Origin: Candidatus Pacearchaeota archaeon
GTDB taxonomy: Archaea > Nanobdellota > Nanobdellia > Pacearchaeales > GW2011-AR1
Length of the DNA stretch: 64,000 nucleotides
NCBI GenBank assembly: GCA_018304045.1
Contig: JAGVWZ010000016.1
Span: 18,063-82,062, forward strand
Direction of reading: 5' to 3'
In this document: one piece after another, positions 1 to 64,000 of the stretch
Numbering within the stretch: position 1 is the stretch's first letter
Layout of the letters: each line of letters opens with the position of its first letter
The notes under the pieces: generated by a model
Databases searched by the model: none
What the model saw: the letters and a program-made list of their open reading frames with translations, nothing else
What the model was told of the DNA's origin: nothing
Translations under genes and position numbers: made by a program

Positions 1-285
1 ATCCATCACACTTTTTAAACTAGGAGGAACATAGCACCATCTTCTATTAGAAGTTAATAATGTAATTTCACTTTTTCTTACATAAAAAACATCAAACACC
101 ATGATTGCATGTGCTTTAATCAATGCATGAACAAGTCTGTCTCTAGAAGTTCCATCATATTGATGCAATTTATTATTAGCAAGTCTTTTCATTGCTTCCC
201 TAGTTTCCTGAAATTCTTGAAAAAATGTTTCTGTTCTTTCAACTCCAAATACTCCAAGCAAAGATTCAAGCATTGTTTTTTTCAT
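1..285 (-). CDS. hypothetical protein, 5' part only (continues past window start)
   Basis: Minus-strand reading frame open from the ATG at 285..283 to position 1 with no stop (MKKTMLESLLGVFGVERTETFF...); not in the ORF track because no stop lies within the window; it explains the antisense ORF 109..351. Confidence 0.3.
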   Translation of the reverse strand, partial: MKKTMLESLLGVFGVERTETFFQEFQETREAMKRLANNKLHQYDGTSRDRLVHALIKAHAIMVFDVFYVRKSEITLLTSNRRWCYVPPSLKSVMD

Positions 286-340
286 ACAAATCAACTAATA
301 AATTCAGTTTATAAGAATTATTGTAATAAAATAACTTTTT

Positions 341-2881
341 TCAGCATCTAGTATAGGTGCATTTAGAACACTTTTCACAACCTTCTTCACGAATCATTGG
401 ACTCTGGCAACTAGGACATAAGTTTGAACTTTTTCTTATTCTTGCTTTAGGAGATTCTTCACTATTTCCATTTGTATGGTTTCCATTATATCCTGCATTA
501 TATGGAGGCCCTTTTTCCAATGCTGTTCTTATAGCTTTTGCAAATGCATCGGGAAGTGATTTTACTTTATTTTCTCCAATTCCAGTTTGATTTTCTCCGC
601 CAATATCTTCTAATTGTTCAACTATTAATCTAGGATCAACACCAGCTTTTATTGCAAGAGACATTAATCTTCCACCCATTTCAGCTAAAGCAGGCAAATC
701 TCCTCCTGCTTTTCCAACAGCAACAAAACTTTCATATGGATGTGGAGCTTGTCCATCTTCAAAAGCCCAATTAAATGTTACAAATGCAGTATGGCCATAA
801 GGAGTTTTAACAGCAACAGTCCTTCCAAAAACATCTCCAGGTCTTGGTTTTTTTAATTCAGACCTAACCAATTGTTCAAGTTCCCCCCTCATATTCCTAT
901 TTGTCTTTCCATCAGATCTTGCTTCAGTATCTAATACCTGTGTTTCTAAACTTCCATCAACATAAACAGTTATTCCTTTACAACCTTTTTTATGCGCAAG
1001 AACATAAGCATCAAGAATATTTTCAACAGTTGCACCTGAACTAAAATTAATTGTTTTACTTATTGCATTATCAACATTTCTTTGGAATACTGCCTGCATT
1101 TCTATATGATGTTTATAATCTATATCCATTGAAGTCTTGAAAACATCCTGTATTTCCTTAGGAATTTCTTTAATACCCTGACAACTTCCTTTATTAGCCC
1201 TGACTTTTTCAATTATTTTATCGACATCAAGACCAGCTTCTTTTATTGCTTCAACAAAAGGAGGAACAATTACTTCAACACTATCTCCACCCCTCATTTC
1301 TTTATAGTATGTTAATGCATAATAAGGTTCAATTCCAGAATTTACACCAGCAACCATTGCAATAGAACCAGTAGGAGCAATTGTTGTTCTTGCAAGATTT
1401 CTAACTCTTTCATTAGGATTTTCTTTATCATAATCACTTTGATCAAATGCAGGAAAAACCCCTTTTTCAACACCAAGTTTAACAGATTCTTCTTTAGCAA
1501 CTTTGTTTATAACACCCATTACTCTATCAGCAAGTTCATATGCTTCAGGACTATCATAACCTATTTTCATTTTCATCAACATATCAGCCCACCCCATTAC
1601 ACCTAATCCAATTCTTCTATGTCTTCTAATTGTTTGTTCAATTTTTGGAATAGGTCCTTCATTTAAATCATTGACATTATCCATAAACCTTACAGCATGT
1701 CTTACTGTTTGTTCCAATCTAGAAAAATCAACTCCTTTATTGCTAACCATATTCGAAAGATTAACACTTCCAAGATTACATGCATCATAGGGATGAAGAG
1801 GTTGTTCACCACAAGGATTTGTAGCATCAAGTAAACCATCTGCCCTCAATAAATTATCTCTTTCAATTGTATCTAAAAATATTATTCCAGGATCCCCTCT
1901 TTTATGAGCATAGGCTGCAATTAAACCTAAAACTTTTTTTGTATCTATCTTAACAATGCCATGTTCATCAACTCTTCCAACAACTTCTTGTTTAGTTAAC
2001 ACATCTTGACCTTTTTCACCACTATATTGAATCATTCCAAGTTCATCAAGTACAGGATAACAATTAACAACATCTTGTCCTCTGATTAACAATGAAGCAG
2101 GTATTGGTTTTTTACCAACTTCAGATCCTGCTTTTGCAGTCATTATATTTATTTCTACATTTTCAAGATCTCTTGCAGTAATGTCTCTTCCATCAAATCT
2201 TAATGTATATTCTTCTCCTCTTTCATAGGCTTCCATAAATCTATTGCTCATTCCAACAGAAATATTAAAATTTCTTAAAACTCCATACATATCCTTTGCT
2301 CTTATAAAATCAAAAATATCCGGATGTTCAACATTAAGCACACCCATATTTGCACCTCTCCTATTTCCGGAATTAATTACTTCTGTTTCTTTATCAAATT
2401 GCCCTGCAAATGATATAGGGCCTGATGCAACACCTTTTTTTACTTTAAATCCACGAGGTCTTAATCTAGAAAAATTATAACCAGTTCCACCACCATTTTT
2501 ATGAACAAGTGCAGCTTCAGCAACAGCTTGATATATTTGTCCAAGATCATCTGGAACAGGCAATACATAACAATTAGCAAGAGCTTTTACTTCTGTTCCC
2601 AAATTTGCCAGAACTCTTCCTCCAGGAAGAAAATCTAGGGAAGACATCATTTCATAAAATTTTTTAGCATAACTTTCAACCTGTTTGGCATCAGCACCAT
2701 ATTTTACTTCAGCTCTTGCAGCTTCTGAAGAAATAGTGTATAATCTTTCTGCAGGAGTTTGAACTCTACCACTGTCAGTTGTAAGATATTTTTTTTCCAT
2801 AATACCTACTCCTGATTCTCCAAGCCTATCCTCAAGCATGTTTGGATTTACATAATCTGGCATTTGTAGTGTTGTAGTCAT
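341..2881 (-). CDS. nrdJ: ribonucleotide reductase, class II (adenosylcobalamin-dependent), with C-terminal Cys4 zinc ribbon
   Basis: 859-aa ORF with RNR-like conserved blocks (VLPVPDDLGQI, NPCGEQPLHPYDACNLGS, GIGLGVMGWADML) and a C-terminal CPSCQSP...CEKCSKC zinc ribbon. The ORF track starts at a GTG (2920); the ATG at 2881 (MTTTLQ...) is preceded by a GGAGAT Shine-Dalgarno-like sequence and is the more likely start. Confidence 0.9.
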   Translation of the reverse strand: MTTTLQMPDYVNPNMLEDRLGESGVGIMEKKYLTTDSGRVQTPAERLYTISSEAARAEVKYGADAKQVESYAKKFYEMMSSLDFLPGGRVLANLGTEVKALANCYVLPVPDDLGQIYQAVAEAALVHKNGGGTGYNFSRLRPRGFKVKKGVASGPISFAGQFDKETEVINSGNRRGANMGVLNVEHPDIFDFIRAKDMYGVLRNFNISVGMSNRFMEAYERGEEYTLRFDGRDITARDLENVEINIMTAKAGSEVGKKPIPASLLIRGQDVVNCYPVLDELGMIQYSGEKGQDVLTKQEVVGRVDEHGIVKIDTKKVLGLIAAYAHKRGDPGIIFLDTIERDNLLRADGLLDATNPCGEQPLHPYDACNLGSVNLSNMVSNKGVDFSRLEQTVRHAVRFMDNVNDLNEGPIPKIEQTIRRHRRIGLGVMGWADMLMKMKIGYDSPEAYELADRVMGVINKVAKEESVKLGVEKGVFPAFDQSDYDKENPNERVRNLARTTIAPTGSIAMVAGVNSGIEPYYALTYYKEMRGGDSVEVIVPPFVEAIKEAGLDVDKIIEKVRANKGSCQGIKEIPKEIQDVFKTSMDIDYKHHIEMQAVFQRNVDNAISKTINFSSGATVENILDAYVLAHKKGCKGITVYVDGSLETQVLDTEARSDGKTNRNMRGELEQLVRSELKKPRPGDVFGRTVAVKTPYGHTAFVTFNWAFEDGQAPHPYESFVAVGKAGGDLPALAEMGGRLMSLAIKAGVDPRLIVEQLEDIGGENQTGIGENKVKSLPDAFAKAIRTALEKGPPYNAGYNGNHTNGNSEESPKARIRKSSNLCPSCQSPMIREEGCEKCSKCTYTRC

Positions 2882-2918
2882 TTTATCTCCTTTTTTGTTT
2901 ATGTCAGGAATTAAAACC

Positions 2919-2934
2919 ACATTCTTTAGAATGT
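2919..2934. promoter_or_regulatory. NrdR-box-like 16-bp palindrome (acattctttagaatgt) in the nrdJ leader
   Basis: Perfect inverted repeat ACATTCT-TT-AGAATGT lying between nrdR and nrdJ; it matches the ACA...TGT palindrome class bound by NrdR in bacteria. Confidence 0.45.
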
Positions 2935-2995
2935 GGTAGTAATTTAACAGGTTTTAATTCCTGAACATCCTAAAAACAAGTGCCTGTCGCAAACC

Positions 2996-3011
2996 ACACA
3001 CTAAAGTGTGT
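2996..3011. promoter_or_regulatory. NrdR-box-like 16-bp palindrome (acacactaaagtgtgt) in the nrdJ leader
   Basis: ACAC-N8-GTGT palindrome agreeing at most positions with the bacterial NrdR-box consensus acaCwAtATaTwGtgt; second box ~77 bp from the first. Confidence 0.5.
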
Positions 3012-3142
3012 TGTGGCATATTGTTTTTTTGATTTTATGTTTACTATTTTTTTAATCAACCTCTTTCATTGCTTTCTTGAAAACTTCAAATCGTTAGATT
3101 TGAATGTTGCCAAAAATTTAAAAATTTTTTAGCATTAAGATT

Positions 3143-3577
3143 TTAATCAACTTCCTTCATTGCTTTTTTAAAATCTTTTAAATCATTAAAGTTCATATAG
3201 ACACTTGCAAACCTTATGAATGCAACATCATCTAATTTTTTTAATTTGTTCATCACCATTCTTCCTATTATTTCAGTTTTTACTTCTTTTCCCTTCTTCT
3301 TTAAATTTTCTTCAATTTCTTCAACTATCTCATCTATTTTTTCAATAGACACTGGCCTTTTTTCACAAGCTCTTATTATACCATTTTTTATTTTCTCTTT
3401 GGAAAAAGCTTCTCTTCTTCCATCTTTTTTTACAACAATAATATTTCCCTGTTCTGCTTTTTCATAGGTTGTAAATCTTTTTTTGCATTTTAGACACTCT
3501 CTTCTCCTTCTCGTACCATCAGGAGACTCACGTTTATCAGTGACATGAGTTTCTAGACCACAAAATATACATTTCAT
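3143..3577 (-). CDS. nrdR: transcriptional repressor NrdR (zinc ribbon + ATP-cone)
   Basis: N-terminal CxxC...CxxC zinc ribbon (MKCIFCGLETHV...CLKCKKRFTTYE) followed by an ATP-cone-like region (VVKKDGRREAFSKEKI...); located directly upstream of nrdJ on the same strand. Confidence 0.85.
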   Translation of the reverse strand: MKCIFCGLETHVTDKRESPDGTRRRRECLKCKKRFTTYEKAEQGNIIVVKKDGRREAFSKEKIKNGIIRACEKRPVSIEKIDEIVEEIEENLKKKGKEVKTEIIGRMVMNKLKKLDDVAFIRFASVYMNFNDLKDFKKAMKEVD

Positions 3578-3675
3578 TTATTTTTTATAGTTCTATATCG
3601 TGTAAACTAGGAGATTTTTAATCTCCTCCCTAACCCTGACGATATACAACCTATTGTATACCTCCTTTTTCTAAA

Positions 3676-3691
3676 ACACAACTACTTGTGT
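3676..3691. promoter_or_regulatory. NrdR-box-like palindrome (acacaactacttgtgt) upstream of nrdR
   Basis: ACAC-N8-GTGT palindrome ~100 bp upstream of the nrdR start, consistent with autoregulation; the neighbouring hairpin ggagatttttaatctcc is also present. Confidence 0.35.
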
Positions 3692-3812
3692 TTTGTAGTA
3701 TTCTAATAAAACAGTACTTTATAAATATTTCTGTAATTAACTACATACAATTTTTTTTCCGACGATAAATTTAAATCTAAAGATTTATAAATTAAGATAA
3801 ATTATTAACAAT

Positions 3813-4091
3813 ATGGTAGGTGAAGAACTTTTTTCAGCAAATCCAACTGCATTACTAAGCAGTTCACTTGGAATTTCAAACAATTTTGCAATAGCAATAA
3901 TTTTTATTATTACCATTTGGTCTTTAGCATGGAAAGGATTTGCATTATGGAAATCTGCCATGAAAAAAAATAAAGTATGGTTTGTAATACTATTAATTGT
4001 GAATACAATCGGAATCCTAGAAATTCTTTACATCTATGTATTTTCAGAAATGAATTTTAATAAAAAATATAATAAAATAAAGAAAAAATAA
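3813..4091 (+). CDS. small membrane protein (2 predicted TM helices), paralog of 16916..17347
   Basis: Shares the motif KGFALWKSAMKKNKVWFVILLIVNTIGIL with KGFAMWRASKKNSKLWFWILLIVSTFGIL in the 16916..17347 ORF. Confidence 0.5.
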   Translation: MVGEELFSANPTALLSSSLGISNNFAIAIIFIITIWSLAWKGFALWKSAMKKNKVWFVILLIVNTIGILEILYIYVFSEMNFNKKYNKIKKK

Positions 4092-4141
4092 TTAATTACT
4101 TTTTTTATGAAGGTTCGTAAGAACCGAATAATAGAAAAATT

Positions 4142-4201
4142 CTAATTTTTCTTTTTAGCTTTTTTCTTAGCCTTTGATTTACAACAACATCCACATGGCA
4201 T
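4142..4201 (-). CDS. 19-aa Cys-rich mini-ORF (MPCGCCCKSKAKKKAKKKN) downstream of iscU
   Basis: ATG at 4201..4199, stop at 4144..4142; five Cys within positions 3-7 followed by a Lys-rich tail; same strand and immediately 3' of the Fe-S scaffold gene; below the length cut-off of the ORF track. Confidence 0.2.
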   Translation of the reverse strand: MPCGCCCKSKAKKKAKKKN

Positions 4202-4252
4202 TTTGTTTTTACCTCTTTCTATAATAATTAAAAATATTAGAATTATATAAAT

Positions 4253-4741
4253 CTAATGATGTTCCCCATTAGCTTCTTTATCTAATTTTTCCAATTCTTT
4301 TTTATATAGTTTTTCTCCGAGGTCTTTTTTAAAAGAGCTCTTTCCATGTTTCATTTCATAATCTAAAATAGCTTTTTTTAATCCACTTGAACCAAGCACA
4401 GAGCAATGAACTTTAACAGAAGGCAATCCTTCAAGTTTATCAACAATCTTCTGATTTGATATCTTCTTTGCTTGTTCAATTGTTTTCCCTTTTGCAATTT
4501 CACATAATGCTTCAGAACTTGCAATTGCACTAACACATCCGAATGTTTGAAACTTAATATCTTTTATCTTGTTGTCCTTAACCTTAAGATAAATTTTCAT
4601 AATGTCCCCACATTGAGGATTTCCAACTTGCCCAACCCCATCTGGATTTTTTATTTCTCCAAAATGTTGAGGATTTGTAAATCTCTTCAAGACTGCCTTT
4701 GTATACGCATTAAAATTATTTTTTTCTTGTTTTTTTACCAT
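4253..4741 (-). CDS. iscU: Fe-S cluster assembly scaffold IscU/NifU-like
   Basis: Three conserved scaffold cysteines in context (NPQCGD, FGCVSA, HCSVLG) plus a Lys/Glu-rich C-terminal extension. Confidence 0.8.
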   Translation of the reverse strand: MVKKQEKNNFNAYTKAVLKRFTNPQHFGEIKNPDGVGQVGNPQCGDIMKIYLKVKDNKIKDIKFQTFGCVSAIASSEALCEIAKGKTIEQAKKISNQKIVDKLEGLPSVKVHCSVLGSSGLKKAILDYEMKHGKSSFKKDLGEKLYKKELEKLDKEANGEHH

Positions 4742-4838
4742 TTTGTTTATTATTAGTAATATTTAATTAAACTTAGATTACCTATTAGCTTAAACTCATA
4801 TACTTTCTCATTTTTGTTATTATACATTAACGATATTT

Positions 4839-5147
4839 TCATTTTCTTTTAATTTTCTTCTTTTCCTTTAATTTATTCTCTCCATTAAGTTCTTTCACAA
4901 GTTCATCAACATCAATTCCATGAACCAATGCACCTTGTTCCAATGTTTCAAATCCAGCCATACCGCAGCCAATGCAATGCATTCCTTTTTCAAATAATAT
5001 CATGATTGCATCTGGATTTTTTTCAATTATTTCATTGAATGTCATTTCTTTAGTTATCTTTATTTTCAAATCTTTCTTTGTTTCTGAAGATTTGGAAAGA
5101 CTGAAATTGTTAGTTTCAGACAATTTCTTTATTTTTTGTTTTTTCAT
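4839..5147 (-). CDS. DUF1858-like redox-disulfide domain protein
   Basis: C-terminal segment EIIEKNPDAIMILFEKGMHCIGCGMAGFETLEQGALVHGIDVDEL matches the DUF1858 (hybrid-cluster-protein-associated) CxxC pattern; sits between iscS and iscU. Confidence 0.5.
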   Translation of the reverse strand: MKKQKIKKLSETNNFSLSKSSETKKDLKIKITKEMTFNEIIEKNPDAIMILFEKGMHCIGCGMAGFETLEQGALVHGIDVDELVKELNGENKLKEKKKIKRK

Positions 5148-5256
5148 GATATTTTTTATTAATGTTTATAGAGTTTATTAGTTATGCAGTTTAGTCTAAT
5201 CAGCTTAGATACTCACTTTATTGTTGTTTAACATTAACAGTATGTCACCTTTTTGT

Positions 5257-6438
5257 TTATTGTATCGGACTCATTTTTCTTAATTTTTCAACAATTCCAG
5301 GTAATATTCCTAAAACATAATCTATTTCTTCTTCTGTATTAAATTTTCCAAGACTTAGTCTTATTGAACTATTTATTTGCATATGAGAAAGTCCAATAGC
5401 AGTAAGCACATGGCTTTTTTCAAGTGAATGTGACGCACAAGCACTTCCTGTTGAACTACTTATTCCATAGGAATCTAAAAATCCACCAATTGCTTCACCT
5501 TCAATATTATTGAATCTTATGTTAATATTATTTGCAAGTCTTTTACTTCCACTAGGCCCATTTAAATTTGTATTCGGAATTTTTAAGATTCCTTCAATTA
5601 ATTTATCTCTTAATCTTCCAATTTCCTTTACATCTTTGTGACCCATAAGTTTCACAGCCTTTGCAAAACCAACAATTCCAGAAACATTTTCAGTTGAACT
5701 TCTTAATTTGAATTCATGTCCACCTCCATGAAATAAAGGAGTTATTTTGTTCTTAACATCCTTGTTTATATACAATCCCCCAACTCCCTTAGGCCCATGA
5801 ATTTTATGAGAATTCAAAGTTAAAAAATCAAGATTCATTTTATTAACGTCAATGTCTATCTTAGTATAGCTTTGGCAAGCATCTGAATGAAAATAAACAT
5901 TATTTTTCTTACAAATTTTTCCAATTGCTTCTAAGTTCTGTATTGTTCCTATTTCATTATTGCCATGTATAACACTTACAACAAGAGTTTTATCAGTAAT
6001 AGCTTCTTCTAGTTCTTTTAAATCAATAAAACCTTCAGAATCAACATTAAGATAAGTTATTTTAGCTCCAAGTGTTTCAAGCCATTTACAACTATTCAAA
6101 ATACAATCATGTTCTATTTTTGTAGTAATAATATGATTCTTTTCTTTTCCAAAAGAAAAAAACAATCCTTTTAATGTAAAATTATTGCTTTCTGTTCCTC
6201 CAGAAGTGAATATTATTTCTTCTCTTTTTGCACCAATTGATTTTGCAATTACATCCCTAGAATCTTCAAGAGCTCTTTTTGCTTCCTGCCCAATAAAATG
6301 CTGAGAGCTAGCATTTCCAAATTTTTCAGTAAAATAAGGCAACATCTCTTTAACAACTTCATCATCAACCCTAGTTGTTGCAGCATTATCTAGGTAAACT
6401 TTTTCAACTTTTGTTTTGTTTTTATTAAATATTCCCAT
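5257..6438 (-). CDS. iscS: cysteine desulfurase (class V aminotransferase, IscS/NifS type)
   Basis: Conserved desulfurase blocks (SHKIHGPKGVGGLYI) and the active-site loop SSGSACAS. Confidence 0.9.
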   Translation of the reverse strand: MGIFNKNKTKVEKVYLDNAATTRVDDEVVKEMLPYFTEKFGNASSQHFIGQEAKRALEDSRDVIAKSIGAKREEIIFTSGGTESNNFTLKGLFFSFGKEKNHIITTKIEHDCILNSCKWLETLGAKITYLNVDSEGFIDLKELEEAITDKTLVVSVIHGNNEIGTIQNLEAIGKICKKNNVYFHSDACQSYTKIDIDVNKMNLDFLTLNSHKIHGPKGVGGLYINKDVKNKITPLFHGGGHEFKLRSSTENVSGIVGFAKAVKLMGHKDVKEIGRLRDKLIEGILKIPNTNLNGPSGSKRLANNINIRFNNIEGEAIGGFLDSYGISSSTGSACASHSLEKSHVLTAIGLSHMQINSSIRLSLGKFNTEEEIDYVLGILPGIVEKLRKMSPIQ

Positions 6439-6440
6439 AT

Positions 6441-6472
6441 TATTATTATTATTATTATTATTAATTTATTCA
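6441..6472. repeat. (ATT)n trinucleotide microsatellite immediately upstream of the iscS start codon
   Basis: Nine or more tandem att units in the 5' leader or promoter of iscS. Confidence 0.8.
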
Positions 6473-6556
6473 GAAGATGTTTAAGTAGCAAGATTAATAT
6501 TTTATGCTCAACTTACTTATCTTACATACATTACTGATTTATATTTTTCCTCCATT

Positions 6557-6883
6557 TCATTTTATTCCTTTAGCTAAGCATTTCTTACAATATTTACTTT
6601 CATGCTGGTCTAATATTTCAAGCATAGGAAGGATAGTTTCTTTATTCAAATGATAAATTCTTTGCTTACCTTTTTGTTTCATCTGAACAATAGCACAATT
6701 CTTCAAAGATTTTAATGCATGGCTTATTTTTGATTGTTCTTCTTTTAATTCCTTTGCTAAGTCTAGAACACTCATTTCTTTTTCCTTAAGCATTCCAACA
6801 ATTCTAATTTTAAGGGGATTTGCAAGATTTCCAAAAAAAGGATAGTATTTTATATTCTCCATTGTATATTTCTTAGTATTCAT
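6557..6883 (-). CDS. ArsR/SmtB-family winged-helix transcriptional regulator
   Basis: HTH signature LANPLKIRIVGMLKEKEMSVLDLAKELKEEQSKISHALKSL; heads the iscS-iscU strand block. Confidence 0.6.
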   Translation of the reverse strand: MNTKKYTMENIKYYPFFGNLANPLKIRIVGMLKEKEMSVLDLAKELKEEQSKISHALKSLKNCAIVQMKQKGKQRIYHLNKETILPMLEILDQHESKYCKKCLAKGIK

Positions 6884-7070
6884 ATGAACTAAGGTTCATA
6901 TATAAATGTTTCTATGATACAAAATAATCATTATCCTTACTAACAATAATGCATTTAAACTCCAATTAATCAATATAAAAGAAAAGGATGGATGTTAAAC
7001 AATAACTTATCTAACCAAGCTTACCACTTACTAAACCAAGTTTTACATTAGCTAATAATATAAATATAAA

Positions 7071-8042
7071 ATGGTAAATCATAAATGCTCAATTATTGCA
7101 GATCCAGATAGTCCTGGATGGGAATTTGCAGAAAAAATTTATCATGAGCTTAGGATGAAAAGTGATTTATTTGAACTGAACAAAATTAACATTAAAAGAT
7201 TTAGAGATAATGAAATAAAACCAAAAATAGAGCTAAATGTAAGAGAAAGATATTGTTTTTTTATCCATAATTCAAATTCAAAACCAAGTGACTGGTTTTT
7301 AGAACTTGCCTTGATAAATCAAGCCCTTGTTAATTCCTCAGCCTATAAAGTGATTAATGTTCTTCCATATTTAAAATTCAGTAGGCAAGATAGAAAAGAT
7401 GAATCAAGAGTTCCAATATCTGCAAAGGCAATAGCAGATGTAATTAGTTTATATGCAAATAGGGTTCTTACCTTAGATGTACATAATCTAGCTATCCAAG
7501 GATTCTATGATACTAAGGTTATTTTTGATAGTCTTTATTCTTTTCCAACAGTTATTAATTATTTAAAAAAACACCATCCAGAAATAATCAATAATCTTGT
7601 AATAATGTCTACAGATGCAGGAGGAGCTCAAAGAGCAAAAATGTTTGCAAAATGTTTAGGAATAAAAGATATTGCAGTTGGTTATAAAACAAGGGAAAAA
7701 ACAGGAGAAGTTGAGGACTTAAAAATACTTGGAGATGTTAAAGATAAAGATGTATTAATAATTGATGATATTGTTGATTCAGGTGGAACTTTAATAAAAG
7801 CAGCAGAAGCATTGAGAAAAGAAGGTGCAAATAAAGTATATGTTTATGCAACTCATGGAATATTTACAAAAGGATATAAAGAAGTTACAGACTGCTTTGA
7901 TAAATTATTCATAGGAGATACAATAAAACAGCCAGAGGACATTAATGCCGAAATAATTTCCTTCATACCATTATTTGCAGAAGCTATCTATAGAATCAGT
8001 GAAGGTGAAAGTCTAAGTGAATTATTCAAGGATGGATATTAA
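7071..8042 (+). CDS. prs: ribose-phosphate pyrophosphokinase (PRPP synthetase)
   Basis: PRPP-binding motif VLIIDDIVDSGGTL and overall Prs-like architecture. Confidence 0.85.
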   Translation: MVNHKCSIIADPDSPGWEFAEKIYHELRMKSDLFELNKINIKRFRDNEIKPKIELNVRERYCFFIHNSNSKPSDWFLELALINQALVNSSAYKVINVLPYLKFSRQDRKDESRVPISAKAIADVISLYANRVLTLDVHNLAIQGFYDTKVIFDSLYSFPTVINYLKKHHPEIINNLVIMSTDAGGAQRAKMFAKCLGIKDIAVGYKTREKTGEVEDLKILGDVKDKDVLIIDDIVDSGGTLIKAAEALRKEGANKVYVYATHGIFTKGYKEVTDCFDKLFIGDTIKQPEDINAEIISFIPLFAEAIYRISEGESLSELFKDGY

Positions 8043-8046
8043 ATAT

Positions 8047-9774
8047 CTATTGTCTAGCTAGTATGAATTTCTTCATTAATTCCAGAATTTCTTCTTGTTT
8101 ATTAGGCAAAAATGTAATTGAACCTGCATTTTTATGCCCGCCACCTTCAACAAAAGAATTTGGAGTGTGTTTATTCAAATAGGAAATAAGTTCATGCATT
8201 GAAAAATTAGAATCATCAGTTGCACGAATAGTTATTGCAGTCCTCATTAAACCAGCAGTGACTAAATTGTTTACACCATGGGTTTTTTGCAAATCATCAT
8301 GCACCATTCCAACACACTTTCCAGGTTTAGGATAAAATCCAAATCCAGGAAAAGTATTTTCAATATCTAGTAATTGTAAAGTTGTCTTTCCAATTTTTTC
8401 AACATCTGTATTTGACTTAGCAATAAGAAGTCCTTTTTCTTCTAATCCAATAATATAAGGTGCCATTAAACTAACAAGTTCTTTTTGTTTATGTCTTGGT
8501 TCTCCGAATATAACTCCAATATATTCTCTAACTTCCATAAATCTTACTTTTGCAGAAACAAAATCAATAACTTTTGAAATATTAACAAGCAATTCTTTTG
8601 TATAACCTTCTTTTTCAGCAATTTTTACATATTCTTTTATCAGTTCTGGATTTGTAATATCAACCCTATCTGCTAAGCCTGCAATAGCAGGAAGCACTTC
8701 TAAACCCTGAACATTATTGATAAATCTAGCTAATTCAGCACCCAACATTCCAGCAGAAAATTTGCTTCCATCTTCACCAACCAAGAAAGGATTTACATGA
8801 GTTAATACTTCTCTAGAAATAACATCATGATGTTCAAATTTTTGATTTCCTTTTTGATTTGAACAGACAGAAGATATATTATCTTCTGTATCAAAAAAAT
8901 GATGATCAATAACAATAAATTCAATTCCATGAACTTTTCCCTGTTTTATTCCAAATAAATCTTCAGGAGTAGAACCATTATCAGTTATAATAACCAAAGG
9001 CATTTTATTTGAGAATTTAGCTACATTTCTAAGAGAATTAGCAGTATCTCTAATAGAATCATCAATTTCATAAAAAGGAGCCTGACAAGGACTTCTCATA
9101 AAAAATTCATAACCTGCTTTTTCACTTCCATGTTCTTTCTCAATTAATGGTAAGATTGCTTTTTCAAGAGCATAACCAGCACAATACCCATCTGTATCAT
9201 TATGATGTCTTATTATAATTGGCCTATTCTGTATAATTGCAAGCCTGATTTCAAAAGCAGCTTTAATAATTAGTGGTTTTAATTTTTCAATAATTTCACT
9301 TTTAACTAAAAAATCAATTTCTTTAACTTCAGCTCTTTTTTTCTGTAAATGAATTATTTTTTCAAGATAAACCTTATGCTCTTCAGGATTTAATTTTTCT
9401 ATTTTTTCTATTTCCCCTTCCAACTCACCATTATATTCATTGATTGTAACAACAGCCTTTATTGTATCACCCATATCAATTTCAGGATAAGCTCTTTGAC
9501 CCTGGCCAACAAATCCTTTTAGTGCAAGAGTAGCTGTTCCATCAGAAACAACAAATATAGTTGGCCCACCAGTTTGTGTAACCTGTTCAATCAATCCAGA
9601 AACTTCAACATTTTGATTAAAAAAATCCTGATTAATATCTTTTATTTCAACACTTTCAGCTGCTTTATTCACAAACTTTTCAAATTTAGAGAATTTGTCT
9701 GATTTTTCAAATTTTCCCTTTGAAAAACCTTTCTTCTGAAATTTATTATTAAACCGATTGTTTTTGTTTCCCAT
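8047..9774 (-). CDS. DHH-family RecJ-like nuclease (archaeal RecJ/Cdc45/GAN type) with N-terminal OB-fold
   Basis: DHH motif I (HNDTDGYCAG), motif III (ITDNGST) and IVIDHHF; N-terminal OB-like region; C-terminal DHHA1-like GGGHKNAG. Confidence 0.65.
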   Translation of the reverse strand: MGNKNNRFNNKFQKKGFSKGKFEKSDKFSKFEKFVNKAAESVEIKDINQDFFNQNVEVSGLIEQVTQTGGPTIFVVSDGTATLALKGFVGQGQRAYPEIDMGDTIKAVVTINEYNGELEGEIEKIEKLNPEEHKVYLEKIIHLQKKRAEVKEIDFLVKSEIIEKLKPLIIKAAFEIRLAIIQNRPIIIRHHNDTDGYCAGYALEKAILPLIEKEHGSEKAGYEFFMRSPCQAPFYEIDDSIRDTANSLRNVAKFSNKMPLVIITDNGSTPEDLFGIKQGKVHGIEFIVIDHHFFDTEDNISSVCSNQKGNQKFEHHDVISREVLTHVNPFLVGEDGSKFSAGMLGAELARFINNVQGLEVLPAIAGLADRVDITNPELIKEYVKIAEKEGYTKELLVNISKVIDFVSAKVRFMEVREYIGVIFGEPRHKQKELVSLMAPYIIGLEEKGLLIAKSNTDVEKIGKTTLQLLDIENTFPGFGFYPKPGKCVGMVHDDLQKTHGVNNLVTAGLMRTAITIRATDDSNFSMHELISYLNKHTPNSFVEGGGHKNAGSITFLPNKQEEILELMKKFILARQ

Positions 9775-9993
9775 TTTAATAAAATAATTTATCCAAAACT
9801 CTCCTTTTTATATAATTAGATATAATCAGGGTTTTTAAATTATGCTTCATTTCTAAATCATATGAATATTTACCTGTTTTTTAATACTTTTTTAATAGAT
9901 GCACTTACTTAATCCAAAGATTTAGAGTTATATGCAGATATCAATATAAATTAGAAAGATGTTTAACCTCTATTTTTTATTTTAAGACGTTTG

Positions 9994-10566
9994 TTATATC
10001 AGTTCATGTATTCCCTTTGCAATCATTTCAATTGCAACAGCAGTTAAGAACAGTCCAAGAACCCTTGAGGTGATATCTATCACCTTTACATTTATTTTAG
10101 CTATTGTAAAAGAGAAGAATATGAATATTATTGCAACAAATATAAATGCTACAAAGATATTGGATATCATTGAAAAACTTCCAATTTCATAGGCCTTTAA
10201 AGTAATAAATGCAATTGTTGAAGGTCCTGTAAGCAAAGGAGTTGCAATTATGGATACAAGAGCATCTGTTTCCTTTATATTTTTTTTATCATCCTGCTTT
10301 GCTCTTATTTTATCTAACCCTAAAAGCAAGAGTACAACTCCTCCAGCAACTCTAAAAGAATCTATTGATATTTTAAACAAATTAAACAAAGAAGGTCCAA
10401 CAATAGCAATAATCACTGCAACAATAAATGCTACAATAACAGCACTAACTGCAATCTTCTTAACATTCATTTTGCTTTTGTATGCAGAAAGCAACACTGG
10501 GAATGAAGAAAGTGGATTTATTAGTATAAATAATTGAACAATTAATGCATAATCAAAAAGATTCAT
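9994..10566 (-). CDS. MarC-family (UPF0056) integral membrane protein
   Basis: Six predicted TM helices; N-terminal FILINPLSSFPVLLS motif typical of MarC. Confidence 0.5.
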   Translation of the reverse strand: MNLFDYALIVQLFILINPLSSFPVLLSAYKSKMNVKKIAVSAVIVAFIVAVIIAIVGPSLFNLFKISIDSFRVAGGVVLLLLGLDKIRAKQDDKKNIKETDALVSIIATPLLTGPSTIAFITLKAYEIGSFSMISNIFVAFIFVAIIFIFFSFTIAKINVKVIDITSRVLGLFLTAVAIEMIAKGIHELI

Positions 10567-10682
10567 TTTTACCTCTCAATTAATTAATCCAGTTTAGGTA
10601 TTTAAATTTATTTAATCAATAATCTTCATCTAAGGAATAGATTTTAAAATACTGAATTATTAATATTCTAAAGAGGAATAAT

Positions 10683-11297
10683 ATGAATTTTACAAATTTT
10701 GATCAAGTTCTGAATTTTATACAAGTTCAAGGATATATTGTAATTTTAATCCTAATGATTATTGAAGGCCCAATAGTTACAACAGCAGCTGCATTTGCAG
10801 CTTCTTTTGGTATTTTTAATATTTTTATTATATTCTTCTTGTCAATTGCAGGGGATTTGATTGGAGATATTATTTATTTTGAAGTAGGAAAAAAAGTAAG
10901 AGGAAATTTTATTGAAAAATATAGCAAGAGAATAGGTGTAGAAAATAAAACTCTAAAAAATATTGAGTCTATGCTTCATAATAATTTAATGAAAGCAATG
11001 GTTTTTATTAAATTTACACCTGTATTAGCAAGTATAGGCCTTCTTTTAAGCGGAGCACTAAGAACTCCCAGAAGAAAGTTTATCATTGCCTCATTATTAA
11101 TAACAATCCCAAGAGCAATATTCTTTACAGTGGTTGGATATTATTTTGGATTAGCAATAAAACCAATATTAAAATACTATAACTTAACAGGATACATATT
11201 TTTTATAATTGTGGTATTAATGCTTATTTTTTATATCTTTTACAAATGGTTCATTGAAAAATTAATCCTTTCTTACACTAAAGAAATAAGTAAATAA
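10683..11297 (+). CDS. DedA/VTT-family membrane protein
   Basis: GYIVILILMIIEGPIVTTAAAFAASFG ... AGDLIGDIIYF pattern of DedA (SNARE-associated Golgi protein) family. Confidence 0.5.
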   Translation: MNFTNFDQVLNFIQVQGYIVILILMIIEGPIVTTAAAFAASFGIFNIFIIFFLSIAGDLIGDIIYFEVGKKVRGNFIEKYSKRIGVENKTLKNIESMLHNNLMKAMVFIKFTPVLASIGLLLSGALRTPRRKFIIASLLITIPRAIFFTVVGYYFGLAIKPILKYYNLTGYIFFIIVVLMLIFYIFYKWFIEKLILSYTKEISK

Positions 11298-12098
11298 TTT
11301 TCTTGTGTTCTTAACAATAAAATAGTGCACAGGTTTTACTTTATTATGACACTTACCATATCCAAAATTTTTAATACACCTAAAAAAATCACCTGCATTA
11401 TGAACAATAGGAATTATCTTTCCATTACTAAGAAACATTCCATTTTTTATTTTAAATTTTCTATTGAATATTGTTATAATAAAATTATAATCACTACCTA
11501 TTTCAAAAAAACCATGTCTATAGAAATAAATATTAACTAAAAACTGGTCAGGTCCAAAAACCTTTTTGTTTATTAGATTATCTTCAATAAACTTACAAAG
11601 CATAATGAATTTATCAGTTGGAGCAACAATAAATCCAGCATTTAATGATTTTTTATTATTTAGAATTTGGATTATTTCTTTTTTCAGATGTTTGCTAAAA
11701 AGATTTCTCCTTAGTATCTGTTTCATAAAAGGATCTTTCAATTCTTCTGCAACAATCCTAAAATCATTTTTATTTTTAAAAAATAGATGGGTTATATCTT
11801 TTTGAAATATAATATCTCCACTATCACAGGAAATTATTTGTTCATACTTATTTTTTTCTAAAAATTTTCTTAAATCCCTAAATCGAATATTTACAACATG
11901 CCCATCTCTATTACATTTTATAACAATAACTTCTTTAGATAAGAGTCTTTCTTTTTGTTCATTTGTAAGTCCATAGTCTAAAACAACAATATCCACCAAG
12001 TTTCTGTCTATATTCATTAAAAGTGATTTTAACCAATGATTAACTAAGAAATTTCCATACTTAGAATCACAGGCAGTTATAATTGCAAATTTCTTCAT
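11262..12098 (-). CDS. hypothetical protein, possibly nucleotide-diphospho-sugar transferase fold
   Basis: N-terminal IITACDSKYGNFL...VDIVVLDYG resembles Rossmann-like glycosyltransferase starts; weak. Confidence 0.3.
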   Translation of the reverse strand: MKKFAIITACDSKYGNFLVNHWLKSLLMNIDRNLVDIVVLDYGLTNEQKERLLSKEVIVIKCNRDGHVVNIRFRDLRKFLEKNKYEQIISCDSGDIIFQKDITHLFFKNKNDFRIVAEELKDPFMKQILRRNLFSKHLKKEIIQILNNKKSLNAGFIVAPTDKFIMLCKFIEDNLINKKVFGPDQFLVNIYFYRHGFFEIGSDYNFIITIFNRKFKIKNGMFLSNGKIIPIVHNAGDFFRCIKNFGYGKCHNKVKPVHYFIVKNTRKLFTYFFSVRKD

Positions 12099-12138
12099 AG
12101 AATTACATTCTATCTTTCTTTATAAATTTTAAGATATT

Positions 12139-12666
12139 CTATTTTTTCCAATCATGAGTTAACTTGCTACAGGTATCAATTGTTAAGGACTCATTATCCT
12201 CTTGAATTTCATTTAAAAATTCTTTTCTAGCTTCTGAAATCTTCTTTTTAACATTCATCTCATCTCCATTACCTTCATCCCCACTAAATTCCGACTCATC
12301 ACCCCTATTATTATTATTATTATTATTTCGATTATTCCAACTTACACCACCATAACTTTTTCCATTATTAAACCCATTCTGTTCACTATGGCTCTCTCCT
12401 TCACCCACACTTCCAAACACCTCCACAGTTCCACATTCTCTAGTCTTAAACCTATCTCGAAGAATGTTTGCATTTGCCGCCCCATCAATCTCATTAGAGT
12501 CCTCTCGGATATATTTGCTAATATAGTCAATTTCCTTGATAGAATTAGGTAGTTTAGAAATTGGCTTATTAGAGAATCCTTCTTTGGAAGTAATCTTATT
12601 CGAAGGATTGTCTATAAATCTATAATCTTCAGAAGAATTTTCATCAACCTCAATTGCCATAGGCAA
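12139..12666 (-). CDS. hypothetical low-complexity protein (Asn-run)
   Basis: ORF contains NNRNNNNNNNRGDE, encoded by an (ATT/AAT)n tract at ~12306..12332. Confidence 0.3.
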   Translation of the reverse strand: MPMAIEVDENSSEDYRFIDNPSNKITSKEGFSNKPISKLPNSIKEIDYISKYIREDSNEIDGAANANILRDRFKTRECGTVEVFGSVGEGESHSEQNGFNNGKSYGGVSWNNRNNNNNNNRGDESEFSGDEGNGDEMNVKKKISEARKEFLNEIQEDNESLTIDTCSKLTHDWKK

Positions 12667-12704
12667 TTAAGCAGAGCATAGTTTATAAAATAATATATAA
12701 TACA

Positions 12705-12714
12705 CGCCCGCGCC
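12705..12714. repeat. att-like copy of the tRNA-Asp 3' end (cgcccgcgcc), distal boundary of cassette array
   Basis: 10-bp all-GC match to the tRNA-Asp acceptor or T-stem 3' strand in ~30% GC DNA; one of four copies spaced 0.1-1.2 kb apart. Confidence 0.6.
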
Positions 12715-12745
12715 AAACTCTCGATAAAAGTGTCTCAGTTGAGCC

Positions 12746-13792
12746 TCACAAGAATATATTCCAGTAACTTTCAATCATCTCACTAGCAATAAACTGTACT
12801 AATTCAAAATAATCTTCAATTTTTACCTTAAACAAATCAGAATTATCAGCTTTTCTCATAGCTTTAAGATATTTTTCACGATTTTTATTTCTAATGACTA
12901 TTGGCGGATAATTATTTTTAATTAAAATATAATTTAGTAACATTCTTCCAGTTCTTCCATTTCCATCCATAAACGGATGGATTTTTTCAAACTTATGCTG
13001 AAAAATAATAGCTAAAACTAATGGATGAAGCTTTTCCTTATTTTCTTTATCTGAAGATTGCTTTGCAATCGAAGATTTGAGAACTCGGTTCTCATTATAC
13101 CATTTTAATAATAAATCCATATCTGTTTTTACATAAGGGGCAGGTGTTGATTTAAAATTAGCTTTTATAACCCTAACATCTTGAGTTCTATAGCCTATTC
13201 TTTTATCAATATTATCTAAAAGATTTTTGTGAATATTTATTATAAAATCATGAGTAATTTCTTCTTTACTTTCAATTACTTCAGAAAATACTTTTTCTGT
13301 ATTCTGCAAATCATAAATTTCTCTAAGTGTTCTGTTTTTAGGTGTTTTTCCATCTTCCAATAGTTTTTTTGCTTCTGCAAGTTTTATTGTATTTCCTTCA
13401 ATTGAAGTAGTATTATAAGCAAATTCTATTAGAAAATTCTTTAGAATTTCCCTGCGAGTCAAAGAATCATGTTTTTGAAATTCTCTTAAATAATGAAGTT
13501 TGCAAGCCTCAACTTCACTAAGTTTTTCTCCTAAAAATAAATCTTGTTTTAATTTTAACTTTTTGACTTCATCAACAAGCCTATTTGATTCTAGAAAATT
13601 ATGAATAGTCTTATATGCCTTTCTTATTTCATTTTTATATTTTGGAAGGTTTTCAAGTGATTTTTTTACATCTTCAGTATTACTTCCAAGATATGCTAAA
13701 TCTTTAGTAACAAGCTTATCTTCTTTTTTTTCAGATGCCCTTAAGTAATAATATTCTTTCTTTCCAATAGTTTTCTTATAGATATATGCCAT
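12746..13792 (-). CDS. Fic/DOC family protein (cassette gene)
   Basis: Fic motif HPFMDGNGRTGR. Confidence 0.85.
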   Translation of the reverse strand: MAYIYKKTIGKKEYYYLRASEKKEDKLVTKDLAYLGSNTEDVKKSLENLPKYKNEIRKAYKTIHNFLESNRLVDEVKKLKLKQDLFLGEKLSEVEACKLHYLREFQKHDSLTRREILKNFLIEFAYNTTSIEGNTIKLAEAKKLLEDGKTPKNRTLREIYDLQNTEKVFSEVIESKEEITHDFIINIHKNLLDNIDKRIGYRTQDVRVIKANFKSTPAPYVKTDMDLLLKWYNENRVLKSSIAKQSSDKENKEKLHPLVLAIIFQHKFEKIHPFMDGNGRTGRMLLNYILIKNNYPPIVIRNKNREKYLKAMRKADNSDLFKVKIEDYFELVQFIASEMIESYWNIFL

Positions 13793-13861
13793 AGGAAATC
13801 TAAGAAAGCCTAGTTTATAAATCTTACCCTTTATTTATAAAATTATATTATAAAGGGTAAA

Positions 13862-13871
13862 CGCCCGCGCC
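13862..13871. repeat. att-like copy of the tRNA-Asp 3' end (cgcccgcgcc)
   Basis: Same core as 12705, 15795 and the tRNA itself; followed by the conserved cassette-end motif caaaaggacttttagtaaat. Confidence 0.6.
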
Positions 13872-13960
13872 GAACAAAAGGACTTTTAGTAAATATTAAT
13901 AAAATTGGAAAGAACTTTTGTGAATAGAACTCTGGATAAAAGTGTCTCAGTTAGAAGAAA

Positions 13961-14209
13961 TTATTGTTCTTTTTTATGATATAAATTTAATATGATTACT
14001 CTTTCCTCATGTTTTATATAGCAATAAGAAAGTCTAAATGGAGATACATATAATTCTCTTGTTCCTCTTCGGTCATACATCATAGGTTTTCCAATTTCAG
14101 GATTATTTTTTATTTTTTCAATTTGTTTGATTACTCTTTCCTTTAAATTATTATCCTTAATTTTTGAAAATGTTTCTCTAAATTTATCATCAAAATTAAC
14201 TCTTGTCAT
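13961..14209 (-). CDS. RelE/ParE-family type II toxin (cassette gene)
   Basis: 82 aa; close paralog of 39767..40015 (shared KIKDNNLKERV...NPEIGKPM...GTRELYVSPFRLSY); RelE-like size and basic character. Confidence 0.6.
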   Translation of the reverse strand: MTRVNFDDKFRETFSKIKDNNLKERVIKQIEKIKNNPEIGKPMMYDRRGTRELYVSPFRLSYCYIKHEERVIILNLYHKKEQ

Positions 14210-14250
14210 TTTAACCTCTTTTTTATTATAATCTGAGAAATAGAATTAAA

Positions 14251-14520
14251 TCACCATTTCTTCATTTCTTCTATAAAATTGTCAAATCCCATTTCTTTAA
14301 ATTCCCCTCTTTCATACCTTTTATATGCCTCTTCAGTTCTTCTTGCAAATTCTAAATCTTCCTCAAGAGTTTTACTAAATTCATCAGCTTTTTTTAATAT
14401 TATCTGACTATCATTTTTAATTATAACAAGTTTATCTCCTTCTTTCAAATCTCCTCTCATCTCTAAAGGTATAACTATTTGTCCTTTAGAGCTTATTCTT
14501 GTTATTGATATATTTTCCAT
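14251..14520 (-). CDS. AbrB/MazE/SpoVT-type antitoxin
   Basis: Swapped-hairpin motif ISSKGQIVIPLEMR; immediately upstream of the toxin on the same strand; C-terminus similar to 39579..39773. Confidence 0.6.
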   Translation of the reverse strand: MENISITRISSKGQIVIPLEMRGDLKEGDKLVIIKNDSQIILKKADEFSKTLEEDLEFARRTEEAYKRYERGEFKEMGFDNFIEEMKKW

Positions 14521-14654
14521 GTTAAATTTTTAAATTTAATCAGACAGAAAATTCTTAATTTTCTGTATATGTAAGATTAGTCTTACTAGTATATAAATAT
14601 TTCTATGAACAAATCTTACTCTCTACAAATGATATTTGTATTGTAAGGGGTAAC

Positions 14655-14664
14655 CGCCCATGCC
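14655..14664. repeat. degenerate att-like copy (cgcccatgcc) of the tRNA-Asp 3' end
   Basis: gggtaaCCGCCCATGCCAga versus gggtaaACGCCCGCGCCGaa at 13856; it separates the toxin-antitoxin cassette from the Fic-2 cassette. Confidence 0.45.
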
Positions 14665-14812
14665 AGACACCCATCATCTGGGTATATCTTAGTGTTTTTA
14701 TAAGAATTACTTAATCTATTGAATTTATAAGAGCTGTCGAGATAAAATATATCTATTTGACTTACCCCTACATAATAGGAAGATTTAAATATGTGTAGGG
14801 GTATAAATAATT

Positions 14813-15763
14813 ATGGTAAGTGTTAAATATAAAACTATTAATGGAAAGAAATATCTTTATGCAGAACATTCTTTTAGATTGCCTAATGGCAAAATCAAAA
14901 AAATATCTAAATTAATACAAAACAAAGAAGAAGAAAAGAATAGGGGGATAAAAGATTATTTCTTAAAAAAACAAATGGAATCTTATCAGGATTATGCATT
15001 AGAAACCTATAAACCAGATAGTATACTTAATGAAGAACAGATAAAAAAATTAGAACAGATAAAAGTAGAATATAAAGAAATAATGAAATCTTTTACTAAA
15101 AATCAAATAAAAGACATTTTAGACAGATTTACTGTTAATTTTACTTATGAATCTAATGCTATTGAAGGCAATTCTTTAACTCTAAAGGATGTAACTCTTA
15201 TACTTGGGGAAAATGTTGTTCCAAAAAACAAGGATTTAAGAGAAGTTTATGAAACAAGAAATACAAGAGAAGCCCATGAATTATTATTCAAAAATAAAGT
15301 AAAAATAAATATCAAAGATATAATTAATATTCACTCTATTCTTGTAAAGGATACAGGTGTTCAATTAGGATTTAAGAAACTTCCAAATTATCTTTTAATG
15401 AGGGATTTAAAAACAACTCCTCCTGAAAAAGTTGAAGAAGAAATGAACAAACTAATCCTTTGGTATAAAGCGAGTAAAAATAAAATTCATCCATTAAGAC
15501 TCGTGAGCGAATTTCATGCAAGATTTGAAAGTATCCATCCATTTGATGATGGAAATGGAAGAACTGGAAGAATTTTGTTAAATGCTATACTTTTTGAACA
15601 TAATTATCCTCCTTTAATTATAAGAAAAACAGCAAGAATTGCATATTTTTCTTCATTAGAAGCTTTTGATAAAGGATATAAAAATAAACTAGAAAGATTT
15701 TTGCTCGATAAGATAAAAGATACCTTTGAAAAATTTTTTAAGATTTATGTTAAATATCTTTAA
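14813..15763 (+). CDS. Fic/DOC family protein (cassette gene)
   Basis: Fic motif HPFDDGNGRTGR. Confidence 0.85.
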   Translation: MVSVKYKTINGKKYLYAEHSFRLPNGKIKKISKLIQNKEEEKNRGIKDYFLKKQMESYQDYALETYKPDSILNEEQIKKLEQIKVEYKEIMKSFTKNQIKDILDRFTVNFTYESNAIEGNSLTLKDVTLILGENVVPKNKDLREVYETRNTREAHELLFKNKVKINIKDIINIHSILVKDTGVQLGFKKLPNYLLMRDLKTTPPEKVEEEMNKLILWYKASKNKIHPLRLVSEFHARFESIHPFDDGNGRTGRILLNAILFEHNYPPLIIRKTARIAYFSSLEAFDKGYKNKLERFLLDKIKDTFEKFFKIYVKYL

Positions 15764-15794
15764 ATATAAGGACCAGAATAGGATATAACAAATC

Positions 15795-15804
15795 CGCCCG
15801 CGCC
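15795..15804. repeat. att-like copy of the tRNA-Asp 3' end (cgcccgcgcc)
   Basis: Exact 10-bp copy 108 bp from the tRNA 3' end. Confidence 0.6.
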
Positions 15805-15911
15805 TGTTTAAATTCCCATTTCTTTATTATTAATCTTACCAAAATGATAATTTAAAACTCAAACATCGGGTTCCCCGAGTTCATAGTCTCGGTTAAAATT
15901 ATAAGAGAAAG

Positions 15912-15983
15912 CGCCCGCGCCGAGACTCGAACTCGGGTTGCATCCGTGACAGGGATGAGTGCTAACCACTACACTACGCGGGC
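15912..15983 (-). tRNA. tRNA-Asp (anticodon GTC)
   Basis: Manual fold: acceptor GCCCGCG/CGCGGGC; anticodon stem CATCC/GGATG with loop CTGTCAC; T-arm CCGAG-TTCGAGT-CTCGG; discriminator G; no encoded CCA. Confidence 0.8.
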
Positions 15984-16087
15984 AAGTTTAAGCTAAGTCA
16001 AATATCTGCTTTAATAGCTAGATTGAACTTGACCTAGGCATGATTATTTTACAATTTTAAGATTTTTAAACCTTAGTATTTATAGAA

Positions 16088-16480
16088 TTATCTCTTTCTC
16101 TTTTTCATCCAATTAAGAATAAACATTACACCAATAATAATAGCAGGTAATGCAATTATCATTGACCAACTAAGTGCAATATACCATTGTGGCCACAATC
16201 TTATGGCTGTTGATATAAAATAAAGCACGCCCAATCCAATAAATATAATTCCTCCAACTAGATTATATCTCCATGCAATTAGCAGAACAATTATTAATAA
16301 AAAACTAGGAATCAAATGCATAAATAGCCCTAAGATTGTTCCCCAAAAACCAAGATTCGAATCAAAAATATCCAATGCAAATAAACTAATAAACATTACA
16401 AATAATATGGCTAATATTCTGGGAGTCCAAAACAACCATTTATTGACTTTCTTATTCTTTTTTAAAATTATTTTTTTCAT
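16088..16480 (-). CDS. small integral membrane protein
   Basis: Four hydrophobic segments; no recognisable domain. Confidence 0.4.
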   Translation of the reverse strand: MKKIILKKNKKVNKWLFWTPRILAILFVMFISLFALDIFDSNLGFWGTILGLFMHLIPSFLLIIVLLIAWRYNLVGGIIFIGLGVLYFISTAIRLWPQWYIALSWSMIIALPAIIIGVMFILNWMKKRKR

Positions 16481-16750
16481 ATATAGCTAATGAATTAGAA
16501 GTATTTATATCCTGTTATCAATAATTTATTTCAGCAAGAGGAAAGTATCTCTAACTTCTAAACTAACAAATTCTTAAGAGGCTGAACATGAGAAGACTCA
16601 AACAAATTTTAACATTAATAATAAGACCCAATTAATCAACCTAAGAACTATTTCTTCAATAATATAATAAACCTACTAAGTTTTGCATGACTAATTAATA
16701 TAAACACTACCAATAGAAAAGATTTTGGTTAGACTTATCTTCCAAAATTA

Positions 16751-16890
16751 GGCTCTGTCCGGAATAAATTAATCTAGTCTTATATTGAATAATAAATCTC
16801 TTCATTTTTCTTTCACGCCCTCAATTATTAGGGGCGCGTAAATAAAAATAAGTTTAATTCTAATAAGTATAAAGAACTCCGGACAAAGCC
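16751..16890. mobile_element. MITE-like element, copy 1 (~140 bp, 12-bp perfect TIR GCTCTGTCCGGA, internal hairpin)
   Basis: Terminal inverted repeats ggctctgtccgga ... tccggacaaagcc; flanked by a direct repeat ccaaaatta (possible target-site duplication); second copy at 25043..25192. Confidence 0.55.
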
Positions 16891-16915
16891 CAAAATTAAA
16901 ACCCTAATAAAAACA

Positions 16916-17347
16916 TTATTTCTTCCTATGAGCTTCGCCCTTCTCAACCCTTTTTGTGAATATTAAATAACAAACAGGTAATATTCCAAAAGTGCTTACT
17001 ATTAATAATATCCAAAACCAAAGTTTAGAATTTTTCTTAGAAGCTCTCCACATTGCAAATCCTTTCATAATCATATCAAATATAGTAAGCAACATTATTC
17101 CAAAAATAACAGCTAAGGACTTTATAACTTCCTTTCTAACATCAGGATTAGTTTTTATAGCATTTATAAGAGCTTCCTTAGGATTAGGCGGGCTTATTCC
17201 ATTCTGAAGATAATTCATCTGATTATTTGCTATTTGCTGTTGAATTGAACCCTGCACAGTATTAGCACTAACAAAACTAAAAATATTAATTAAAAATATT
17301 AATCCAAAAATTAAAGCTAATTGTTTTTTCATTTCCTCTTTTTCCAA
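16916..17347 (-). CDS. membrane protein, paralog of 3813..4091 (N-terminal signal or TM, Gln-rich segment, two C-terminal TM helices)
   Basis: Shared KGFA(L/M)W...KKN.K(V/L)WF.ILLIV.T.GIL motif. Confidence 0.45.
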   Translation of the reverse strand: MEKEEMKKQLALIFGLIFLINIFSFVSANTVQGSIQQQIANNQMNYLQNGISPPNPKEALINAIKTNPDVRKEVIKSLAVIFGIMLLTIFDMIMKGFAMWRASKKNSKLWFWILLIVSTFGILPVCYLIFTKRVEKGEAHRKK

Positions 17348-17666
17348 TTTATAATTAATATAAAAATTAGGAGTTTATAAATTATACGAATTTATAACAG
17401 ATCTCAATTAGTCTCTACTTATCTTTCTAAATCTATTAATCAAAAAAATGATCCTTGACAAAGTCAGGTTATTTTTTTCCCAAGAATTTTATTAGTCTTA
17501 GGACCTATCAGCTATTTGATTAATTAAGTTATAACTTACTTCCCTATGCTAGATTATATTGTTTTACATACGATACCTATACTTTAAGATATTCTGCTTT
17601 ACAATTATAAGGGAATATTCAATTAACAATATTTAAAAATCCTTATGGCTATGTTTTAATATCACA

Positions 17667-18659
17667 ATGAACAACAATGATGAAACAGGGGGAGTACTTC
17701 AGAGTATATTATACTTTTTTATACTAATTTTATTATTAGTTCTACTAAGTGTATCTATTTATGCAGGATATATTATATATAGGGATTTGCCAAGAGAACC
17801 AGAAAATTTAAATGTAGTATTAAATCCTGAGGCCAATGATTCTACAAATTATGATTCTGATGTTAATCAGTTTAATAAAAACATGAAGTTTAATCATAAT
17901 AATATTTCCTATAGATTTTTTGATTGCAACTATGAGCAAGAAATAAGAGTGTTAAATGCATTTGAAATTCTGTCCAATGAAACAGGATTAATAACCTTTG
18001 TTAAATCATTAGGATTTCCAGACATTGAAATTTTATGTTCTGAAACTAGCAAGCAGACACAAGAACTAGGATCAGAGTATTTTATAGCAGGAGAAGGAGG
18101 AGCAAAAGAAATAATTCAAACAATCAAGTATAATATTATAACCTCTGGTTCTATATTGCTCTATGATTCTCCAACAGGTTCTTTAAAATGTAATTCTCCT
18201 GAAATAGAATTACATGAATTACTTCATGTCTTTGGTTTTGACCATTCTTCAAATAAGAATAGTTTAATGAACCCCTATCTAAGTTCCTGTAAGCAAAAGA
18301 TTGATGTTTCAATAATCAATGAATTAAAAAGATTGTATGCAGAAACAAATCTTCCAGACTTGTATTTTGAAACTTTTTCCCAACCAATTAAAAAAGGAAG
18401 ATATTTGGATTTGAATTTTACAATAAAAAATTCAGGAACAGTAGATGCAGAAAATGCAAGTTTTTCAATCATTGAAGAAGGAAAAATTTTAGAGACCCAT
18501 AGCCTAGCAGATATAAATTTTGGGGCAGGAGTATTAATGAAAATGGAAAATATAAAATTAAGAAGTTCAGACCCAAAACAAATTTCAATAATAATTGATT
18601 ACAATCAGAATATACCAGAACTAGATAAAGAGAATAATATAGCGGAGATAACTTTCTAA
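17667..18659 (+). CDS. membrane-anchored metzincin-type zinc metalloprotease with C-terminal CARDB-like domain
   Basis: HELLHVFGFDHS (HExxHxxGxxH) plus a downstream Met-turn candidate (SLMNP); N-terminal TM helix; C-terminal region resembles CARDB adhesion domain. Confidence 0.65.
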   Translation: MNNNDETGGVLQSILYFFILILLLVLLSVSIYAGYIIYRDLPREPENLNVVLNPEANDSTNYDSDVNQFNKNMKFNHNNISYRFFDCNYEQEIRVLNAFEILSNETGLITFVKSLGFPDIEILCSETSKQTQELGSEYFIAGEGGAKEIIQTIKYNIITSGSILLYDSPTGSLKCNSPEIELHELLHVFGFDHSSNKNSLMNPYLSSCKQKIDVSIINELKRLYAETNLPDLYFETFSQPIKKGRYLDLNFTIKNSGTVDAENASFSIIEEGKILETHSLADINFGAGVLMKMENIKLRSSDPKQISIIIDYNQNIPELDKENNIAEITF

Positions 18660-18700
18660 AAAATATACAAATAGTTATTCATTAAATTTTAAATATGTTA

Positions 18701-18925
18701 ATGTCAGAAATTAAACCACATCTTTTAAGATGTGGATGTTTACTTGTTTTAATTTCTGAGCCATCAAAATATTTTAAATATTTTGTGGCGCCTAAAACTT
18801 CTGAAAGTTTTAGTGCGCATCCTAAAAACAAGTGCCTGTCACAAACCACACATGTCAGAAATCTTTTATGGATTTCTGAGCACTATTGAGAATTAAAAAT
18901 TCTCAAAGCTTTAGTGTGTTAAGTA
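18701..18925. ncRNA. copy B of the nrdJ-leader element family (orphan copy between convergent genes)
   Basis: atgtcagaaattaaaccacatcttttaagatgtgg...gttttaatttctga ... cctaaaaacaagtgcctgtcacaaaccacaca aligns with 2901..3016; outer stem shows compensatory changes (ggaattaaaac/gttttaattcc versus agaaattaaac/gttttaatttct); extra 9-bp perfect hairpin ctaaaacttctgaaagttttag. Confidence 0.4.
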
Positions 18926-18986
18926 AATTATAATTGGCTTAAAAGAAATTATACAAAATTACTATAAAAAATAAAAAATAAAAAAT

Positions 18987-19112
18987 CTAGTCAGGAGAAA
19001 TTTCTTCTTCCTCTTCATCATCTTCAGATTCATCATCTAAATCTTCATCAAATTCTTCATCGTCTAGATCTTCATCATCAGATTCTTCAATTTCTTCTTT
19101 TTCTTCTATCAT
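18987..19112 (-). CDS. 41-aa hyper-acidic mini-protein (MIEEKEEIEESDDEDLDDEEFDEDLDDESEDDEEEEEISPD)
   Basis: Clean ATG to stop ORF below the ORF-track cutoff; ~75% Asp/Glu. Confidence 0.3.
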   Translation of the reverse strand: MIEEKEEIEESDDEDLDDEEFDEDLDDESEDDEEEEEISPD

Positions 19113-19321
19113 CTTTTTGATTGTATAAATTTAATTAAAATAAGTTGTTTTTTTCTGTTTTTAAACCTTTTCAATAAAAGACTATTTTAATTTTTGATGA
19201 CAAAGCTTTATTAATAGGCTGTAATCACGAAATTTTAAATTTTTATAATTAATATTATATTTAGTTATTACTATTAAATTACACTAAATAGCAATCTTTA
19301 AAAAGCTATTTTCTATCATAT

Positions 19322-20287
19322 ATGATACATACAATGCAATCTAAACAAAGTAATCTTTTAGTAATTGTACTTACAATTTCAATACTATCAATCATAATTA
19401 TAACAGGCCCTGCAAAAGCCTTTGTTTTAAACCTAACATCTGACAAATCTAGTGTAACAATAGGGGATTCATTAGTATTTAATGCATCAATTAGCATAGT
19501 AGACGAAAGTTTGCCAATTGAAAAGATAATTCTAGAACTAGAGGGTCCTGAAAATATATCCTGTGAATTTCAACCAGATTCAACAATTTTAACAGGTTGT
19601 AAGGGAATTTCAATTAAAAAAATAACAGGAGATTCTTCTGAATATGGCTATAACTATGGATATAATGAAGGTTATAGCTATGATTTTGGCTATGGCTATG
19701 GTTATCTAGGGGATTTAACCTATGAAATAACTCTTTCAACTGCAGATTATCTAACAGGAGAATACAAAACAAAACTAGTAGTCCCAATGGATAATAAGAA
19801 TTTTACAAAAGATGGGCCAACTTTAAACATAAACGCAGTTGTTGTTTCCACAACACCGAATAGACATAATTCTACAACAAGAACTGTTATATGTACATCA
19901 GCTAATTGGCAATGCACTGATTGGAGTCAATGTATAAACGGCTATGAAACAAGAATATGTACTAATTCTAATGATAATTGTTTACTATATCTAATACCTA
20001 ATCAAACAAGAACCTGTTTAATTGAAAACAACAATACAAACTCAAATAATCTGGGAAATTTGAACGAGAATATAACAAACTCTACAACAGAAAATCTTTT
20101 TCAAACCAATAGACTTTCAGGAATAACAGGAGCTGTTATTGGAAGCCTAGGAAGCACTCCTGGAAAAATAATCATATTCCTAATAATCACAATCTTAATA
20201 CTTTTATCAATAGTATTTGGAGCAATATCTTTCCTAAGGTATAAAAGATTTAAAACAACAAATACTCTAAAATTAGAAACTCAATAA
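19322..20287 (+). CDS. secreted or surface protein with Gly/Tyr repeats, Cys-rich module and C-terminal TM anchor
   Basis: N-terminal signal-like segment, GYNYGYNEGYSYDFGYGYGY repeat, CxxxxWQCTDWSQC...C module, C-terminal hydrophobic helix followed by RYKRFK. Confidence 0.5.
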   Translation: MIHTMQSKQSNLLVIVLTISILSIIIITGPAKAFVLNLTSDKSSVTIGDSLVFNASISIVDESLPIEKIILELEGPENISCEFQPDSTILTGCKGISIKKITGDSSEYGYNYGYNEGYSYDFGYGYGYLGDLTYEITLSTADYLTGEYKTKLVVPMDNKNFTKDGPTLNINAVVVSTTPNRHNSTTRTVICTSANWQCTDWSQCINGYETRICTNSNDNCLLYLIPNQTRTCLIENNNTNSNNLGNLNENITNSTTENLFQTNRLSGITGAVIGSLGSTPGKIIIFLIITILILLSIVFGAISFLRYKRFKTTNTLKLETQ

Positions 20288-20304
20288 TTCTTAATCAAAC
20301 CGAA

Positions 20305-20898
20305 TCAAGCTAAAGAATATACTCCATCTCTTGCTTTATATACAACAGCCCCTCTAAGGTATCCCTGTTCATGGTTCATTGGAAGTGCTAAATTCATTAT
20401 ATGAACTAATTCTTCTGCAGCATCCTCATTTGTATGTCCTGGAAATCTAGCTCTTAAGGAGTATTTTAAGCCAGATAAAGCCCTTGCCTCAGGTTCAATA
20501 CTTCCTCTATTTTCATGCTCAACATTGATTCTATAGTCATCAGGATAGGCTAATAATTCTCTTAATTTAGGATCAAGTTGTAATTCAGCACTTCCTTCAG
20601 ATAACACAAGTTCAAGTCCCTCAGGAGTTTGAGCATCTCTTTTAATATATGGTAAACTTTTCTCAATTCCCCCTTTACTTACAGCACAATCAAAAAAAGC
20701 ATAGGCTTCTCCAACATCAGTTTCACCAGCATTTCCGCACTTTCGTCTAAGAAAATCAGTTCTACTAGGCACAACTTTTCTTTCTTGCCTGTCGATAAAT
20801 GACATGTCTCTAGGGTATACTTCTTTATTTGCCATAGGATATAATAGCTTCACAACTATATAAACCTTATCATTAGTGTAACTTAAAAGTAATAACAA
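20305..20898 (-). CDS. hypothetical protein (compositionally GC-richer than its surroundings)
   Basis: No recognised motif; likely start at MANKEVYPRD; elevated GC suggests horizontal acquisition. Confidence 0.35.
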   Translation of the reverse strand: MLLLLSYTNDKVYIVVKLLYPMANKEVYPRDMSFIDRQERKVVPSRTDFLRRKCGNAGETDVGEAYAFFDCAVSKGGIEKSLPYIKRDAQTPEGLELVLSEGSAELQLDPKLRELLAYPDDYRINVEHENRGSIEPEARALSGLKYSLRARFPGHTNEDAAEELVHIMNLALPMNHEQGYLRGAVVYKARDGVYSLA

Positions 20899-20907
20899 TA
20901 TAATTGA

Positions 20908-21018
20908 TTATTTTTTTGTTCCTTTTTCTTTGCATTTATTACAAAATCTTTGATGAACCCTTTTAGGAATAAACTCCTTTTTGCATAAGTCACATACCCT
21001 TGATTCTCGTTTTTCCAT
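20908..21018 (-). CDS. 36-aa zinc-ribbon mini-protein (MEKRESRVCDLCKKEFIPKRVHQRFCNKCKEKGTKK)
   Basis: CxxC...CxxC; paralog of the 52-aa protein at 38445..38603 (MEKQIKCKDCGKDF...YCDKCSKK). Confidence 0.35.
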   Translation of the reverse strand: MEKRESRVCDLCKKEFIPKRVHQRFCNKCKEKGTKK

Positions 21019-21075
21019 AGTTAATTAAGGATTTTGAACATTATAAACTAATCACTTTGCTCTAGAAGGGATAAA

Positions 21076-21090
21076 TCCCAGGGAGAGAGC
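21076..21090. repeat. att-like copy of the tRNA-Tyr 3' end (tcccagggagagagc)
   Basis: Matches tRNA-Tyr 3' terminal sequence tccccagggagagag (22260..22274); distal boundary of the array. Confidence 0.55.
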
Positions 21091-21172
21091 GATATTACTC
21101 CCTACTTTTCAGAATTAGATATATAGGCACTGTATTAATAAAATTTATAAGTATTTTAATTCTTAATAATCT

Positions 21173-21487
21173 ATGTATAGAGTTTTTCGTTCTGGAAAAT
21201 ATGAAAAGAGGCTAAATAAATTAGATAAATCCGAATCAGATAGAGTTGTTGATTTTGAACAATCCTTAAAAATTGAGCCTTATAATGGAAAACCTTTAGG
21301 ATATGAATTTTTTAGGGAGAAAAAATTCAATGGAAATAGAATTATATTCTTAATTTATGAACAACATAAATGTGTTTTCCTTGTAGTTATAACTAATAAG
21401 AAAATACAACAACAAGAAATTAATCTGATAAAAGCAAATCTTGATGTTTACAAAGAGGAAATAGAAAAAAGAATAAAAGAACTTTAA
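21173..21487 (+). CDS. RelE/ParE-superfamily toxin-like protein (cassette gene)
   Basis: 104 aa; GKPLGYEFFREKKFNGNRIIFLIYEQHKCVFLVVI resembles the RelE/StbE core. Confidence 0.45.
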   Translation: MYRVFRSGKYEKRLNKLDKSESDRVVDFEQSLKIEPYNGKPLGYEFFREKKFNGNRIIFLIYEQHKCVFLVVITNKKIQQQEINLIKANLDVYKEEIEKRIKEL

Positions 21488-21702
21488 ATTTCTTTTATAT
21501 TTCCCTGAATTATATCTTTTATACCTTCCGCTATCTCTTTAATAAGTTCTCCATCTACTTCTTTACATTTTATTAATTCTTCATATTCTTCTCTTGAAAT
21601 AGTTATTGTCTCTTCCATGATAATTTTAGTATTTTTAGGTTTAAATAATTGTTGGTTATAGCTAAATAATATCCCCTGGGAGAGAGCAAAACAAAAGTTC
21701 AT
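21484..21702 (-). CDS. small hypothetical protein (probable start at MEETITISREEYEEL, ~44 aa)
   Basis: Convergent with and 4 bp overlapping the toxin-like gene; helical acidic peptide. Confidence 0.25.
   Translation of the reverse strand: MNFCFALSQGILFSYNQQLFKPKNTKIIMEETITISREEYEELIKCKEVDGELIKEIAEGIKDIIQGNIKEI
21672..21687. repeat. att-like copy of the tRNA-Tyr 3' end (tcccctgggagagagc)
   Basis: Second copy separating two cassettes. Confidence 0.55.
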
Positions 21703-21713
21703 TCCCTCTGATT

Positions 21714-22196
21714 TTAATCGGATTTATAAAAATCATAAACCTGTTCATCAGCCCATACTCTTTCAGAGTCAGGAACTTCTGTATCCACAGCCCATTTTCT
21801 TTTGTTTTTGGGTGTTGCATTAAGAACATTATTCATAAATTCTAATTTTCTTTCTTTAACTGTTTTTTTATCAGTATCTTCTAATCTCCATCCATTTAAT
21901 ACAAATTCTACAAACCTCATGTGGTCTGGATGTCTCATATAGGCTAACATTTCATCTTCTGAGTCAAATGTGATGTTCATTCCAACATCAAATCTATATA
22001 CTTGAACTGCCCTTCCAGAATCATATCTTGGAGCAACTAAAAAATCTCTAACTCCAGGTATTTGAGCTAGATATCTATTTGCATTATCAATAATTTGCTG
22101 TACAGCTTGAGGATTATTAGGATTAGTTTGATATAAGACTATGTGGCTAAATCCATTACCTAATATTTTTTCTAAATCTACATTCTCAGTTACCAT
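21714..22196 (-). CDS. hypothetical protein, possible Dabb/stress-responsive alpha-beta barrel domain (cassette gene)
   Basis: N-terminal FSHIVLYQT...resembles Dabb starts; otherwise unassigned. Confidence 0.3.
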   Translation of the reverse strand: MVTENVDLEKILGNGFSHIVLYQTNPNNPQAVQQIIDNANRYLAQIPGVRDFLVAPRYDSGRAVQVYRFDVGMNITFDSEDEMLAYMRHPDHMRFVEFVLNGWRLEDTDKKTVKERKLEFMNNVLNATPKNKRKWAVDTEVPDSERVWADEQVYDFYKSD

Positions 22197-22259
22197 AAAT
22201 TTATCAGAATTCTCTAATTTAAAAATCTTTCCATTTTGTAATAACTATATAGTAACAAA

Positions 22260-22331
22260 AATATAAACATCCCCAGGGAGAGAGTCGAACTCCCGTCATC
22301 CGGTCTACAGCCGAAGGTAATAACCGTTATA
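22260..22331 (-). tRNA. tRNA-Tyr (anticodon GTA), archaeal-type C1:G72
   Basis: Manual fold: acceptor CCCCAGG/CCTGGGG; anticodon stem TTCGG/CCGGA with loop CTGTAGA; T-arm GGGAG-TTCGACT-CTCTC; discriminator A. Confidence 0.7.
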
Positions 22332-22476
22332 CGACCTGGGGATCTGATTTTGCCATATATTCCTCCATTCCTCTGAAATCAGGTCCACAGGGAATTGGGA
22401 TAAACATACTAAAAAGTTACTATATTTAAAGATTTGTTTTGAATAAGTTTAAATAATATATATTTTACTGCAGTTT

Positions 22477-22794
22477 ATGGCAAGTACTCATATAAAATCA
22501 GGAAGTCTTGAATGGGAAGTATTAAAACAGGGAATATGTAGAAAGATTCTTTTTAGAGAAGATTCAAGAAATCTTGAAATAGATTTGATAAGATTAGAAC
22601 CTAGTGCACAATCTCCAATTCATACACACAAAGGGGATGAATGGGTCTATGTTTTAGAAGGTTCAATGAGTGATCAAACAGGAACTTATAATCAAGGAGA
22701 TTTTTTAATAAACCAAAAAGGGACAGAACATCAGGTTACTGCCGGAAGAGATGGATGCTTAATCCTTGCATTATATTCTGAAAAACCATATTAA
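22477..22794 (+). CDS. cupin-domain protein
   Basis: PIHTHKGDEWVYVLEGS...GTEHQV two-motif cupin signature. Confidence 0.55.
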   Translation: MASTHIKSGSLEWEVLKQGICRKILFREDSRNLEIDLIRLEPSAQSPIHTHKGDEWVYVLEGSMSDQTGTYNQGDFLINQKGTEHQVTAGRDGCLILALYSEKPY

Positions 22795-22797
22795 TAT

Positions 22798-23004
22798 TTA
22801 TTCTTTACCAACAACAATCTTCTTGATTATATCAACTTTTTTAATAGCATCAAAATTAACAAAACCCTTTTCTCTATAACCATTGACATTTTCTTCATCT
22901 AATTCAATAACCCTAATAATCCTTGAGGAATAATCAATAACACCTACAAAAAATTCAACACTATTATCTAGATAATAGATTTTAACATAATAAATATCAT
23001 CCAT
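22798..23004 (-). CDS. hypothetical protein
   Basis: ORF only. Confidence 0.25.
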   Translation of the reverse strand: MDDIYYVKIYYLDNSVEFFVGVIDYSSRIIRVIELDEENVNGYREKGFVNFDAIKKVDIIKKIVVGKE

Positions 23005-23005
23005 T

Positions 23006-24391
23006 TTACATTAGATTATGTTTAAGTCTGTTAATAAAAAAAGATTTGTTTGATAAACTAGTTTTTACTTCCCCATTTTTTTTATATACTGCTTTTGCAG
23101 AAGGAAGTTCAAATCTACCTACAATTCCAATCTTAGAGTATATTATATAAGAAAAAACCCTTTCTTCTCCTGGATTTAAAACTTCTAGATTCCATTCAAT
23201 TCTTTTATTGACCAAGTCTATATTATCAGGAGATATTGCGCCAAATTTATCATATAAAGTCACTAAAGGAGGTAGTCTATCAACTAAGTTTATTTTTTCA
23301 ACAAATTTCTTTGCTTTAACTTTTAAATGTACTCTTAATGCAAATTCTCCCCCCCTTGTCCTAACATAATAAACTTTCTTTTTCAAGATTAAATCAGTTC
23401 CCAAATATTTTTTAACAAGAAATATTAGAACAATAATCAATATTAATGCAATAATAGGATAAAACCAATTAGTCCTAATAATAATTTTTAATTCTTGACC
23501 AGGAGTTAATTCTTTCTCCCAAAGATAATATTTATTTACACCATAAATTTGACTTCTAGTTGGAGAAACACTTAAAGATGTAAATAAAGAAGATATTAAG
23601 TTTTTTTGAGCTTCAACACTCACAATTTTTTTAGTATTCCCAATATTTTTTCTCACTATTTCAGTTCTCCTTATAAAAAATCCTTCTGTCAGGCTACTTT
23701 GTTCAATATTGTCCTCTTCTAAAAATTTTAAAACAATTTCTTTTTGACCCATTTTATTATTTAATTTTATTTGGGTATTTACTATATACTGACCAGCATT
23801 TAAGTTTCTCAATTTATCTATATTCAAAGGAATTTCAATTATTTTTTCTTCATTAGGCTTAATTGAAAGTTCTGTTTCATAATCAAAAAAAGGAGAATTC
23901 ATTTTTATTTGAACATTATTAAAATCCTTATTAAGAAGGTTCTTAATGGTTATTCCAACTTTATCTGATTTAGTTGTTATATCTCCAGATTGAATAAAAA
24001 AAGAATCAATTAAACTTATTATATTAATCCCTAACTTATCTACAACAATTTCTCCAGCAGAATTTTGAATTATATACTCAAATATCAAAACCCCTTTATT
24101 TTGTATTAAAGAATTATATGGAGTTGCATTTATTCTCAGGGTTTTAGATTGACCTTTTTCTATAAAAAAGACATCAGCAGGCATTATGTCAATTCCAGCT
24201 GCAGAATATATTCTAAAACTATCTGAACTATCTTTATTTTTAATAGTTACATCAAAAAAAACAGGGTCATTGAATTCAGTTATAAAGCTATTTTGTATGG
24301 TTTTTGAACTAACCTCTAAATCAATTGCACTCAAAAGATTTATTGAAATTAATAAACTCAACACAGCTAACCAGATAACTCTTTTTTCCAT
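23006..24391 (-). CDS. secreted or membrane protein (signal peptide, large ectodomain, one TM helix near residue 300)
   Basis: N-terminal hydrophobic leader, C-proximal WFYPIIALILIIVLIFLV helix. Confidence 0.4.
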   Translation of the reverse strand: MEKRVIWLAVLSLLISINLLSAIDLEVSSKTIQNSFITEFNDPVFFDVTIKNKDSSDSFRIYSAAGIDIMPADVFFIEKGQSKTLRINATPYNSLIQNKGVLIFEYIIQNSAGEIVVDKLGINIISLIDSFFIQSGDITTKSDKVGITIKNLLNKDFNNVQIKMNSPFFDYETELSIKPNEEKIIEIPLNIDKLRNLNAGQYIVNTQIKLNNKMGQKEIVLKFLEEDNIEQSSLTEGFFIRRTEIVRKNIGNTKKIVSVEAQKNLISSLFTSLSVSPTRSQIYGVNKYYLWEKELTPGQELKIIIRTNWFYPIIALILIIVLIFLVKKYLGTDLILKKKVYYVRTRGGEFALRVHLKVKAKKFVEKINLVDRLPPLVTLYDKFGAISPDNIDLVNKRIEWNLEVLNPGEERVFSYIIYSKIGIVGRFELPSAKAVYKKNGEVKTSLSNKSFFINRLKHNLM

Positions 24392-24460
24392 TTTAAAATC
24401 AATAATTTATGTGTTAATTATATAATAACTGGCATATATAAAGATTTTTATGAATCAACA

Positions 24461-24961
24461 CTAATGTCGCGCTTCTATTGCTAAGAAGGATTTACACTGA
24501 CTAACCATATCTTCTACTTCTTCAATCAGCTTAATTTGGTATTCATCAATTCTACTTTTAATCACATATCTGTCATAAATACCCCTCATAAACTTCCAAA
24601 AAGGCTGATTTTCCCATCTATCTTCATAATCTTTAAGAAGAACTCCCTTAAATTTGACTTCTAATGAACCAGAATCCATCTTAATTTTTTTATCTTCTTT
24701 TTGAACATCCACTGATTTCATACCAAGTATTTGCCATTCTACTTTTATCTGGAATTTAAAATAATCAGAAACCTCTTTAGCAGCTTCCCAGGTTATTTCA
24801 ATCTGTTTTGAGTCTCCAGAAATTTTTTCAGAATAGGACTTTTCTACTATATCATATCCTTCTTCTTTTAACCAGCTATATAAAAAAGCATAAAGGTCTT
24901 TAAAACTAAAGATTCCAGATTGTTTGACTTTTCCTTGATAAACTTTGTCTTTTTCACTCAT
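24461..24961 (-). CDS. hypothetical protein
   Basis: ORF only. Confidence 0.3.
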   Translation of the reverse strand: MSEKDKVYQGKVKQSGIFSFKDLYAFLYSWLKEEGYDIVEKSYSEKISGDSKQIEITWEAAKEVSDYFKFQIKVEWQILGMKSVDVQKEDKKIKMDSGSLEVKFKGVLLKDYEDRWENQPFWKFMRGIYDRYVIKSRIDEYQIKLIEEVEDMVSQCKSFLAIEARH

Positions 24962-25042
24962 TCTGCTTATAATAAACCTCTTTTACGTAATTCCTAATTA
25001 ATTGTTCTTTAAAAAATCTTCGTTTTTGGAATATTCTAAAAA

Positions 25043-25192
25043 TGCTCTGTCCGGAATTAAATCTCCTAACTTCGAATATTCTAAAAAATCACTTATTTTT
25101 CTTTATCCCCCTCATTAATTAGGGGGGAGTAAATAAAAATAAGACAATAATAGATTAACTTTTATTAAAAATAAAGGACTCCGGACAGAGCA
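25043..25192. mobile_element. MITE-like element, copy 2
   Basis: TIR tgctctgtccgga ... tccggacagagca (perfect 13 bp); internal hairpin tccccctcattaattaggggggag corresponds to cgccctcaattattaggggcg in copy 1 (compensatory G:C to C:G swaps); conserved core ttttctttNNcNccctcaattattaggggNgNgtaaataaaaataag. Confidence 0.55.
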
Positions 25193-25235
25193 TTTAAAAA
25201 GTAAGATTTAAATATGGTTTTCAATTAATTAAACA

Positions 25236-25571
25236 ATGACAAAAGAAGGTGTGAGAATAAAAATATTAAGAAGAGATTTTATTTGGGACAGCGTAAGAAT
25301 AAGTTTTTATTTAATGATTGGATTTTGGATAATATTTACAATGTTAGACACAATGATTTTAAAAAAAAATCCAGGACTTTTAATAATTTTATTATCGTTC
25401 CTATGGGTGATTATAACGATTTTTAATTTTGTAACTTCAATAATTCATCTTACAAAATATAGGCAAAGAACATTTGCCATAGTTTCTCTAGTCTTTTCAT
25501 CAATATTCCTATTATTATTTCTCATAGGAATAGGAATTGGAATAGCTCGTCAGATAATTATCCTAGAATAA
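25236..25571 (+). CDS. small membrane protein
   Basis: Three hydrophobic helices. Confidence 0.35.
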   Translation: MTKEGVRIKILRRDFIWDSVRISFYLMIGFWIIFTMLDTMILKKNPGLLIILLSFLWVIITIFNFVTSIIHLTKYRQRTFAIVSLVFSSIFLLLFLIGIGIGIARQIIILE

Positions 25572-26135
25572 TTAAATTTCATCCATGCAGCTTTCACACA
25601 TTAATTTTCCATTTTCTAAATATAATATATCATAATTGCCACATTCTTCACAAATTCCTTCTTTTATAGCCTCTCCAGGCCTTTCTGCATTTTTTTTATC
25701 CAAGGGCCAGTTTAGATTATACCCCTCTCTTGCAATTTCAAATAATTCAGGTTGTATTTTTAAAATTTCTTTTAAAGTCAAAAATCCAATAACTTTTTTA
25801 TTTACAGCAACAGGAAGTCTTCTAAACTTTTTCTTTTTCATAAGAACAATTGCATCATAAATATCAGCAGAAGGTTTTATTGTTGTTATTTTCCTAGTAC
25901 AAATATCCCCTGCAATTACATTTGAAAGATCTTTTTTCTTTGAAAGTGCCCACATAATGTCTTTTTCAGTCAATATCCCCTTTAAAAAACCATTTTCTTC
26001 AAGAATCAGACTGCCAACTCTTTTCTTAACCATTAATCTAACAGCAGAAAGTACAGGAATATCAGGTCTTGCAGAAACAAAACTCCGAGTCATAATATCT
26101 CCAACCATAATACCTATTTTCATATGAAGGCACAC
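25572..26135 (-). CDS. CBS-pair domain protein with C-terminal zinc ribbon
   Basis: Two CBS-like repeats (IMTRSFVSARPD...; ICTRKITTIKPS...) and C-terminal CEECGN...CESC. Confidence 0.65.
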   Translation of the reverse strand: MCLHMKIGIMVGDIMTRSFVSARPDIPVLSAVRLMVKKRVGSLILEENGFLKGILTEKDIMWALSKKKDLSNVIAGDICTRKITTIKPSADIYDAIVLMKKKKFRRLPVAVNKKVIGFLTLKEILKIQPELFEIAREGYNLNWPLDKKNAERPGEAIKEGICEECGNYDILYLENGKLMCESCMDEI

Positions 26136-26335
26136 CTCCCGTGCCGAAGAGCCTGAAAATTCCCAATTTTCTGGATACGAAGTTTCGCGAGAAACGAGGT
26201 TTTCATAAAAAAATTAAGAATAGGAATTATATAATAAATATCAACATATAATATATACATTCTAGTATATATTTCATTCTTTATTAAAATATAAATACCT
26301 TAATTATAATTTAGAAATAATAAAAGGGAGATAAA

Positions 26336-27955
26336 ATGTCAGATAAACAACCAATTTATATTATGCCTGAAAATACTGAAAGAACAATTGGCAGAGATGC
26401 CCAAAGAAACAATATTCTAGCTGCAAAACTAGTTGCAGAAGCAATTAAAACAACCCTCGGTCCAAAAGGTATGGATAAAATGCTTGTAGATTCTTTAGGA
26501 GACATTACAGTTACAAATGATGGAGTAACTATTCTAGAAAAAATGGACATAGAACATCCTGCTGCAAAAATGATGGTTGAAATTGCAAAGACTCAAGAAA
26601 GTGAAGTTGGAGATGGAACAACAACTGCTGTAATGTTAGCAGGAAAATTATTAGAAAATGCAGAAAAATTGCTTGATTTGAAAATACATCCAACAGTCAT
26701 AACAAAAGGATATAAATTAGCATCTGAAAAAGCAAAAGAAATCCTGAATAGAGAATCAATAGAAATAACATTGGATAATGAAGAACTTTTAATAAATATT
26801 GTTAAAACCGCAATGACAGGAAAAGGTGCAGAATCTGAAAAAGAAAAATTTTCAAAAATAATTGTTACTGCAATAAGCCAAATTGAAGAAAATAACAATG
26901 TTAATCTAAATAATATAAAAATAATAAAAAATAAATCTTCTGGCATAGAAGATACAGAACTAATAAGAGGAATTATAATTGATAAAGAGAGAGTTTCAAT
27001 AGACATGCCTCAAAAAATTGAAAATGCAAGAATTGCATTGATAAGTGAGCCATTGGAAGTTAAAAATCCCTCTCAAGAAGCAAAAATTTCAATTTCAACA
27101 CCAAGTCAATTGCAGGATTTCATAAACAGAGAAGAGCAAATGTTAAAACAGATTGTTGAAAAAATTAAACTATCAGGAGCAAATGTTATTTTTTGTCAAA
27201 AAGGAATTGATGATATTGTCCAGTATTATCTTGCAAAAGAAAATATCTATGCAACAAGAAGAGTCCCAAAATCAGACATGGAATCACTTTCTTCTGCAAC
27301 AGGTGCAAGAATAATAAGCAATTTAAATGAATTATCTCCATCAGAACTTGGAAGAGCAAAAATTGTAGAAGAAGTAAAACATGGAGATGAAGCAATGACT
27401 TATGTAAGAGGATGTGAAAATCCAAAAACACTAACAATTTTAATCCATGGCGGAAGTGAACATGTTTTAGATGAAATAGAAAGAGCATTTAAAGATGGTT
27501 TAGGGGATGTTGCCACAGTCATTAAAGATAGAACAATAGTTGCAGGTGCAGGAGCAATTGAAATGGAACTTTCAAAACAATTAAAAGAATTTTCTCAAAC
27601 ACTTTCAGGAAGAGAGCAGCTTGCTGTAAATGAATTTGCAAATTCACTGGAATTTATTCCCTCAACACTAGCTGAAAATGCAGGACTTGACCCAATAGAT
27701 GTTTTAACAGAATTAAAACAAAAACATGATGCAGGAGAAAAATATGCAGGAATAAATATTTTCACAAATAAAGTTGAAGATGTAGTTGAAAAAGGAATTC
27801 TAGAGCCTTCAAGAATAAAAAAACAAGCCATATCCTCTGCAACAGAAGTTGCCATAATGATTCTTAGAATAGATGATGTTCTTGCATCAAAAACAAGTCC
27901 AAGATCAAGCCCATCCATGGGCAGAGGAATGCCTGACATGTCAGGCATGGATTAA
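26336..27955 (+). CDS. ths: thermosome subunit (group II chaperonin)
   Basis: [32 protein letters not shown]-terminal GMPDMSGMD tail; preceded by GGGAGA RBS and AT-rich TATA-like tract. Confidence 0.95.
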
Positions 27956-28299
27956 TACTTCCCAATATAATAATGTTTAAAAAGAAGTTTAATTAAATAT
28001 AATTATATCAACAGGTCTAGATCCAAATTTAGGATGTAAAACACTTTATGTTTATGGAAATCCTGATGATAAAACAAAACCTAATCCTTGTGTAGAATAT
28101 CTTACTTCCCCCCAGCAGGAGAGCTAGGTAATCAAGGAGTAGGAGATTTAAACTCACTTCTTCCAACTTTTAGAAAACTAATTAATGCAGGTTATAAACT
28201 TCATATAGGTAAACCCAACTCTAGCCCCTCTTGTTTAGATGAAAGAACTTTAAAATTTCTTTTAGAATTTACTCAAAGCAAATAGAAAAATTATAATTT

Positions 28300-28509
28300 T
28301 TATTCCCCACACATTAATTCAGAATATCCTTCAAATAATGGTGCAGGTCCAAGTTCTCTAGCAGGACTTTTTCTAGATGTCTTAACAGCAGGAACAGAAA
28401 TAATTCTTTTAGCTAATCCTCCACAATCACACTTATCTCTATCTCTTAATTCTCTTTGAATTCTTTCATACACCCCACATTTAGTACATTGATATTCATA
28501 GATTGGCAT
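28300..28509 (-). CDS. FmdB-family zinc-ribbon protein
   Basis: MPIYEYQCTKCG...CDCGG pattern (MPIYEY(R/Q)C..C start typical of FmdB-family regulatory zinc ribbons). Confidence 0.55.
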   Translation of the reverse strand: MPIYEYQCTKCGVYERIQRELRDRDKCDCGGLAKRIISVPAVKTSRKSPARELGPAPLFEGYSELMCGE

Positions 28510-28613
28510 GAATAATTAATTAAAAATCAATTTATAAAAATATAGGTAAAAAATTATATAATCTTATATCATAATACAATAATACTTATAAATCAATAAA
28601 ACATAGAATAAAA

Positions 28614-29135
28614 ATGCTTACTGAATTAGACACATCAGAAGGAAAAAGATATACACCAATTCCTAAACCAGATGTAGACGAATTTAACAGATTATATAAT
28701 GCTCTTCCACACCAAAATTTACCAAATCCAAGGAGAATTCTTGCATTAGATATGGGATCAAGACTCTATATTGAAATGTGTTTAGAAGGTATAAGACCGC
28801 ATATATATGAAAAAACAACAGAAATTTATGACTTATTTGTTAGAGATGAAACTCATTTAGAATTAGTAAGAAGCGGTTGTCCATGGGATCATGCCTCAAA
28901 TCAATTTACAAGCCTATCTGCAGAACAATACAAACAAACAAGAGACAAAGTCCTCGCAGGACTTGCATTAAGGGCAATTGAATTATTCACAGACTGGGAA
29001 GGAAAAATAAGCCCGCCAGGTAGGCGAGATGAACAACAAAACTATGTCCATGATGATAAAAGAAATCTAAGGGCTGACCTAAGAGATTACATAGCAAGAG
29101 CAGAACAATTATTACAACAACCTCAAGCAGCCTAA
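28614..29135 (+). CDS. hypothetical protein, paralog of 29182..29664
   Basis: Shared blocks RLYIEMCLEG...YDLFVRDETHLELVRSG / RIYIEWCLEQ...YEKFIADETIYELERST and C-terminal NLRADLRDYIARAEQLLQQPQAA / NLRCDLKPFLERMHQQTAA; GC-richer than neighbours. Confidence 0.45.
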   Translation: MLTELDTSEGKRYTPIPKPDVDEFNRLYNALPHQNLPNPRRILALDMGSRLYIEMCLEGIRPHIYEKTTEIYDLFVRDETHLELVRSGCPWDHASNQFTSLSAEQYKQTRDKVLAGLALRAIELFTDWEGKISPPGRRDEQQNYVHDDKRNLRADLRDYIARAEQLLQQPQAA

Positions 29136-29181
29136 GCTTAATAACAACAATATTTAAAAATAAACAAGAATTATATAAAAA

Positions 29182-29664
29182 ATGAGATTATATAATTGTC
29201 TTTTGCAACAATCCTGGTTTGAAGGATTGCCAGAAGCAAGAATTCCCTATGGCGATGAAGATAAAATTAGAGAATATTTTGATTCTTCTGAACTTTCAAA
29301 AGAAATATCCCCAGATGATTTTTTATTTGTTATAAGAAAAAGAATTTATATTGAATGGTGTTTAGAACAAGAATCAAAAGGCCTTAAAACTGGAGAAGGA
29401 AGGGATTTTGATTATAGGGTCTATGAAAAATTCATAGCAGATGAAACTATTTATGAATTAGAAAGATCAACTGCTCCTGAAGAAAGAAGTGATAGGGGAG
29501 TTTACTATGGGGCAAGACATAGAGTTTTAGAAGCATTTGTTCAAAATGCAGCACTTTTTTTAAAAGAAAATCAAGGTATTGATGGAAAGGATGGTAACCA
29601 TAGAAATTTAAGATGTGATCTAAAACCTTTCTTAGAAAGAATGCATCAACAAACCGCAGCATAA
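29182..29664 (+). CDS. hypothetical protein, paralog of 28614..29135
   Basis: See 28614..29135. Confidence 0.45.
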   Translation: MRLYNCLLQQSWFEGLPEARIPYGDEDKIREYFDSSELSKEISPDDFLFVIRKRIYIEWCLEQESKGLKTGEGRDFDYRVYEKFIADETIYELERSTAPEERSDRGVYYGARHRVLEAFVQNAALFLKENQGIDGKDGNHRNLRCDLKPFLERMHQQTAA

Positions 29665-29709
29665 AATATAATTAATTTACAATTAGCATCAATTTTTATC
29701 TACTTATCT

Positions 29710-29967
29710 TTAATATTCTATTTCAACCTTTGTTCCTTTAGGAACCGCTAGAACTAAAAGAGGAACTCCGCTACACAAAGGACAACCAGAACTATAATCT
29801 GCTTTTCCAGGCTTTGAACTTCCTATTAAAGGTTTTGCAGGAACACTTAAAACTCTTTCAGCAAGTCCGCCACAATCAATACATGATTGGGTTTTAGAAG
29901 CAGTGCTAGGTTCAAGTTGATCATATAATCTATCACATTGGTTACATCGATATTCATAGATTGGCAT
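29710..29967 (-). CDS. FmdB-family zinc-ribbon protein (second copy)
   Basis: MPIYEYRCNQCD...CIDCGG. Confidence 0.55.
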   Translation of the reverse strand: MPIYEYRCNQCDRLYDQLEPSTASKTQSCIDCGGLAERVLSVPAKPLIGSSKPGKADYSSGCPLCSGVPLLVLAVPKGTKVEIEY

Positions 29968-30315
29968 GAAAAAACAAAGAAATAGGTGCTTTAAAAATCT
30001 TTGGATTGAGTTTAGTAGTTGAACATTTGTCTAACAAGCTGAAATAAGTATAGCCATAATTTATCTGAGAAAGTCTTTTATGAAAAGATTTCCATACAGT
30101 TTAGATGAAAGAAGTTATAGATATTCTACAGAATCAATAAAACTACTGCTTTACTATAAAAACTAAACAAGTTCTTAGAAAAACGAATCTATGAGTTTTA
30201 AAATACTTTTGTAGATACTGATTATTATTTATTAAATATCTGCGAATAAACAATAACAATAGCAGATATAATCTCATACACAAATCCTTAAAAACCACTG
30301 AGAATTAAAATAAAA

Positions 30316-30858
30316 ATGCAAGAAGATGATTTTCATTCAGCAACAATCTATGTTTGGGAAAATGGTGCTTCTATAGATATTTCTAATATGCTTTCTGTTT
30401 TAGGTGGCAGATTAGCTCCAACAATGAGAGAATTAGAAATTAAGATGTTAATACAACCTTGTGTTCCTCTCCACATCACAAGAGATTTCAAAATTTATCA
30501 AGTAACAGGACAAATGAATGAAAAGAATCAACGATTAAAAACAACATTAAGTAATTCACTTGCATATATTGCAGATCACAGAAGTCCTGGTTTTTCAACT
30601 GTCCTTCTTGAAGAAAGATTAGCAAAGTTAGGTTTAGTATTGCCAGATCATGAGCTTAGATTTCTTCCAAGAACAGAACAAGGAGCAATGCCAAACTATG
30701 AAAAAGTTTCTCAAGTTGCAGCCTATCTTGAATTAAGGGGTCAACCAAGTTTAGAAGTTCTAGCAGTTCCAGGCACAAATATAGAAGATGAGCAACTTTA
30801 TGCTTCAAGAGAAATTGCTAGAAAATTAGGCATGCCTCTGGAAATAACATCTGCATAA
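30316..30858 (+). CDS. hypothetical protein
   Basis: ORF only; elevated GC. Confidence 0.35.
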   Translation: MQEDDFHSATIYVWENGASIDISNMLSVLGGRLAPTMRELEIKMLIQPCVPLHITRDFKIYQVTGQMNEKNQRLKTTLSNSLAYIADHRSPGFSTVLLEERLAKLGLVLPDHELRFLPRTEQGAMPNYEKVSQVAAYLELRGQPSLEVLAVPGTNIEDEQLYASREIARKLGMPLEITSA

Positions 30859-30863
30859 TAATT

Positions 30864-32372
30864 CTAAACTCTAAAATCAGTAGGCTTAAAACAATCAACA
30901 CAAACCTTCTTTTTTAATTTAAAATCAATTTTACTACATCTGCTGCACATTTCCTTGCCACAAATACCACATCTAAAAAAGTTAGCTTTGTTTGAAAACT
31001 TATTGCATATGGAACAATATTTTGCGCAATGATTGCAAATATGTCTTCCAGTTAAATTATCTAAACACATATCAGAAGAACAAGCATATTTATTGCATAT
31101 AGAACATCTTGCTCCACATTTAATACAAACACCTCTTCCACAAATATTGCAACTAAGCTTTTCACATTTTTCACAGGTTTCAGTTCCACATACACATCTA
31201 TTGCCACAACCTTCACAGTAAATATGATTTGAATGACAAATATTTACCTTAGCAAGTTTTTCCCCACAATTTTCACAATTTAAAGAACTTAATTCTTTTT
31301 TAACAGGATTAAAAACAAGATTGATATGTTTTACATGCTTATTCTTATTGAGAAGAGAAACATCAATATTATAAATAGGATAATAAATAATAGAAGTATT
31401 GATTAATTTATTATTTACATTTAAACTATGTTTGCTTTTTTCATCATTTATATAAACATCCCTTTCTTTTTCAACCCTATTCATATCATCAGAATTCTTT
31501 ATCTTTTCAATATTTGATTTTAATCTTTTTATTTTTTCTTCAGCTCCAACAACATCTTTTTCAATTCCCTTCCTAATTCTTTCTTTCAATGAAAGAATAT
31601 TTTCTTCATTTCTTTTTATCTCAGAATTAAACTCATCCATTTGATGAAGATAATGTGATTTTATTCTATTCATAGCACTTTCAAGTGAAAAATTAAGTTT
31701 GTCAACTATTTCCTTTGTTTTTTCATTAATATTTTCCTTTAACTTTTTCTTAGAAATAATATATTCTTCATTTATATCTTTAATATTAATCTCTTCTTTT
31801 TTACCTTCAACAGAATCAAAATCTTCAACATCAAATTTATCTAATATTTTTTTATCCTTGATATAAATAGAACTTGTTATCTGCTCCCTTTCATTTAAAT
31901 ACTGAAAGTTTGTAAGAAAAATAAATCTTATTATATAATCATAATTTATCTTATCATCAATACCTTTCAGAACATAGCCATTTAAATCAATTTCTTTTAA
32001 AACCAAATCTTTCAGATTAGGATTAAAATTAAGTCTCAATAATGTTGTCTGTCCTCTTTCTTCAAGGTAATTAGCTATTATTTTTAATAAAACACTTCCC
32101 CTTGCAACCAATTCAGAATTTTCATGTTTGTCATAGTCTTCTCTGTTAAAAACTAAAAAATAAGGTCCTTTTTTTCCAAAATCTTTTTCAAAATCCTCAG
32201 GAACATTATTAATAACTAAAACTTTGCCATCCCAATTAATTTTACATTTTAGATTTTTAAAAAAACCCTCTGCAAGTTTCATTATATTTTCTTCTTCTTT
32301 AGCCATTTTATGAATCAAGTATCTCCTCATTATATTTTTTTGAATTACTATAGGCTTCCATGCCTTCTTCAA
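30864..32372 (-). CDS. coiled-coil protein with C-terminal cluster of ~8 CxxC zinc-ribbon motifs; partner of SNF2 helicase
   Basis: C-terminal 130 aa contain ~14 CxxC/CxxxC pairs (CENCGEK...CEGCGNRC...CEKCEK...CNICGRG...CIKCGARC...CNHCAKYC...CGICGKEMCSRC...CVDC); central Lys/Glu coiled coil; overlaps the upstream helicase gene by 65 nt. Confidence 0.5.
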   Translation of the reverse strand: MKKAWKPIVIQKNIMRRYLIHKMAKEEENIMKLAEGFFKNLKCKINWDGKVLVINNVPEDFEKDFGKKGPYFLVFNREDYDKHENSELVARGSVLLKIIANYLEERGQTTLLRLNFNPNLKDLVLKEIDLNGYVLKGIDDKINYDYIIRFIFLTNFQYLNEREQITSSIYIKDKKILDKFDVEDFDSVEGKKEEINIKDINEEYIISKKKLKENINEKTKEIVDKLNFSLESAMNRIKSHYLHQMDEFNSEIKRNEENILSLKERIRKGIEKDVVGAEEKIKRLKSNIEKIKNSDDMNRVEKERDVYINDEKSKHSLNVNNKLINTSIIYYPIYNIDVSLLNKNKHVKHINLVFNPVKKELSSLNCENCGEKLAKVNICHSNHIYCEGCGNRCVCGTETCEKCEKLSCNICGRGVCIKCGARCSICNKYACSSDMCLDNLTGRHICNHCAKYCSICNKFSNKANFFRCGICGKEMCSRCSKIDFKLKKKVCVDCFKPTDFRV

Positions 32373-34086
32373 TCATTTGAGCTATTTCCTCAACACCTTT
32401 TGAAAATATTTCTAGATTATTTTTTGAGTCTATAAATTTATTCATAAGCATTTCTTCAATCTTATTATAACCATTTTCGCTTTTACCATCTAAACCAAGA
32501 TTAAATAAAATTATTGGAAGTTCACCAATAACAAGTCCAATACAGCACATTTTATTTATTATTAAATCAACAACATGTTCTTCCATTGTTCCCTTAGTTG
32601 CAAGGCTAAAAATATTCATGTCGTGATTCTGCCCAATTCTATCAATTCTTCCGATTCTTTGTTCAACAGACATTGGATTCCATGGTAAATCATAGTTAAT
32701 AATATTATGGCAGAATTGAAAATTTAATCCTTCACATCCTGTTTCAGTTGAAATCAATATATTTGCACTTTCTTTAAACTCTTTTATTATAGCTGTCTTA
32801 CCTTCCCTATCAATTCCACCCATGAATTCTAATACCTTAAGATTATAGGGTTTTAGTTTCTCAGAAATATATCTTAAAGTAGTAGGATGTTTAGTATAAA
32901 TAAGAATCTTCTGATTTCTGTCTTCCTTTAACAACTCATCAACAATTTCAATTAATTTTTCAATTTTTGAATCTTTTTTCAAATTTTTATATTTTTCAAC
33001 TATTCCAAGTGCAAATTGCTTTGTATCATTATGATACTTTTCATTATTAGAAATATTAGTCAAAGTCTCAATTGCAGATATTGAAGAACTAGTTATCTTA
33101 GGAAGTATAGCATAAATAGCCAGTTTTCCATTAATCTTATCACCATTAACTCCAAAATATCTCGTTTTCAACAACTCACAAATATCCTCATATATCTCTG
33201 TTTCTTCCTTAGATAGTTCAACACTGACAATCCTAGGAATCCTTTTCATATAGCTCACAGTTGTTTCAGATCTCTTTCTTCTGACCATAACTTCATCTAA
33301 TTTTCTTTTCAAGTCCCTAGGATTTATAGGAATTCTTTTATTACCCCGATCTAAAAACTGTCCCTTAAACTGGTTTACAGTGCCAAGATGCCCTCTTTTT
33401 AATAAATGTAGAAGATTATACAGCTCAATTAAATCATTTTGAAAAGGAGTTGCAGTAAGAATCAAAAATCTTTTTTTCTGTATTTTATCAACAAACTTCC
33501 ATCTTGTTGTTCGCCTATCTTTTAATTTATGAGCCTCATCAACAATTAATAAATCCCAGGAAATATTATGGCATTGTTCATGTTTAAATTTTTTATTCTC
33601 TCTGTCATAGGACTTGACTCTATCAATAGAAGCTATAGCAAGATTATACTTTTCCCAATCATTTTCATTTTCTATTATTCCAAAATCAATTTCAAACTTT
33701 TCTTTTAGTTCAGCAACCCACTGATCAACTAAAGATGGAGGAGTAAGTATTAATACTCTTTTTACAAATCCTCTTTCAATACATTCCTTTAATATTAAAC
33801 CCGTTGTTATTGTTTTTCCAAGTCCAACCTCATCCGCAAGCAATGCATTACCATTGAATTCTCTCAATATTCTTAAAGCACCTTCTGGCTGATGAGGCAG
33901 TTCATAGACAAGATTTTTCTTTATAGAAGGATAAGTAATTAATTCATTTATTTCATTTTCCCTAGATATTTCATTAGCTTCAATTTTAAGATTTAAAAGT
34001 TCCTCTGAATCAAAATTAATCTTCTTTATATTCCCAAATAGGTCTTCATAATCTGAAAAACTTTCATTTATTATAATATCTTCCAT
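32308..34086 (-). CDS. SNF2/SWI2-family helicase core (592 aa)
   Basis: Motif I DEVGLGKT, motif II LLIVDEAHKLK, motif III LILTATPFQN, helicase-C block ETGCEGLNFQ...NYDLPWNP...QRIGRIDRIGQ. Confidence 0.85.
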   Translation of the reverse strand: MEDIIINESFSDYEDLFGNIKKINFDSEELLNLKIEANEISRENEINELITYPSIKKNLVYELPHQPEGALRILREFNGNALLADEVGLGKTITTGLILKECIERGFVKRVLILTPPSLVDQWVAELKEKFEIDFGIIENENDWEKYNLAIASIDRVKSYDRENKKFKHEQCHNISWDLLIVDEAHKLKDRRTTRWKFVDKIQKKRFLILTATPFQNDLIELYNLLHLLKRGHLGTVNQFKGQFLDRGNKRIPINPRDLKRKLDEVMVRRKRSETTVSYMKRIPRIVSVELSKEETEIYEDICELLKTRYFGVNGDKINGKLAIYAILPKITSSSISAIETLTNISNNEKYHNDTKQFALGIVEKYKNLKKDSKIEKLIEIVDELLKEDRNQKILIYTKHPTTLRYISEKLKPYNLKVLEFMGGIDREGKTAIIKEFKESANILISTETGCEGLNFQFCHNIINYDLPWNPMSVEQRIGRIDRIGQNHDMNIFSLATKGTMEEHVVDLIINKMCCIGLVIGELPIILFNLGLDGKSENGYNKIEEMLMNKFIDSKNNLEIFSKGVEEIAQMIEEGMEAYSNSKKYNEEILDS

Positions 34087-34213
34087 AAATCACCTTTAAA
34101 TAGTATTTCATAATGAGAATTAGACTATTTAATTTTAATTATTATATGAGCTGTCAAATTAACGTCAGGTGATTTAAAGCAAAGTTTTTAAATTAGTCAA
34201 AGTTAGATTTAAA

Positions 34214-34687
34214 ATGCTAAAAAAAGGTTTAGGGCTTATAGGTCTTGTAGTTACAATTTTAATATTCTTTAGTGGAGGATTGTTTAGTTTTTACTTTTTT
34301 GATATTAAGACAAGTATTCCATTACTTAATGCACTTATTATAACAATAAAACCGTTTATACTCCCAATTGCTATTTTTTGTGTTATACCTTTAATTGTGT
34401 TTATAATCTGCGTATTGAGAGCAAAACCCAATACTAATATAGATGAGATATTCTTTTGGAAAATATTGAATTTAATTACTCATCTTATATTATTAATTTT
34501 AATATTATTTATTATTGGTTGGTTTTGGGCATTGATGATGATAGGATTAATGATAATTTCAAATAATATTAATATTTCATTAATAATCCCCTGCATCATA
34601 GTAATTGTTTCTATATTTGTAATAGATGCATTAGTACAAAAACATTTTAAGATTAGATATTATAATATACTTCATTGGCTTAAATAG
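34214..34687 (+). CDS. integral membrane protein
   Basis: Four to five TM helices. Confidence 0.35.
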   Translation: MLKKGLGLIGLVVTILIFFSGGLFSFYFFDIKTSIPLLNALIITIKPFILPIAIFCVIPLIVFIICVLRAKPNTNIDEIFFWKILNLITHLILLILILFIIGWFWALMMIGLMIISNNINISLIIPCIIVIVSIFVIDALVQKHFKIRYYNILHWLK

Positions 34688-35549
34688 AAGCCATTTTAAT
34701 TAATCCCAACCATCTATTTTCTCCTAAATCTAAATCTTGACCTGCAAGAGAACAAGGAACTTGTTTAGTTGTGGTATGTTCTTCTATAAAATTATGTTGT
34801 ATGGTTAGACCTGCCATGATTATTGGAGCAGACCAAAGGGCTTTCAATCCTCTAAAATCATCAACTCTATCTTTAATCTTCATAAAAACAGTTTCTATTT
34901 TATAATTATGAATATGAGTTTTATGATAATTTTGTATTTTATGCTCTACTTCATAACCACCACCAAAACCTAATTTATTATTGTAAAACATTTTTTTAAA
35001 TGCCTTAGGATAGAAAACTCCTGCATCTGTTTGAATAAACTTGGGTTTTCCTTTGCTTATTGCTTTCTCTAAGAATATTTTTGCTTGATTAGGATTTGTA
35101 GCTGTGCTATAATGTATTCCAGTAATCATTCTAGTATTCCAGTCAACACAACACCAATATTTATCTAAATGCCCACTTCTATTGATTACTGTTTCATCAG
35201 CATAAAATGAATTACCTAGATTATAACCTAATTTTTCAACAAAGTTATAAACCTTTAGAGCATACTTGTAAACCCAGTTTAAAATAGTTTGATGGCTTAC
35301 TTTAAAATTGAAATGTCTTTTTAATTGGTTTCTCATTTTTCTGCTTGAAAGGTTTGATAAGTACATATCAATGGACATAGCAATAGTTCTATTATCAGTT
35401 CTCATCCTATAAAAGCCATTGTCAGCAGTAAAGTATTTCTTACAATCAGAACAATAGTATTTCTGAATCTTACCTCTATTTTCAGTTTTTCTGTATCCTT
35501 GCTTTGAAAAGTTGATACTTCCACAATGCTTACATTTTATTTCTTGTTT
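34680..35549 (-). CDS. IS6-like DDE transposase with N-terminal zinc finger
   Basis: N-terminal CKHCGS...CSDCKKYF zinc finger; DDE candidates ADETVIN / IQTDAGVFYPKAFK / NFIEEHTTTK resemble the IS6/IS26 DETY...TDKAPAY...IEQ spacing; probable start at MKQEIKCKHCG. Confidence 0.5.
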   Translation of the reverse strand, partial: KQEIKCKHCGSINFSKQGYRKTENRGKIQKYYCSDCKKYFTADNGFYRMRTDNRTIAMSIDMYLSNLSSRKMRNQLKRHFNFKVSHQTILNWVYKYALKVYNFVEKLGYNLGNSFYADETVINRSGHLDKYWCCVDWNTRMITGIHYSTATNPNQAKIFLEKAISKGKPKFIQTDAGVFYPKAFKKMFYNNKLGFGGGYEVEHKIQNYHKTHIHNYKIETVFMKIKDRVDDFRGLKALWSAPIIMAGLTIQHNFIEEHTTTKQVPCSLAGQDLDLGENRWLGLIKMASI

Positions 35550-35680
35550 CATAATATATTCATGTACCTGAACTATATAAATGTTTCGGTACATGAAAAA
35601 GATATTTAAATACAAAAAAGCTTATAAACTGATAAAAAGAAGAGAAGAAAAGGTAATTGTGATATAACCAAGATTTAAAA

Positions 35681-35944
35681 ATGACTTTTAATAATAACAC
35701 TATGGATGAAAATTTATCTCATGATTTAGAAAGATTTCAAGAAGATATTTTATATTTTGAAAATAAAAAAGAGGAATTAAGAGCAGAATTCTTAAATAAA
35801 TTTGTTGCAATAAAAAATAAGAGGATTATAGATTCTGGTAACTCCATAGAAGAGCTAAGGAACCGATTAGAAAACAATAATCAAGACCCTGCAAGAATAA
35901 TAATAGAATTTGTACCAGAAGAAGAAACTATAATGATTTTATAA
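35681..35944 (+). CDS. hypothetical coiled-coil protein
   Basis: ORF only; adjacent to the aspartic protease gene with a 1-bp gap. Confidence 0.3.
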   Translation: MTFNNNTMDENLSHDLERFQEDILYFENKKEELRAEFLNKFVAIKNKRIIDSGNSIEELRNRLENNNQDPARIIIEFVPEEETIMIL

Positions 35945-36382
35945 ATGACAAAAATTCCTTTGTTTATGGGTAAGAGTCTTGGTTTTGATAGATATATGGT
36001 TTCAATGTCTGTTAAATATTGTAATTTACCCTGTTTTTTTACTAAAGCTATTGTGGATACTGGATGCCCTTATACAATTATAAGCGAGAGTACATTAAAA
36101 AAGACAAGGATACCTTATAATGATAAACCATTTAAATGCCAAGTTCAATTAGGAAATATTCCTTTAGAATTAAAAGAACTAGGTATTTGTGAACTTCAAT
36201 TTAGAGATGAAAATGGGAATATTATAAAATTTAAACAAGAAATTTATGTTGGAATTCCTATAATGAAGGGGTATCTCGCCCAAGAACTTCCAAGTTTTAT
36301 CGGGAAAGATTTAATGGATACAAATTTTATATCGGTAATAAATAAAAAAGATGGTTCTAGTCATTTATATTTAGATGATTAA
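35945..36382 (+). CDS. retropepsin-like (clan AA) aspartic peptidase
   Basis: Active-site motif AIVDTGCPYTIIS (D-T-G) in a ~145-aa protein, as in archaeal AF_0612-type aspartic proteases. Confidence 0.5.
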   Translation: MTKIPLFMGKSLGFDRYMVSMSVKYCNLPCFFTKAIVDTGCPYTIISESTLKKTRIPYNDKPFKCQVQLGNIPLELKELGICELQFRDENGNIIKFKQEIYVGIPIMKGYLAQELPSFIGKDLMDTNFISVINKKDGSSHLYLDD

Positions 36383-36599
36383 ATTAATAATTTATTCTTT
36401 TTCAATTAAAATTTTTCCATCATTCAATGATGCTTTAAGTTCTTTTCCTAATAACTTAGATTCTTTTACGACATCCTTAGGTAAAATTAAAATATATCTA
36501 TTATAAGTAACATCACCTATTTTCTTGTCTAATACTTCACGAATTTTCATAGAATAAACAGGTACATGAAGTATTTAAAACTTTAGGTACATGAAAGAA

Positions 36600-37394
36600 T
36601 TATTTTAATATCTCTTTTAAATCAAGATTAATAGATTCAAAATATTTAACTGGGCTATTTTTTTTCAAATTCTTTGTTGTTTTACCTTCTTTAAATAAAT
36701 CAATAAAATTTGATAAACCTTTTTTATATTTTTCTTTTATTTTAGGAAGAAGTTTTTCCTTAGCCTGATTTAAACAATTCTTGCTACAAAAATTTCTAGT
36801 TATTTTATTCTCTTTAAAATTAATGAATCTATTGTTATGTTCTTTTCCACAAACAATACAAATATCTTTCTCATCAGTTATTCTTTGTCTAAAAGAATAA
36901 CCATATTTATTAATATAACAATCCGCGCATTTAGATGAACAAAAGTCAGCCATATTACTAAACCCTGCATTTGAATGAATTATAAAGCCATCATGTCCTT
37001 TTCCGCACACTATACATTTATACCTAAACTTCATCCCAAATAATCTTTTAAAAAAAAGTTTTGGTTTATGAAACCAAATCCTACCTTGTATAATTTCTCC
37101 TTTTTCAGTATTAGGTTTATTCGGTTTAGAAATAAGTTTTTCTTCTTTAGGTTTAACAACAAAACATTTAATTTTTTGTTTTTCCATTTGCGGCTTAATT
37201 TCTGAAAGATATTCTTGTAATCCTTTAATTTTACTATAATCCGTTTCATCAGTCTTCATTCTTAAAAATAAAGTTCTTTCTATTTTATTATTAATCGTCT
37301 GATTTCCAAATCCTTCTATTTCAAAATAAGCATTTGGAGAGGGTTCGGTAATATTTATTACTTTGTCATGAGTCTTTCTATTTTCCTTTTTCAT
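36600..37394 (-). CDS. protein with two TRASH/zinc-ribbon-like metal-binding modules
   Basis: CIVCGKGHDGFIIH...FCSSKCADCY and CIVCGKEHNNRF...FCSKNC (Cx2C-x19-22-Cx3C TRASH spacing). Confidence 0.45.
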   Translation of the reverse strand: MKKENRKTHDKVINITEPSPNAYFEIEGFGNQTINNKIERTLFLRMKTDETDYSKIKGLQEYLSEIKPQMEKQKIKCFVVKPKEEKLISKPNKPNTEKGEIIQGRIWFHKPKLFFKRLFGMKFRYKCIVCGKGHDGFIIHSNAGFSNMADFCSSKCADCYINKYGYSFRQRITDEKDICIVCGKEHNNRFINFKENKITRNFCSKNCLNQAKEKLLPKIKEKYKKGLSNFIDLFKEGKTTKNLKKNSPVKYFESINLDLKEILK

Positions 37395-37499
37395 TTAATT
37401 ATAACGATTTTACAACTTATAAATATTGCTTTCTTAGAAATGGGAAATTAATAACTGACGTTTACTTTACAACTCATTATTATAGCAAATAACAAAAAT

Positions 37500-38372
37500 C
37501 TAATTAATAACAGTGCTATTGAGTTTTTTAATTGCAATACTATTTATTGTTTCTATAATATAATTGCTTTCAAGAGCAAAACCAATATTTTCTGCATTTG
37601 CCTTAAAATTATTTATACCTATGACTTTTCCATTTGTATTTATTAAAGGTCCACCTGAATTTCCAGGATTAAGAGAAGCATCTGTTTGTATATATCCATT
37701 AATCCCATTATTACCTACTCTATCAATAGCACTTACAATTCCCTCTGAAACAGAAAAACTAAGTCCAAGAGGATTGCCAATTGCAATAACTTTTTCTCCA
37801 ACCCTAATATTGTCAGAATCTTCAAATTCAAAATAATCATAACTTCCATCAATTTTTAATAATGCCAGATCCATTGTATCATTATATCCAATCAATTTCA
37901 TTTTCTTTGTTTCTTGATCACTAGTAATGGCATTGGCATAGCTTCCATCATACAAAACATGGGCATTTGTAATAACATATCCGTCATTGCTTATTATAAA
38001 TCCAGTGCCCTGAGAAACATCTGTTTTTATTGTAACAACTGATTTCTTTGAAGTTTCAATTATATTAGAAAAATCCGAACTAGATTTAGCTTTTATAATT
38101 CCAACCTCTTTAATAAGATTTGTCCTTGTATCAAGAATATCTTTTTCAACACTAGTTATTTGATTTTGAACAGTCAGTTCACTATCATCTATTCGTTGGT
38201 TTATAGAAATATTAAGATTACCAAGTGATTCTAGGTTTAATCTATCTTGATTCTCTAGACCATATATCTTGATTATGGAATATACAATCAAAACACTTTG
38301 AAATATTAAAATCACAACTACAACAATTGAAAATACTTTCAAAGAATTATCATCAAGTTTTTTCATAATCAA
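37500..38372 (-). CDS. membrane-anchored trypsin-like serine protease (HtrA/DegP S1C family, no PDZ)
   Basis: Catalytic-triad contexts VITNAHV, D...LALLKI, GNSGGPLIN; N-terminal TM helix. Confidence 0.8.
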   Translation of the reverse strand: MIMKKLDDNSLKVFSIVVVVILIFQSVLIVYSIIKIYGLENQDRLNLESLGNLNISINQRIDDSELTVQNQITSVEKDILDTRTNLIKEVGIIKAKSSSDFSNIIETSKKSVVTIKTDVSQGTGFIISNDGYVITNAHVLYDGSYANAITSDQETKKMKLIGYNDTMDLALLKIDGSYDYFEFEDSDNIRVGEKVIAIGNPLGLSFSVSEGIVSAIDRVGNNGINGYIQTDASLNPGNSGGPLINTNGKVIGINNFKANAENIGFALESNYIIETINSIAIKKLNSTVIN

Positions 38373-38444
38373 TTATAGATTCTAAAATATATAAGCATTG
38401 TGAATTGCAATTCTTAATCAATCAACTAATCTTCTGCCTTTTCA

Positions 38445-38603
38445 TTAATCTTCGTCACAATCTTCAAATTTTACAGAATGAAGATTTTCGTATTCTTCTT
38501 TTCTTTTTTTACTGCATTTATCACAATATTTTCTTGTGTATCTTCCAGAAACTTTAGCTAAAAAATCCTTTCCGCAATCCTTACATTTTATTTGTTTTTC
38601 CAT
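38445..38603 (-). CDS. 52-aa zinc-ribbon mini-protein (MEKQIKCKDCGKDF...YCDKCSKKRKEE...)
   Basis: CxxC...CxxC; paralog of 20908..21018; directly upstream of tRNA-Gly. Confidence 0.35.
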   Translation of the reverse strand: MEKQIKCKDCGKDFLAKVSGRYTRKYCDKCSKKRKEEYENLHSVKFEDCDED

Positions 38604-38756
38604 GACTAAATCAGGATTTTTAAGAATTTAAACTTTGCTGCCCAGTTTTAATATGGATTAATAAATCTTGCCATACTACTCTATGGTTAAAATGACCTAA
38701 CCTAAACATAAAATCTTTTAAACCCCTTTTTATTGTTATGTTATATTCAAAATATT

Positions 38757-38882
38757 GCGCCGCTAGTTTAGTGGTAGAACATATCGTTGCCAATAAAGAA
38801 ATTAGATTAATTTCTAATTTTTCCTTTCATAAGGAAAGAAAGCAAAAACGATAGGATCCGAGTCCGATTCTCGGGTGGCGCA
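38757..38882 (+). tRNA. tRNA-Gly (anticodon GCC) with ~55-nt intron after position 37
   Basis: Exon 1 GCGCCGC-TA-GTTT-AGTGGTA-GAAC-A-TATCG-TTGCCA; intron aataaagaaatt...gcaaaaa (approximately 38793..38847); exon 2 (A)CGATA-GGAT-CCGAG-TCCGATT-CTCGG-GTGGCGC-A; acceptor 7 bp with one G:U. Confidence 0.7.
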
Positions 38883-39007
38883 TTCATATTTGCAAGGCAA
38901 ATATGTCATCCGGGATGTCGTAAAGAATTCAAACAGTGATAAGGTCTGATTCCGAGCAAAAGGACTTTTAGTAAATTTGATAGAATAAGAAAGCACTTTT
39001 GCGAGTA

Positions 39008-39018
39008 GGGTGGCACAT
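39008..39018. repeat. att-like copy of the tRNA-Gly 3' end (gggtggcacat)
   Basis: tRNA ends cgggtggcgca; the copy is preceded by the conserved cassette-end motif. Confidence 0.55.
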
Positions 39019-39081
39019 TTTATTATTTTCTAGTAGTAACAAAATAGGAAGATTTAAAAATGTTAAAGAATAGTTAATTTT

Positions 39082-39537
39082 ATGGGATATGATTATAAAA
39101 GTTTAGAAGATTTTAAAATGGGTTTTCCATTTCTTCGTAGCTGTAGCAAACTTGGAGATTTTAAACTTTTTATTATAGGTGAAGAAAAAAGTGAAAGATT
39201 AAGGGCTTGTGAATTTACCCAAGGAGTTCTTGAGAGAATGTTGGATGAAGCTAAAAGCTCTGGAGATATTAGAGACTATGAAGTAAAAATCATTGATCTT
39301 GCAACTTCTACTAAAGCTACTCGAATTGATCCATTATATCCAGAAGAATGGGGAAGAATAGGAAATAAAGATGGTTTAGTTTTTCTTCCAATATTTCATA
39401 ATACAGATGGTGAACCATGCTTACCTCAAGTTGCATTTGATGAGCATTTACCGGCGATTTTTTCAGTTTCACAAAAAGGATATAATGCAGTAGTAAATCG
39501 TTCTAAAAGAGATTGTTATGATACTGTAAGAGTTTAG
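39082..39537 (+). CDS. hypothetical protein (cassette gene)
   Basis: ORF only. Confidence 0.3.
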   Translation: MGYDYKSLEDFKMGFPFLRSCSKLGDFKLFIIGEEKSERLRACEFTQGVLERMLDEAKSSGDIRDYEVKIIDLATSTKATRIDPLYPEEWGRIGNKDGLVFLPIFHNTDGEPCLPQVAFDEHLPAIFSVSQKGYNAVVNRSKRDCYDTVRV

Positions 39538-39578
39538 TAAACCAAAAATTTTATAAATAATCATTTACTATAAACTAC

Positions 39579-39773
39579 ATGGAAACACAAACAATAGACA
39601 ATTTGTCAAAAGAAGTAATGCTGTTAAAAAAAGAATTTGCTAAAATGAAAGAATTCATGGAAGAAGATCTTGAATTTGCAAAAAGAACAGAAGAAGCATG
39701 GCAGGAAATTGATGAAGGAAAATGCACTTGTATAAATTCTGAAGACTTTTTAAAAGAAATTAAAAAATGGTAG
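39579..39773 (+). CDS. antitoxin (C-terminally similar to 14251..14520)
   Basis: EEDLEFAKRTEEAWQE...FLKEIKKW versus EEDLEFARRTEEAYKR...FIEEMKKW; immediately precedes and overlaps the toxin gene. Confidence 0.5.
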   Translation: METQTIDNLSKEVMLLKKEFAKMKEFMEEDLEFAKRTEEAWQEIDEGKCTCINSEDFLKEIKKW

Positions 39774-40015
39774 AAATAATCTATGCAGATAGATTCAAAA
39801 GAACATTATCAAAAATTAAGGATAATAATCTTAAAGAGAGGGTAGCAAAACAAATTGCAAAGATTATTGAAAATCCTGAAATAGGCAAACCAATGAGTTA
39901 TAATAGAAAAGGGACAAGAGAACTTTATGTTTCACCATTTAGGCTATCTTATGCTTTTATCTCACATCAAAATACAATTTATTTTTTAGATTTGTATCAT
40001 AAGGATGAACAATAA
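39767..40015 (+). CDS. RelE/ParE-family toxin, paralog of 13961..14209
   Basis: ~70% identical to the tRNA-Asp-array toxin. Confidence 0.6.
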   Translation: MVEIIYADRFKRTLSKIKDNNLKERVAKQIAKIIENPEIGKPMSYNRKGTRELYVSPFRLSYAFISHQNTIYFLDLYHKDEQ

Positions 40016-40060
40016 AAGTTCAATTTCCCATATTGAAAATCGCATTTTGGGTGGGTACCC

Positions 40061-40072
40061 GGGTGGCGCATG
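40061..40072. repeat. att-like copy of the tRNA-Gly 3' end (gggtggcgcatg)
   Basis: Preceded by cccgggtgg as in the tRNA. Confidence 0.55.
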
Positions 40073-40109
40073 CTTTTTTTTATAGAAGAGAAATTAGGGA
40101 ATCGAACTT

Positions 40110-40820
40110 TTAACTTATTTCTATCCTTCTACAGGCTAAACATAAAACATCTTTATAAGCATCTTCTCCTACCAAAACTGCTGTAAAATCATATTCTGCT
40201 ATTTGATTACCAGAAATATTATTTGCAATAACCTGTCCTTTGGCAATATTATCAAAATTATTTATCAAGACATTCTCTTTAGATTTTTTTATTATATTAA
40301 AGACCTCAAATATCTCCATATCCTCATTAATCTTATTTTCAATGATATTTTTTATTAACAAGCTTGCTTCTTCTACATTTTCTTTCCTATTATGTGGACC
40401 TACTTCGATGCTTATGCCACAATCAACAAAATCTATTAATGCTTTTCCACTTGCAAAAAATTCAGGCATTATAACTAATTTTTTTAAACCCAATAGTTTT
40501 GCAAATTCTATTTTTTCATTATTTGGTTTTGTTATTATCCCAAACATAGGGCAGTTATTAGATGAAGAATGAATATCTATTATATAATAAAAATCTTTTA
40601 GTCTTTTAATCAGATTATAGGCCAGTTTTTCCTCATGATTCCCATCTATCTTTCCTGGAAAACATCGGTTTAAATCAGTATCTATAAATCTTTTATTCTC
40701 AATAAATGCTTTTTTATTTGAAAGAAAAAAAGGGAAGAAAGACTGGTTTTTACTAACTTCAAAGCCATATCTTTCATTCCCATGTAAACAACAAACAATT
40801 GCTAAATTTTTCATAGTCAC
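40110..40820 (-). CDS. succinylglutamate desuccinylase/aspartoacylase (AstE/AspA) family zinc hydrolase-like protein
   Basis: Conserved CCLHGNERYG (HGNE) motif and IIDIHSS block. Confidence 0.5.
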   Translation of the reverse strand: MTMKNLAIVCCLHGNERYGFEVSKNQSFFPFFLSNKKAFIENKRFIDTDLNRCFPGKIDGNHEEKLAYNLIKRLKDFYYIIDIHSSSNNCPMFGIITKPNNEKIEFAKLLGLKKLVIMPEFFASGKALIDFVDCGISIEVGPHNRKENVEEASLLIKNIIENKINEDMEIFEVFNIIKKSKENVLINNFDNIAKGQVIANNISGNQIAEYDFTAVLVGEDAYKDVLCLACRRIEIS

Positions 40821-40821
40821 G

Positions 40822-41289
40822 TTATAAGATACCTATTGCAAGAACCGCATCTCCCTTATCTAATGCCATTTTCAAATCTTGTTTAAAGAATCTACTTACT
40901 GAACAATGTTCTGGTTCTCTTCCATAGAAAAGTCCTCCATAATATCCTTTGACTACTCCATTAGAATCAGAATTACAATTAAGATAGACTGCAAACTCTT
41001 CTTGTAGAGTTCTAATTTGCCTAGGCATGCCACTCAATCCTGGAAATGTACTTTGGCAGTAATTCAACAATGCTTTATACATTCTTGGATTTTGAGTCCT
41101 TAAACATATTGCTCTTTCTCCATTGATTGCTTGATTTGTAATCTCTCTAAATATTCCCTTTCCTTGAATAGATGAATCTAGACAAATTCCTTCTACAATT
41201 AGAGAAGGAAATCCTGCAAAAGATCTTCTATTATAACTTGCCATTGCTTTGATTTCTCCATTTCTAAGAAGAAATACTCTTTCTGGCAA
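40822..41289 (-). CDS. GNAT-family N-acetyltransferase-like protein
   Basis: Motif A-like IVEGICLDSSIQGKGIF; adjacent to the AstE/AspA-like gene. Confidence 0.45.
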   Translation of the reverse strand: MPERVFLLRNGEIKAMASYNRRSFAGFPSLIVEGICLDSSIQGKGIFREITNQAINGERAICLRTQNPRMYKALLNYCQSTFPGLSGMPRQIRTLQEEFAVYLNCNSDSNGVVKGYYGGLFYGREPEHCSVSRFFKQDLKMALDKGDAVLAIGIL

Positions 41290-41764
41290 AGTTATATGAT
41301 TATAGATATCTTGAAAATCTAAATCCCTCCCAAATCCATTTCTTACAACACTTACAACTTGTTCTAAATCATCAGGATTTGAATCAAAATGCTTCTTAGG
41401 ATTTGTGATTTCTTCTATGTTGCCAAAGACAGCTAGAAGATTTAATTATTTTATTTACCATTTTACTCCTGACCTCCTTTCAGCCTTTTTCAGAAAGAAT
41501 TTCAAAATAAGAAAGATTAAATTAACAGGGCTATGCCCAGGGATATTGAATTAAAAATTTATTATATAGGGTTTTAACTAGGAAGAATATAATTTTATTG
41601 CCAGAGATAACCTCTAGATTGTATTGTCATATAAATTTGATTATTAATTGCTATTTAAATTTTCCTATTCAATTCCCTCCTTTAAAAAAGCAAAATCCCT
41701 GGCTTCTTGAGTATCTAACCTACCCAACCAAAAATTTTATATAGCTTACTTTCTAAGAATAAAT

Positions 41765-41926
41765 ATGGAAAACGAAGAATTAATTATAAGCAAATTAGAT
41801 GTATTAAAACAAGAAATTGACTTTATTAAAAAACATTTAATAGATGTAACTTTAACTCAAGATGATGTTAAATCTTTATGTGAAGCTGAAGAAGATTTAA
41901 AAAAAGGAAGAACAAAGAGGTTGTAA
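41765..41926 (+). CDS. 53-aa antitoxin-like protein upstream of RelE/ParE toxin
   Basis: MENEELIISKLDVLKQEIDFIKKHL...; stop 1 bp before the toxin start codon; below ORF-track cutoff. Confidence 0.45.
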   Translation: MENEELIISKLDVLKQEIDFIKKHLIDVTLTQDDVKSLCEAEEDLKKGRTKRL

Positions 41927-41927
41927 A

Positions 41928-42188
41928 ATGTATTTTGTAGAGCTATCAGTTAAAGCTCAAGATTTCTTAGAAAAAATTGATAAAGATACTAAAGATAGAA
42001 TAGAAAAAAGATTAAAAAATCTTGAAAGTAATCCTATTCCAAGCGATTCAAAATTTATTGGAAGAGATAATAATGAAATGGTTTTTAGATACAGGATTGG
42101 TAAATTCAGAGCTCTGTATAAAGTTAAAGAAGCTCAAAAGATAATTTTAGTCACTAAAATTGATAAAAGAGACAAAGTTTATGATTAA
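41928..42188 (+). CDS. RelE/ParE-family toxin
   Basis: 86 aa; FRYRIGKFRALYKV...IILVTKIDKRDKVY typical RelE/StbE C-terminal region. Confidence 0.6.
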   Translation: MYFVELSVKAQDFLEKIDKDTKDRIEKRLKNLESNPIPSDSKFIGRDNNEMVFRYRIGKFRALYKVKEAQKIILVTKIDKRDKVYD

Positions 42189-42304
42189 ACTAAATTCCTT
42201 ATAGTAAAACAATAAAATTTTGTGCAAACTGAACTTTTTTCTTGTTTACGAGCAAAAGGACTTTTAGCAAATTCGATGAAATAAGAAAGCACTTTTGCGA
42301 GTAG

Positions 42305-42315
42305 GGTGGCGCATG
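42305..42315. repeat. att-like copy of the tRNA-Gly 3' end (gggtggcgcat)
   Basis: Preceded by the conserved cassette-end motif (42253..42304). Confidence 0.55.
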
Positions 42316-42364
42316 TTTTACTGAACATTATATAGTCCTTAAACTAAAATGTGGTAGCCGAGAA

Positions 42365-42375
42365 GGGTAGCGCAT
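42365..42375. repeat. att-like copy of the tRNA-Gly 3' end (gggtagcgcat), last of the array
   Basis: 50 bp after the previous copy (empty cassette). Confidence 0.45.
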
Positions 42376-42430
42376 TTCTATTATAATTAAGGTTCATAAA
42401 ACATTTAAACTTAATTAAGCTCTTTTTTAC

Positions 42431-43549
42431 ATGGTTTTAAAAGAGCTGATTAAAAACCACTCTGGAAAGATACAAGCATCTCTATCAACGATTATAAAGA
42501 TAATACTTATTTTTTCTATTTTCTATGCCACATACTATCATCTTTGGCATATTTTGTTTGCCAATATTTTTTTATTGTTCTTATTATTTACACCATATTT
42601 TCTAAGAAAAAAATATGAAGTTCATATTCCAAAGGAATTCGAGTTTATTTTTCTTGCATTCATAATAATCTCGTTTTTTCTAGGTGATATAAGGGGAACA
42701 ATTATACAGATTTTTTTTGGAACTGCTATAGCTTTTATTGGATTTACAATAATGCTGATATTGTTTTCAAATAGCAAATTTAAGGCCAATTATCTATTAG
42801 TTATGCTATTTTCATTCAGTTTTTCTGTAACTTTTGGACTTATTGCAGAAATGATAAAATATTATCTAAAAACTTATTTTAATGAAGGAATAGTAAATCT
42901 TAGTGACTATACTTTTGCCATGCAAAATCTTACTTTTGTTGCCATAGGAGCTTTAACTGCATCAGTATTTGGTTTTATTTACATGAAAGGATTTAGAAAC
43001 AAGCTAATGAAAGAATGGGTTGGCAAATTTAAGAAAAGCAATCCAAATTTATTTATTCAAAGAACTGAATCACCTGAAGAAATATTAAAATTAATTAAAA
43101 AAGGTGAGAATGAAAAATTAGAATTCAAATCAACATTAAGGATGAATCTTCATACAGGAGAAAAAGATAGAAAAGTTGAAAATTCAGTTCTTAAAACAAT
43201 TGTTGCATTTTTAAATTCTGAAGGAGGTTGTTTATTAATTGGAATTTCTGATAATAGTGAAATAATTGGTATAGAAAAAGATGGATTTGTTAATAATGAT
43301 ATGTTTAATAGGCATTTTACAAATCTAATAAAAGAAAAAGTTGGAAATGAGTTTTTACCATTTATGAATTTTGAAATAGTATCATTAGATGGAAAAAATA
43401 TCCTTAAGGTAGATTTAGGAAAAAGTGATAAGCCAGTCTTTCTAAAAAATAGCAATGAGGAATTTTACATAAGAGTTGGAGCATCATCAATTCTGTTGAA
43501 TGGAAGTGAATTAATTGAGTATATCAAGAATAAATTTCATATAAGATAA
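42431..43549 (+). CDS. membrane-anchored Schlafen/AlbA_2-domain protein
   Basis: N-terminal ~200 aa with five or six TM helices; C-terminal EKLEFKSTLRMN...VLKTIVAFLNSEGGCLLIGISDNSEIIGIEKD matches the AlbA_2 (divergent AAA / Schlafen) signature. Confidence 0.6.
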   Translation: MVLKELIKNHSGKIQASLSTIIKIILIFSIFYATYYHLWHILFANIFLLFLLFTPYFLRKKYEVHIPKEFEFIFLAFIIISFFLGDIRGTIIQIFFGTAIAFIGFTIMLILFSNSKFKANYLLVMLFSFSFSVTFGLIAEMIKYYLKTYFNEGIVNLSDYTFAMQNLTFVAIGALTASVFGFIYMKGFRNKLMKEWVGKFKKSNPNLFIQRTESPEEILKLIKKGENEKLEFKSTLRMNLHTGEKDRKVENSVLKTIVAFLNSEGGCLLIGISDNSEIIGIEKDGFVNNDMFNRHFTNLIKEKVGNEFLPFMNFEIVSLDGKNILKVDLGKSDKPVFLKNSNEEFYIRVGASSILLNGSELIEYIKNKFHIR

Positions 43550-43601
43550 TAAAAATGTATTATTTGTTATTATTTATAAATTAAACAACCTTAATCAATT
43601 C

Positions 43602-44264
43602 ATGGAAAAAAACATAAAAGTAACAGAAAACGGACCCTATGAAGTCTATGGGAATATTCCATTGGATGAACAAGAAATAAAAACAGATGATAAAGGTTAT
43701 CCTTTAAAATATGAAAAAACAAAAAATCATCCAGCAAGTGAAACTTACTACCTATGCAGATGTGGCCATTCCTCAACAAAACCATTCTGCAGTTGGAATC
43801 ATTTAAAAATAAAATTCAATGGAAAAGAAACAGCACCAAAAAACAAATACATAGATAGGGCAGATGAATTAGAAGGCAAGAATATTATTTTAACAGATGA
43901 TTTTTCACTTTGTTCACAAGCTGGATTTTGTCATGGAAGAGAAGGAGAAACCTGGGATTTAATAAGATCTAAAGACAAAAAAGATAATGAAATTGCAATT
44001 CAACAATGTTTTGATTGCCCATCAGGAAGATTGGTTTTATGGGATGAAAAAACAAAAAAACCAATTGAACCTGATTTTAAACCACATATTTCCATATTAT
44101 ATGAACCTTGGAAAAAAGTAGAAGGTTCTATCTGGGTAAAAGGAAATATTCCAATAGAATCTAGTGATGGATATAAATATGAAGTAAGAAATAGAGTTAC
44201 TCTTTGCAGATGTGGAAAAACAGGAAACATGCCTTTTTGTGATGGAACTCATAGAATAAATTAA
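43602..44264 (+). CDS. CDGSH-type iron-sulfur domain protein (two CDGSH modules)
   Basis: CRCGHSSTKPFCSWNH and CRCGKTGNMPFCDGTH. Confidence 0.7.
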   Translation: MEKNIKVTENGPYEVYGNIPLDEQEIKTDDKGYPLKYEKTKNHPASETYYLCRCGHSSTKPFCSWNHLKIKFNGKETAPKNKYIDRADELEGKNIILTDDFSLCSQAGFCHGREGETWDLIRSKDKKDNEIAIQQCFDCPSGRLVLWDEKTKKPIEPDFKPHISILYEPWKKVEGSIWVKGNIPIESSDGYKYEVRNRVTLCRCGKTGNMPFCDGTHRIN

Positions 44265-44644
44265 ACTTTTTTCTTTTTATTATTAAAATTAATTAAATCT
44301 TTCTTAGAATTAAAAACTCCGGAGTCTTGAAACTCAATAGGACGTTCTTTTCCAGCCCTATAAACAGCTTTTTTACTTCCACTTCTAAAAATACCAAGTT
44401 TTCTTTGATTATCAGAAGCTCCATTTTTTATAATATCAATTATAGCAATTAAAATTCCAATTCCTATTAAGACATAACCAATTAATCTATTATCTCCGAA
44501 TATAATTCCAGCTAAAATAAATGCAAAAGCAAGTCCAAACAAATAATTAAATTTCTTCTTTTTATTGCCCTTAATTACAAATACTAAAATAGCAATTATC
44601 AATAGAACAATTATTGAAATTAAAATATAAAGTGTAGATGCCAT
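44261..44644 (-). CDS. small membrane protein
   Basis: Three TM helices. Confidence 0.35.
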   Translation of the reverse strand: MASTLYILISIIVLLIIAILVFVIKGNKKKKFNYLFGLAFAFILAGIIFGDNRLIGYVLIGIGILIAIIDIIKNGASDNQRKLGIFRSGSKKAVYRAGKERPIEFQDSGVFNSKKDLINFNNKKKKV

Positions 44645-44688
44645 GATTTTAATAAATTTTAAAGCTATTTAAATTTTTAGACAATCCA

Positions 44689-44961
44689 TTATTCTCTAAA
44701 TTGTTCTCCCCTATACCATAAACAATTATCATACCTATCTTTATCTAAACACCATAATTGCATAGAAGCAGAATCACAAATTATTCTTCTTCCAGAAGAT
44801 ATGTTTGAATGAGTATGCTGTCCTTCTGTAAGATCTCTTCCACAATAAGGCCCTATTTCATCAGTGCAAAAATGTGGGCATCTATATTCAACTTTGCTTT
44901 CTCTTAATAATCCTAAAACTAAATGCCCTTCAAGTTCTGCAGGAGCTCTAAAATTTCCCAT
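44689..44961 (-). CDS. small Cys-rich hypothetical protein
   Basis: ORF; seven Cys; GC-richer than flanks. Confidence 0.3.
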   Translation of the reverse strand: MGNFRAPAELEGHLVLGLLRESKVEYRCPHFCTDEIGPYCGRDLTEGQHTHSNISSGRRIICDSASMQLWCLDKDRYDNCLWYRGEQFRE

Positions 44962-45364
44962 ATTAAATTAGAAATATCTTTATTTTTAAATCTTCGCACT
45001 ACTTTTTAGCTACAGCCGCCGAAATAAGTAATTCAAATCCCAAAGGTGCCATTAATTCCTCAAGATTTAGTCCAGAATCAGTTTTTTCAACAACTCTTGA
45101 AATAAGGAAAGGAAATCTATTATCTGTATGTTGTTGATAATTTGTTTTTAATAAAAATTGTGATAAATCCTCTTTTTTATAGAATATATAATTACCATAG
45201 CTAGAAATATTGCCATCTCTATAAATTTTAAATAAAGCATCTCCAGTAACTTTTATTCCATTGGCACATTCTTCTTCATTTCCTATACTGGGTCTATGGA
45301 TGTAATCCACCATGGATTATTCAGATAAATAGGTTTTTTAATAATTATTGTAATAATAACATAC

Positions 45365-45658
45365 TTAATTTTCCATCATTCTCAAAATCTCTTCAAGTTC
45401 AGCTACTTTTTTATTAAGATCAGGATCGTCTCTCAAATAAAACTTTTCTCCACTATCTCTAATAGTGTCTACACAATGTAGGCAAAAGCAGTCTGATTGT
45501 ATCCCTGGGTCAGTAAAATCATCTGAATGATGATAGCAATCTTCAGGGGGCACATGAGTATAAACACAACCTTGACAAACCCTATATGCTCCAGCCATTA
45601 CACCTCTTTCTTTCAAAGCAGGGACTAATCTTTTAGGGTTATAGTACTTAAATTCCAT
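45365..45658 (-). CDS. small Cys/His-rich hypothetical protein
   Basis: CQGC...C..H...CFCLHC pattern. Confidence 0.3.
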   Translation of the reverse strand: MEFKYYNPKRLVPALKERGVMAGAYRVCQGCVYTHVPPEDCYHHSDDFTDPGIQSDCFCLHCVDTIRDSGEKFYLRDDPDLNKKVAELEEILRMMEN

Positions 45659-45938
45659 TAAATAAAATAAATAAAGAAATTTTTAAGTATTTGTATAAAC
45701 TTTAACTTACATTCCCAAGGATTTAAGCAATTCGTATACTAAAAATGCAGGCCAAACAAGAGCTTTCAAAACACCTAAAACTCCTAGCCAAAAGCTTCCA
45801 GCAGTAGTTACATAGTAAACAGCTGCACCAATAAATCCAAGGCCATAGACCGCTCCGCCGCAACCAGATCCGCAATTTTTTAGGTTACATTTCATATCTT
45901 TTTTATTCATTTTTTTACCTCCTTTTATGATTTTAAAA

Positions 45939-46421
45939 TCATTTTACTTTTGCAAAAAAAATCATATAATTATTTCCATATTTTTTTACGCATTTTGGAC
46001 AATAGGCATAATGTATATAATAATCCTTAGCAGTTTTTCCTTTTTTTAATAAATATTCTTTCATTTGCTTCATTAATTTAGGAATATCTCCATAATCTCC
46101 TGTAAAAACTCTTGCAATAAATGTTCCAGATATTTTAACATTATTCCTATTAGAAACATTTCCTGTAACAGAGACATATATTTCTGTCCTAAATGCACTT
46201 GGATCATGGAATAATATTAACATTTCATCTTTTTTTGAAGAAACTTTTTTTGATTTTTCTGCAAGATCCATCATTTTAGTTATTCTACTTCCAATCATTG
46301 GAGGAAAAGGTATGTGAAATAGAGTTGGAATAGATTCTTTAATAAAAAATTTATTTTTCCAAACAAAAGTCTTTCCATCCCATTTACTAGGATTAAATTT
46401 TGGGCAGCATTCTTCTTTCAT
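45939..46421 (-). CDS. hypothetical protein
   Basis: ORF only. Confidence 0.3.
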   Translation of the reverse strand: MKEECCPKFNPSKWDGKTFVWKNKFFIKESIPTLFHIPFPPMIGSRITKMMDLAEKSKKVSSKKDEMLILFHDPSAFRTEIYVSVTGNVSNRNNVKISGTFIARVFTGDYGDIPKLMKQMKEYLLKKGKTAKDYYIHYAYCPKCVKKYGNNYMIFFAKVK

Positions 46422-46476
46422 AAAAATAATAGTATTTGATTATATTTAAATTTAATTAGTGTTTTTTATCTTTCAT

Positions 46477-47070
46477 TCAAACAAGAGATATAACTTTTCT
46501 CTCTGAATCCGCATACAAAACATATCCAACTCCATTATTCATACCAATTGAATATTCTCCTCTATTAAAACCATAATATTCTTCTGCAGATTGAATACTT
46601 TCTCCCATCCTAGTAAAACTCCTATCCAAAATAATATTTCTAATCAAACTAGGTTTTACCATGCAATAAACTAAGCCTTTTTTACTGGTTCTTTTTTCCA
46701 TATTAAAAACCTGATGCATAATCCTACTAGAAATAAAATACGTTTCAACAATATCCATATGTTTTTCAAGATATCTTTGTCTTCCCAGCTCTGTTCTTTG
46801 ATTTAATCTTCTTATGGCATCATGAAGATTATGCATTCCAAAAGCATAAACAACAGGTTCTTGAAAACCTTTAATCTGAGCTAACTGATATTCTTTTATT
46901 CTACCTCCCCAAAGAACATTACCTGCTTTTGCCTCAATCCAAAAACCAGATGGATGATAAAAGTCAGGAACATTTTCATCTCCAGCAGTAGACTGCAAAA
47001 CAGGATATCTTTCTTGTAATATTCTTTCCCATCGCAATCCAATACTATTTTGAACAACTCCCATGAACAT
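46477..47070 (-). CDS. hypothetical protein with PD-(D/E)xK-like motif
   Basis: VPDF...WIEAKAG arrangement compatible with a restriction-endonuclease-like fold. Confidence 0.3.
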   Translation of the reverse strand: MFMGVVQNSIGLRWERILQERYPVLQSTAGDENVPDFYHPSGFWIEAKAGNVLWGGRIKEYQLAQIKGFQEPVVYAFGMHNLHDAIRRLNQRTELGRQRYLEKHMDIVETYFISSRIMHQVFNMEKRTSKKGLVYCMVKPSLIRNIILDRSFTRMGESIQSAEEYYGFNRGEYSIGMNNGVGYVLYADSERKVISLV

Positions 47071-47231
47071 CTTTTATAAAAAGAAGTTATAAGGATTATT
47101 GTTCTAGATGAATCTCAAAAATATGGGCCCACGCGGCCCTAGAATCGCGGAGAGCTCGGTGTAAAAAATAAGAACCTTTTTGTATCCAAAAGAATAATAA
47201 TATTTATAAACTGTACAGTTTATTATATTGT

Positions 47232-48497
47232 ATGTACAAAGATAGATACATTAGAAGAAAAGGGGAATTTTTGGATAATAAGGATATTAATCCTAAAAAT
47301 AGGAAGGTTACTGAAAAGTTCTTTGAATTTGAAGAATACAAACTAAAGAGGAAGCAAGGATTAGCAGAGGTTGATGAAAAATCCTACAAAACACTTTATT
47401 TCTATGTTGGTAGATTGATTAATTTGAATAATTGGTTTAAGAATAAAGATTGGTCTAAATTAACTGAAGAAGAAATAAAAAAATTAATTGATGATTTAGA
47501 AGACGGAAAAATAACAACTCATAAAGGGACAAGATTTACAGACAGGAGTTTGTATTATCAAATGATAAAAGGAAAATTATTTGATTTAGTTGGTAAGAGT
47601 TTTATTGCAACACAAATCCTAAAAGAGTTCTCAATAAAAGGAAGAGAGTTTAGAGATGAAGTAAGATATATTGAAGAAGAGTCTTTTAGAAAAATTGTTG
47701 ATTGTGCTCCAAAGTCAGAACATAAGTGTTTGATGTGGTTAGCTTTTGATATAGGTGAGAATATTGGAACTCTCTTAGAATTGACTAGAGAAGATTTCCA
47801 AAGACAAATCAATCCAGACACTAATGAACCAGAATATTTAGTTATGCTAACTAAAGATAGGATTAAGAGGAGTAGAACTGCAAGAGGTGAAACTACCAAT
47901 CATCAGGAAACTGTAAAATATTTAGATATAATTCTTAGAAACCTAAAACCAGCATCACCAAAAACTTCCACTAGCCGGTATCGCAGGTCACTTAAAACTT
48001 TAAATGAACTACATCCAGAAAACAAACTATTCAAGTTTGGCCACAAAGCATCTGTAAAGTTTTTTGACAGAGCAGTTGTAAGAGCAGGAGTAAAATGTTT
48101 ACCTGGTGGTCAAAAAGTTACATGGAAAGATTTGAGAAGTTCTATGGCTTGTAATTTATTGAGAAAAGAGTGGTCCAGAGACGAGGTAAATGCTAGACTT
48201 GGACATAAGCCTTCTAGTCGTATCATAGATTCTTACATCAACTATCTTTCATTAGATAGAAGAAAACCACAAAAGAAAGTTTATGAAAGCAGTTTAAAAA
48301 AGATTGAAGCTGATTTTGAAAAACAAAAAGAAGTTTCAAAATTACAGGGATTAAAAATTGAAAATCTAAGAGAGGATATAAAACAAATCAAAACAGACTT
48401 TAAATTAGCAATGGAAAAACAAAGAAAACAATTAATTGAAATTGTTATGGAATTAAAGAAGGGACAAGTAAAACCTATTGTTGTTAAGAGTCATTAA
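47232..48497 (+). CDS. tyrosine recombinase/integrase
   Basis: C-terminal catalytic region with R...LGHKPSSRIIDSYINY (H-x-x-R, Y); preceded by GC-rich palindrome gggcccacgcggccc at 47124..47138. Confidence 0.65.
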   Translation: MYKDRYIRRKGEFLDNKDINPKNRKVTEKFFEFEEYKLKRKQGLAEVDEKSYKTLYFYVGRLINLNNWFKNKDWSKLTEEEIKKLIDDLEDGKITTHKGTRFTDRSLYYQMIKGKLFDLVGKSFIATQILKEFSIKGREFRDEVRYIEEESFRKIVDCAPKSEHKCLMWLAFDIGENIGTLLELTREDFQRQINPDTNEPEYLVMLTKDRIKRSRTARGETTNHQETVKYLDIILRNLKPASPKTSTSRYRRSLKTLNELHPENKLFKFGHKASVKFFDRAVVRAGVKCLPGGQKVTWKDLRSSMACNLLRKEWSRDEVNARLGHKPSSRIIDSYINYLSLDRRKPQKKVYESSLKKIEADFEKQKEVSKLQGLKIENLREDIKQIKTDFKLAMEKQRKQLIEIVMELKKGQVKPIVVKSH

Positions 48498-49066
48498 AGT
48501 CTTCTGGGCATTTCAAATAATTTTATCATCTTCTCATCTAACTTCTTTTTAAAATCGTCAGGTCTACCTTTTTGTTTAATAATATAATAGATAACATAAA
48601 ACTTTATTGCAGAGATAAAAATATTTTCTCCAGCATTAAGTTCACATATAACTTCTCTTGCTTCAGGATTATCATATATTTCATTTAAGAATTTCTTTTC
48701 TCTTTGATTTAATTTAATATGCAATTCATCAAATGAATCAAATATAAATTTTATTTTAATTTTATGAACAGGGCTTCTTTGAGTATATTTTGTTCCATTG
48801 AAGTTTGTTTTATTTATTGCATCTGTTCCTTCTTCAATATAATCTGCTTCTTTGAGTTTATCAAATACTTTTGTCACAGCTCCAATACTTTTTACATCTT
48901 TTTTAGTATTTGGATATAATTTTCTCGTAACTTCTCCATGTGTAACAAACTTTCTAAAATATTCTAAAGCGACTTTGTTTTCTCCTATCCCTTTTATCAA
49001 TGGGGGTCTTACAGCAGGATAAACTATTATTGGTTCATCATCTAAAGTTTTTTTTCCTTTCTTCAT
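48494..49066 (-). CDS. hypothetical protein (mobile-element gene)
   Basis: ORF only. Confidence 0.3.
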   Translation of the reverse strand: MKKGKKTLDDEPIIVYPAVRPPLIKGIGENKVALEYFRKFVTHGEVTRKLYPNTKKDVKSIGAVTKVFDKLKEADYIEEGTDAINKTNFNGTKYTQRSPVHKIKIKFIFDSFDELHIKLNQREKKFLNEIYDNPEAREVICELNAGENIFISAIKFYVIYYIIKQKGRPDDFKKKLDEKMIKLFEMPRRL

Positions 49067-49115
49067 TTTAGGGTACCATTAACAGGTATATTAAGTATTT
49101 ATACTTTATTATAAA

Positions 49116-49259
49116 ATGGAACTACAAAAACCAATAAAATGTGAATGCAAGAAGTGCGGCTGGTGCTGGTATTCTACACTTGGCAGAAAACCAAAAGTCT
49201 GCGTCAGGTGCAAGAGGTATGACTGGCAGGAGGAGAAAGATGAGCGAAAACAGCAATGA
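49116..49259 (+). CDS. 47-aa zinc-ribbon protein (MELQKPIKCECKKCGWCWYSTLGRKPKVCVRCKRYDW...)
   Basis: CxCxxC...CxxC; alternative frame to the listed ORF 49141..49395, whose N-terminus (MNARSAAGAG...) looks non-genuine. Confidence 0.35.
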   Translation: MELQKPIKCECKKCGWCWYSTLGRKPKVCVRCKRYDWQEEKDERKQQ

Positions 49260-49521
49260 TTCTATTCTCCTCCAAAAAGAGTCCTTAGACAGAGTCTTTG
49301 ATATAATTGATGAAATGCAGGGCGATATTATTGGTTTAGAGTCAAAATGGTTAAAAGAGGTGCAAGAGGATGACAGAGAACAACAGAGTGATTGATATGA
49401 ACCTATCTGAACCTAATAGCCAATACTTCTCACCACTAGATGATATAATATATGGTGGTCTTATTTTTCTTATATTCTTCCGGAAGAAAAGATTGATTGA
49501 AAGGAGGTTCCGAACTACAAA

Positions 49522-52500
49522 ATGATACCACCTATTCAACTTAGAAAACCCCAATTTAAGTTTATACTGTTGGGTAGGTGGAATCAATATAAAGATAGTA
49601 ATAAAACAATCCATATTTTTGAACCAAAAACGAAGGAAGAATTTGATTCTATAAAAGAGCAGGGTTTTGCCTCCATTGGAAAAGCTCCTATTGAATCTGG
49701 CTGGACTAAGAATTCAGACTATATTTATGCAGACCCAAAACTACTTAGCCATATCTCTGCAGGATATAATTATGGTGTAAAATGTGGACCTGGAAGATTA
49801 AGTATCCTTGATGTTGATGACACATCCATTATCCCAGAGTTAGATAAGATGGTTCCAGAAACCCTAACCATTGAAACAGGAAGTGGAAAACAGCATAGGT
49901 ATTTCCTAGTTCCTGTAGGAACTCCTAAAATAATTTTAGAAAAGAATAAAGTCCATTATGGAGAACTGCAAGGTCCTGGTTCTCAATGTGTTGGGGCAGG
50001 TTCAAAACATCCAATTGGCGGAAAAGAGTATAATGTTATAAAAGATGTGGATATTACAGAACTTTCACAGGAGATTATAGATAAAATTAAAGATAACTAC
50101 ACAGACTTTAATAATGACCCTATAAAAGTCATTTCTCCAGATTGGAATCAGTATAATAAGACAAATATAAGTGACTTATTATCAATAACCACTTTAGTTA
50201 ATTTAGGTAGTATGAAGAAAACTGGTGGAGAGTATTTTGGTTCCCATCCAGTTCATGGCTCACAGACAGGTATGAATTTTTTTATTAATCCATCTAAAAA
50301 TCTCTGGCATTGTTTCAGGTGTGATTCTGGAGGAGATTCTTTATCCCTCTTAGCAGTCAATGAAGGTATTTGCGGATGTAGCGACTTTTCAAGAAGTGGA
50401 AAGAAACTAAGGGGAGAAGATTTTATCAAAGTGAAAAAAATTGTTGAAGAGAAATATAACATCAAGATTCCTCAAAAAGAACTAGAATTAACTCCTTTAA
50501 AGAATATCAAAGTAGAGTTAGGTAGGCGTGTTAAAACAATCGTTTCTGTTTTAGATATGACTCCGGGAGTTAGTATGGTTGTAGGGTATGAAGCAACTTG
50601 TCCACAATGCCTTAGAAATACAATTTTATACCACAAAAATCCTACCTCTTGCTCAATAGCTTTTGCAGAAGAATTAAAAAATGAAAATAAAGCCGGTTGT
50701 CTTGATAGTGCTAATAAACCTATAAAAGTAGATATCAAACCAATACATGAAACAGGTTATTTATTGAGTGTATTTGACCCAAAAGATACTGGAAATAATA
50801 TGCAAATAACTCCAATTTTTATAAAGAATGATTTAATACCTAAAGATTACAAATCTAAAAAAGATTGGGAAGGAGATTTATTAATAAAACCCCTTATTTT
50901 AGAAGGTAAAATCGGAGTTTTTCAATCTTTTAAAAAAAAGTTTGAGGATTGGTTTATTCATGTGGAGAATTATGAGTTTGAGGTGAAAAAAGAAGATGTT
51001 AACTACACACTTTTAAGAAAGTTTGGAGATATCGAGAGGGGTAAGAATTTTTTTGCAGAAAATTTCGCTCCAAGAATCTATGATAGAACACTAGCTAAAA
51101 AGATGTACACATTAACATTACTTTCACCAATAAAAATAAATTTACCTAATGATGAAATTGATTATGGAATAATAAATACGATAGATATGGGTGATGCTGG
51201 ACAAAGCAAAACAAAGCTTAGTAAAGAAACCTTAAAATGTGCAAAGGGGACCAACTCTAAATTTATCAGTGTTGAGAATTCTACAAATAGGGGATTACTA
51301 GGTTCAGTAGTAAAAAGTCAGAATTCTGAATCATGGACAGTTAAGGTTGGAGAGATACCTAAAGCAAGTAATGGATTAGTTTGTTTAGATGGTTATTCAA
51401 AGTTGTCACCTGACGACATGACTCAATTTAGAGGGATTTTAGAGGAGAAAGAGTTTCAGATTACAAAAGCAGGTGGAGTGCAAAAAGAATGTCCTGTTAG
51501 AATTATAATGTTAGGAAATATCGTAAAACCAATAGGGCAATACTCCACCAAACATCAAGCAAGTTTTAATATGGGTGCAACAGAGTCTGATGAAACAAAT
51601 AAATTTTCGGGTCCAGACAGAAGAAGAATTCATCATGTGTCTATTGTTGCTGATTCTGATACCAATGCTAGGGATATTGATATGCATTTATCAAAAAAAT
51701 ATGATAAAGAAAAAATAAGAGAATTGGAAAATTATTGGTCTAATTTAAGAGCTTTCTCTTGGACAAGAAAAGCTGGAGATTTTATCTGGGAAAGTGGTAT
51801 TATAGAATATGTTCAAACAAAAATAGACAGTCTTAGAAAGAAATATCCCAGGTTCTCAATGCAATATGGTGTCTTATCTAAAGGAGGGTCAAAGATGTTT
51901 ACAATCCAGTTACCCACAGTAGCAATGTTACATGAATCAATTGATGACAGTCACAAAGTCGTTATCAGGAAGGACCATGTTGATTGGTTATACCATATGT
52001 ACTTAGAGGAATTTAATGAGTTAGGATTGGGGGCTGAAAATGAAGTATATAGTATTCATAAATTGCATGCTATAGCTATTAGTCGTAATTGTTCAAAGGA
52101 AGTAAAGGAGATATTATTACTTTTACAGAGATATGGGGGAAATCAAACTGCAATTGAAAATGCAGGAGTTGTAAGTCGTATGCACATTAGTCGAATGTTG
52201 AGCAATCCAATAGAGTATGAACTAAAACACATCAGTGGTATAAAACCTCATTGGTATAAACTTAATGAAGGTTCTGGCGAACCAAAAGAAACAAGAGAGG
52301 GTATTAAATTTTTCCCTGATGACGATTTACCATCTATAACAAAAAGGGGCACAGGTTCTTTTACAGATTTTGGTAAAATCTTAATTCAAGAAATATTAAG
52401 GTTAAAAAATGAGGAACTTCAAAAGGATAAGATAATAGGAATCCCCGATTTAGAAGATGTTACATCTGTTACAGGCAGGAATGAAAGTTTAGATAACTAT

Positions 52501-52761
52501 GCAGTTGGCGGCGTTACATCTGTTACAGGTGTTACACCAAAAGAGGATATATCAAATAAAAATATAGAAAAAGTAGGAGAAGTAATACAAAGTAATACTA
52601 GTTCTATTGAAATTAAGAAAAAGAATATACTTGATATTAAAAATAGTGTAACAGATGTAACGAGTGTAACAAAAGATATATTGAATCTCAATAATACTAT
52701 AGGGGATAGTGTAATAGATGTAACAGAAGAACCTGAGTATGAAACGGAGGATTTAACATGA
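49522..52761 (+). CDS. replication protein: primase-polymerase-like N-terminal region + SF3 (D5-type) helicase, C-terminal VTSVTG repeats
   Basis: N-terminal SILDVDDTS / HCFRCDSGGDS (prim-pol and zinc-binding-like); Walker A-like MGDAGQSKT; Walker B VCLDGYSKL; 1079 aa. Confidence 0.6.
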   Translation: MIPPIQLRKPQFKFILLGRWNQYKDSNKTIHIFEPKTKEEFDSIKEQGFASIGKAPIESGWTKNSDYIYADPKLLSHISAGYNYGVKCGPGRLSILDVDDTSIIPELDKMVPETLTIETGSGKQHRYFLVPVGTPKIILEKNKVHYGELQGPGSQCVGAGSKHPIGGKEYNVIKDVDITELSQEIIDKIKDNYTDFNNDPIKVISPDWNQYNKTNISDLLSITTLVNLGSMKKTGGEYFGSHPVHGSQTGMNFFINPSKNLWHCFRCDSGGDSLSLLAVNEGICGCSDFSRSGKKLRGEDFIKVKKIVEEKYNIKIPQKELELTPLKNIKVELGRRVKTIVSVLDMTPGVSMVVGYEATCPQCLRNTILYHKNPTSCSIAFAEELKNENKAGCLDSANKPIKVDIKPIHETGYLLSVFDPKDTGNNMQITPIFIKNDLIPKDYKSKKDWEGDLLIKPLILEGKIGVFQSFKKKFEDWFIHVENYEFEVKKEDVNYTLLRKFGDIERGKNFFAENFAPRIYDRTLAKKMYTLTLLSPIKINLPNDEIDYGIINTIDMGDAGQSKTKLSKETLKCAKGTNSKFISVENSTNRGLLGSVVKSQNSESWTVKVGEIPKASNGLVCLDGYSKLSPDDMTQFRGILEEKEFQITKAGGVQKECPVRIIMLGNIVKPIGQYSTKHQASFNMGATESDETNKFSGPDRRRIHHVSIVADSDTNARDIDMHLSKKYDKEKIRELENYWSNLRAFSWTRKAGDFIWESGIIEYVQTKIDSLRKKYPRFSMQYGVLSKGGSKMFTIQLPTVAMLHESIDDSHKVVIRKDHVDWLYHMYLEEFNELGLGAENEVYSIHKLHAIAISRNCSKEVKEILLLLQRYGGNQTAIENAGVVSRMHISRMLSNPIEYELKHISGIKPHWYKLNEGSGEPKETREGIKFFPDDDLPSITKRGTGSFTDFGKILIQEILRLKNEELQKDKIIGIPDLEDVTSVTGRNESLDNYAVGGVTSVTGVTPKEDISNKNIEKVGEVIQSNTSSIEIKKKNILDIKNSVTDVTSVTKDILNLNNTIGDSVIDVTEEPEYETEDLT
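52459..52728. repeat. iteron-like repeats GTTACATCTGTTACAGG (x2 direct) and GTAACAGATGTAAC (x2 inverted) inside the 3' end of the rep gene
   Basis: Copies at 52459..52475, 52513..52529 (+) and 52647..52660, 52714..52727 (reverse complement); also encodes the VTSVTG peptide repeats. Confidence 0.55.
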
Positions 52762-53012
52762 GTAAACAAATAGATTATAACATAGAATTTTTCGGACTTG
52801 TTCCTTTCAAATGTAAAAAATGTAAAACTAAATTAAAAATGGGTCATATTCCATATAAGGATAAAAGAATTACCATCCCACTACTTTTTTGTCAAAAGTG
52901 TAATGAAATCTTGGAACTGCAAGTATTCTATCATGATGATTGTCCTGCATCAAAAGCAAAAAAGATTAGGGATAAATTTGCTAAAAACTATGGATTAAGA
53001 ATTATTAATTAA
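52758..53012 (+). CDS. zinc-ribbon protein
   Basis: CKKCKTK...CQKCNE. Confidence 0.4.
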   Translation: MSKQIDYNIEFFGLVPFKCKKCKTKLKMGHIPYKDKRITIPLLFCQKCNEILELQVFYHDDCPASKAKKIRDKFAKNYGLRIIN

Positions 53013-53063
53013 TTTTTCCGTCGACAAAGGGATAGTATTTAAACTTTAACTCATTAGAGATAT

Positions 53064-53528
53064 ATGAGGAAAGATAAAGTAAGATTTGGTGCAGTTGTCT
53101 TTATGGTTTTATTTGTTGGTTTGTTAGTTGCAGGATTGTTCTATTTAAGTTATGGAATTGAACAAACTTCTTTTAAATTAAATGAAAAGAAAACAGGAGT
53201 GCAAGAAGATAATATAAAATTCACGGATGCAACATGGCACTTAGTAGATTTTTCTTCCTGCGAAAATGCTTATGATGAAAACAGGGCAATGCAGGAAATT
53301 GGTTTAATATATACTATTCCTTATTATGGAAATGATTATAACTGCAATCTTCAGATAACAACATACTATGATGATGGAAAGGTAAGCACACCTCAATCTA
53401 AAAGATTAGATGAAACAATTCATACCTTTAGTGGATTTAATGTGTTTGACAGCTATAAGTTTACTATTTGTTGCACAGATAATTTTGATACTGCATGTAA
53501 ATCAAAGATGGTTGAAAGTTATTGCTAG
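53064..53528 (+). CDS. membrane-anchored Cys-containing protein
   Basis: N-terminal TM helix; six or more Cys. Confidence 0.35.
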   Translation: MRKDKVRFGAVVFMVLFVGLLVAGLFYLSYGIEQTSFKLNEKKTGVQEDNIKFTDATWHLVDFSSCENAYDENRAMQEIGLIYTIPYYGNDYNCNLQITTYYDDGKVSTPQSKRLDETIHTFSGFNVFDSYKFTICCTDNFDTACKSKMVESYC

Positions 53529-53680
53529 GGGTTGCTTATATCAATTAGTTCGGAGTTCAATTCTATTCAGACCCATTTTTATGAATACAGGATAAACAAT
53601 ATCTTAATCTTGTTGTATGGTCTGATACTCTGCTTGTTTATATACTTCTCCTTATGATTAAATAAATATTAAAGAATAAG

Positions 53681-54058
53681 ATGACAAAGTTAAAAGAGAA
53701 TGTAAATAGATTAAACGCCTTGCTTAAAGAAGGCAAAATTGCGGAGGCTTTTGAAAAATATTACAATCTGGATGTAACTATACATATTGATGGAAATCCG
53801 CCTATAACTGGGAAAGAACAAAAAAGAGAAATGATTTTTCTTCAAGAAATAGAAAAATTAAACAATGCCGAAATAAAGTTAGTTGCTTTTGGAGGAACTG
53901 ATAATGATGTTTCAGTAACAGAATGGGAAATAAATATTGAAAATAAAGAAGGAGTTAAAAAAATAATTTATCGTGTAAATATTCAACATTGGAAAGAAGA
54001 TAAAATTATTAATGAAAAGATATATTTTTGTGGTGACCAAAAATTCAAAGTAGAGTAA
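53681..54058 (+). CDS. SnoaL/NTF2-like fold protein
   Basis: Size and alternating pattern resemble the SnoaL-like polyketide cyclase/NTF2 superfamily; weak. Confidence 0.35.
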   Translation: MTKLKENVNRLNALLKEGKIAEAFEKYYNLDVTIHIDGNPPITGKEQKREMIFLQEIEKLNNAEIKLVAFGGTDNDVSVTEWEINIENKEGVKKIIYRVNIQHWKEDKIINEKIYFCGDQKFKVE

Positions 54059-54343
54059 ATATATATTTTTATAGTTGTAATCAAATCATCTGGATAAATA
54101 CCAGTTTATTAATCCAAGCTGATTAATTAGAGCATAAGCTGTTAAAAAGACTGCAATAAACAAACATATGTACTTTGCATATTTCAGAATATCTTTCTTT
54201 TCTTTTGGAATTGCAATACTAAGAGTAAAGAAAATTGCTATTAAAAGAGGCATTAAGACTTTTTCTGTGTATCCTTGTATCATTTTACTATCTGGTAACT
54301 ATGTGGTAAATATACTATTTAAGTATTATGGTAACTAAGTTAT

Positions 54344-54613
54344 ATGAAAAAGGTAACCAAATGGGACTTAGTTAGTTATGTGCTTGCTAGTTCTTATAGG
54401 AAGAAAGTATTGTCTGCTTTATCAACCCCTAAGACTCCATCAGCTATAAGCAAAGAGATAAGCATAAACAAAACTCACATAAGCAGAGCATTAGCAGAGT
54501 TAGAAGATAAAGGTTTGATTAAGTGTTTAACTCCAAACTCAAAGAAAGGTAAGATATACTCAATCCAAGACTTAGGTAAAGAGACACTAACAGAAGTCAA
54601 TAAGCTAAAGTAA
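54344..54613 (+). CDS. winged-helix transcriptional regulator
   Basis: SAISKEISINKTHISRALAELEDKGLI HTH; followed by an 8-bp-stem hairpin aaagccca...tgggcttt (terminator-like). Confidence 0.5.
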   Translation: MKKVTKWDLVSYVLASSYRKKVLSALSTPKTPSAISKEISINKTHISRALAELEDKGLIKCLTPNSKKGKIYSIQDLGKETLTEVNKLK

Positions 54614-55120
54614 GCCAAAAGCCCATGTCGTTCTATGCCCGAGTAGTTGTGGGCTTTAAAAGAACTGTTAAACCCAAACAATTTAAACAGTTTAATTATA
54701 CCCTTTTATTAGTATATTATTTAACAATTTAATATACTCTGTGGGCACAGCAGGGCTACAGCACCATAACCAAACTAACTAAAAGGGTTAGTCTGACTAT
54801 ATTAAATTACTTTAATATACTAAATAAGTGTGCTAAAGATTTTAAGATGATTTGTCAGCTTAACTCTGATTAATTTTATGTGTTTGTTTTAATGGTTCAT
54901 TTAATCTTTTATGCTAAAAGATTTAACTTCTCAGATAAATAAAGGTAATGACTCTGAATTTATTTTTATATAAATTAAAATTTTTATATAAATTTTCATC
55001 CGGCGTCTCCGGCCTACGCGTATATATATATAATAAAATAGATAGCAGAACTAATAAACAGTTGTATGCGCATGATTGTGTGCATTAAAAGATAAAAGAT
55101 TAAGGATGGATTGATGTTAA

Positions 55121-56005
55121 TTAGTGAACTTCGACTAACATTTTTTGTTGTTGTGGAACTTGAAAGCTTGTTAAGGAAACATTTCGTTTGAATATTTTTG
55201 AAGTAGAGTTATTGTATTTCCTTTTAGTTCCATATTTGATATGGTACTTAATTCCCCTTTCTTTACAAAAGGTTTCTACTACATCTGCTTGATCTTCATA
55301 GAATTGTTCATTGTTAGGGTAATTACTTGAATGGCAATTATAATTTAATTTTCCAAAGATGATATTATCAACAAAAGATACTTTCTCTAAAATGTCTATT
55401 AAATCCTGTTCAACTAAATTGGGTGTTGGATATGGTTCCATACTAACCCAAGTTTTAAGTCCAGCATCATGTAATAGCTTTAAAGCTTTAATTCTACCCA
55501 TATAAGGAGAGCTACCTGGTTCAAATTGTTTCTTAAAGTTTTCATTTAAAGAGACTAATGTAATTCCATATTCATTCTTATCACTATATTTATTTGTATT
55601 TCTTAGTTCCTTAGGATATATTCCTTTTGTTAGAATGGTACACTTTATCCCATTAGAGTTCAACTTATTTATAATCTTAAGAGTCATATCTGCGACTTCA
55701 GGATACAGATACATAAAAGGGTCAGTCATAAAACAAAGATGAACAAACTTAATATCCTTTTTATATTTTGGAATTTCTTTGTCTAATAATTCAAGAGCAT
55801 TTTTCACAAGTTTAGGTTTACACCAATCTTCATAAGATTTTACCTTTCCAAATCTTCTTGACATCATAAAAGCATAACAAGGAAACTTACAACCATGAGC
55901 ACAGCCAATAACATGATTAATACAATAATCTGCATACTCTACTTTGCTTTTATACAACAAAGAATTACGATTAACATATCTCATTTTTATCATCTCCTTC
56001 TTCAT
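55121..56005 (-). CDS. Cys-motif protein (GCAHGCKFPCY), possible divergent radical-SAM-like DNA modification enzyme
   Basis: Three-Cys cluster CxxxCxxxC near the N-terminus; co-operonic with a methyltransferase-like gene. Confidence 0.35.
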   Translation of the reverse strand: MKKEMIKMRYVNRNSLLYKSKVEYADYCINHVIGCAHGCKFPCYAFMMSRRFGKVKSYEDWCKPKLVKNALELLDKEIPKYKKDIKFVHLCFMTDPFMYLYPEVADMTLKIINKLNSNGIKCTILTKGIYPKELRNTNKYSDKNEYGITLVSLNENFKKQFEPGSSPYMGRIKALKLLHDAGLKTWVSMEPYPTPNLVEQDLIDILEKVSFVDNIIFGKLNYNCHSSNYPNNEQFYEDQADVVETFCKERGIKYHIKYGTKRKYNNSTSKIFKRNVSLTSFQVPQQQKMLVEVH

Positions 56006-56062
56006 AATTAAATAATGTTTTTGGTATATATAAGTGTTACCACCACTTCAAAAATAAGAAAT

Positions 56063-57016
56063 TCAAAATAGAGTTCTTTGTCTCTTAGTTACCAGTTCTA
56101 ATGCCATTTCAACGGATTTATCAGAATTAGATTCTATTTCTTTTTTTGCCTTTTCTAATGCTTTTAACCAAGAGGAATCATTTTTTGTTTTATGTGTAAT
56201 AAATAACATATGATATACAAAATTAAATTTTTTTGATTGTATTTTTATATCTTTAACAATACAATCCCCTTTTTCTTTCACAATATTTTCACTATAAACT
56301 TTTACTAAATCGTCAACATCATCTATAGATTTCCAAGACTCATCTCCAAAAAAAACATTTAATCCTTCTCCAGCACATTCTTTATATTTTTTAGCTAACT
56401 GAACTGTTCTTATTATCTGTCCACTCATTAATGTAAAAACAATATCACTCCTTAAGTTAAGAACTTTTTTCATTGATCCCCAATCAAATTCCATACAATG
56501 AGGATCAATGAAAAAGAAAGAATAACCTTGATCTTTATTAATCTCTCTTATAATATCATCTAGACATTCATTACAATTTTTTGAAAAAGTTAATAATTTC
56601 TGTTCTTTAAAATAATCTAGTCTTTCTTTTAATGAGTCAAAAAGAGATAAATCACTTTCACAGAAAAATAGTTTTGTAAATTTATTTCTGTATCTTAATG
56701 TAGCAATTAATGGAGAACCTATAAGAAAATCTTTTTTGTTCTTCATCTTATTTATCCCAGAACCGGCAAATAAATCCACATAATATTTGTTATCAAAATA
56801 TTTGTTGATTATGATAGTGCAGACGTCTAATGCATAATTTAGAAAGACTAATTTAAGTGGTGTCCATTCATTAAATTCATTATAAACCTCTGGTTGTATT
56901 TTTATTATTTCATCTATATCTTTCTTAAACTGAGAGTTTGTAACTTCTAGGGGTTGTATATGTTTCTTTAACCAGTCCATTCCTGTAATCTTTTCCATAC
57001 TAAACAAATAAAACAA
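56063..57016 (-). CDS. methyltransferase-like protein (DxFxGxG motif)
   Basis: VDLFAGSGI matches SAM-binding motif I of DNA methyltransferases; no clear motif IV. Confidence 0.4.
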   Translation of the reverse strand: MFYLFSMEKITGMDWLKKHIQPLEVTNSQFKKDIDEIIKIQPEVYNEFNEWTPLKLVFLNYALDVCTIIINKYFDNKYYVDLFAGSGINKMKNKKDFLIGSPLIATLRYRNKFTKLFFCESDLSLFDSLKERLDYFKEQKLLTFSKNCNECLDDIIREINKDQGYSFFFIDPHCMEFDWGSMKKVLNLRSDIVFTLMSGQIIRTVQLAKKYKECAGEGLNVFFGDESWKSIDDVDDLVKVYSENIVKEKGDCIVKDIKIQSKKFNFVYHMLFITHKTKNDSSWLKALEKAKKEIESNSDKSVEMALELVTKRQRTLF

Positions 57017-57018
57017 GA

Positions 57019-57423
57019 CTATTTAGGATTTATGTTTTTCACAAAAATCCTAACATCACTAAGTTTTGGATTAACAGTATCTTCATCTAACTTATCATCA
57101 TATCTAAATTGAATGAGTTTTAATCCATTTTCTTTACACTTGATAACCCTTAATTCATCATATCTCTTTCTTTGTTCTGTTCTTCCTTCTCTCCTATCCA
57201 TCAGTTTGTTTGGTTTAAAATGTTGTTTTCCCATATATTCAACAACTAACTTATAATCAGGAAAGTAAGCATCAACAGGAAGTTTAGATTGTTTATTTGT
57301 TTTTTTACTTACATCTCCCAAAAGAAAAGGAAATCTGTGTTGCAGGAGAACATTATCTGTTTTGAGAACTTTCTTAAAAAAATTTATACAATTCATTTCT
57401 CCTATTTTCTTTATTGATACCAT
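57019..57423 (-). CDS. hypothetical protein, possible PD-(D/E)xK nuclease fold
   Basis: VDAYFPDYKLVVEYMGKQH; first gene of the three-gene strand block. Confidence 0.3.
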   Translation of the reverse strand: MVSIKKIGEMNCINFFKKVLKTDNVLLQHRFPFLLGDVSKKTNKQSKLPVDAYFPDYKLVVEYMGKQHFKPNKLMDRREGRTEQRKRYDELRVIKCKENGLKLIQFRYDDKLDEDTVNPKLSDVRIFVKNINPK

Positions 57424-57549
57424 TTTTATAGTAAATCTTAAACTGGTTATTATTTATTAATTTCTATTATTAACTATTCAGTTTAACACTAAAAACCTTT
57501 AAAAGGCATAGGTTTATTATTATTTTAAGATTAATTAATAATCTTAAAT

Positions 57550-57620
57550 GGGCTATTAGGCTAGTGGCAAACCGATTCCTTTACACGGAATATTCACCAG
57601 TTCGATTCTGGTATGGCCCA
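57550..57620 (+). tRNA. tRNA-Val (anticodon TAC)
   Basis: Acceptor GGGCTAT/ATGGCCC (one G:U); anticodon stem ATTCC/GGAAT with loop TTTACAC; T-arm ACCAG-TTCGATT-CTGGT; discriminator A; D-stem imperfect. Confidence 0.6.
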
Positions 57621-58075
57621 TATAAATAAAATGAAGACCTCCATAAAAATACTTTTAATTGTAGTATATTTAATTGGTTTTACATTGTTATTACCTTTCT
57701 TTTTTAGTATGCTTGACAAACTTCCTGATTCTTATGCTTTGGGAGTTATCGCTGTCTTGATTATTGTTTTTATGTATTGTTTTATTCCATATAAAATCTG
57801 GAAGTTGAAAAAATGAGTTCATCAGTTTTATACACTAGAGGAATACCAATATTGATTGGGGTTATAATATCTTTTATACTCTATCTACTCTCACAATGGC
57901 TTTTGAACAGAAAAAAATGAGATTGTTTACACAAAAAATTCACTAGTTTGATTTTGACATAATTTCACATGTTTTTTTATAGATTTTTTGTTTTAGAAAA
58001 GTTTATAAGTTTACAATATGGAAAAATATATAGGGGTGAGAAGCACCTCAGGAGCTTATTCTGAGAAGATTTAAG

Positions 58076-59803
58076 ATGGAAAGAAAATCAGAATTTGGTG
58101 GAAAGGGAAATGGATTAGTTTGGCTTGCACAAAATACAGATTTAGGATATGATGTTCCTCAATTTGAAATTATAGACACTTCCTTCTATGAGCAATTTAA
58201 AGGGCAATCTCAAACTCCTCAAAGGTTAGAAGAAAAGTGTAGAGAACTTTCACAAAAATTTAGTGGTAGAGCAGTTTCAGTTAGAAGTTCAGGAGTTGTT
58301 TCTGAAGATAATGATAGATTTTCAGGAGCAGGAATTTATGAGACTTTCTTTTTAGAATCAATGCAATTAACTCCTCAAAGTCTTCATGATTCAGTTTTAA
58401 AGGTTTATTCATCAGTTGATTCAGAAAGAGCAGTTCAATATAGAAAAGAAGCTGGATTGGGAAATGAAAAAATGGCTGTTGTTGTACAAGAAATTGCTGA
58501 TGGGGAGAATGGAGTTTTTATGTCAAGATTACCTGCAAGAGCAGGAATAATTCCTGCTTCTTGGTCAAGAACAATTGGGGCAGTTGTTCAAGGAGATACA
58601 GAATCAGAAGTCCATAGAGCATTTTTTGCATTAACTAAAGATGGTTATAAATTAATGTTTTTAGATGAAAGCTCACCTTATACTGAAGCTACAAATCTAG
58701 GAAATAGATTAGTTCCTTTAACTCAAAGATTAAAAGAAAGATATGGTAAAGAATTTGAAGCAGAATTTTCATATAATCCTAAAAATGAAAAATTGTCTAT
58801 GTTACAAATAAGACCCTTAACAAATGTTCAAGATAAAGAAGTAAAGTTTCCTGATAAAGAACCAATTTTCACAGCAGAATTATGTATGGGTGTTGGAGAA
58901 TATATTGGTCTCATGGTTACTCCTGGAGGTAACACAAATCCTGTTAGAAAATTTTGGGATGAACCAAATCATTATGCTTTTGTTACACCAAGATTAGAAA
59001 AAACTATTCAAAGAGGTTTTGGAGGTTTAGGTTCTTTACTTGGTAAAGGTGATGATTTTGCTTTAGATTATGACCTATTAACTCCTGGTAAAAAAGCTAT
59101 TGTTTTAACACATCAAGCACTTCCAGGTATGCATGCTATGACTGTAGCAAATGAAAAAGGAATACTCTGTTTAGCAAGAGAATGTAATAAATTAGGTGAT
59201 GATGAATTAATTCATAGATATGGAGTAGATAGAGGTTATATAATGGAAATGTTGGGTGGAAGCACTTTATTAGATTCTCCAAAATTTGATATTCCTCTTG
59301 AAGAAGTTGGAAAATATATTCATGTGGTTTCAGACGGATTAAGAGGTCATGTTTATAGAGCAACAGAAGAAGAAGCAAGAGAATTTGAAAAAAGAATGTT
59401 GGGAGATGAAAGATTTGTAGTTTCAGAGATAAGCAGTCCATACGGTGGGGAACTTGCAGATAAGTTTTGGGATTGGGAATTTAAAATAAAACCTCAAACA
59501 GCATTAGTATCTTATCAAACAGTTTGCCAAGATTTTGTTGAACATATGAGAAGAGTATCAGGAAAAAGATTTAGATTAAATGTCTCTCCAGCAAATAATT
59601 CTTATGAACTCACTCATCCATCTAGTGAGTTTGAAGTATTTTATGCTCATTTTGACCCAGAAAAAAGAGATGAAGGAATTTTCTTTGCAACAGGAAGAGG
59701 AGTTTCAGATATATCTGATAAAGAAACAACAAGACAATGGTTTCAACAATTTGTAGACAGAGTTAAAAATCCAGATTATAAACCTCAAGTTGAAGAATAT
59801 TAA
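58076..59803 (+). CDS. PEP-utilising-enzyme N-terminal (PPDK_N, ATP-grasp-like nucleotide-binding) domain protein
   Basis: N-terminal FGGKGNGLVWL as in PEP synthase or rifampin phosphotransferase GGKxxxL motif; GC-richer than genome average. Confidence 0.55.
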   Translation: MERKSEFGGKGNGLVWLAQNTDLGYDVPQFEIIDTSFYEQFKGQSQTPQRLEEKCRELSQKFSGRAVSVRSSGVVSEDNDRFSGAGIYETFFLESMQLTPQSLHDSVLKVYSSVDSERAVQYRKEAGLGNEKMAVVVQEIADGENGVFMSRLPARAGIIPASWSRTIGAVVQGDTESEVHRAFFALTKDGYKLMFLDESSPYTEATNLGNRLVPLTQRLKERYGKEFEAEFSYNPKNEKLSMLQIRPLTNVQDKEVKFPDKEPIFTAELCMGVGEYIGLMVTPGGNTNPVRKFWDEPNHYAFVTPRLEKTIQRGFGGLGSLLGKGDDFALDYDLLTPGKKAIVLTHQALPGMHAMTVANEKGILCLARECNKLGDDELIHRYGVDRGYIMEMLGGSTLLDSPKFDIPLEEVGKYIHVVSDGLRGHVYRATEEEAREFEKRMLGDERFVVSEISSPYGGELADKFWDWEFKIKPQTALVSYQTVCQDFVEHMRRVSGKRFRLNVSPANNSYELTHPSSEFEVFYAHFDPEKRDEGIFFATGRGVSDISDKETTRQWFQQFVDRVKNPDYKPQVEEY

Positions 59804-61097
59804 CATGTTACCAAAAACAGAAATAGATAGATACGGAGGAAAAGCAGCAATCTTGAATCATATTAGAGACAACACGGATTTACCTATTCCACCTTATGTT
59901 GTCGTGCAGGCAGGTCAAGAGATGAGTTCAATAAATGGAGATTTTGATTCTATGAAAAAACCAGTAATTGTAAGGTCGTCTTCACCTTATGAGTATGGAG
60001 ATTTTGAAGGAATTTTTGAATCTGTAAGAGATGTAACTAATAGAGCTCAACTTGAAATGGCTGTAAGAGATGTTCAAGAAAGTGCAAGAAGTGAAAGAGC
60101 AAAACAATATGCAGAACAACATGGATTTAAAATTAGAGAAAATATTCATTTGATTGTTCAAGAACAAACTCCTTCTTTAAGTGGAGGAATGTTAAGACAT
60201 CCAAATAATCCAGATTTAGTATTTATTACATATTTTGAAGGAAGAGGGAAATACAATCAACATTATCACACTTTCCTTTTTGATGAAACAACAGGTGATG
60301 AAAGATATTGTAGAGGATTTACCTCTCATGGAATAGAAAGAAAAGATGCACAATTTTTAGTTGAACAGTATAAAAAGATTGAAGGACTTGAGCAAATTGC
60401 AGATGATTCTACATTATTTGTAGAATTTGGATTTAATCCATTTGCAGTTTATCAAGCAAGACCATTTATGAAAAAACAAATTGCAGACTTTAAATTACCT
60501 GATAATGATTCCGAAAATGATTTAAGAACTGATTTTGTTTTAGGAGTAACCCCTCCTGAAGGTGTATGTTTACCTATTGTAAAAAGTGTTGGATATGACT
60601 TTGCTTTAGCAGCAGTTAATGATGCTGGTAGATTAATGGCAGATGATAGAATGTATCGAGGATTAGATGAAATATTAAAACATGGTCTTGTAACAGTTGG
60701 AATGGTAAGGCAATTTGGAGGACAAATTAACGAGATGGAAGCAACAACTTCCAAAATGAGGGAACTTTATTATGATGCAGAACAACATTTTGAAGGTAAG
60801 CCTTATGGTTTATTAATGAGTAATGCAGAAAGAGACCCATATGATTTAGATTTAATGGTACCAAATATGAGGGGTCTTGTTATAGGCCAAACAGATAGAT
60901 TTTTAGTTCATAATCTAATGAGATTATTCAAGAGAGCAGATGTTACATTAGGAATTGGTCCAAATTTATTTCATACTGAATTTTATAAAAATAGAAATGC
61001 TCAATCTTTTTCTGGAAGGGTTAGGTTATATAGTAATGGAAAAGAAGGAGTTGCTACATTAGAAGAACTTCCTAAAGAAGATGATTGGGAAAATTAA
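59790..61097 (+). CDS. second PPDK_N-domain protein (tandem paralog)
   Basis: YGGKAAILNHI motif; overlaps the upstream gene by 14 nt. Confidence 0.5.
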   Translation: MKNINMLPKTEIDRYGGKAAILNHIRDNTDLPIPPYVVVQAGQEMSSINGDFDSMKKPVIVRSSSPYEYGDFEGIFESVRDVTNRAQLEMAVRDVQESARSERAKQYAEQHGFKIRENIHLIVQEQTPSLSGGMLRHPNNPDLVFITYFEGRGKYNQHYHTFLFDETTGDERYCRGFTSHGIERKDAQFLVEQYKKIEGLEQIADDSTLFVEFGFNPFAVYQARPFMKKQIADFKLPDNDSENDLRTDFVLGVTPPEGVCLPIVKSVGYDFALAAVNDAGRLMADDRMYRGLDEILKHGLVTVGMVRQFGGQINEMEATTSKMRELYYDAEQHFEGKPYGLLMSNAERDPYDLDLMVPNMRGLVIGQTDRFLVHNLMRLFKRADVTLGIGPNLFHTEFYKNRNAQSFSGRVRLYSNGKEGVATLEELPKEDDWEN

Positions 61098-61170
61098 ATA
61101 ATATACAAATAGATTCTAAACATTATTACTAAAAAAGGAACAAAAAGGTTCATATTGGTGTAAACGAGGT

Positions 61171-61224
61171 GGTTTGCCACTAGCCTAATCGCCCATTAGA
61201 TTATTATTCATAATCTTAAAATAA
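61171..61224 (-). pseudogene. inverted partial copy of tRNA-Val (promoter + positions 1-26, then divergent anticodon stem with the same TTTACAC loop)
   Basis: Reverse complement reads tattttaagattatgaataataatctaat-GGGCGATTAGGCTAGTGGCAAACC-ACCTCGTTTACACC, versus ttattttaagattaattaataatcttaaat-GGGCTATTAGGCTAGTGGCAAACC-GATTCCTTTACACGGAAT at 57521..57590. Confidence 0.45.
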
Positions 61225-61344
61225 CTAAAAGTTAAGCATTTAAAAAGCTTACCTGCTTGAAAATAAAGGTTTTGACAACATCTTTAAAAGTTTCTGAATA
61301 AGATTTTACATAATATATTTAAGCAATCATAAAATAAAAATAAG

Positions 61345-61860
61345 ATGAGATTATTAAAAAGTTCAATGTTAGCACTTGCAGTATTAGGATTTGCAGGATG
61401 TCATGAATCAGCAATTCAACAAACAACACAAACATCAACTCTAAGAAAAATAGATATTGATATAAGGACAGGAGATGATTTCTTATATTTATTGAAGTTT
61501 CAGTATGGTATTAATATTTCAGAAGAACAAAGACAATCAATAAAAGAATCCTGGAAAAGAATAGATCCAAGTGAAAAAGCTTTTTTAGCAAAAACATATC
61601 AAAATCCTTTTTCATTAATTGATTCTTTTGATAAAGAGGATCTTGAGTTTTATACATCTGCCAATCCAGATACTCTTTCTGATAAAGAAAAACAAGATTT
61701 TTTAAAATACTACCCTTGGATGGATTTTAAAAATCCATCTAAACTAGATAAGACAAAAAATCCTTTTCAATATCAAAGAAGAATTGCAGACAAGATAATA
61801 ATCATTCATGAGAAAACTCTTGAGGCAATTGCAGAAAGCGGAATATTAGCATTCCCTTAG
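61345..61860 (+). CDS. lipoprotein-like secreted protein
   Basis: Signal peptide with lipobox-like LGFAGC. Confidence 0.4.
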   Translation: MRLLKSSMLALAVLGFAGCHESAIQQTTQTSTLRKIDIDIRTGDDFLYLLKFQYGINISEEQRQSIKESWKRIDPSEKAFLAKTYQNPFSLIDSFDKEDLEFYTSANPDTLSDKEKQDFLKYYPWMDFKNPSKLDKTKNPFQYQRRIADKIIIIHEKTLEAIAESGILAFP

Positions 61861-61869
61861 TCTATTCTA

Positions 61870-64000
61870 TTAACAAATATTCTCAAATAATTGTATTTCA
61901 TTAATATGCCTATTATCCCCACCACCATTAATTTCTATTCCAATATTTCTAACTCTATCAATCTTTGGAAAAAATTCAGTACCATTTATATATGAAGCAC
62001 AGGAATAGTTTTTGCTTCCAAGTAATCCTAAATTCACATCATAGAATTTAATTGTTCCAAAATTACCAATTCCCCCTTCACATATGAAATTATATGCAGC
62101 AATAGAATAATCTCTTGTAAAACCAATATAATAATTTACATCTTGGCTATCACCTGAATTCCATGAACTTCCAGGATTTCCATCAACAGCAGAGCGAGTA
62201 TAACTTCCTGAAGCTGTCTTTGTTGCATCTGTTGCTTGGCCAATTGCAATATTTTGAGCTGTACATTTTTTCTGGCAGTTCAAACAATTCAATTGAGGTA
62301 TGCATCCAAATACCTTGAATTCTTGAACATTTCCTGAATCATACCTATTCTCTCCTCTTTCTCCGATTTTAACACTTACTTTATTTGCAAAAACATTGTT
62401 TAAGGCATAAGAGTTTCTTGCTATTTGACCATATTTGCACTGATATGTATAATTAGATGTTTTTCCTTTTGAATCAATAAAATAGATTGTTCCATAATTT
62501 CCTTGCACACCTTCACACTGAAGTTCATATGTATTTATTTTATATTCAAGAGGATAGGTTATATTTAAGTATTGGACTCCAAGTGCCCCTGAATTCCACG
62601 ATGTTCCATAATTATTATCAATCGCAAGGTTTGGATCGCTAAGAGATGGATTTGTATAAGCTATTGCAGATTTTTCAGGTAGCTCAACTGAACCACTACA
62701 ATCCCCACTACATCCGCAGTTTATTGTAGCTCCACACCCATCACTCCATTCTCCACAAGTTTTTCCAAGGCTTTGGCATGTAGCTCTTTTACAAATACAT
62801 TTTTTATTATTGCATTCATATCCAGGAAGACAATTCTCTTGACAAGAACCATCATAAAATCCATACATCTCAAACTCAGCTATATTCCTTTCACCAGTCC
62901 CACCAGAAGCTTCAATAACAACTTTTTTAACACCTTCAACAGGCTCAATAATCTGCTCTTGAAATACTAAGAACTGTTTACACAAATATGTTTTTGAATA
63001 TTTAAGATTACTCAATGCATCATAAAGATATACAGTACCTGTATTTCCATTACCACTACCATCACATTTTATAGAATAATCTAAAATAGTATAACTATCA
63101 AGAAGATCAATTGATAATGTTGCTGTTCCAGTATTTATTTTAGATTTCCAGGAATTATATGTAGTTCCATCAACAGCCAAAAGAGCAGACCACCAATCTC
63201 CATGAGAAGCATTTACAGGCTTTTTCAAAGCAACATTTTCTATATTATCTGGAGCTAATGCTTCAGCAGAGGACAAGACTTCTGACACTTGATCCATCTC
63301 ATCAGTCTGGCCAGGAATATAACAACCAGATAGATTATATTGGACTAATGTGAATTTAACATTAGTTTTCAGAGCATTCTTTGGTATAGTCATAGTGAAT
63401 TCACCATAATTTATTTTTCCACCTTTTTTTCCAATAGTCACAGAAACAGTTTTTAATGCTTTTTTAGAAGTGCAAGCAGCTAATATGCCATCATGGTCAG
63501 TGTATTTGTATGTCTCTATTTTTGTAGTATCAGGATATTTTGAATAGCTCATTGAAACATTAGCAGCAATACTAAAATTTACATGAGGTTTTATAATATA
63601 AGCAATACCATCTAATATCATATTATCTTTCTCTCTTATCATATAAACAGAAGTTGTTGCTGTTTGAGAATTTCCCCCAACCCTGTCTGCTTTATTATAA
63701 CATACAGGAACACCATTTGGATTTGTTGAACCAATCTCTGTAGCAGTATTACAACATCTTTGGATTGTCATGCCTTCTTCAGTTGTTGAAAAGACAGGTC
63801 CAACTCCTTTAATTGGTTCAAATCCAGTAGGACATAACTGTGGAATGCATAATGGAAGTCTAATTGTTAGAGGTAACATTCCGCCTAGCTTAGTCTTTTT
63901 TACTATGTTTCCACATTTCTCATCCTTAGTACAGCAATATTCTCCCTTGGTTAAATATGGGTTCTTGCAATTAGTTTCTCCAGCAGCGAGATTACATTGT
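61870..64000 (-). CDS. secreted Cys-rich protein with three discoidin (F5/8 type C)-like domains and EGF-like linkers; N-terminus beyond window end
   Basis: Repeated N(I/V/L)A..K......AVDG....SW.S blocks; Cys-rich CQENCLPGYECNNKKCICKRATC linker; the frame remains open upstream of the listed start to position 64000. Confidence 0.5.
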   Translation of the reverse strand, partial: QCNLAAGETNCKNPYLTKGEYCCTKDEKCGNIVKKTKLGGMLPLTIRLPLCIPQLCPTGFEPIKGVGPVFSTTEEGMTIQRCCNTATEIGSTNPNGVPVCYNKADRVGGNSQTATTSVYMIREKDNMILDGIAYIIKPHVNFSIAANVSMSYSKYPDTTKIETYKYTDHDGILAACTSKKALKTVSVTIGKKGGKINYGEFTMTIPKNALKTNVKFTLVQYNLSGCYIPGQTDEMDQVSEVLSSAEALAPDNIENVALKKPVNASHGDWWSALLAVDGTTYNSWKSKINTGTATLSIDLLDSYTILDYSIKCDGSGNGNTGTVYLYDALSNLKYSKTYLCKQFLVFQEQIIEPVEGVKKVVIEASGGTGERNIAEFEMYGFYDGSCQENCLPGYECNNKKCICKRATCQSLGKTCGEWSDGCGATINCGCSGDCSGSVELPEKSAIAYTNPSLSDPNLAIDNNYGTSWNSGALGVQYLNITYPLEYKINTYELQCEGVQGNYGTIYFIDSKGKTSNYTYQCKYGQIARNSYALNNVFANKVSVKIGERGENRYDSGNVQEFKVFGCIPQLNCLNCQKKCTAQNIAIGQATDATKTASGSYTRSAVDGNPGSSWNSGDSQDVNYYIGFTRDYSIAAYNFICEGGIGNFGTIKFYDVNLGLLGSKNYSCASYINGTEFFPKIDRVRNIGIEINGGGDNRHINEIQLFENIC

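What the first reader, a model, noticed from the sequence alone, without database searches (positions are those of the whole stretch)
16751..16890. MITE-like element with perfect 12-bp TIRs, two copies, internal hairpin with compensatory changes
Copies at 16751..16890 and 25043..25192 share the terminal inverted repeat GCTCTGTCCGGA and a conserved core (ttttcttt..ccctcaattattagggg..gtaaataaaaataag). The internal stem differs by paired swaps (cgccc/gggcg versus ccccc/ggggg). Copy 1 is flanked by a 9-bp direct repeat ccaaaatta, which looks like a target-site duplication. Non-autonomous transposon derivatives are known in some archaea, but this family appears uncharacterised. The covariation hints at a structured RNA or a transposase-binding hairpin.
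Basis: seen in the sequence. Interest (0 to 1): 0.55.

Follow-up and report, generated by a model that had tools for sequence, protein, structure and literature searches.

The report
Archaeal MITE of an IS5-type transposon
The two 140-150 bp repeats are real miniature transposons (MITEs) in a tiny groundwater archaeon, and I found the roughly 1 kb IS5-type insertion sequence whose ends they copy, so this is an ordinary though previously unnamed mobile-element family.

Summary
Copy 1's right repeat has one mismatch. The target duplication is 8 bp, not 9.

The elements are MITEs. Each is 1 variable base plus GCTCTGTCCGGA at both ends, non-coding and intergenic. The same termini bound 100-306 bp elements in at least 9 Pacearchaeota, Woesearchaeota and Nanoarchaeota genomes. 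Interiors are unrelated between most genomes and near-identical within a genome.

- 26 of 39 non-redundant elements have an 8-bp direct repeat with at most 1 mismatch, against 0 of 37 controls.
- Syntenic loci in two relatives lack copy 2.
- A metagenome scan found ten 979-1003 bp elements with the same termini and 8-bp duplications. Each has one roughly 300-aa DDE_Tnp_1 transposase. Its best family match is IS5, and its nearest annotated relatives are haloarchaeal IS5 elements that also start GGCTCTGT.

The internal hairpin keeps pairing through base changes. It occurs in only one subfamily and is absent from the insertion-sequence ends, so it is not needed for transposition. No Rfam family matches.

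My first guess, an IS6-family partner, was wrong. The IS6-like transposase in the window belongs to a separate 3.3 kb cargo transposon.

Verdict: a new member of a known kind, of modest interest.

The parts
16743..16750 (.). Left target-site duplication of copy 1 (caaaatta)
   Evidence: Read directly. It is identical to 16891-16898. The 8-bp register is the same as in 21 perfect cases across the family.
16751..16890 (.). MITE copy 1, 140 bp. The left end is IRR-like (GGAAT) and the right end is IRL-like (GGAGTT).
   Evidence: It is intergenic: 25 bp separate it from the stop codon of the ORF at 16916-17347 (-), and it lies 270 bp upstream of the start of the ORF at 16088-16480 (-). All 8 places shown (of 23 contigs read) that encode the identical neighbouring protein carry it.
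16751..16763 (+). Left terminal inverted repeat of copy 1 (G + GCTCTGTCCGGA)
   Evidence: 0 mismatches.
16878..16890 (-). Right terminal inverted repeat of copy 1 (G + GCTTTGTCCGGA, one mismatch)
   Evidence: 1 mismatch.
16804..16852 (.). Conserved core of copy 1: T-rich arm, stem CGCCC (16816-16820) / GGGCG (16832-16836), A-rich arm
   Evidence: (D7).
16891..16898 (.). Right target-site duplication of copy 1 (caaaatta)
25035..25042 (.). Left target-site duplication of copy 2 (tctaaaaa)
   Evidence: One mismatch to the right copy.
25043..25192 (.). MITE copy 2, 150 bp, with perfect 13-bp terminal repeats (T + GCTCTGTCCGGA ... A)
   Evidence: It lies between divergent genes, 81 bp from the start codon at 24961 (-) and 43 bp from the start codon at 25236 (+). 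It is absent from the syntenic intergenic region of relatives L279, L280 and L281.
25095..25143 (.). Conserved core of copy 2: T-rich arm, C-run 25107-25111 / G-run 25122-25127, A-rich arm
   Evidence: (D7).
25193..25200 (.). Right target-site duplication of copy 2 (tttaaaaa)

Best explanation
The two repeats are non-autonomous transposons (MITEs) of an unnamed IS5-family insertion sequence that circulates in DPANN archaea (Pacearchaeota, Woesearchaeota, Nanoarchaeota). Each MITE consists of the insertion sequence's 13-17 bp termini around a non-coding interior of about 110-125 bp.

**Inferred mechanism.** The roughly 300-aa DDE transposase is encoded by a full-length copy of about 1 kb elsewhere in the genome or population. 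It binds the two terminal repeats of the MITE in trans and cleaves at the tips. It then inserts the element into a target cut with an 8-bp stagger, and repair produces the 8-bp direct repeat.

**Shown here.** The structure, the target duplications, the empty sites, the multi-genome distribution, and the existence and family of the autonomous partner.

**Inferred, not shown.**
- That this transposase is the one acting on these two copies.
- Whether transposition is conservative or replicative.
- That a full-length copy is or was present in this particular genome.

The two window copies are old: 72% identical to each other, and present on every identical-protein contig shown. The internal GC hairpin flanked by T-runs and A-runs is a feature of one MITE subfamily and is not needed for mobility.
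For: 1. **Same termini in many genomes.** Short elements with these ends occur in 21 loci of 9 GTDB genomes. Interiors are unrelated between most genomes and near-identical within one. Eight copies in both orientations lie in the complete Woesearchaeota chromosome OZ242164.1.
2. **Target duplications.** Of 39 non-redundant elements, 21 have a perfect 8-bp direct repeat and 5 have one mismatch. None of 37 control pairs shifted 10 nt outward has 1 mismatch or fewer.
3. **Empty sites.** The syntenic intergenic region (thermosome, CBS, 112 aa | 166 aa, 464 aa) in relatives with 76-79% identical flanking protein lacks the element. The alignment gap sits at the MITE.
4. **Autonomous partner.** Ten low-GC metagenome contigs carry 979-1003 bp elements with N+GCTCTGTCCGGA at both ends. 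Three have perfect 8-bp duplications (L164, L232, L255). Each has one ORF of about 300 aa.
5. **Transposase family.**
   - The ORF matches Pfam DDE_Tnp_1 above its cut-off (E 3e-10).
   - Its best NCBIfam match is an IS5 family model (114 bits).
   - R-x3-E-x6-K is present in all ten ORFs.
6. **Annotated relatives.** All but one of the relatives listed from the plasmid collection are haloarchaeal 'IS5 family transposase' genes (ISHvo2, ISHla2, ISHma13, ISH28, ISH19), at 24-34% identity. All 7 inspected carry GGCTCTGTTGAAA (one mismatch in L289) about 45-90 nt upstream of the gene. That is the same 8-nt tip.
7. **Matching end asymmetry.** The MITE ends are GGAGTT on one side and GGAAT on the other, like IRL GGAGTTT and IRR GGA(A/T)(A/T)G of the insertion sequence.
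8. **Repeat-like assembly behaviour.** Contigs often break inside the MITE. Most transposase contigs are 1-2 kb.
Against: - No full-length copy lies in the 64 kb window, and I could not search the rest of this genome.
- Homology between MITEs and the insertion sequence stops after 14-26 terminal nt, so these MITEs are not simple internal deletions of the copies I found.
- The NCBIfam IS5 score is below the curated equivalog cut-off (114 against 140 bits).
- Thirteen of 39 elements show no clean duplication. This is expected for old copies or copies that have recombined, but it is not explained case by case.
- No experiment shows mobility.
Confidence: 0.9

Rival explanations
1. It is a MITE mobilised by the IS6/IS1-like transposase encoded in the same window (34680-35552, minus strand).
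For: - That transposase matches Pfam DDE_Tnp_IS240 and the NCBIfam IS6 model.
- Its transposon also makes 8-bp duplications and has a tip of the form xGxxCTGT.
- IS6-family ends are described as GG...cTGTt with 8-bp repeats (PMC7986276).
Against: - Its own 22-25 bp terminal repeats are TGAGCTGTAAAGTTAACGTCAG. They differ from the MITE ends at positions 3-4 and everywhere after position 8.
- Twelve loci around homologues carry no MITE terminus.
- A different insertion sequence has termini identical to the MITE.
Confidence: 0.04
2. It is a structured non-coding RNA gene family. The long terminal stem and the internal hairpin are RNA helices kept by selection.
For: - Fold z-scores run from -5.4 to -8.0.
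- The central stem changes while staying complementary in four sequence types: CGCCC/GGGCG, CCCCCC/GGGGGG, TCTCCC/GGGAGA and TTCCCCCC/GGGGGGAA.
Against: - The elements have 8-bp target duplications and empty sites.
- Copies lie in both orientations, and interiors are unrelated between most genomes behind identical tips.
- The same tips bound a transposase gene.
- Both strands fold equally well, as any palindrome does.
- No Rfam match comes near a gathering score.
- Only four distinct sequences are available, so the covariation is weak. Palindromes can also keep complementarity without selection on RNA, for example through template switching; that is an inference.
Confidence: 0.03
3. It is a MITE that the host has additionally co-opted. 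The hairpin-core subfamily would act as a bidirectional transcription stop or insulator between closely packed genes.
For: - Runs of 5 or more T precede the hairpin on both strands: cattttt on +, cttattttt on -.
- From general knowledge, archaeal RNA polymerase terminates at oligo-T.
- Copy 1 starts 25 bp after a stop codon, and copy 2 lies between divergent genes.
- Both copies are present on every identical-protein contig shown.
Against: - There are no transcript data.
- T-runs are common in a genome with 28% GC.
- Relatives do without the element at the same site.
- Intergenic location is what survives selection for any MITE.
Confidence: 0.12
4. The similarity is a chance repeat or an ordinary duplicated intergenic segment with no mobility.
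For: There are only two copies in the window, and they are only 72% identical overall.
Against: Everything argues against it.
Confidence: 0.01

Closest known systems
Haloarchaeal IS5-family insertion sequences (ISHvo2, ISHla2, ISHma13, ISH28, ISH19 as named in RefSeq annotation)
   Same: - Both have a DDE_Tnp_1 transposase of about 270-310 aa.
- These are the best annotated relatives of the partner transposase, at 24-34% identity over about 80% of its length.
- The end upstream of the gene starts GGCTCTGT in 6 of the 7 inspected, and GGCTTTGT in the seventh.
- They are single-ORF elements of about 1 kb.
   Different: - After position 8 the repeat is TTGAAATCC in haloarchaea and CCGGAGTTT or CCGGAAAGG here.
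- The hosts are high-GC Halobacteria, against 28-35% GC DPANN archaea for most copies here.
- I did not establish the right ends or duplications of the haloarchaeal copies.
- I did not compare with ISH1 itself or with ISfinder.
Archaeal MITEs assigned to an insertion-sequence class by homologous termini (for example the MITEHsal series and ISH2 of Halobacterium salinarum; PMC7002104)
   Same: - Both are short non-coding elements with terminal repeats homologous to those of a transposase-encoding element.
- Both are flanked by target duplications, are mobilised in trans, and are polymorphic between strains.
   Different: - The insertion-sequence lineage and the host phylum differ.
- Here the interiors are unrelated to the partner beyond 14-26 nt.
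- The same 13-nt tip is shared across order-level lineages.
MITE census of prokaryotic genomes (PMC11602168), which reports a Woesearchaeota genome among the archaea with the highest MITE density (105 per Mb)
   Same: It shows that MITEs are already known to be abundant in DPANN genomes.
   Different: It is a bulk catalogue. I could not check whether this family is in it, because no supplementary files are held. Going by the passages returned, no partner insertion sequence is assigned there.
REP/REPIN elements with single-copy RAYT transposases
   Same: I considered this model while the IS6-like transposase looked single-copy and free of terminal repeats.
   Different: I rejected it. That transposase has its own terminal repeats and duplications. 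The MITE's partner is an ordinary insertion sequence that breaks assemblies.

Membership tests
MITE (prokaryotic miniature inverted-repeat transposable element) | Short, with no coding capacity | tested here: met
   The copies are 140 and 150 bp, and no ORF of 50 aa or more overlaps either. Family members range from 100 to 306 bp.
MITE (prokaryotic miniature inverted-repeat transposable element) | Terminal inverted repeats | tested here: met
   The terminal repeats are 13 bp, perfect in copy 2 and with one mismatch in copy 1.
MITE (prokaryotic miniature inverted-repeat transposable element) | Target-site duplication of fixed length | tested here: met
   The duplication is 8 bp. Twenty-six of 39 elements have 1 mismatch or fewer, against 0 of 37 shifted controls. 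Two elements have 9 bp (L003, L016).
MITE (prokaryotic miniature inverted-repeat transposable element) | Dispersed multiple copies, in both orientations | tested here: met
   There are 2 copies in the window, 8 in OZ242164.1 and 4 in the H43-bin046_1 genome.
MITE (prokaryotic miniature inverted-repeat transposable element) | Termini homologous to those of an autonomous element that encodes a transposase | tested here: met
   Ten elements of 979-1003 bp have identical 13-nt tips and a DDE_Tnp_1 ORF.
MITE (prokaryotic miniature inverted-repeat transposable element) | Presence/absence polymorphism at orthologous sites | tested here: met
   Copy 2 is absent from the syntenic site in L279, L280 and L281. 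The flanks have diverged too far to define the junction to the base.
MITE (prokaryotic miniature inverted-repeat transposable element) | Mobilisation in trans by the partner transposase | not testable with these tools
   This needs a transposition or binding assay.
IS5 family (for the partner element) | DDE transposase of the IS4/IS5 type (Pfam DDE_Tnp_1) | tested here: met
   PF01609 scores 40.5 and 42 bits against a cut-off of 23.
IS5 family (for the partner element) | NCBIfam IS5 equivalog score at or above the curated cut-off | tested here: not met
   NF033579 is the best hit at 114.3 bits, but its cut-off is 140. The next families (IS982, IS4) score 36 bits or less. It is therefore a divergent relative, not an equivalog of the curated set.
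IS5 family (for the partner element) | C-terminal R-x3-E-x6-K signature around the catalytic E. The motif definition is from my own knowledge of IS4/IS5 transposases. | tested here: met
   It is present in all ten ORFs, for example MRSINETVNSVLKR.
IS5 family, ISH1 subgroup | About 0.9-1.15 kb, 8-bp direct repeats, ends '-GC'. These subgroup criteria are recalled from the ISfinder family table and I could not verify them in the library. | tested here: inconclusive
   The length (979-1003 bp), the 8-bp repeats and the N-GC tips fit. I could not compare the transposase with ISH1 or query ISfinder.
IS6 family (considered as source of the MITE) | Ends GG..cTGTt..caaa, 8-bp repeats, and a cognate IS6 transposase with the same ends (PMC7986276) | tested here: not met
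   The 8-bp repeats and CTGT at positions 5-8 fit. There is no 'caaa', and the IS6-like transposon in the window has different terminal repeats. The element with identical ends encodes an IS5-type enzyme that shows no similarity to IS26 or to the window's IS6-like protein.
Any Rfam RNA family | Score at or above the gathering threshold | tested here: not met
   The only hits at the gathering threshold in the window are three tRNAs. The best permissive hits over the two copies score 27.7 and 23.9 bits against gathering scores of 100 and 60.

The most novel reading that the evidence does not exclude
The 13-nt tip is invariant across order-level DPANN lineages. Full-length copies are only 67-86% identical to each other. 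MITE interiors are unrelated to the insertion sequence and span 31-56% GC, and in the two high-GC cases I attributed this to a higher-GC host. Together this could mean one insertion-sequence lineage spreads horizontally among these episymbiotic archaea. It would then repeatedly create new MITEs from host DNA rather than by internal deletion. At least one such lineage, the hairpin-core subfamily seen here, may be retained by the host as a bidirectional transcription stop.
Probability: 0.2. Interest if true: 0.45.

Novelty: new member of a known kind. Interest (0 to 1): 0.3.

Why it matters
DPANN archaea have very small genomes, and their mobile elements are poorly catalogued. This result has three practical uses.

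- **Annotation.** It gives a concrete insertion-sequence/MITE pair: the termini, the duplication length, the transposase family, and about 900 homologue clusters that are currently unnamed or labelled 'hypothetical protein'. This can be used to annotate these genomes.
- **Assembly.** It explains recurrent contig breaks in their assemblies.
- **Strain tracking.** Insertion polymorphisms can be used to follow strains.

It does not change how MITEs are understood.

Tried and rejected
1. **IS6-family partner.** I guessed this from the 8-bp duplication and the GG..CTGT tip. A phmmer search with an IS26 sequence that I recalled from memory picked up the window ORF at 34683-35621. Pfam and NCBIfam called it IS6/IS1-like. 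It is not the partner, because its terminal repeats differ.
2. **A domesticated, repeat-less, single-copy transposase driving the MITEs (REPIN/RAYT-like).** This was suggested by about 735 homologue clusters (the 120 listed are 66-93% identical), mostly on single contigs and without MITE termini nearby. I rejected it once the 22-bp terminal repeats and 8-bp duplications of a 3.2-4.3 kb cargo transposon were found.
3. **Viral-contig scan with a 14-mer of the terminus.** It gave 109 hits, all single, and none of those with a second near-match is low-GC (0.39-0.68 GC). None encodes a related transposase, so these are chance matches.
4. **Empty sites among contigs that encode identical flanking proteins.** Every one shown carries the MITE or breaks inside it.
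5. **Linking the insertion sequence to this genome.** Contigs with an identical transposase come from the same sample series as the window organism (ERZ272547xx, ERZ4903137), but they share no flank with the window.
6. **Literature.**
   - The terminus sequence appears in no relevant paper.
   - The ISfinder subgroup table and Filee et al. 2007 are not held.
   - The MITE census has no supplements held.
7. **Calls that returned only an error.** These were (pattern syntax, too few specified bases, paper not held, wrong frame).

Full report
**Observation.** The two copies are at 16751-16890 and 25043-25192. The 12-mer GCTCTGTCCGGA occurs four times in the window as two inverted pairs. Three occurrences are exact and one has a single mismatch, the right end of copy 1. 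With up to 2 mismatches allowed, 0.61 matches are expected, and 1 of 100 shuffles reached 4. The shared core is 86% identical (D7). Both copies lie in intergenic DNA and no ORF of 50 aa or more overlaps them. Both strands fold far better than shuffles, which any element with terminal repeats and a palindromic core will do.

**Host.** The window has 26-34% GC. It encodes a thermosome at 26336-27955. The protein next to copy 2 is identical to a protein of a Candidatus Pacearchaeota MAG (P0241). The host is therefore a DPANN archaeon.

**Distribution.**
- I scanned one genome per GTDB species for the two termini 100-130 nt apart. This returned 21 loci from 9 MAGs labelled Pacearchaeota, Woesearchaeota, Nanoarchaeota or 'archaeon'.
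- The 12 terminal bases are the same everywhere. Interiors are unrelated between most genomes and near-identical within a genome.
- One closed Woesearchaeota chromosome holds 8 copies in both orientations.
- GC of the elements runs from 0.31 to 0.56.

**Boundaries and target duplication.** Lining up the flanks shows that each element carries one extra, variable base outside the 12-mer at each end. It is followed by an 8-bp direct repeat.
- Over 39 non-redundant elements, 21 have a perfect 8-bp repeat and 5 have one mismatch.
- None of the 37 control pairs (flanks shifted 10 nt outward) has 1 mismatch or fewer.
- In the window, copy 1 has caaaatta / caaaatta and copy 2 has tctaaaaa / tttaaaaa.

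**Empty sites.** Contigs that encode proteins identical to the window's flanking genes all carry the MITEs, and many contigs break inside copy 2. Relatives whose 166-aa flanking protein is 76-79% identical keep the local gene order: thermosome, CBS protein (in L280/L281), small membrane protein, then the 166-aa and roughly 460-aa genes. They have a 117-166 bp spacer with no terminus. In the alignment, the conserved flanks bracket a gap where the window has the 150-bp element.

**The partner.**
- My first idea was IS6, because of the 8-bp repeats and the GG..CTGT tip (PMC7986276). An IS6/IS1-like transposase is indeed encoded at 34680-35552.
- Its many homologues looked single-copy and had no MITE termini nearby. 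For a while this suggested a domesticated enzyme.
- Comparing contexts showed instead that the gene sits in a 3.2-4.3 kb transposon with its own 22-25 bp terminal repeats (TGAGCTGTAAAGTTAACGTCAG), perfect 8-bp duplications and variable cargo. That element is separate from the MITE.
- I then scanned the metagenome collection for one MITE end extended to 16 nt (GCTCTGTCCGGAGTTT).
- Ten low-GC contigs have two termini 979-1003 bp apart. Three of these have perfect 8-bp duplications.
- Each holds one ORF of about 300 aa. It matches Pfam DDE_Tnp_1 above its cut-off. Its best NCBIfam model is an IS5 family equivalog, at 114 bits against a cut-off of 140.
- All ten ORFs keep R-x3-E-x6-K.
- The ORF shows no similarity to IS26 or to the window's IS6-like protein.

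**Relation between the insertion sequence and the MITEs.** The end upstream of the transposase gene reads N-GCTCTGTCCGGAGTTT. The other end reads N-GCTCTGTCCGGA(A/T)(A/T)G. Most MITEs, including both window copies, have one GGAGTT end and one GGAAT end. Beyond 14-26 terminal nt there is no similarity. Full-length copies are 67-86% identical to each other, so several insertion-sequence 'species' share the same tip.

**Relatives.**
- The transposase has 903 homologue clusters at E of 1e-5 or better. Most sit on 1-2 kb contigs, and none has a source name beyond 'hypothetical protein'.
- In the annotated plasmid collection, all but one of the matches listed are haloarchaeal 'IS5 family transposase' genes at 24-34% identity. 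They include ISHvo2, ISHla2, ISHma13, ISH28 and ISH19.
- All seven I inspected have GGCTCTGTTGAAA (GGCTTTGT in one) about 45-90 nt upstream of the gene. That is the same first eight bases as the DPANN element.
- By my recollection of the ISfinder table, about 1 kb, 8-bp repeats and '-GC' ends describe the ISH1 subgroup of IS5. I could not verify that or compare with ISH1.

**The hairpin.**
- The T-run / GC stem / A-run core is shared by the two window copies, the copies of one Hainich groundwater Nanoarchaeota MAG, and one metagenome contig.
- The stems are CGCCC/GGGCG, CCCCCC/GGGGGG, TCTCCC/GGGAGA and TTCCCCCC/GGGGGGAA.
- Pairing is thus kept through base changes, but only four distinct sequences are available.
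- Other subfamilies and the insertion-sequence ends lack this hairpin, so it is not part of the transposition machinery.
- No Rfam family matches.
- A host role, for example a stop signal at the T-runs present on both strands, is possible but untested.

**Mechanism and verdict.** The best explanation is trans-mobilisation of these non-coding elements by the IS5-type DDE transposase of the roughly 1 kb partner, with insertion into an 8-bp staggered cut. The structure, the duplications, the empty sites and the partner are shown. The enzyme-substrate link and the presence of a full-length copy in this genome are inferred.

MITEs are already known to be dense in some DPANN genomes (PMC11602168). 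Archaeal MITEs are routinely assigned to insertion-sequence classes by their termini (PMC7002104). This is therefore a new member of a known kind.

Noticed in passing
window 34147-37476 (duplications at 34139-34146 and 37477-37484): This is a 3.3 kb transposon with 22-bp terminal repeats (TGAGCTGTCAAATTAACGTCAG / TGAGTTGTAAAGTAAACGTCAG) and a perfect 8-bp duplication, TTATTATA.

It carries an IS6/IS1-like transposase with an N-terminal zinc finger (34680-35552, minus strand). It also carries four cargo genes: a membrane protein, a DUF5678 protein, an aspartyl-protease-like protein and a Zn-ribbon protein.

Homologous 3.2-4.3 kb units elsewhere (L022, L024, L026, L028) have the same repeats and perfect 8-bp duplications but different cargo, including methyltransferase plus restriction enzyme pairs and a Fic protein. 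The IS6-family review read lists no member longer than about 1.8 kb, so cargo elements of this size may deserve their own look.
   Followed up: partly
window 35547-35612 and 36545-36610; also L022 about 2970-3005: Copies of TTCATGTACC, inverted in the window and direct in L022, bracket a TATA-like box just upstream of the IS6-like transposase gene. They also lie upstream of the Zn-ribbon cargo gene at 36600-37394. They look like an operator for a regulator carried by the transposon (D4).
   Followed up: no
window 38947-39021, 42243-42317, partial copy at 13870-13894: An intergenic repeat of 66-75 nt is 89% identical between the two long copies (CGAGCAAAAGGACTTTTAGYAAAT...GCACTTTTGCGAGTAGGGTGGC). 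Both long copies lie upstream of genes on the + strand: one with no Pfam match and one with a Schlafen AlbA_2 domain. It is not an IS200/IS605 end, because no TnpA or TnpB is adjacent (D1/D5).
   Followed up: partly
window 57547-57586 and 61158-61197: The first 40 nt of tRNA-Val (57549-57621, +) recur 3.5 kb away on the opposite strand at 88% identity. This may be the scar or boundary of an integrated element. Two large ORFs (575 and 435 aa) lie between the copies (I5).
   Followed up: no
window 2966-3000 and 18818-18852: A 35-nt repeat, CATCCTAAAAACAAGTGCCTGTC(G/A)CAAACCACACA, is 97% identical between the two sites, and the flanks are unrelated. Its nature is unknown (D15).
   Followed up: partly
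window 13961-14225 and 39751-40015: These are 265-nt inverted paralogous segments, 71% complementary. Both encode ParE-like toxins, so the window holds two copies of a toxin-antitoxin module (I1).
   Followed up: partly
L149 660-945 (JGI 3300009285 contig with the gene next to copy 2): Here the same MITE copy has a changed outer end (AAAGGACTCC-TCTGTCCGGAGTCC), and different genes lie beyond it. This is either a rearrangement at the MITE terminus or an assembly chimera at the palindrome.
   Followed up: no
L029 and L031 against L028 (left junction of the cargo transposon): Contigs that carry the identical transposase and cargo share the right flank but have three different left flanks and slightly different left repeats. 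This suggests recombination between transposon copies, or strain-level rearrangement.
   Followed up: no

Follow-up and report, generated by a model that had tools for sequence, protein, structure and literature searches.

How did two small gene units come to be stacked behind a single tRNA gene, with copies of the tail of that tRNA as their boundaries? The tRNA-Tyr locus of a groundwater Pacearchaeota (DPANN) archaeon raises this question, and we analysed it within a stretch of 64,000 nt from Candidatus Pacearchaeota archaeon (GCA_018304045.1, contig JAGVWZ010000016.1, 18,063-82,062, forward strand). We refer to this whole stretch as the window and count all coordinates below from its first letter.

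Organization of the tRNA-Tyr locus

An intact tRNA-Tyr gene is followed downstream by two gene units, cassettes A and B, whose boundaries coincide with two copies of the tRNA 3′ end, c1 and c2. The locus comprises the following features.

22269-22342, minus strand: tRNA-Tyr(GUA), intact, on which the array is anchored (ARAGORN; Rfam RF00005, 53.3 bits)
21688-22268, minus strand: cassette A, tRNA-proximal, 581 bp, with the Dabb gene; presumably the younger unit
21714-22196, minus strand, as the tRNA: Dabb (stress-responsive alpha/beta-barrel) gene, 160 aa (Pfam PF07876, E=3.1e-12)
21671-21687, minus strand: copy c1 of the tRNA-Tyr 3′ end, in full atcccctgggagagagc, in tRNA sense GCTCTCTCCCAGGGGAT, with one mismatch in the acceptor strand
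21091-21670, both strands: cassette B, distal, 580 bp, with the RelE-fold gene and a 44-aa ORF; presumably the older unit
21173-21487, plus strand: predicted RelE-fold toxin gene, 104 aa (PHROG RelE-like, E=1.3e-3; AlphaFold2 and Foldseek)
21484-21618, minus strand: 44-aa ORF of cassette B, from the ORF list, convergent with the RelE-fold gene and overlapping it by 4 nt
21075-21090, minus strand: c2, a second copy of the tRNA-Tyr 3′ end that forms the outer edge of the array, in full atcccagggagagagc, in tRNA sense GCTCTCTCCCTGGG-AT, with one G deleted

The tRNA-Tyr gene is 74 nt long and has the short variable arm of the archaeal type. Its last 16-17 nt (plus-strand 22269-22285), which read atccccagggagagagt in the gene, constitute the repeated core. 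Both copies lie downstream of the tRNA, on its strand and within 1.2 kb of its 3′ end, with start-to-start spacings between tail, c1 and c2 of 598 and 596 bp. A degenerate T-arm-like sequence, GGGAATGAACTTTTGTTTTG, precedes c1, and the T-arm-like GGGAGTAATATCG precedes c2. Cassette A carries a promoter-like AAAGATTTTTAAAT. Outside the array lie a cupin gene and genes without known function. The original prediction had placed two cassettes of about 0.6 kb between copies of the tRNA 3′ end, and this arrangement stands, with boundaries that are specific for the cognate tRNA and fixed in orientation. Its order of the cassettes has to be swapped, however, with the 160-aa gene next to the tRNA and the RelE-like gene distal to it, and the tRNA extends to 22342 rather than to 22331.

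Specificity and recurrence of the tail copies

As a probe, we used the plus-strand 15-mer TCCCCAGGGAGAGAG (22270-22284), the reverse complement of the T-stem 3′ strand, the acceptor 3′ strand and the discriminator. Allowing up to three mismatches on both strands of the 64 kb, only two further matches were found, at 21672-21686 (one mismatch) and 21075-21089 (a 1-nt deletion). Shuffled sequences gave an expectation of 0.33 matches, and none of 100 shuffles reached three; by arithmetic from this result, the chance expectation for the interval downstream of tRNA-Tyr is ~0.003. A census with 13-nt 3′-end probes from the window's four tRNAs, at up to two edits, returned cognate matches solely downstream and on the same strand (two for Asp, two for Tyr and three for Gly), none upstream or on the opposite strand, and none in 30 tests with non-cognate probes. 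Because matches were confined to the cognate tRNA, the same strand and the downstream side, the tail motif is not dispersed. A dispersed motif was the outcome that the original prediction had named as fatal to it; in the window, the motif proved cognate only, and neither the shuffles nor the non-cognate controls (0/30) reproduced the pattern.

Two roles for the copies at the RNA level were considered and rejected. The regions of c1 and c2 fold no better than shuffles (z-scores of +0.39 and +0.87), which speaks against an RNA-level function of the Tyr boundaries, and reverse transcription primed by the tRNA, with the copies as analogues of a primer-binding site, is ruled out because the copies are in tRNA sense and lack CCA.

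Comparable arrays stand at two other tRNA genes of the window.

12705-15983, minus strand: sister array at tRNA-Asp(GUC) (15911-15983), with four tail copies
15795-15804, ~14654-14667, 13862-13873 and 12705-12720, minus strand: tRNA-Asp 3′-end copies
Units of the tRNA-Asp array: a 106-nt empty unit; Fic (316 aa); MazE/ParE; Fic (348 aa)
38756-42375, plus strand: sister array at tRNA-Gly(GCC) with a 55-nt intron (38756-38883; ARAGORN intron mode), with four tail copies
39008-39018, 40060-40071, 42304-42314 and 42365-42375, plus strand: tRNA-Gly 3′-end copies
Units 1 and 2 of the tRNA-Gly array: a 134-nt empty unit; a 151-aa gene with an antitoxin/ParE pair
Units 3 and 4 of the tRNA-Gly array: an AstE_AspA-family gene with another ParE pair; a 62-nt unit

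The copies at tRNA-Val are partial and of a different kind, breaking at the anticodon loop. The original prediction that three of the four tRNA genes carry such arrays was thus right about recurrence and too low in its count: the Asp and Gly arrays hold four copies each, and all four tRNA genes of the 64-kb window, including tRNA-Gly(GCC), carry partial copies.

In the Tyr, Asp and Gly arrays, the tail alone is retained, in 10 copies at three tRNAs, and the stretch of identity always runs from the T-loop/T-stem 3′ strand to the first base beyond the discriminator. Judged from sequence, these edges have the geometry expected of an att core. The copy lengths of 12-17 nt fall within the archaeal att-site range; in thaumarchaea, the median is 17 bp (PMC6563490). 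Units across the arrays measure 0.1-2.2 kb and hold one to five genes (mostly one to three). Some units of the Asp and Gly arrays end in a hairpin of ~55 nt, its stem flanked by direct (C)GAG...CGAG motifs, and homologous arm sequences that bear hairpins recur at several junctions in different species. In three species there are empty units of 106-148 nt that share this architecture. The mini-module is ~140 nt long and comprises H1, H2, a T-loop-like piece, H3 and the core. Five hairpin-bearing junctions could not be aligned with MAFFT, and a BLAST search of the mini-modules against 280 kb of DPANN loci gave no more copies.

Gene content of the units

The 104-aa protein of cassette B is predicted to have a RelE-type alpha/beta fold. 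At the sequence level the signal is weak, with no Pfam match and the PHROG match given above. The AlphaFold2 model, in contrast, has a pLDDT of 93, and its best Foldseek matches in the PDB are RelE toxins (9g12_B, E=9.6e-6, with 3g5o, 2khe and the archaeal RelE 1wmi also among the top matches), with TM-scores of 0.63/0.77 (query/target-normalised). The RelE-like gene of the original prediction is therefore confirmed at the level of the modelled structure. It has ~160 homologues. Likeness to type II RelBE systems lies in this shared fold. In RelBE, the partner gene sits upstream in the operon, whereas here a small convergent ORF, a putative antitoxin, overlaps the toxin 3′ end by 4 nt, and no antitoxin gene lies upstream of the 104-aa gene in the same direction. 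Unlike RelBE toxins, the modelled protein also has an extra C-terminal helix (residues 76-103).

Cassette B is modular. Positions 21138-21657 (520 nt) share 82% identity with a locus of another Nanoarchaeota MAG (L049), where the convergent 104-aa/44-aa gene pair is conserved, there is no tRNA and the flanks are unrelated to those at tRNA-Tyr. What remains unmatched, 47 nt on one side and 13 nt on the other, corresponds exactly to the ends of the cassette that adjoin the att copies, and no tRNA-like boundary is visible around the module in L049. This comparison marks cassette B as a discrete transferable module. We dropped the corresponding idea of Dabb as a travelling cassette: homologues of the Dabb protein (57-72% identity) are encoded in ordinary genomic contexts with no tRNA nearby, and cassette A is for this reason not established as a travelling unit.

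In the sister arrays, the Fic proteins of the Asp array match PADLOC SoFic and PDC-S04, and the ParE of the Gly array is 66% identical to that of the Asp array. A Fic gene also lies downstream of a tRNA-Tyr module in another species (L027).

Distribution in relatives and search for a recombinase

The organism occurs in metagenomes from Rifle and from other groundwater. All 24 public contigs that contain the Tyr locus carry both cassettes, and neither an empty site nor a circular junction was seen among them; there is thus no sign of recent mobility at tRNA-Tyr. Since c1 carries a mismatch and c2 an indel, either the copies have some age or the cores that came in were already imperfect. A comparable unit of 2.7 kb at the tRNA-Asp 5′ end, lacking an integrase and bounded by a 13-17-nt direct repeat of that end of the tRNA, is polymorphic, being present in some contigs of the same population and missing from others. 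Scans for the tRNA-Tyr tail hit only two other species among genome contigs and four metagenome contigs, of which one (L030) is a chance match and one is the L027 sequence. The same tail occurs in L029 and L032 with no downstream copies, and in L029 the same tRNA-Tyr lies within an unrelated genome. Viral contigs yielded one chance match in a GC-rich phage, or none, for the mini-module patterns and no relatives with the integrase profile, and PDB sequence searches with the integrase and the RelE-family profile returned nothing useful.

One recombinase candidate was detected.

47232-48497: tyrosine integrase, 421 aa (phrog_1, E=1.3e-10), the sole integrase in the window

The lineage does host tyrosine integrases that target tRNA genes: homologues of this integrase in three other genomes lie 65-75 nt downstream of an orphan 5′ half of tRNA-Val. 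Because its family is linked to the tRNA-Val anticodon loop, we do not consider it an obvious candidate for the enzyme of the Tyr array. It belongs to a complete integrase and PrimPol-MCM element, for which no convincing bounding direct repeats were found. A 175-aa ORF beyond the Asp array and the ORF next to the integrase, considered as possible relatives, proved not to be homologous. No recombinase targeting the T-loop/3′ end of tRNA-Tyr, tRNA-Asp or tRNA-Gly was found. The ORFs of cassettes A and B contain no integrase or recombinase by Pfam, PHROGs, NCBIfam and PADLOC; the ORFs of the Asp array and the flanking ORFs, scanned against one or more of these collections, contain no recombinase; and no transposase was found among the scanned cassette ORFs. 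The window contains no Cas1 or PolB, and terminal inverted repeats were at or below the 95th percentile of shuffles in 10/10 units. The window also has an IS240-type DDE gene (34680-35615), which has no connection with the arrays.

A model for assembly of the array

We think it somewhat probable that the island on tRNA-Tyr arose through site-specific recombination in the T-loop/3′-end segment, which took place twice in succession. The original prediction offered no mechanism; serial integration of this type is how scars like these are usually interpreted. Incoming DNA would have carried a mimic of the last ~17 nt of the tRNA, sometimes with a T-arm-like piece ahead of it. Crossover inside the shared core, expected between the T-loop and the discriminator, would have rebuilt a working tRNA from the incoming copy, displacing the previous 3′ end outward, where it would survive as an orphan boundary. 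The tRNA-Tyr at the proximal junction is intact by both ARAGORN and Rfam, as tRNA integration would regenerate it. By this logic, unit B with the RelE-type toxin would have arrived before unit A with the Dabb gene. The units carry their own promoters and no recombinase, so the enzyme, most likely a tyrosine recombinase, would have acted in trans or come on a helper element outside the array. Units with toxin-type genes, RelE at tRNA-Tyr and ParE and Fic at the sister arrays, would tend to be kept. On this model, an empty or partly filled site would read as the tRNA-Tyr tail ...CTCTCTCCCTGGGGAT joined to TTTATCCCTTCTAGAGC or ATTATTTAGCTATAACC, and a circular attP junction of unit B would read ...GTAGGGAGTAATATCG-CTCTCTCCC[T/A]GGGGAT-ATTATTTAGCTAT.

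An unlikely but by no means negligible alternative is that the units are decayed remains of larger, integrase-bearing proviruses or plasmids, which would leave the same scars if internal deletion had kept selectable or addictive genes. Decay to remnants is the common fate of integrated elements, and tycheposon islands do hold degenerate elements and scattered partial tRNAs (10.1101/2020.12.28.424599). Toxin-antitoxin and Fic genes are those expected to resist deletion, the Tyr array is fixed across its 24 contigs, and the window itself contains a complete integrase and PrimPol-MCM element. Yet ten att copies persist over three arrays, where random deletion would usually destroy a 16-nt copy or leave fragments. 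Moreover, all units consist of intact genes with promoters, with no integrase fragments or gene debris seen, unit B matches a free-standing 520-nt module nearly end to end, and the 106-148-nt empty units share one architecture in three species.

Could the units have entered without a dedicated recombinase, through host homologous or microhomology-mediated (Campbell-type) integration across 12-17 nt of identity? The lack of a cognate integrase in the window would fit, and tRNA tails are among the few sequences common to divergent genomes, as the tRNA-Tyr of L029 illustrates. A stretch of 12-17 nt is very little for homologous recombination, however, and in 3/3 arrays the identity has its left limit at one structural position, the T-loop/T-stem junction, with homologous hairpin-bearing arms common to several junctions across species. 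The constant edge and shared arms therefore point to a protein-recognised site, and we regard host recombination as improbable. Casposons generate 14-15-bp duplications at tRNA 3′ ends, and our repeats are reminiscent of family-2 casposon insertions in their length (13-17 nt) and in their tRNA-tail target; PMC6563490 cites casposons inserted in tandem. An origin of the repeats as target-site duplications, left by a transposase or casposase-like enzyme aimed at tRNA 3′ ends, is nevertheless very improbable, given terminal inverted repeats no stronger than the shuffled background in every unit, a window without Cas1 or PolB, cassettes without transposase, and copies that differ from one another, whereas fresh duplications would be identical. 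Lastly, the shortness of the repeats is all that speaks for coincidence, for a motif dispersed over the genome or for tandem tRNA-Tyr genes that have decayed. We give this explanation almost no credence: against an expectation of 0.33 per window, two extra matches lie within 1.2 kb on the correct strand, non-cognate probes found nothing, and decay of whole genes would not leave 3′ tails alone at three tRNAs.

Relation to known systems

Re-use of an archaeal tRNA att site by tyrosine recombinases, giving arrays of integrated elements, was reportedly described by She et al. in 2001-2004. Re-use of one att site to form arrays and targeting of the 3′-distal part of the tRNA are also documented (Krupovic et al. 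2019, PMC6563490), and these arrays likewise consist of short direct repeats that copy this part, with the tRNA regenerated proximally and successive insertions stacking outward as here. The known archaeal elements, however, are multigene, range from several kb to tens of kb and encode their own integrase, whereas the units described here span 0.1-2.2 kb and have none; the density, with copies at 4/4 tRNA genes in 64 kb, is likewise unlike that of known arrays.

In the tycheposon islands of Prochlorococcus, tRNAs act as seeds, partial tRNAs lie between elements with newer arrivals tRNA-proximal, and the streamlined genome gathers degenerate remnants and cargo (Hackl et al., 10.1101/2020.12.28.424599). 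A tRNA-proximal island with partial tRNA copies between its units is also seen here, and the window's tRNA-Val element, with its tyrosine recombinase and primase-helicase, resembles the tycheposon core module. Tycheposons belong to another domain of life, and the likeness is one of layout. The Tyr, Asp and Gly arrays differ in lacking an integrase in or beside them, in their far smaller units and in their cargo, which comprises mostly toxin-antitoxin and Fic genes rather than nutrient-acquisition genes. Our arrays are best read as a miniature, integrase-free version of such known tRNA-seeded islands in Pacearchaeota (DPANN).

Integrons, which have reportedly been found in Archaea (Ghaly et al. 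2022), offer another comparison. Like the arrays here, they hold one- or two-gene units of ~0.5-1 kb that end in a copy of the site, with the newest next to the anchor and with frequent toxin-antitoxin cassettes. The intI gene and attI site that adjoin an integron array are absent here, and the boundary is a tRNA-tail copy; no attC hairpin was found at the Tyr boundaries, and the Asp and Gly hairpins are flanked by direct motifs instead of the inverted R''/R' core sites of attC. Cassette genes here are also found in both orientations, with promoters of their own. Among elements mobilised by others, the CIMEs of Streptococcus move by accretion-mobilisation and IMEX elements use XerCD at dif. 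Like our units, both are att-flanked, encode no recombinase and stand in tandem at one chromosomal site; here, however, the site is an archaeal tRNA gene, and mobilisation in trans is what we infer. The hallmarks of casposons and DNA transposons (terminal inverted repeats, Cas1 or transposase) were not seen in our units.

More broadly, DPANN genomes are ~1 Mb in size, and gene exchange among them is poorly understood. If integrase-free single-gene units routinely dock at tRNA tails, then tRNA genes would be main entry points for flexible genes, which in this window are mostly of toxin-antitoxin and Fic/defence type. Such docking would parallel integrons and Prochlorococcus tycheposon islands in another domain and would suggest recombinases paired with targets whose sites are very short and well defined. 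Should the units be only decayed proviruses, by contrast, the locus would be an ordinary integration scar, albeit an unusually dense one.

A bolder and rather doubtful proposal is that Pacearchaeota and other DPANN archaea own a form of integron-like cassette capture in which tRNA 3′ ends serve as docking sites for a tyrosine recombinase acting in trans. The cassettes would be minimal circles of 0.1-2 kb, each comprising a gene or gene pair and a tRNA-tail mimic, and a chromosomal or plasmid-borne tyrosine recombinase could insert, stack and possibly shuffle them. With most of their tRNA genes serving in this way, genome-reduced symbionts would gain a flexible stock of toxin and defence genes. 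The mimic would be flanked by conserved hairpin arms, namely the modules H1 and H3, which are seen in the window after tRNA-Gly and tRNA-Asp and in two other species after tRNA-Tyr.

Tail copies at tRNA-Tyr

The archaeal-type, 74-nt tRNA-Tyr(GUA) gene, called by both ARAGORN and Rfam, is followed by two copies of its own 3' tail (c1 and c2, numbered outward from the tRNA), which bound two pieces of DNA, units A and B.

Features at tRNA-Tyr (tail and copies in plus-strand letters)
22269–22342, minus: tRNA-Tyr(GUA)
22269–22285: its tail, atccccagggagagagt (T-stem 3' strand, acceptor 3' strand, discriminator and one base)
21688–22268: unit A, 581 bp, tRNA-proximal, with promoter-like AAAGATTTTTAAAT and a 160-aa Dabb-family gene oriented as the tRNA
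21671–21687: c1, atcccctgggagagagc
21091–21670: unit B, 580 bp, with a 44-aa ORF and a 104-aa gene
21484–21618, minus: the 44-aa ORF
21173–21487, plus: the 104-aa gene, convergent with the 44-aa ORF and overlapping it by 4 nt
21075–21090: c2, atcccagggagagagc

In the tRNA sense, identity between gene and copies runs from the T-loop end to one base past the discriminator, and a degenerate T-arm-like piece is kept just upstream of each copy (GGGAGTAATATCG at c2, GGGAATGAACTTTTGTTTTG at c1). At up to three mismatches on both strands, the tail occurs at three sites in the whole window (gene, c1 and c2); shuffling predicts 0.33 matches, and none of 100 shuffles gave three. Both copies share the tRNA's strand and lie no more than 1.2 kb from its 3' end, an interval in which ~0.003 matches are expected by chance. 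In a census with 13-nt tail probes, same-strand downstream cognate matches numbered two for tRNA-Asp, two for tRNA-Tyr and three for tRNA-Gly, with none upstream or on the opposite strand for any of the window's four tRNAs, and non-cognate probes gave no match in 30 tests. Because the census is cognate-only, downstream and same-strand, and because the shuffle controls agree, the copies are real and a dispersed genomic motif is ruled out as their source. The original prediction that the repeats copy the 3' end of the adjacent tRNA-Tyr is thus borne out, including against the dispersed motif that it had named as its refutation.

The start-to-start spacing of the three tails (21075, 21671 and 22269) is nearly equal, at 596 and 598 bp; the units are unrelated in sequence, and the match in length is probably coincidence.

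Contents of units A and B

The Dabb assignment in unit A comes from Pfam (E=3.1e-12). The 104-aa protein of unit B has no Pfam match and a weak RelE-like match in PHROG (E=1.3e-3). Its AlphaFold2 model (pLDDT 93, 30 homologues as input) best matches RelE toxins in the PDB (9g12_B, E=9.6e-6, then 3g5o, 2khe, 4fxe and 1wmi), an archaeal RelE among them, and the predicted label 'RelE-like' is therefore right. The bounds and contents of the two predicted ~0.6-kb cassettes also held; their order had been swapped, a correction to a finding that is otherwise real and correctly described. For the RelE-fold family, 160 homologues were found. Nearly all are ~104 aa long, identities among the 120 listed are 59–94%, and the named sources are Pacearchaeota, Woesearchaeota or Nanoarchaeota MAGs. 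Unlike a typical type II TA operon, the genes of unit B are convergent and overlapping. This arrangement of a RelE-fold gene and a 44–48-aa ORF, with its 4-nt overlap, is also kept in a second genome (window 21173–21618; locus L049, 6961–7418).

Just past the outermost Tyr copy, an ORF of 177–197 aa (20305–20898) is oriented as the tRNA, has a G+C of 0.32 against ~0.28, and has no match in Pfam, PHROG, NCBIfam or PADLOC. One possibility is an older, third unit that no longer has its outer boundary.

Arrays at the other tRNAs

Features at tRNA-Asp and tRNA-Gly
15911–15983, minus: tRNA-Asp, with tail copies at 15795, ~14654, 13862 and 12705
12746–13792 and 14813–15763: Fic-domain genes behind tRNA-Asp (PADLOC SoFic and PDC-S04 candidate defence families)
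38756–38883: intron-containing tRNA-Gly(GCC), found with the ARAGORN intron option and undetected by default ARAGORN and Rfam
39008, 40060, 42304 and 42365: tRNA-Gly tail copies

Of the tRNA-Asp units, one of 106 nt is empty, two carry a Fic gene each, and the one between these two carries a MazE/ParE pair; among the contents of the tRNA-Gly units are ParE pairs together with an AstE_AspA-family gene. Between the two arrays, ParE identity is 66%. Three of the window's four tRNA genes had been predicted to carry such arrays. The recurrence stands and the count rises to four of four in 64 kb, since tRNA-Val is marked as well, by partial copies of another kind.

Units as discrete insertions

Two comparisons speak for the units being discrete insertions. 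Window 21138–21657 is 82% identical across 520 nt to L049, from another Nanoarchaeota MAG, where the same convergent gene pair lies between unrelated genes in a 14-kb locus in which ARAGORN calls no tRNA. The homology block equals unit B minus 47 nt distally (the T-arm-like piece) and 13 nt proximally. At tRNA-Asp, a variant contig from the same population (L012; JGI 3300025121 Ga0208375_1002248) carries an extra 2.7 kb (2008–4709) at the tRNA 5' end, inserted at window 15983/15984 and absent from at least six other contigs. This unit encodes a 320-aa AsnC/HTH-type regulator and a 466-aa radical-SAM-like protein, with no integrase; at its ends lie exact direct repeats of 13 nt that copy the first bases of tRNA-Asp (plus-strand ACACTACGCGGGC), or repeats of ~17 nt when one indel is tolerated. 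With the element in place, the tRNA-Asp promoter must come from the element itself. Archaeal examples of integration at the 5'-distal part of a tRNA gene are documented, though rare (PMC6563490). Across 24 contigs the Tyr array showed no polymorphism, and Dabb-gene homologues lie in ordinary contexts.

Tails and hairpin modules in other genomes

Among the GTDB representatives scanned, which do not include the window's own genome, a 20-mer of the tRNA-Tyr tail occurs in two species, L027 (Pacearchaeota) and L028 (Nanoarchaeia); a few metagenome contigs also carry it. Two loci with the same Tyr tail (L029 and L032) have no copies within 2.3–2.8 kb, and two tRNAs of locus L043 have none either; the arrays are therefore insertions specific to a lineage, rather than something inherent in the tRNA.

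Gene-free modules behind tRNAs
L027 6041–6182: behind tRNA-Tyr
L028 565–712: behind tRNA-Tyr
Window 38886–39019: behind tRNA-Gly

The L027 and L028 modules (142–148 nt) end in a degenerate tail copy and are homologous; the 134-nt tRNA-Gly unit, which also ends in a copy of its tRNA's tail, is a more distant homologue of both. All three share a hairpin immediately behind the tRNA, another hairpin, a T-loop-like piece and finally a stem of ~12 bp whose ~20-nt loop is conserved. Among the three sequences, nine pairs of this stem show compensatory change, with both sides altered. The last hairpin occupies the T-loop position, flanked by (C)GAG...CGAG. Variants of it precede Asp copy c3 (13870–13930) and Gly copy c3 (42249–42310), and the flank upstream of Asp copy c4 matches that of Asp c3 but lacks the hairpin. 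Possible identities of the hairpin or module are an attP arm, an intron-like insertion and a miniature integrative element. Beyond its module, L027 carries an Ocnus-family gene and a Fic gene (6839–7765; Pfam scan only, Fic E=4e-21).

The tyrosine recombinase and tRNA-Val

Features around the recombinase
47125–57621: integrated element with integrase and PrimPol-MCM genes
47125–47165: inverted tRNA-Val 3'-half-like piece, directly upstream of the integrase
47232–48497: tyrosine recombinase, 421 aa, the only one in the window (phrog_1, E=1.3e-10; Pfam weakly)
57926–57956: orphan tRNA-Val 3' part, starting at TTTACAC
61152–61195: inverted orphan tRNA-Val 5' half

The integrase adjoins the gene for a 1079-aa PrimPol-MCM protein and keeps the residues R213, R215, R218, K299, R302, H325 and Y335, invariant in 25 homologues. 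At E<1e-10, 483 homologues were found; the best 120 of them are 45–98% identical (most 45–66%), and those with a named source are nearly all from DPANN MAGs. In three other DPANN genomes (L041, L043 and L045), the integrase gene starts 65–75 nt past an orphan tRNA-Val(UAC) 5' half (just upstream of position 10001) that stops at the anticodon loop, TTTACAC, which implies integration replacing the 5' half. Short contigs often break at this point. The window has an intact tRNA-Val ~9 kb downstream of its integrase; the tRNA-Val pieces are rearranged relative to these loci. Because the gene follows Val 5' halves ending in TTTACAC, and given the Val pieces of the window, this family appears, from sequence context, to act at the tRNA-Val anticodon loop. 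The lineage thus hosts tRNA-targeting integrases; this one is no obvious candidate for having made the T-loop/3'-end copies at tRNA-Tyr, tRNA-Asp and tRNA-Gly, and no enzyme for them was found.

Origin of the arrays

Cognate, co-oriented copies, an intact tRNA, units stacked outward and cores of 12–17 nt together make up the classic footprint that serial site-specific integration leaves. The median length of archaeal att sites is 17 bp, the 3'-distal part of a tRNA is the usual target, and arrays form when one site is used again (PMC6563490); tycheposon islands share the tRNA-seeding logic, with partial tRNAs between elements (10.1101/2020.12.28.424599). The locus is a miniature, integrase-free variant of such tRNA-anchored arrays, in a DPANN archaeon. 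The arrays are unusual in that their units are small (0.1–2.2 kb) and contain neither an integrase nor gene debris, ten boundary copies survive, all four tRNA genes of the window are marked, the cargo includes toxin and Fic genes, and gene-free modules are conserved. For these reasons, we lean towards a recombinase acting in trans that inserted the small, integrase-less units individually. The main weaknesses of this reading are the missing cognate recombinase, the non-polymorphic Tyr array and the ordinary contexts of Dabb homologues. Large elements that decayed and left the units behind are a possible, if somewhat unlikely, source. An integron-like system, in which a recombinase in trans docks minimal cassettes with a tRNA-tail mimic at tRNA 3' ends, we likewise regard as somewhat unlikely.

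Short-homology integration, transposition and chance all fall far behind both individually inserted units and decayed large elements. None of ten units, the polymorphic 2.7-kb one included, has terminal inverted repeats above shuffled background, no recombinase or transposase was matched among the cassette ORFs scanned, and the Tyr boundary regions fold as RNA no better than shuffles. A tRNA-primed process is excluded because the copies lack CCA and have the same sense as the tRNA.

Population contigs and other repeats

The window has a G+C of ~28%, and NCBI lists its proteins under Candidatus Pacearchaeota archaeon. More than 20 groundwater metagenome contigs, Rifle samples among them and the longest 93 kb, carry near-identical sequence (>99.6% identity). 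At two sites, all compared public contigs that span them have sequence missing from the window: 101 nt at 18919, and ~85 nt in an (ATA)n tract at 29720. The 101-nt deletion removes the 3' half of the second of two copies (2966–3040 and 18818–18919; full form, contig L011 7545–7680) with a common 35-nt segment at 97% identity, followed in both by a CCACACA...TGTGTGG hairpin, GTGGCA(C/T)ATTG and a T run. The pair may be a small RNA gene in two paralogues, one with a 62-nt loop insertion. An IS240-type DDE transposase gene (34680–35615), not connected with the tRNA arrays, is accompanied by a 66-nt direct repeat of 77% identity (35547–35612 and 36545–36610), 1 kb apart.

Follow-up and report, generated by a model that had tools for sequence, protein, structure and literature searches.

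An archaeal SNF2 motor gene and its zinc-ladder partner look like a housekeeping DNA remodeller rather than an anti-virus system

Most of what is known about Snf2 motors comes from eukaryotic chromatin, and the prokaryotic ones besides RapA are poorly characterised. Among prokaryotic Snf2 motors, those closest to RapA and SSO1653 translocate on double-stranded DNA but rely on another factor for aiming and anchoring. Bacterial pairs of a SWIM zinc-finger protein and an SNF2 helicase exist. To our knowledge YqhG has no known function, and we know of no experiment on any member of the partner family described below. In Bacillus subtilis, yqhG adjoins yqhH, a Swi2/Snf2 "HepA" gene (PMC7385302; PMC6123443), and a yqhH knockout of B. 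thuringiensis is UV-sensitive (PMC10054049). E. coli RapA (HepA) is autoinhibited by its own N-terminal domain and activated by RNA polymerase (PMC8501970). SSO1653 (SsoRad54) from Sulfolobus solfataricus stimulates strand exchange by RadA (PMC2677860).

We analysed a 64,000-nucleotide stretch of a Pacearchaeota genome (the window), in which a compact SNF2 gene is followed by the gene for a partner protein with a Cys-rich tail (Table 1).

Table 1. Features of the SNF2–partner pair and its surroundings (positions in the window)
Feature	Positions	Strand	Basis
SNF2-family ATPase gene, 592 aa	32308..34086	-	ORF and Pfam domains
Shine-Dalgarno-like GGTGA (putative function)	34090..34094	-	3 nt 5' of the SNF2 ATG (34086)
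Junction TAA-A-ATG (SNF2 stop, 1 spacer base, partner start)	32304..32310	-	Sequence
Partner ORF as first extended, with K/E-rich helical middle and Cys-rich tail	30864..32372	-	ORF list, composition
Partner gene, 480 aa, remote YqhG superfamily member with C-terminal zinc ladder	30864..32306	-	Homologues, profile search
Partner residues 1-175, globular alpha/beta domain	31782..32306	-	AF2 models
Partner residues 179-292, K/E-rich antiparallel coiled-coil hairpin	31431..31772	-	AF2, composition
Partner residues 295-333, long beta-hairpin	31308..31424	-	AF2 strands 295-319 and 325-333
Partner residues 344-472, predicted zinc ladder	30891..31277	-	Cys count, invariant Cys columns
IS6/IS240-like transposase	34680..35615		Pfam DDE_Tnp_IS240, 49 bits; NCBIfam IS6, 90 bits (below the cutoff of 125)

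The SNF2 protein is a bare motor with a compact core: a leader of ~60 aa, two RecA-like lobes, and a helical tail of ~70 aa. Its Pfam matches include SNF2-rel_dom (8e-34, 117.5 bits) and Helicase_C (5e-21, 75.4 bits), both above cutoff, and also ResIII. Helicase motifs are legible in the sequence (DEVGLGKT, DEAH, TATPFQN, and QRIGRIDRIGQ), and the protein has the defining features of the Snf2 family, which are an SNF2-related N-lobe plus Helicase_C with motifs I–VI intact. An earlier note, made from the DNA alone, had described a compact SNF2 ATPase of this length with all helicase motifs; the ORF, the Pfam matches, and our reading of the motifs agree with that description. The nearest solved relatives are RapA (1.8e-37, 132 bits) and SSO1653 (PDB 1z63; 9e-31, 110 bits), which is likewise an archaeal compact Snf2 core; the window SNF2 belongs to the prokaryotic Snf2 group around these two. 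The NCBIfam equivalog model for RapA (NF003426) scores the protein at 204 bits, below its cutoff of 576, and it aligns only from position 120; that is, the window SNF2 lacks RapA's first ~120 residues. RapA and the window SNF2, both of them prokaryotic Snf2 motors, depend on a module that targets or regulates them. The role of RapA's N-terminal domain would fall to a separate gene product in the window pair. (A 1079-aa ORF at 49522-52761 was considered as a second SNF2 and rejected; it is MCM-like.)

The earlier note gave the partner 502 aa and a 65-nt overlap with the SNF2 gene. Both figures stem from the most upstream TTG, and the actual spacer is 1 nt. The partner is most likely 480 aa long, starting from the ATG at 32306: 25 homologues align from this ATG onward, and an identical NCBI protein in a Pacearchaeota MAG is annotated at 480 aa. 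Given the Pfam domains, the identical annotated protein, and the homologues, both genes are real. In relatives the two genes also abut or overlap slightly, with an estimated gap within ±60 nt at 40 of 51 loci. The junction suggests one operon with coupled translation.

The whole-partner AF2 model has a pLDDT of 87.5. The globular domain carries a conserved KGSxLLK and, at the tip of a beta-hairpin, the motif FQYLNE[KR]EQ; F128, N138, and E141 are invariant columns in the partner alignment. A Lys/Glu coiled coil ahead of the Cys-rich tail had been read from the sequence, and both the composition and the predicted structure bear this out: AF2 predicts an antiparallel hairpin with helices at 179-245 and 252-292 (pLDDT ~90), followed by short beta-ribbons. 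The long beta-hairpin at residues 295-333 has near-invariant columns (DEKxKHSLN..NKLINTxIIYYP). The tail was said to hold ~14 CxxC pairs in its last ~130 residues, but we count 27 Cys, arranged as 11 CxxC and one CxC. H361 is invariant. These Cys and H361 would be enough for about seven predicted zinc sites. The number of CxxC varies from 2 to 35 across the ladder-bearing family members, and the ~260-aa partners that adjoin distant SNF2 genes have no ladder. The zinc ladder is an optional and lineage-variable tail, dispensable in some branches, and the family's common core is the globular domain plus the coiled-coil hairpin.

Searches with the partner's fold found no solved relative. Foldseek against PDB gave best E values of 0.15 and 0.26 (full model and separate N-domain model), with TM < 0.2, and a sequence-profile search of PDB turned up nothing significant, just RING or coiled-coil noise. 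Among viral structures, Foldseek matched only Cys-rich ladders, locally and at low TM. A Pfam scan detected no SWIM domain in the partner. The SWIM and SNF2 pairs follow the same concept, with a Snf2 motor encoded beside a separate zinc-binding partner, but their partner is from a different family.

We found 41 full-length homologues of the partner, and a profile search (E ≤ 1e-3) extends the family to 1142 clusters at 50% identity, which are hypothetical proteins in every case where the source gives a name. The partner itself has no direct match in Pfam, NCBIfam, or PADLOC. In particular, 26 DPANN members, including the window partner, do not match PF11079 (YqhG) even at E ≤ 1, so the window partner falls short of the model's gathering score of 25 bits. 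However, a profile of the DPANN partner alignment (A1) reaches two distant members, P0145 (E = 9e-61) and P0146 (E = 3e-59), which pass the gathering score with 36.2 and 27.4 bits. Four more relatives of the partner have sub-threshold matches to PF11079 that are colinear in the globular domain. The short marine partners fail to reach this model. Comparing A1 to an alignment of distant members (A2) with hhalign gave a probability of 99.9 (E = 3e-31) over 305 columns. Word-indexed searches with the N-terminal part of P0145 and with A2 found 2 and 10 unannotated relatives.

Because the A1 profile reaches proteins that pass the YqhG model, we class the window partner, via this transitive link, as a remote member of the YqhG superfamily: its non-zinc part is colinear with and homologous to those proteins, and it adjoins a compact SNF2 gene. 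The size of the ladder-less partners matches the 258 positions of the Pfam model; relative to YqhG, the window partner adds a zinc ladder of ~130 aa. Since B. subtilis also has a compact SNF2 gene beside a YqhG-type gene, and since the partner is a remote YqhG relative, the window pair would correspond, in archaea and with a zinc ladder, to the bacterial yqhH-yqhG, with the Bacillus side taken from published gene order. The earlier note had regarded this as not a known housekeeping pairing, yet yqhH-yqhG is a known, if uncharacterised, pair to which the window pair is distantly related. Our literature search returned no paper linking YqhG with SNF2, and nothing relevant on SNF2 in DPANN or on PF11079. 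We also noticed that the coiled coils of two partner relatives weakly resemble the C-terminus of DrmD (NCBIfam E = 6e-5 and 0.03). We treat homology between them as unproven: it rests on these two matches and one weak PADLOC match.

The two genes travel together. All six of the partner contexts that were inspected first have an SNF2 gene. Among loci found via the partner, an SNF2 ortholog lies upstream on the same strand in 51 of 55 testable species-level genomes (Nanoarchaeota, Pacearchaeota, and Woesearchaeota; the scan used fixed patterns, including the motif of the partner's long beta-hairpin). The four other loci have no SNF2 within the 2.4–5 kb of upstream flank. (At locus L046, a 294-aa ORF upstream of the partner was considered as a decayed SNF2 and rejected.) In the other direction, the earlier note's pairing could have failed if orthologous SNF2 genes lacked the partner, but the partner lies downstream at all 21 testable orthologous loci and at 18 of 19 distant ones. 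The neighbourhood test was thus passed both ways, and the adjacency is far beyond chance. Clustering of ORFs over 59 loci found no third conserved gene or effector. Identities of SNF2 and partner are correlated across loci (Spearman 0.86), and the two are co-inherited, in hundreds of lineages, as a strictly two-gene module.

That unrelated genes are adjacent by chance, or that the second ORF is spurious, has in its favour only the partner's lack of a direct Pfam match. We consider this already refuted, with practically no probability left to it, because the pairing is conserved in both directions and the partner has homologues in 1142 clusters; the high-confidence fold prediction and the invariant residues also count against it.

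SNF2 orthologues in related genomes are 57–90% identical to the window SNF2. The SNF2s that adjoin distant partners align with it end-to-end at 32–35% identity (287–349 bits), while another SNF2 in a related genome scores just 137 bits, against 132 bits for RapA. From these scores, the SNF2s that are paired with partner genes appear to form a dedicated subfamily.

In two comparisons, the identity of SNF2 was 76% and 66%, that of the neighbouring thermosome 79% and 63%, and that of the partner 47% and 36%. SNF2 and the thermosome thus evolve at about the same slow pace. The pair is flanked by genes for aminoacyl-tRNA synthetases, ribosomal protein S10, RuBisCO, and the thermosome, and its GC content (0.20–0.33) is inside the window's range. 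No copies of the pair were found on viral contigs, and its setting is chromosomal. With the slow divergence of SNF2, these housekeeping flanks, a GC content within range, and no viral copies, the pair looks like a housekeeping DNA remodeller rather than an anti-virus system. The earlier note had placed the pair between a duplicated module of elevated GC at 28.3-29.9 kb and an IS6-like transposase. The module's two ORFs share 26% identity (E = 7e-9), and its GC is only mildly elevated, at 0.26–0.37. The transposase is confirmed by a match to DDE_Tnp_IS240. The IS element and the inserted ORFs around the window pair are absent from all of the relatives' loci. In two unrelated loci, a RadC-like gene lies immediately downstream of the pair.

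The earlier note thought a two-gene defence system plausible but unproven. In such a system the motor would survey the DNA, and the partner with its zinc ladder would detect or stop what is foreign, viral or plasmid. The models that best match the SNF2 in PADLOC and NCBIfam are indeed BrxHI, DrmD, DpdE, and ZorD, and the window pair is flanked by the IS element and strain-specific insertions. Moreover, distant family members are on plasmids or megaplasmids among toxin-antitoxin, IS, RepB, and restriction endonuclease genes; another adjoins ParB_N and transposase genes; and one more lies in what looks like an operon with an Mrr_cat/NA-iREase1 nuclease, HNH, PD-(D/E)xK, and a second SNF2, SNF2-NOV_C, where the Mrr-type nuclease recalls the Mrr domain of Zorya's ZorD. 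But when both proteins were compared to Pfam, NCBIfam, and PADLOC, every defence-model match fell far below its cutoff, and the matches cover the helicase core only. The DISARM models for DrmD gave 242 and 232 bits against cutoffs of 610 (NF038317) and 950 (NF038318), ZorD gave 65 against 1500, DpdE gave 186 against 500, and the BREX BrxHI/BrxHII match is to part of the BrxH model. DrmD, BrxHI, ZorD, and DpdE share the Snf2 core with the window SNF2, but they are 870–1300 aa long and have extra domains; the window SNF2 has no nuclease domain. PADLOC has nothing for the partner family beyond the one weak coiled-coil match. The obligatory partners of these systems are also missing: PADLOC scans of selected flanking ORFs within about 12 kb found no DrmA, DrmB, DrmC, or methyltransferase, no BREX proteins (BrxA/B/C, PglX, PglZ), and no ZorA/B/C. 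The lack of a conserved effector across the 59 loci, the thermosome-like divergence with correlated SNF2 and partner identities, the housekeeping flanks, and the absence of the insertions from relatives all speak against defence in this clade, and we judge it unlikely for the window pair. Across the wider superfamily, the idea is not absurd given the distant contexts, and an ancestral or alternative role could be conflict-related because distant branches are on plasmids or beside Mrr, HNH, and PD-(D/E)xK nucleases. The note's alternative, a DNA-transaction system, is the natural reading of a compact SNF2 core.

Two other roles would also fit a DNA motor. The motor might be a Rad54-like accessory that remodels RadA filaments or DNA joints during recombination or repair, with the partner as mediator. 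The SNF2 does resemble SsoRad54, which acts on RadA (PMC2677860), the B. thuringiensis yqhH knockout is sensitive to UV (PMC10054049), and there is the RadC-like gene in two loci. However, none of the 59 loci has radA or other recombination genes linked to the pair, RadC is adjacent in just those two, and the SNF2 matches RapA slightly better than SSO1653. We find this reading doubtful. For SSO1653 itself, a role with RadA has been proposed and no YqhG-like partner is documented. Remodelling of chromatin, with archaeal histones or another nucleoid protein as the substrate, seems very unlikely. It would draw on the general activity of Snf2 proteins, and the ISWI, INO80, CHD1, and SWR1 motors are among the PDB matches (1e-27 to 1e-25). 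But these matches are weaker than RapA and SSO1653, neither protein has histone-reading domains, and homologous pairs are also found in histone-free bacteria (Armatimonadota, Alphaproteobacteria, and Bacillus).

The proposal that we lean towards, with a little more confidence than doubt, is a housekeeping DNA-remodelling machine of motor plus adaptor, two subunits from one operon. The SNF2 protein would be the bare motor, and the partner would aim and anchor it with its globular domain, coiled-coil hairpin, beta-hairpin, and rod of about seven predicted zinc sites. From the abutting genes we infer that the two proteins form a complex of fixed stoichiometry. The conserved core of the partner may dock on the motor and target it to a DNA-bound protein or a DNA structure, while the zinc ladder may be an extensible arm that binds nucleic acids or proteins. 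Its most likely job would be the removal or recycling of complexes that have stalled on DNA, RNA polymerase for one, or else help in repair.

More tentatively, the pair might belong to an ancient and unrecognised two-subunit remodeller common to Bacteria (Bacillus, Armatimonadota, Alphaproteobacteria) and Archaea (DPANN, haloarchaea) and near-essential in the genome-reduced Pacearchaeota and Woesearchaeota. There it might, for instance, take the part of RapA or Mfd and free or reuse RNA polymerase that has stalled. The adaptor would then combine a globular fold that lacks any solved relative with a zinc-ladder arm that can expand (absent, or with 2–35 CxxC) and that sets reach or valency.

These results define a large family of hypothetical proteins (1142 clusters) with a fold that has no detectable match in PDB. 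They also caution that matches to the core domain are by themselves a poor ground for annotating a compact archaeal SNF2 as a component of DISARM, BREX, or Zorya. Because SNF2 is kept with thermosome-like conservation despite very small genomes, it probably has an important cellular role in these archaea. And the distant link to yqhH-yqhG means that this role may be testable through the genetics of Bacillus subtilis.

The 592-aa SNF2 ORF (the motor) matches the Pfam models SNF2-rel_dom (8e-34), Helicase_C (5e-21), and ResIII, and all of the Snf2 motifs can be read from its sequence, as the earlier note had stated. That note also gave the downstream gene (the partner) 502 amino acids and a 65-nt overlap with the motor gene. 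Instead, the two genes abut. We place the partner's start at the ATG at 32306 because an identical (100%) public protein, J4218_03015 from a Candidatus Pacearchaeota archaeon ("hypothetical protein"), has 480 amino acids; because 25 homologues align from this Met; and because the junction reads TAA-A-ATG. In relatives, gene callers report overlaps of 8–20 nt, and at 40 of 51 related loci the two genes are estimated to lie within ±60 nt of each other. The window is AT-rich (GC of about 0.25–0.34), and the GC of the pair falls inside this range. A thermosome gene in the window marks it as archaeal, and the lineage given for the identical protein's source is Archaea; Nanobdellati.

Features of the window and regions of the partner protein
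Feature	Position	Strand	Details	Basis
SNF2 ATPase gene	32308..34086	-	592 aa	ORF + Pfam
Partner ORF, mechanical listing	30864..32372	-	502 aa, TTG start	ORF
Partner alpha/beta domain	residues 1-175		long beta-hairpin with a near-invariant tip, FQYLNE[KR]EQ	AF2
Partner antiparallel helical hairpin	residues 179-292			AF2
Partner second long beta-hairpin	residues 295-333		carries DEKxKHSLN...NKLINTxIIYYP	AF2
Partner Cys ladder			series of short two-stranded ribbons	AF2
Three ORFs	28088-30858	+	173, 160, and 180 aa; separate genes that adjoin each other in relatives	
Small Zn_ribbon_8 genes	28300-28509 and 29710-29967	-	conserved; interleaved with the three ORFs	
Membrane ORF, then transposase	34214-35615		multi-pass, 157 aa; IS6/IS240-like DDE with N-terminal zinc finger	
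Two small abutting ORFs	35681-36382		87 and 145 aa	
Schlafen/AlbA_2 protein	42431-43549		372 aa (1.3e-22)	
Integrase-like ORF and 1079-aa protein	47232-52761		421 aa, sub-threshold Phage_integrase match; then 1079 aa at 49522-52761	

SNF2 and the partner form a genuine two-gene module, and its conservation is strong. In six of six diverse contigs with partner homologues, a SNF2 gene of 592–610 amino acids immediately precedes the partner and shares its strand; the surroundings are otherwise dissimilar and housekeeping (thermosome, aminoacyl-tRNA synthetases, RuBisCO, ribosomal S10). A scan with one genome per species gave 59 partner loci, 58 of them titled as Nanoarchaeota, Pacearchaeota, Woesearchaeota, or unclassified archaeal MAGs. 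By tblastn, a SNF2 orthologue (57–90% identity) lies upstream on the same strand at 51 of the 55 loci with upstream DNA, with inserts of 0.7–2.5 kb at 6 of the 51. Four species-level genomes (L042, L046, L047, and L053) keep the partner, and SNF2 was not found in their 2.4–5 kb of upstream flank (the partner is at about position 2500 in L047, and near 5000 in the other three); their SNF2 may have moved or been lost. A GatD-like gene takes the place of SNF2 upstream of the partner in L042 and L046. Separately, a RadC-like gene (UPF0758_N + RadC) directly follows the partner in a DPANN lineage and in an unrelated lineage with about 60% GC (L006, 7531–8190, and L071, 3970–4680).

We also began from the SNF2 side, with 43 metagenomic loci searched with partner profiles. 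Absence of the partner beside orthologous SNF2s had been named as evidence against the pairing; a downstream partner was present at all 21 testable orthologous loci (64–92% identity), and also at 18 of 19 loci whose SNF2s are only 31–39% identical. Clustering of all ORFs at the 59 genome loci showed just these two families to recur (at 59 and 51 loci). The next cluster is a shadow ORF within the SNF2 gene, and the thermosome is found at 6 of the 59 loci. The suggestion of a two-gene system thus holds, as no other family recurs: SNF2 and its partner are a strictly two-gene module.

Among solved structures, the motor is closest to RapA (1.8e-37) and Sulfolobus SSO1653 (9e-31) and less close to the eukaryotic remodellers, and it scores far below every curated equivalog cutoff (RapA, 204 against 576; DrmD, 242 against 610; DpdE, 186 against 500; ZorD, 65 against 1500). 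It aligns end to end with the SNF2s beside distant partners (32–35% identity, 287–349 bits), whereas the alignment to another SNF2 from a related genome, of the SNF2_assoc type, is much poorer (137 bits). So, a dedicated SNF2 subfamily travels with the partner family. L003, from a related DPANN genome, has a second SNF2 about 4 kb from the pair (13089–16316; 1075 aa, with the bacterial SNF2_assoc N-terminal domain). This parallels Bacillus subtilis, which has two SNF2 paralogues, YqhH and YwqA.

At loci that also have the thermosome as a neighbour, identities to the window for the thermosome, SNF2, and partner are 79%, 76%, and 47% at L001/L011 and 63%, 66%, and 36% at L003. Constraint on the motor is thus similar to that on the thermosome, which is among the most conserved archaeal proteins; the partner evolves at roughly twice the rate of the motor. 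SNF2 and partner identities covary across loci (Spearman 0.86), as would be expected under joint vertical descent. No relatives turned up on viral contigs.

The AF2 model of the partner (26 homologues as input) is confident, with a mean pLDDT of 87.5, and has four regions. The Cys-rich tail is as had been described, although not with about 14 CxxC: the last 129 residues have 27 cysteines, as 11 CxxC plus 1 CxC. H361 and most of the ladder's Cys columns are invariant across the family in the homologue alignment. Foldseek found no PDB relative of the whole chain (best E = 0.15) or of the N-domain modelled alone (pLDDT 81.9; best E = 0.26). Matches to viral structures were local only, to other Cys-rich ladders, with low TM, and were rejected.

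Neither the partner nor its close homologues match any Pfam, NCBIfam, or PADLOC model. When 1.84 billion representatives were searched exhaustively with a profile, 1142 clusters matched at E ≤ 1e-3, and 192 matched at E ≤ 1e-30. Longer proteins (547–1051 aa) with many more Cys repeats are among them, and one cluster comes from an Armatimonadota bacterium. Two family members, P0145 and P0146 (E = 9e-61 and 3e-59 to the partner profile), score 36.2 and 27.4 bits on PF11079, above its gathering score of 25, and four others (P0166, P0188, P0187, and P0158) have sub-threshold, colinear matches inside the globular domain. PF11079 is Pfam's "Bacterial protein YqhG of unknown function." Furthermore, when the DPANN alignment was compared, profile against profile, with eight such distant sequences cut off ahead of the Cys region, the match spanned 305 columns with a probability of 99.9 (E = 3e-31). 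Every distant relative with readable context has a SNF2 gene just upstream (L068–L071, L072, L073, L076, a Rhodovastum plasmid, and a Haloferax megaplasmid). In B. subtilis, yqhG sits between yqhH and sinI (PMC6123443), and the yqhH product has been described as a Swi2/Snf2 translocase, "HepA," that is poorly characterised and shares about 30% identity with E. coli HepA (PMC7385302). The literature that we searched had no paper linking YqhG with SNF2 and none mentioning PF11079. The earlier description of the genes as "not a known housekeeping pairing" needs revision, as yqhH-yqhG and the PF11079-positive relatives show a known though uncharacterised pairing. The pair is a new archaeal, zinc-ladder-bearing variant of it.

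Across 154 family members of at least 380 amino acids, the number of CxxC ranges from 2 to 35 (median 11). In P0182 (885 aa), the ladder includes eleven identical tandem 30-aa Cys repeats (unit CNSCKKQFCQTDRTRCAECDLEFCRNDAGE), which implies a very recent expansion. Alphaproteobacterial-type members have one small ribbon only. The partners beside the 31–39%-identical SNF2s have about 260 amino acids and stop right after the coiled coil, without a ladder; they equal Pfam's YqhG model in length, yet do not match it at E ≤ 0.01. Thus, the conserved core is the globular domain plus the coiled-coil hairpin, and the zinc ladder, which first drew attention to the gene, is an optional, lineage-variable appendage.

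The genes flanking the pair in the window (three + strand ORFs at 28.6–30.9 kb, the membrane ORF, and the transposase) are absent from every related locus and appear from this comparison to be strain-specific insertions around a conserved core. L001 still shows the ancestral order: SNF2, partner, two Zn_ribbon_8 genes, thermosome, CBS protein. The three ORFs have no family match. The 173- and 160-aa ORFs are paralogues (26% identity, E = 7e-9). The GC of this earlier "elevated-GC duplicated module" is raised only mildly (up to 0.37), and the module looks like a strain-specific insertion of uncharacterised nature. The neighbouring transposase is of the IS6/IS240-like DDE type, as had been suggested, but scores 90 bits against NCBIfam's IS6 cutoff of 125. 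Beyond it, the 87- and 145-aa ORFs may be a small two-gene cassette; the latter has a retropepsin-like DTG motif and is weakly similar to gag-asp_proteas (below cutoff at 22.7 bits) and to PADLOC's PDC-M08B (E = 2e-4). Farther along, the 1079-aa protein combines an ATPase region resembling MCM (MCM5/7, ~1e-10) with a zinc-binding region of the DnaG-primase type; with its integrase-like neighbour and locally higher GC (0.31–0.36), the stretch has the look of a mobile element that integrated here, or of a provirus replication module.

The pair is not a recognised defence system. The proposed two-gene defence system is disfavoured in the window's clade: scans of flanking ORFs within about 12 kb gave no defence partner genes, the 59 loci share no effector, and the pair's behaviour is vertical and core-like. 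Defence is plausible for distant branches of the family that are beside nucleases or on plasmids. L076 is one such branch in a defence-like setting (1–9197): SNF2 (518 aa) and partner (585 aa) are followed by an abutting Mrr_cat/NA-iREase1 nuclease (220 aa) and PD-(D/E)xK and HNH ORFs, and upstream lie a UvrD fragment and another SNF2, this one fused to NOV_C. The coiled coils of P0188 (201–305) and P0146 (189–292) have weak colinear matches to the extreme C-terminus of DISARM's DrmD (NF038317, E = 6e-5 and 0.03; PDLC02621, E = 0.015). Coiled-coil noise could explain these matches; alternatively, they may hint at a YqhG-like tail fused to DrmD. A Rad54-like role with RadA, or a role in chromatin, is a less likely alternative for the pair.

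Snf2 motors translocate along duplex DNA, and are productive only when accessory domains anchor them to the substrate, as established for RapA, Mot1, Rad54, and chromatin remodellers. RapA's N-terminal domain is described as autoinhibiting the ATPase until RNA polymerase relieves this (PMC8501970). Accessory sequence is nearly lacking in the window's motor, which is always co-encoded with the partner and probably translationally coupled to it, so we propose that the two form a stoichiometric complex. The partner's conserved core would dock on the motor and regulate or target it, the coiled coil would be a spacer or dimerisation element, and the zinc ladder would be an extensible arm that binds nucleic acid or protein.

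A housekeeping role for the pair is most likely, because the motor evolves slowly and is retained in very small genomes. The pair could remove or recycle roadblocks such as stalled RNA polymerase, or it could aid repair. In Bacillus thuringiensis, a knockout of yqhH is UV-sensitive (PMC10054049), and this phenotype of the Bacillus relative is consistent with such a role.
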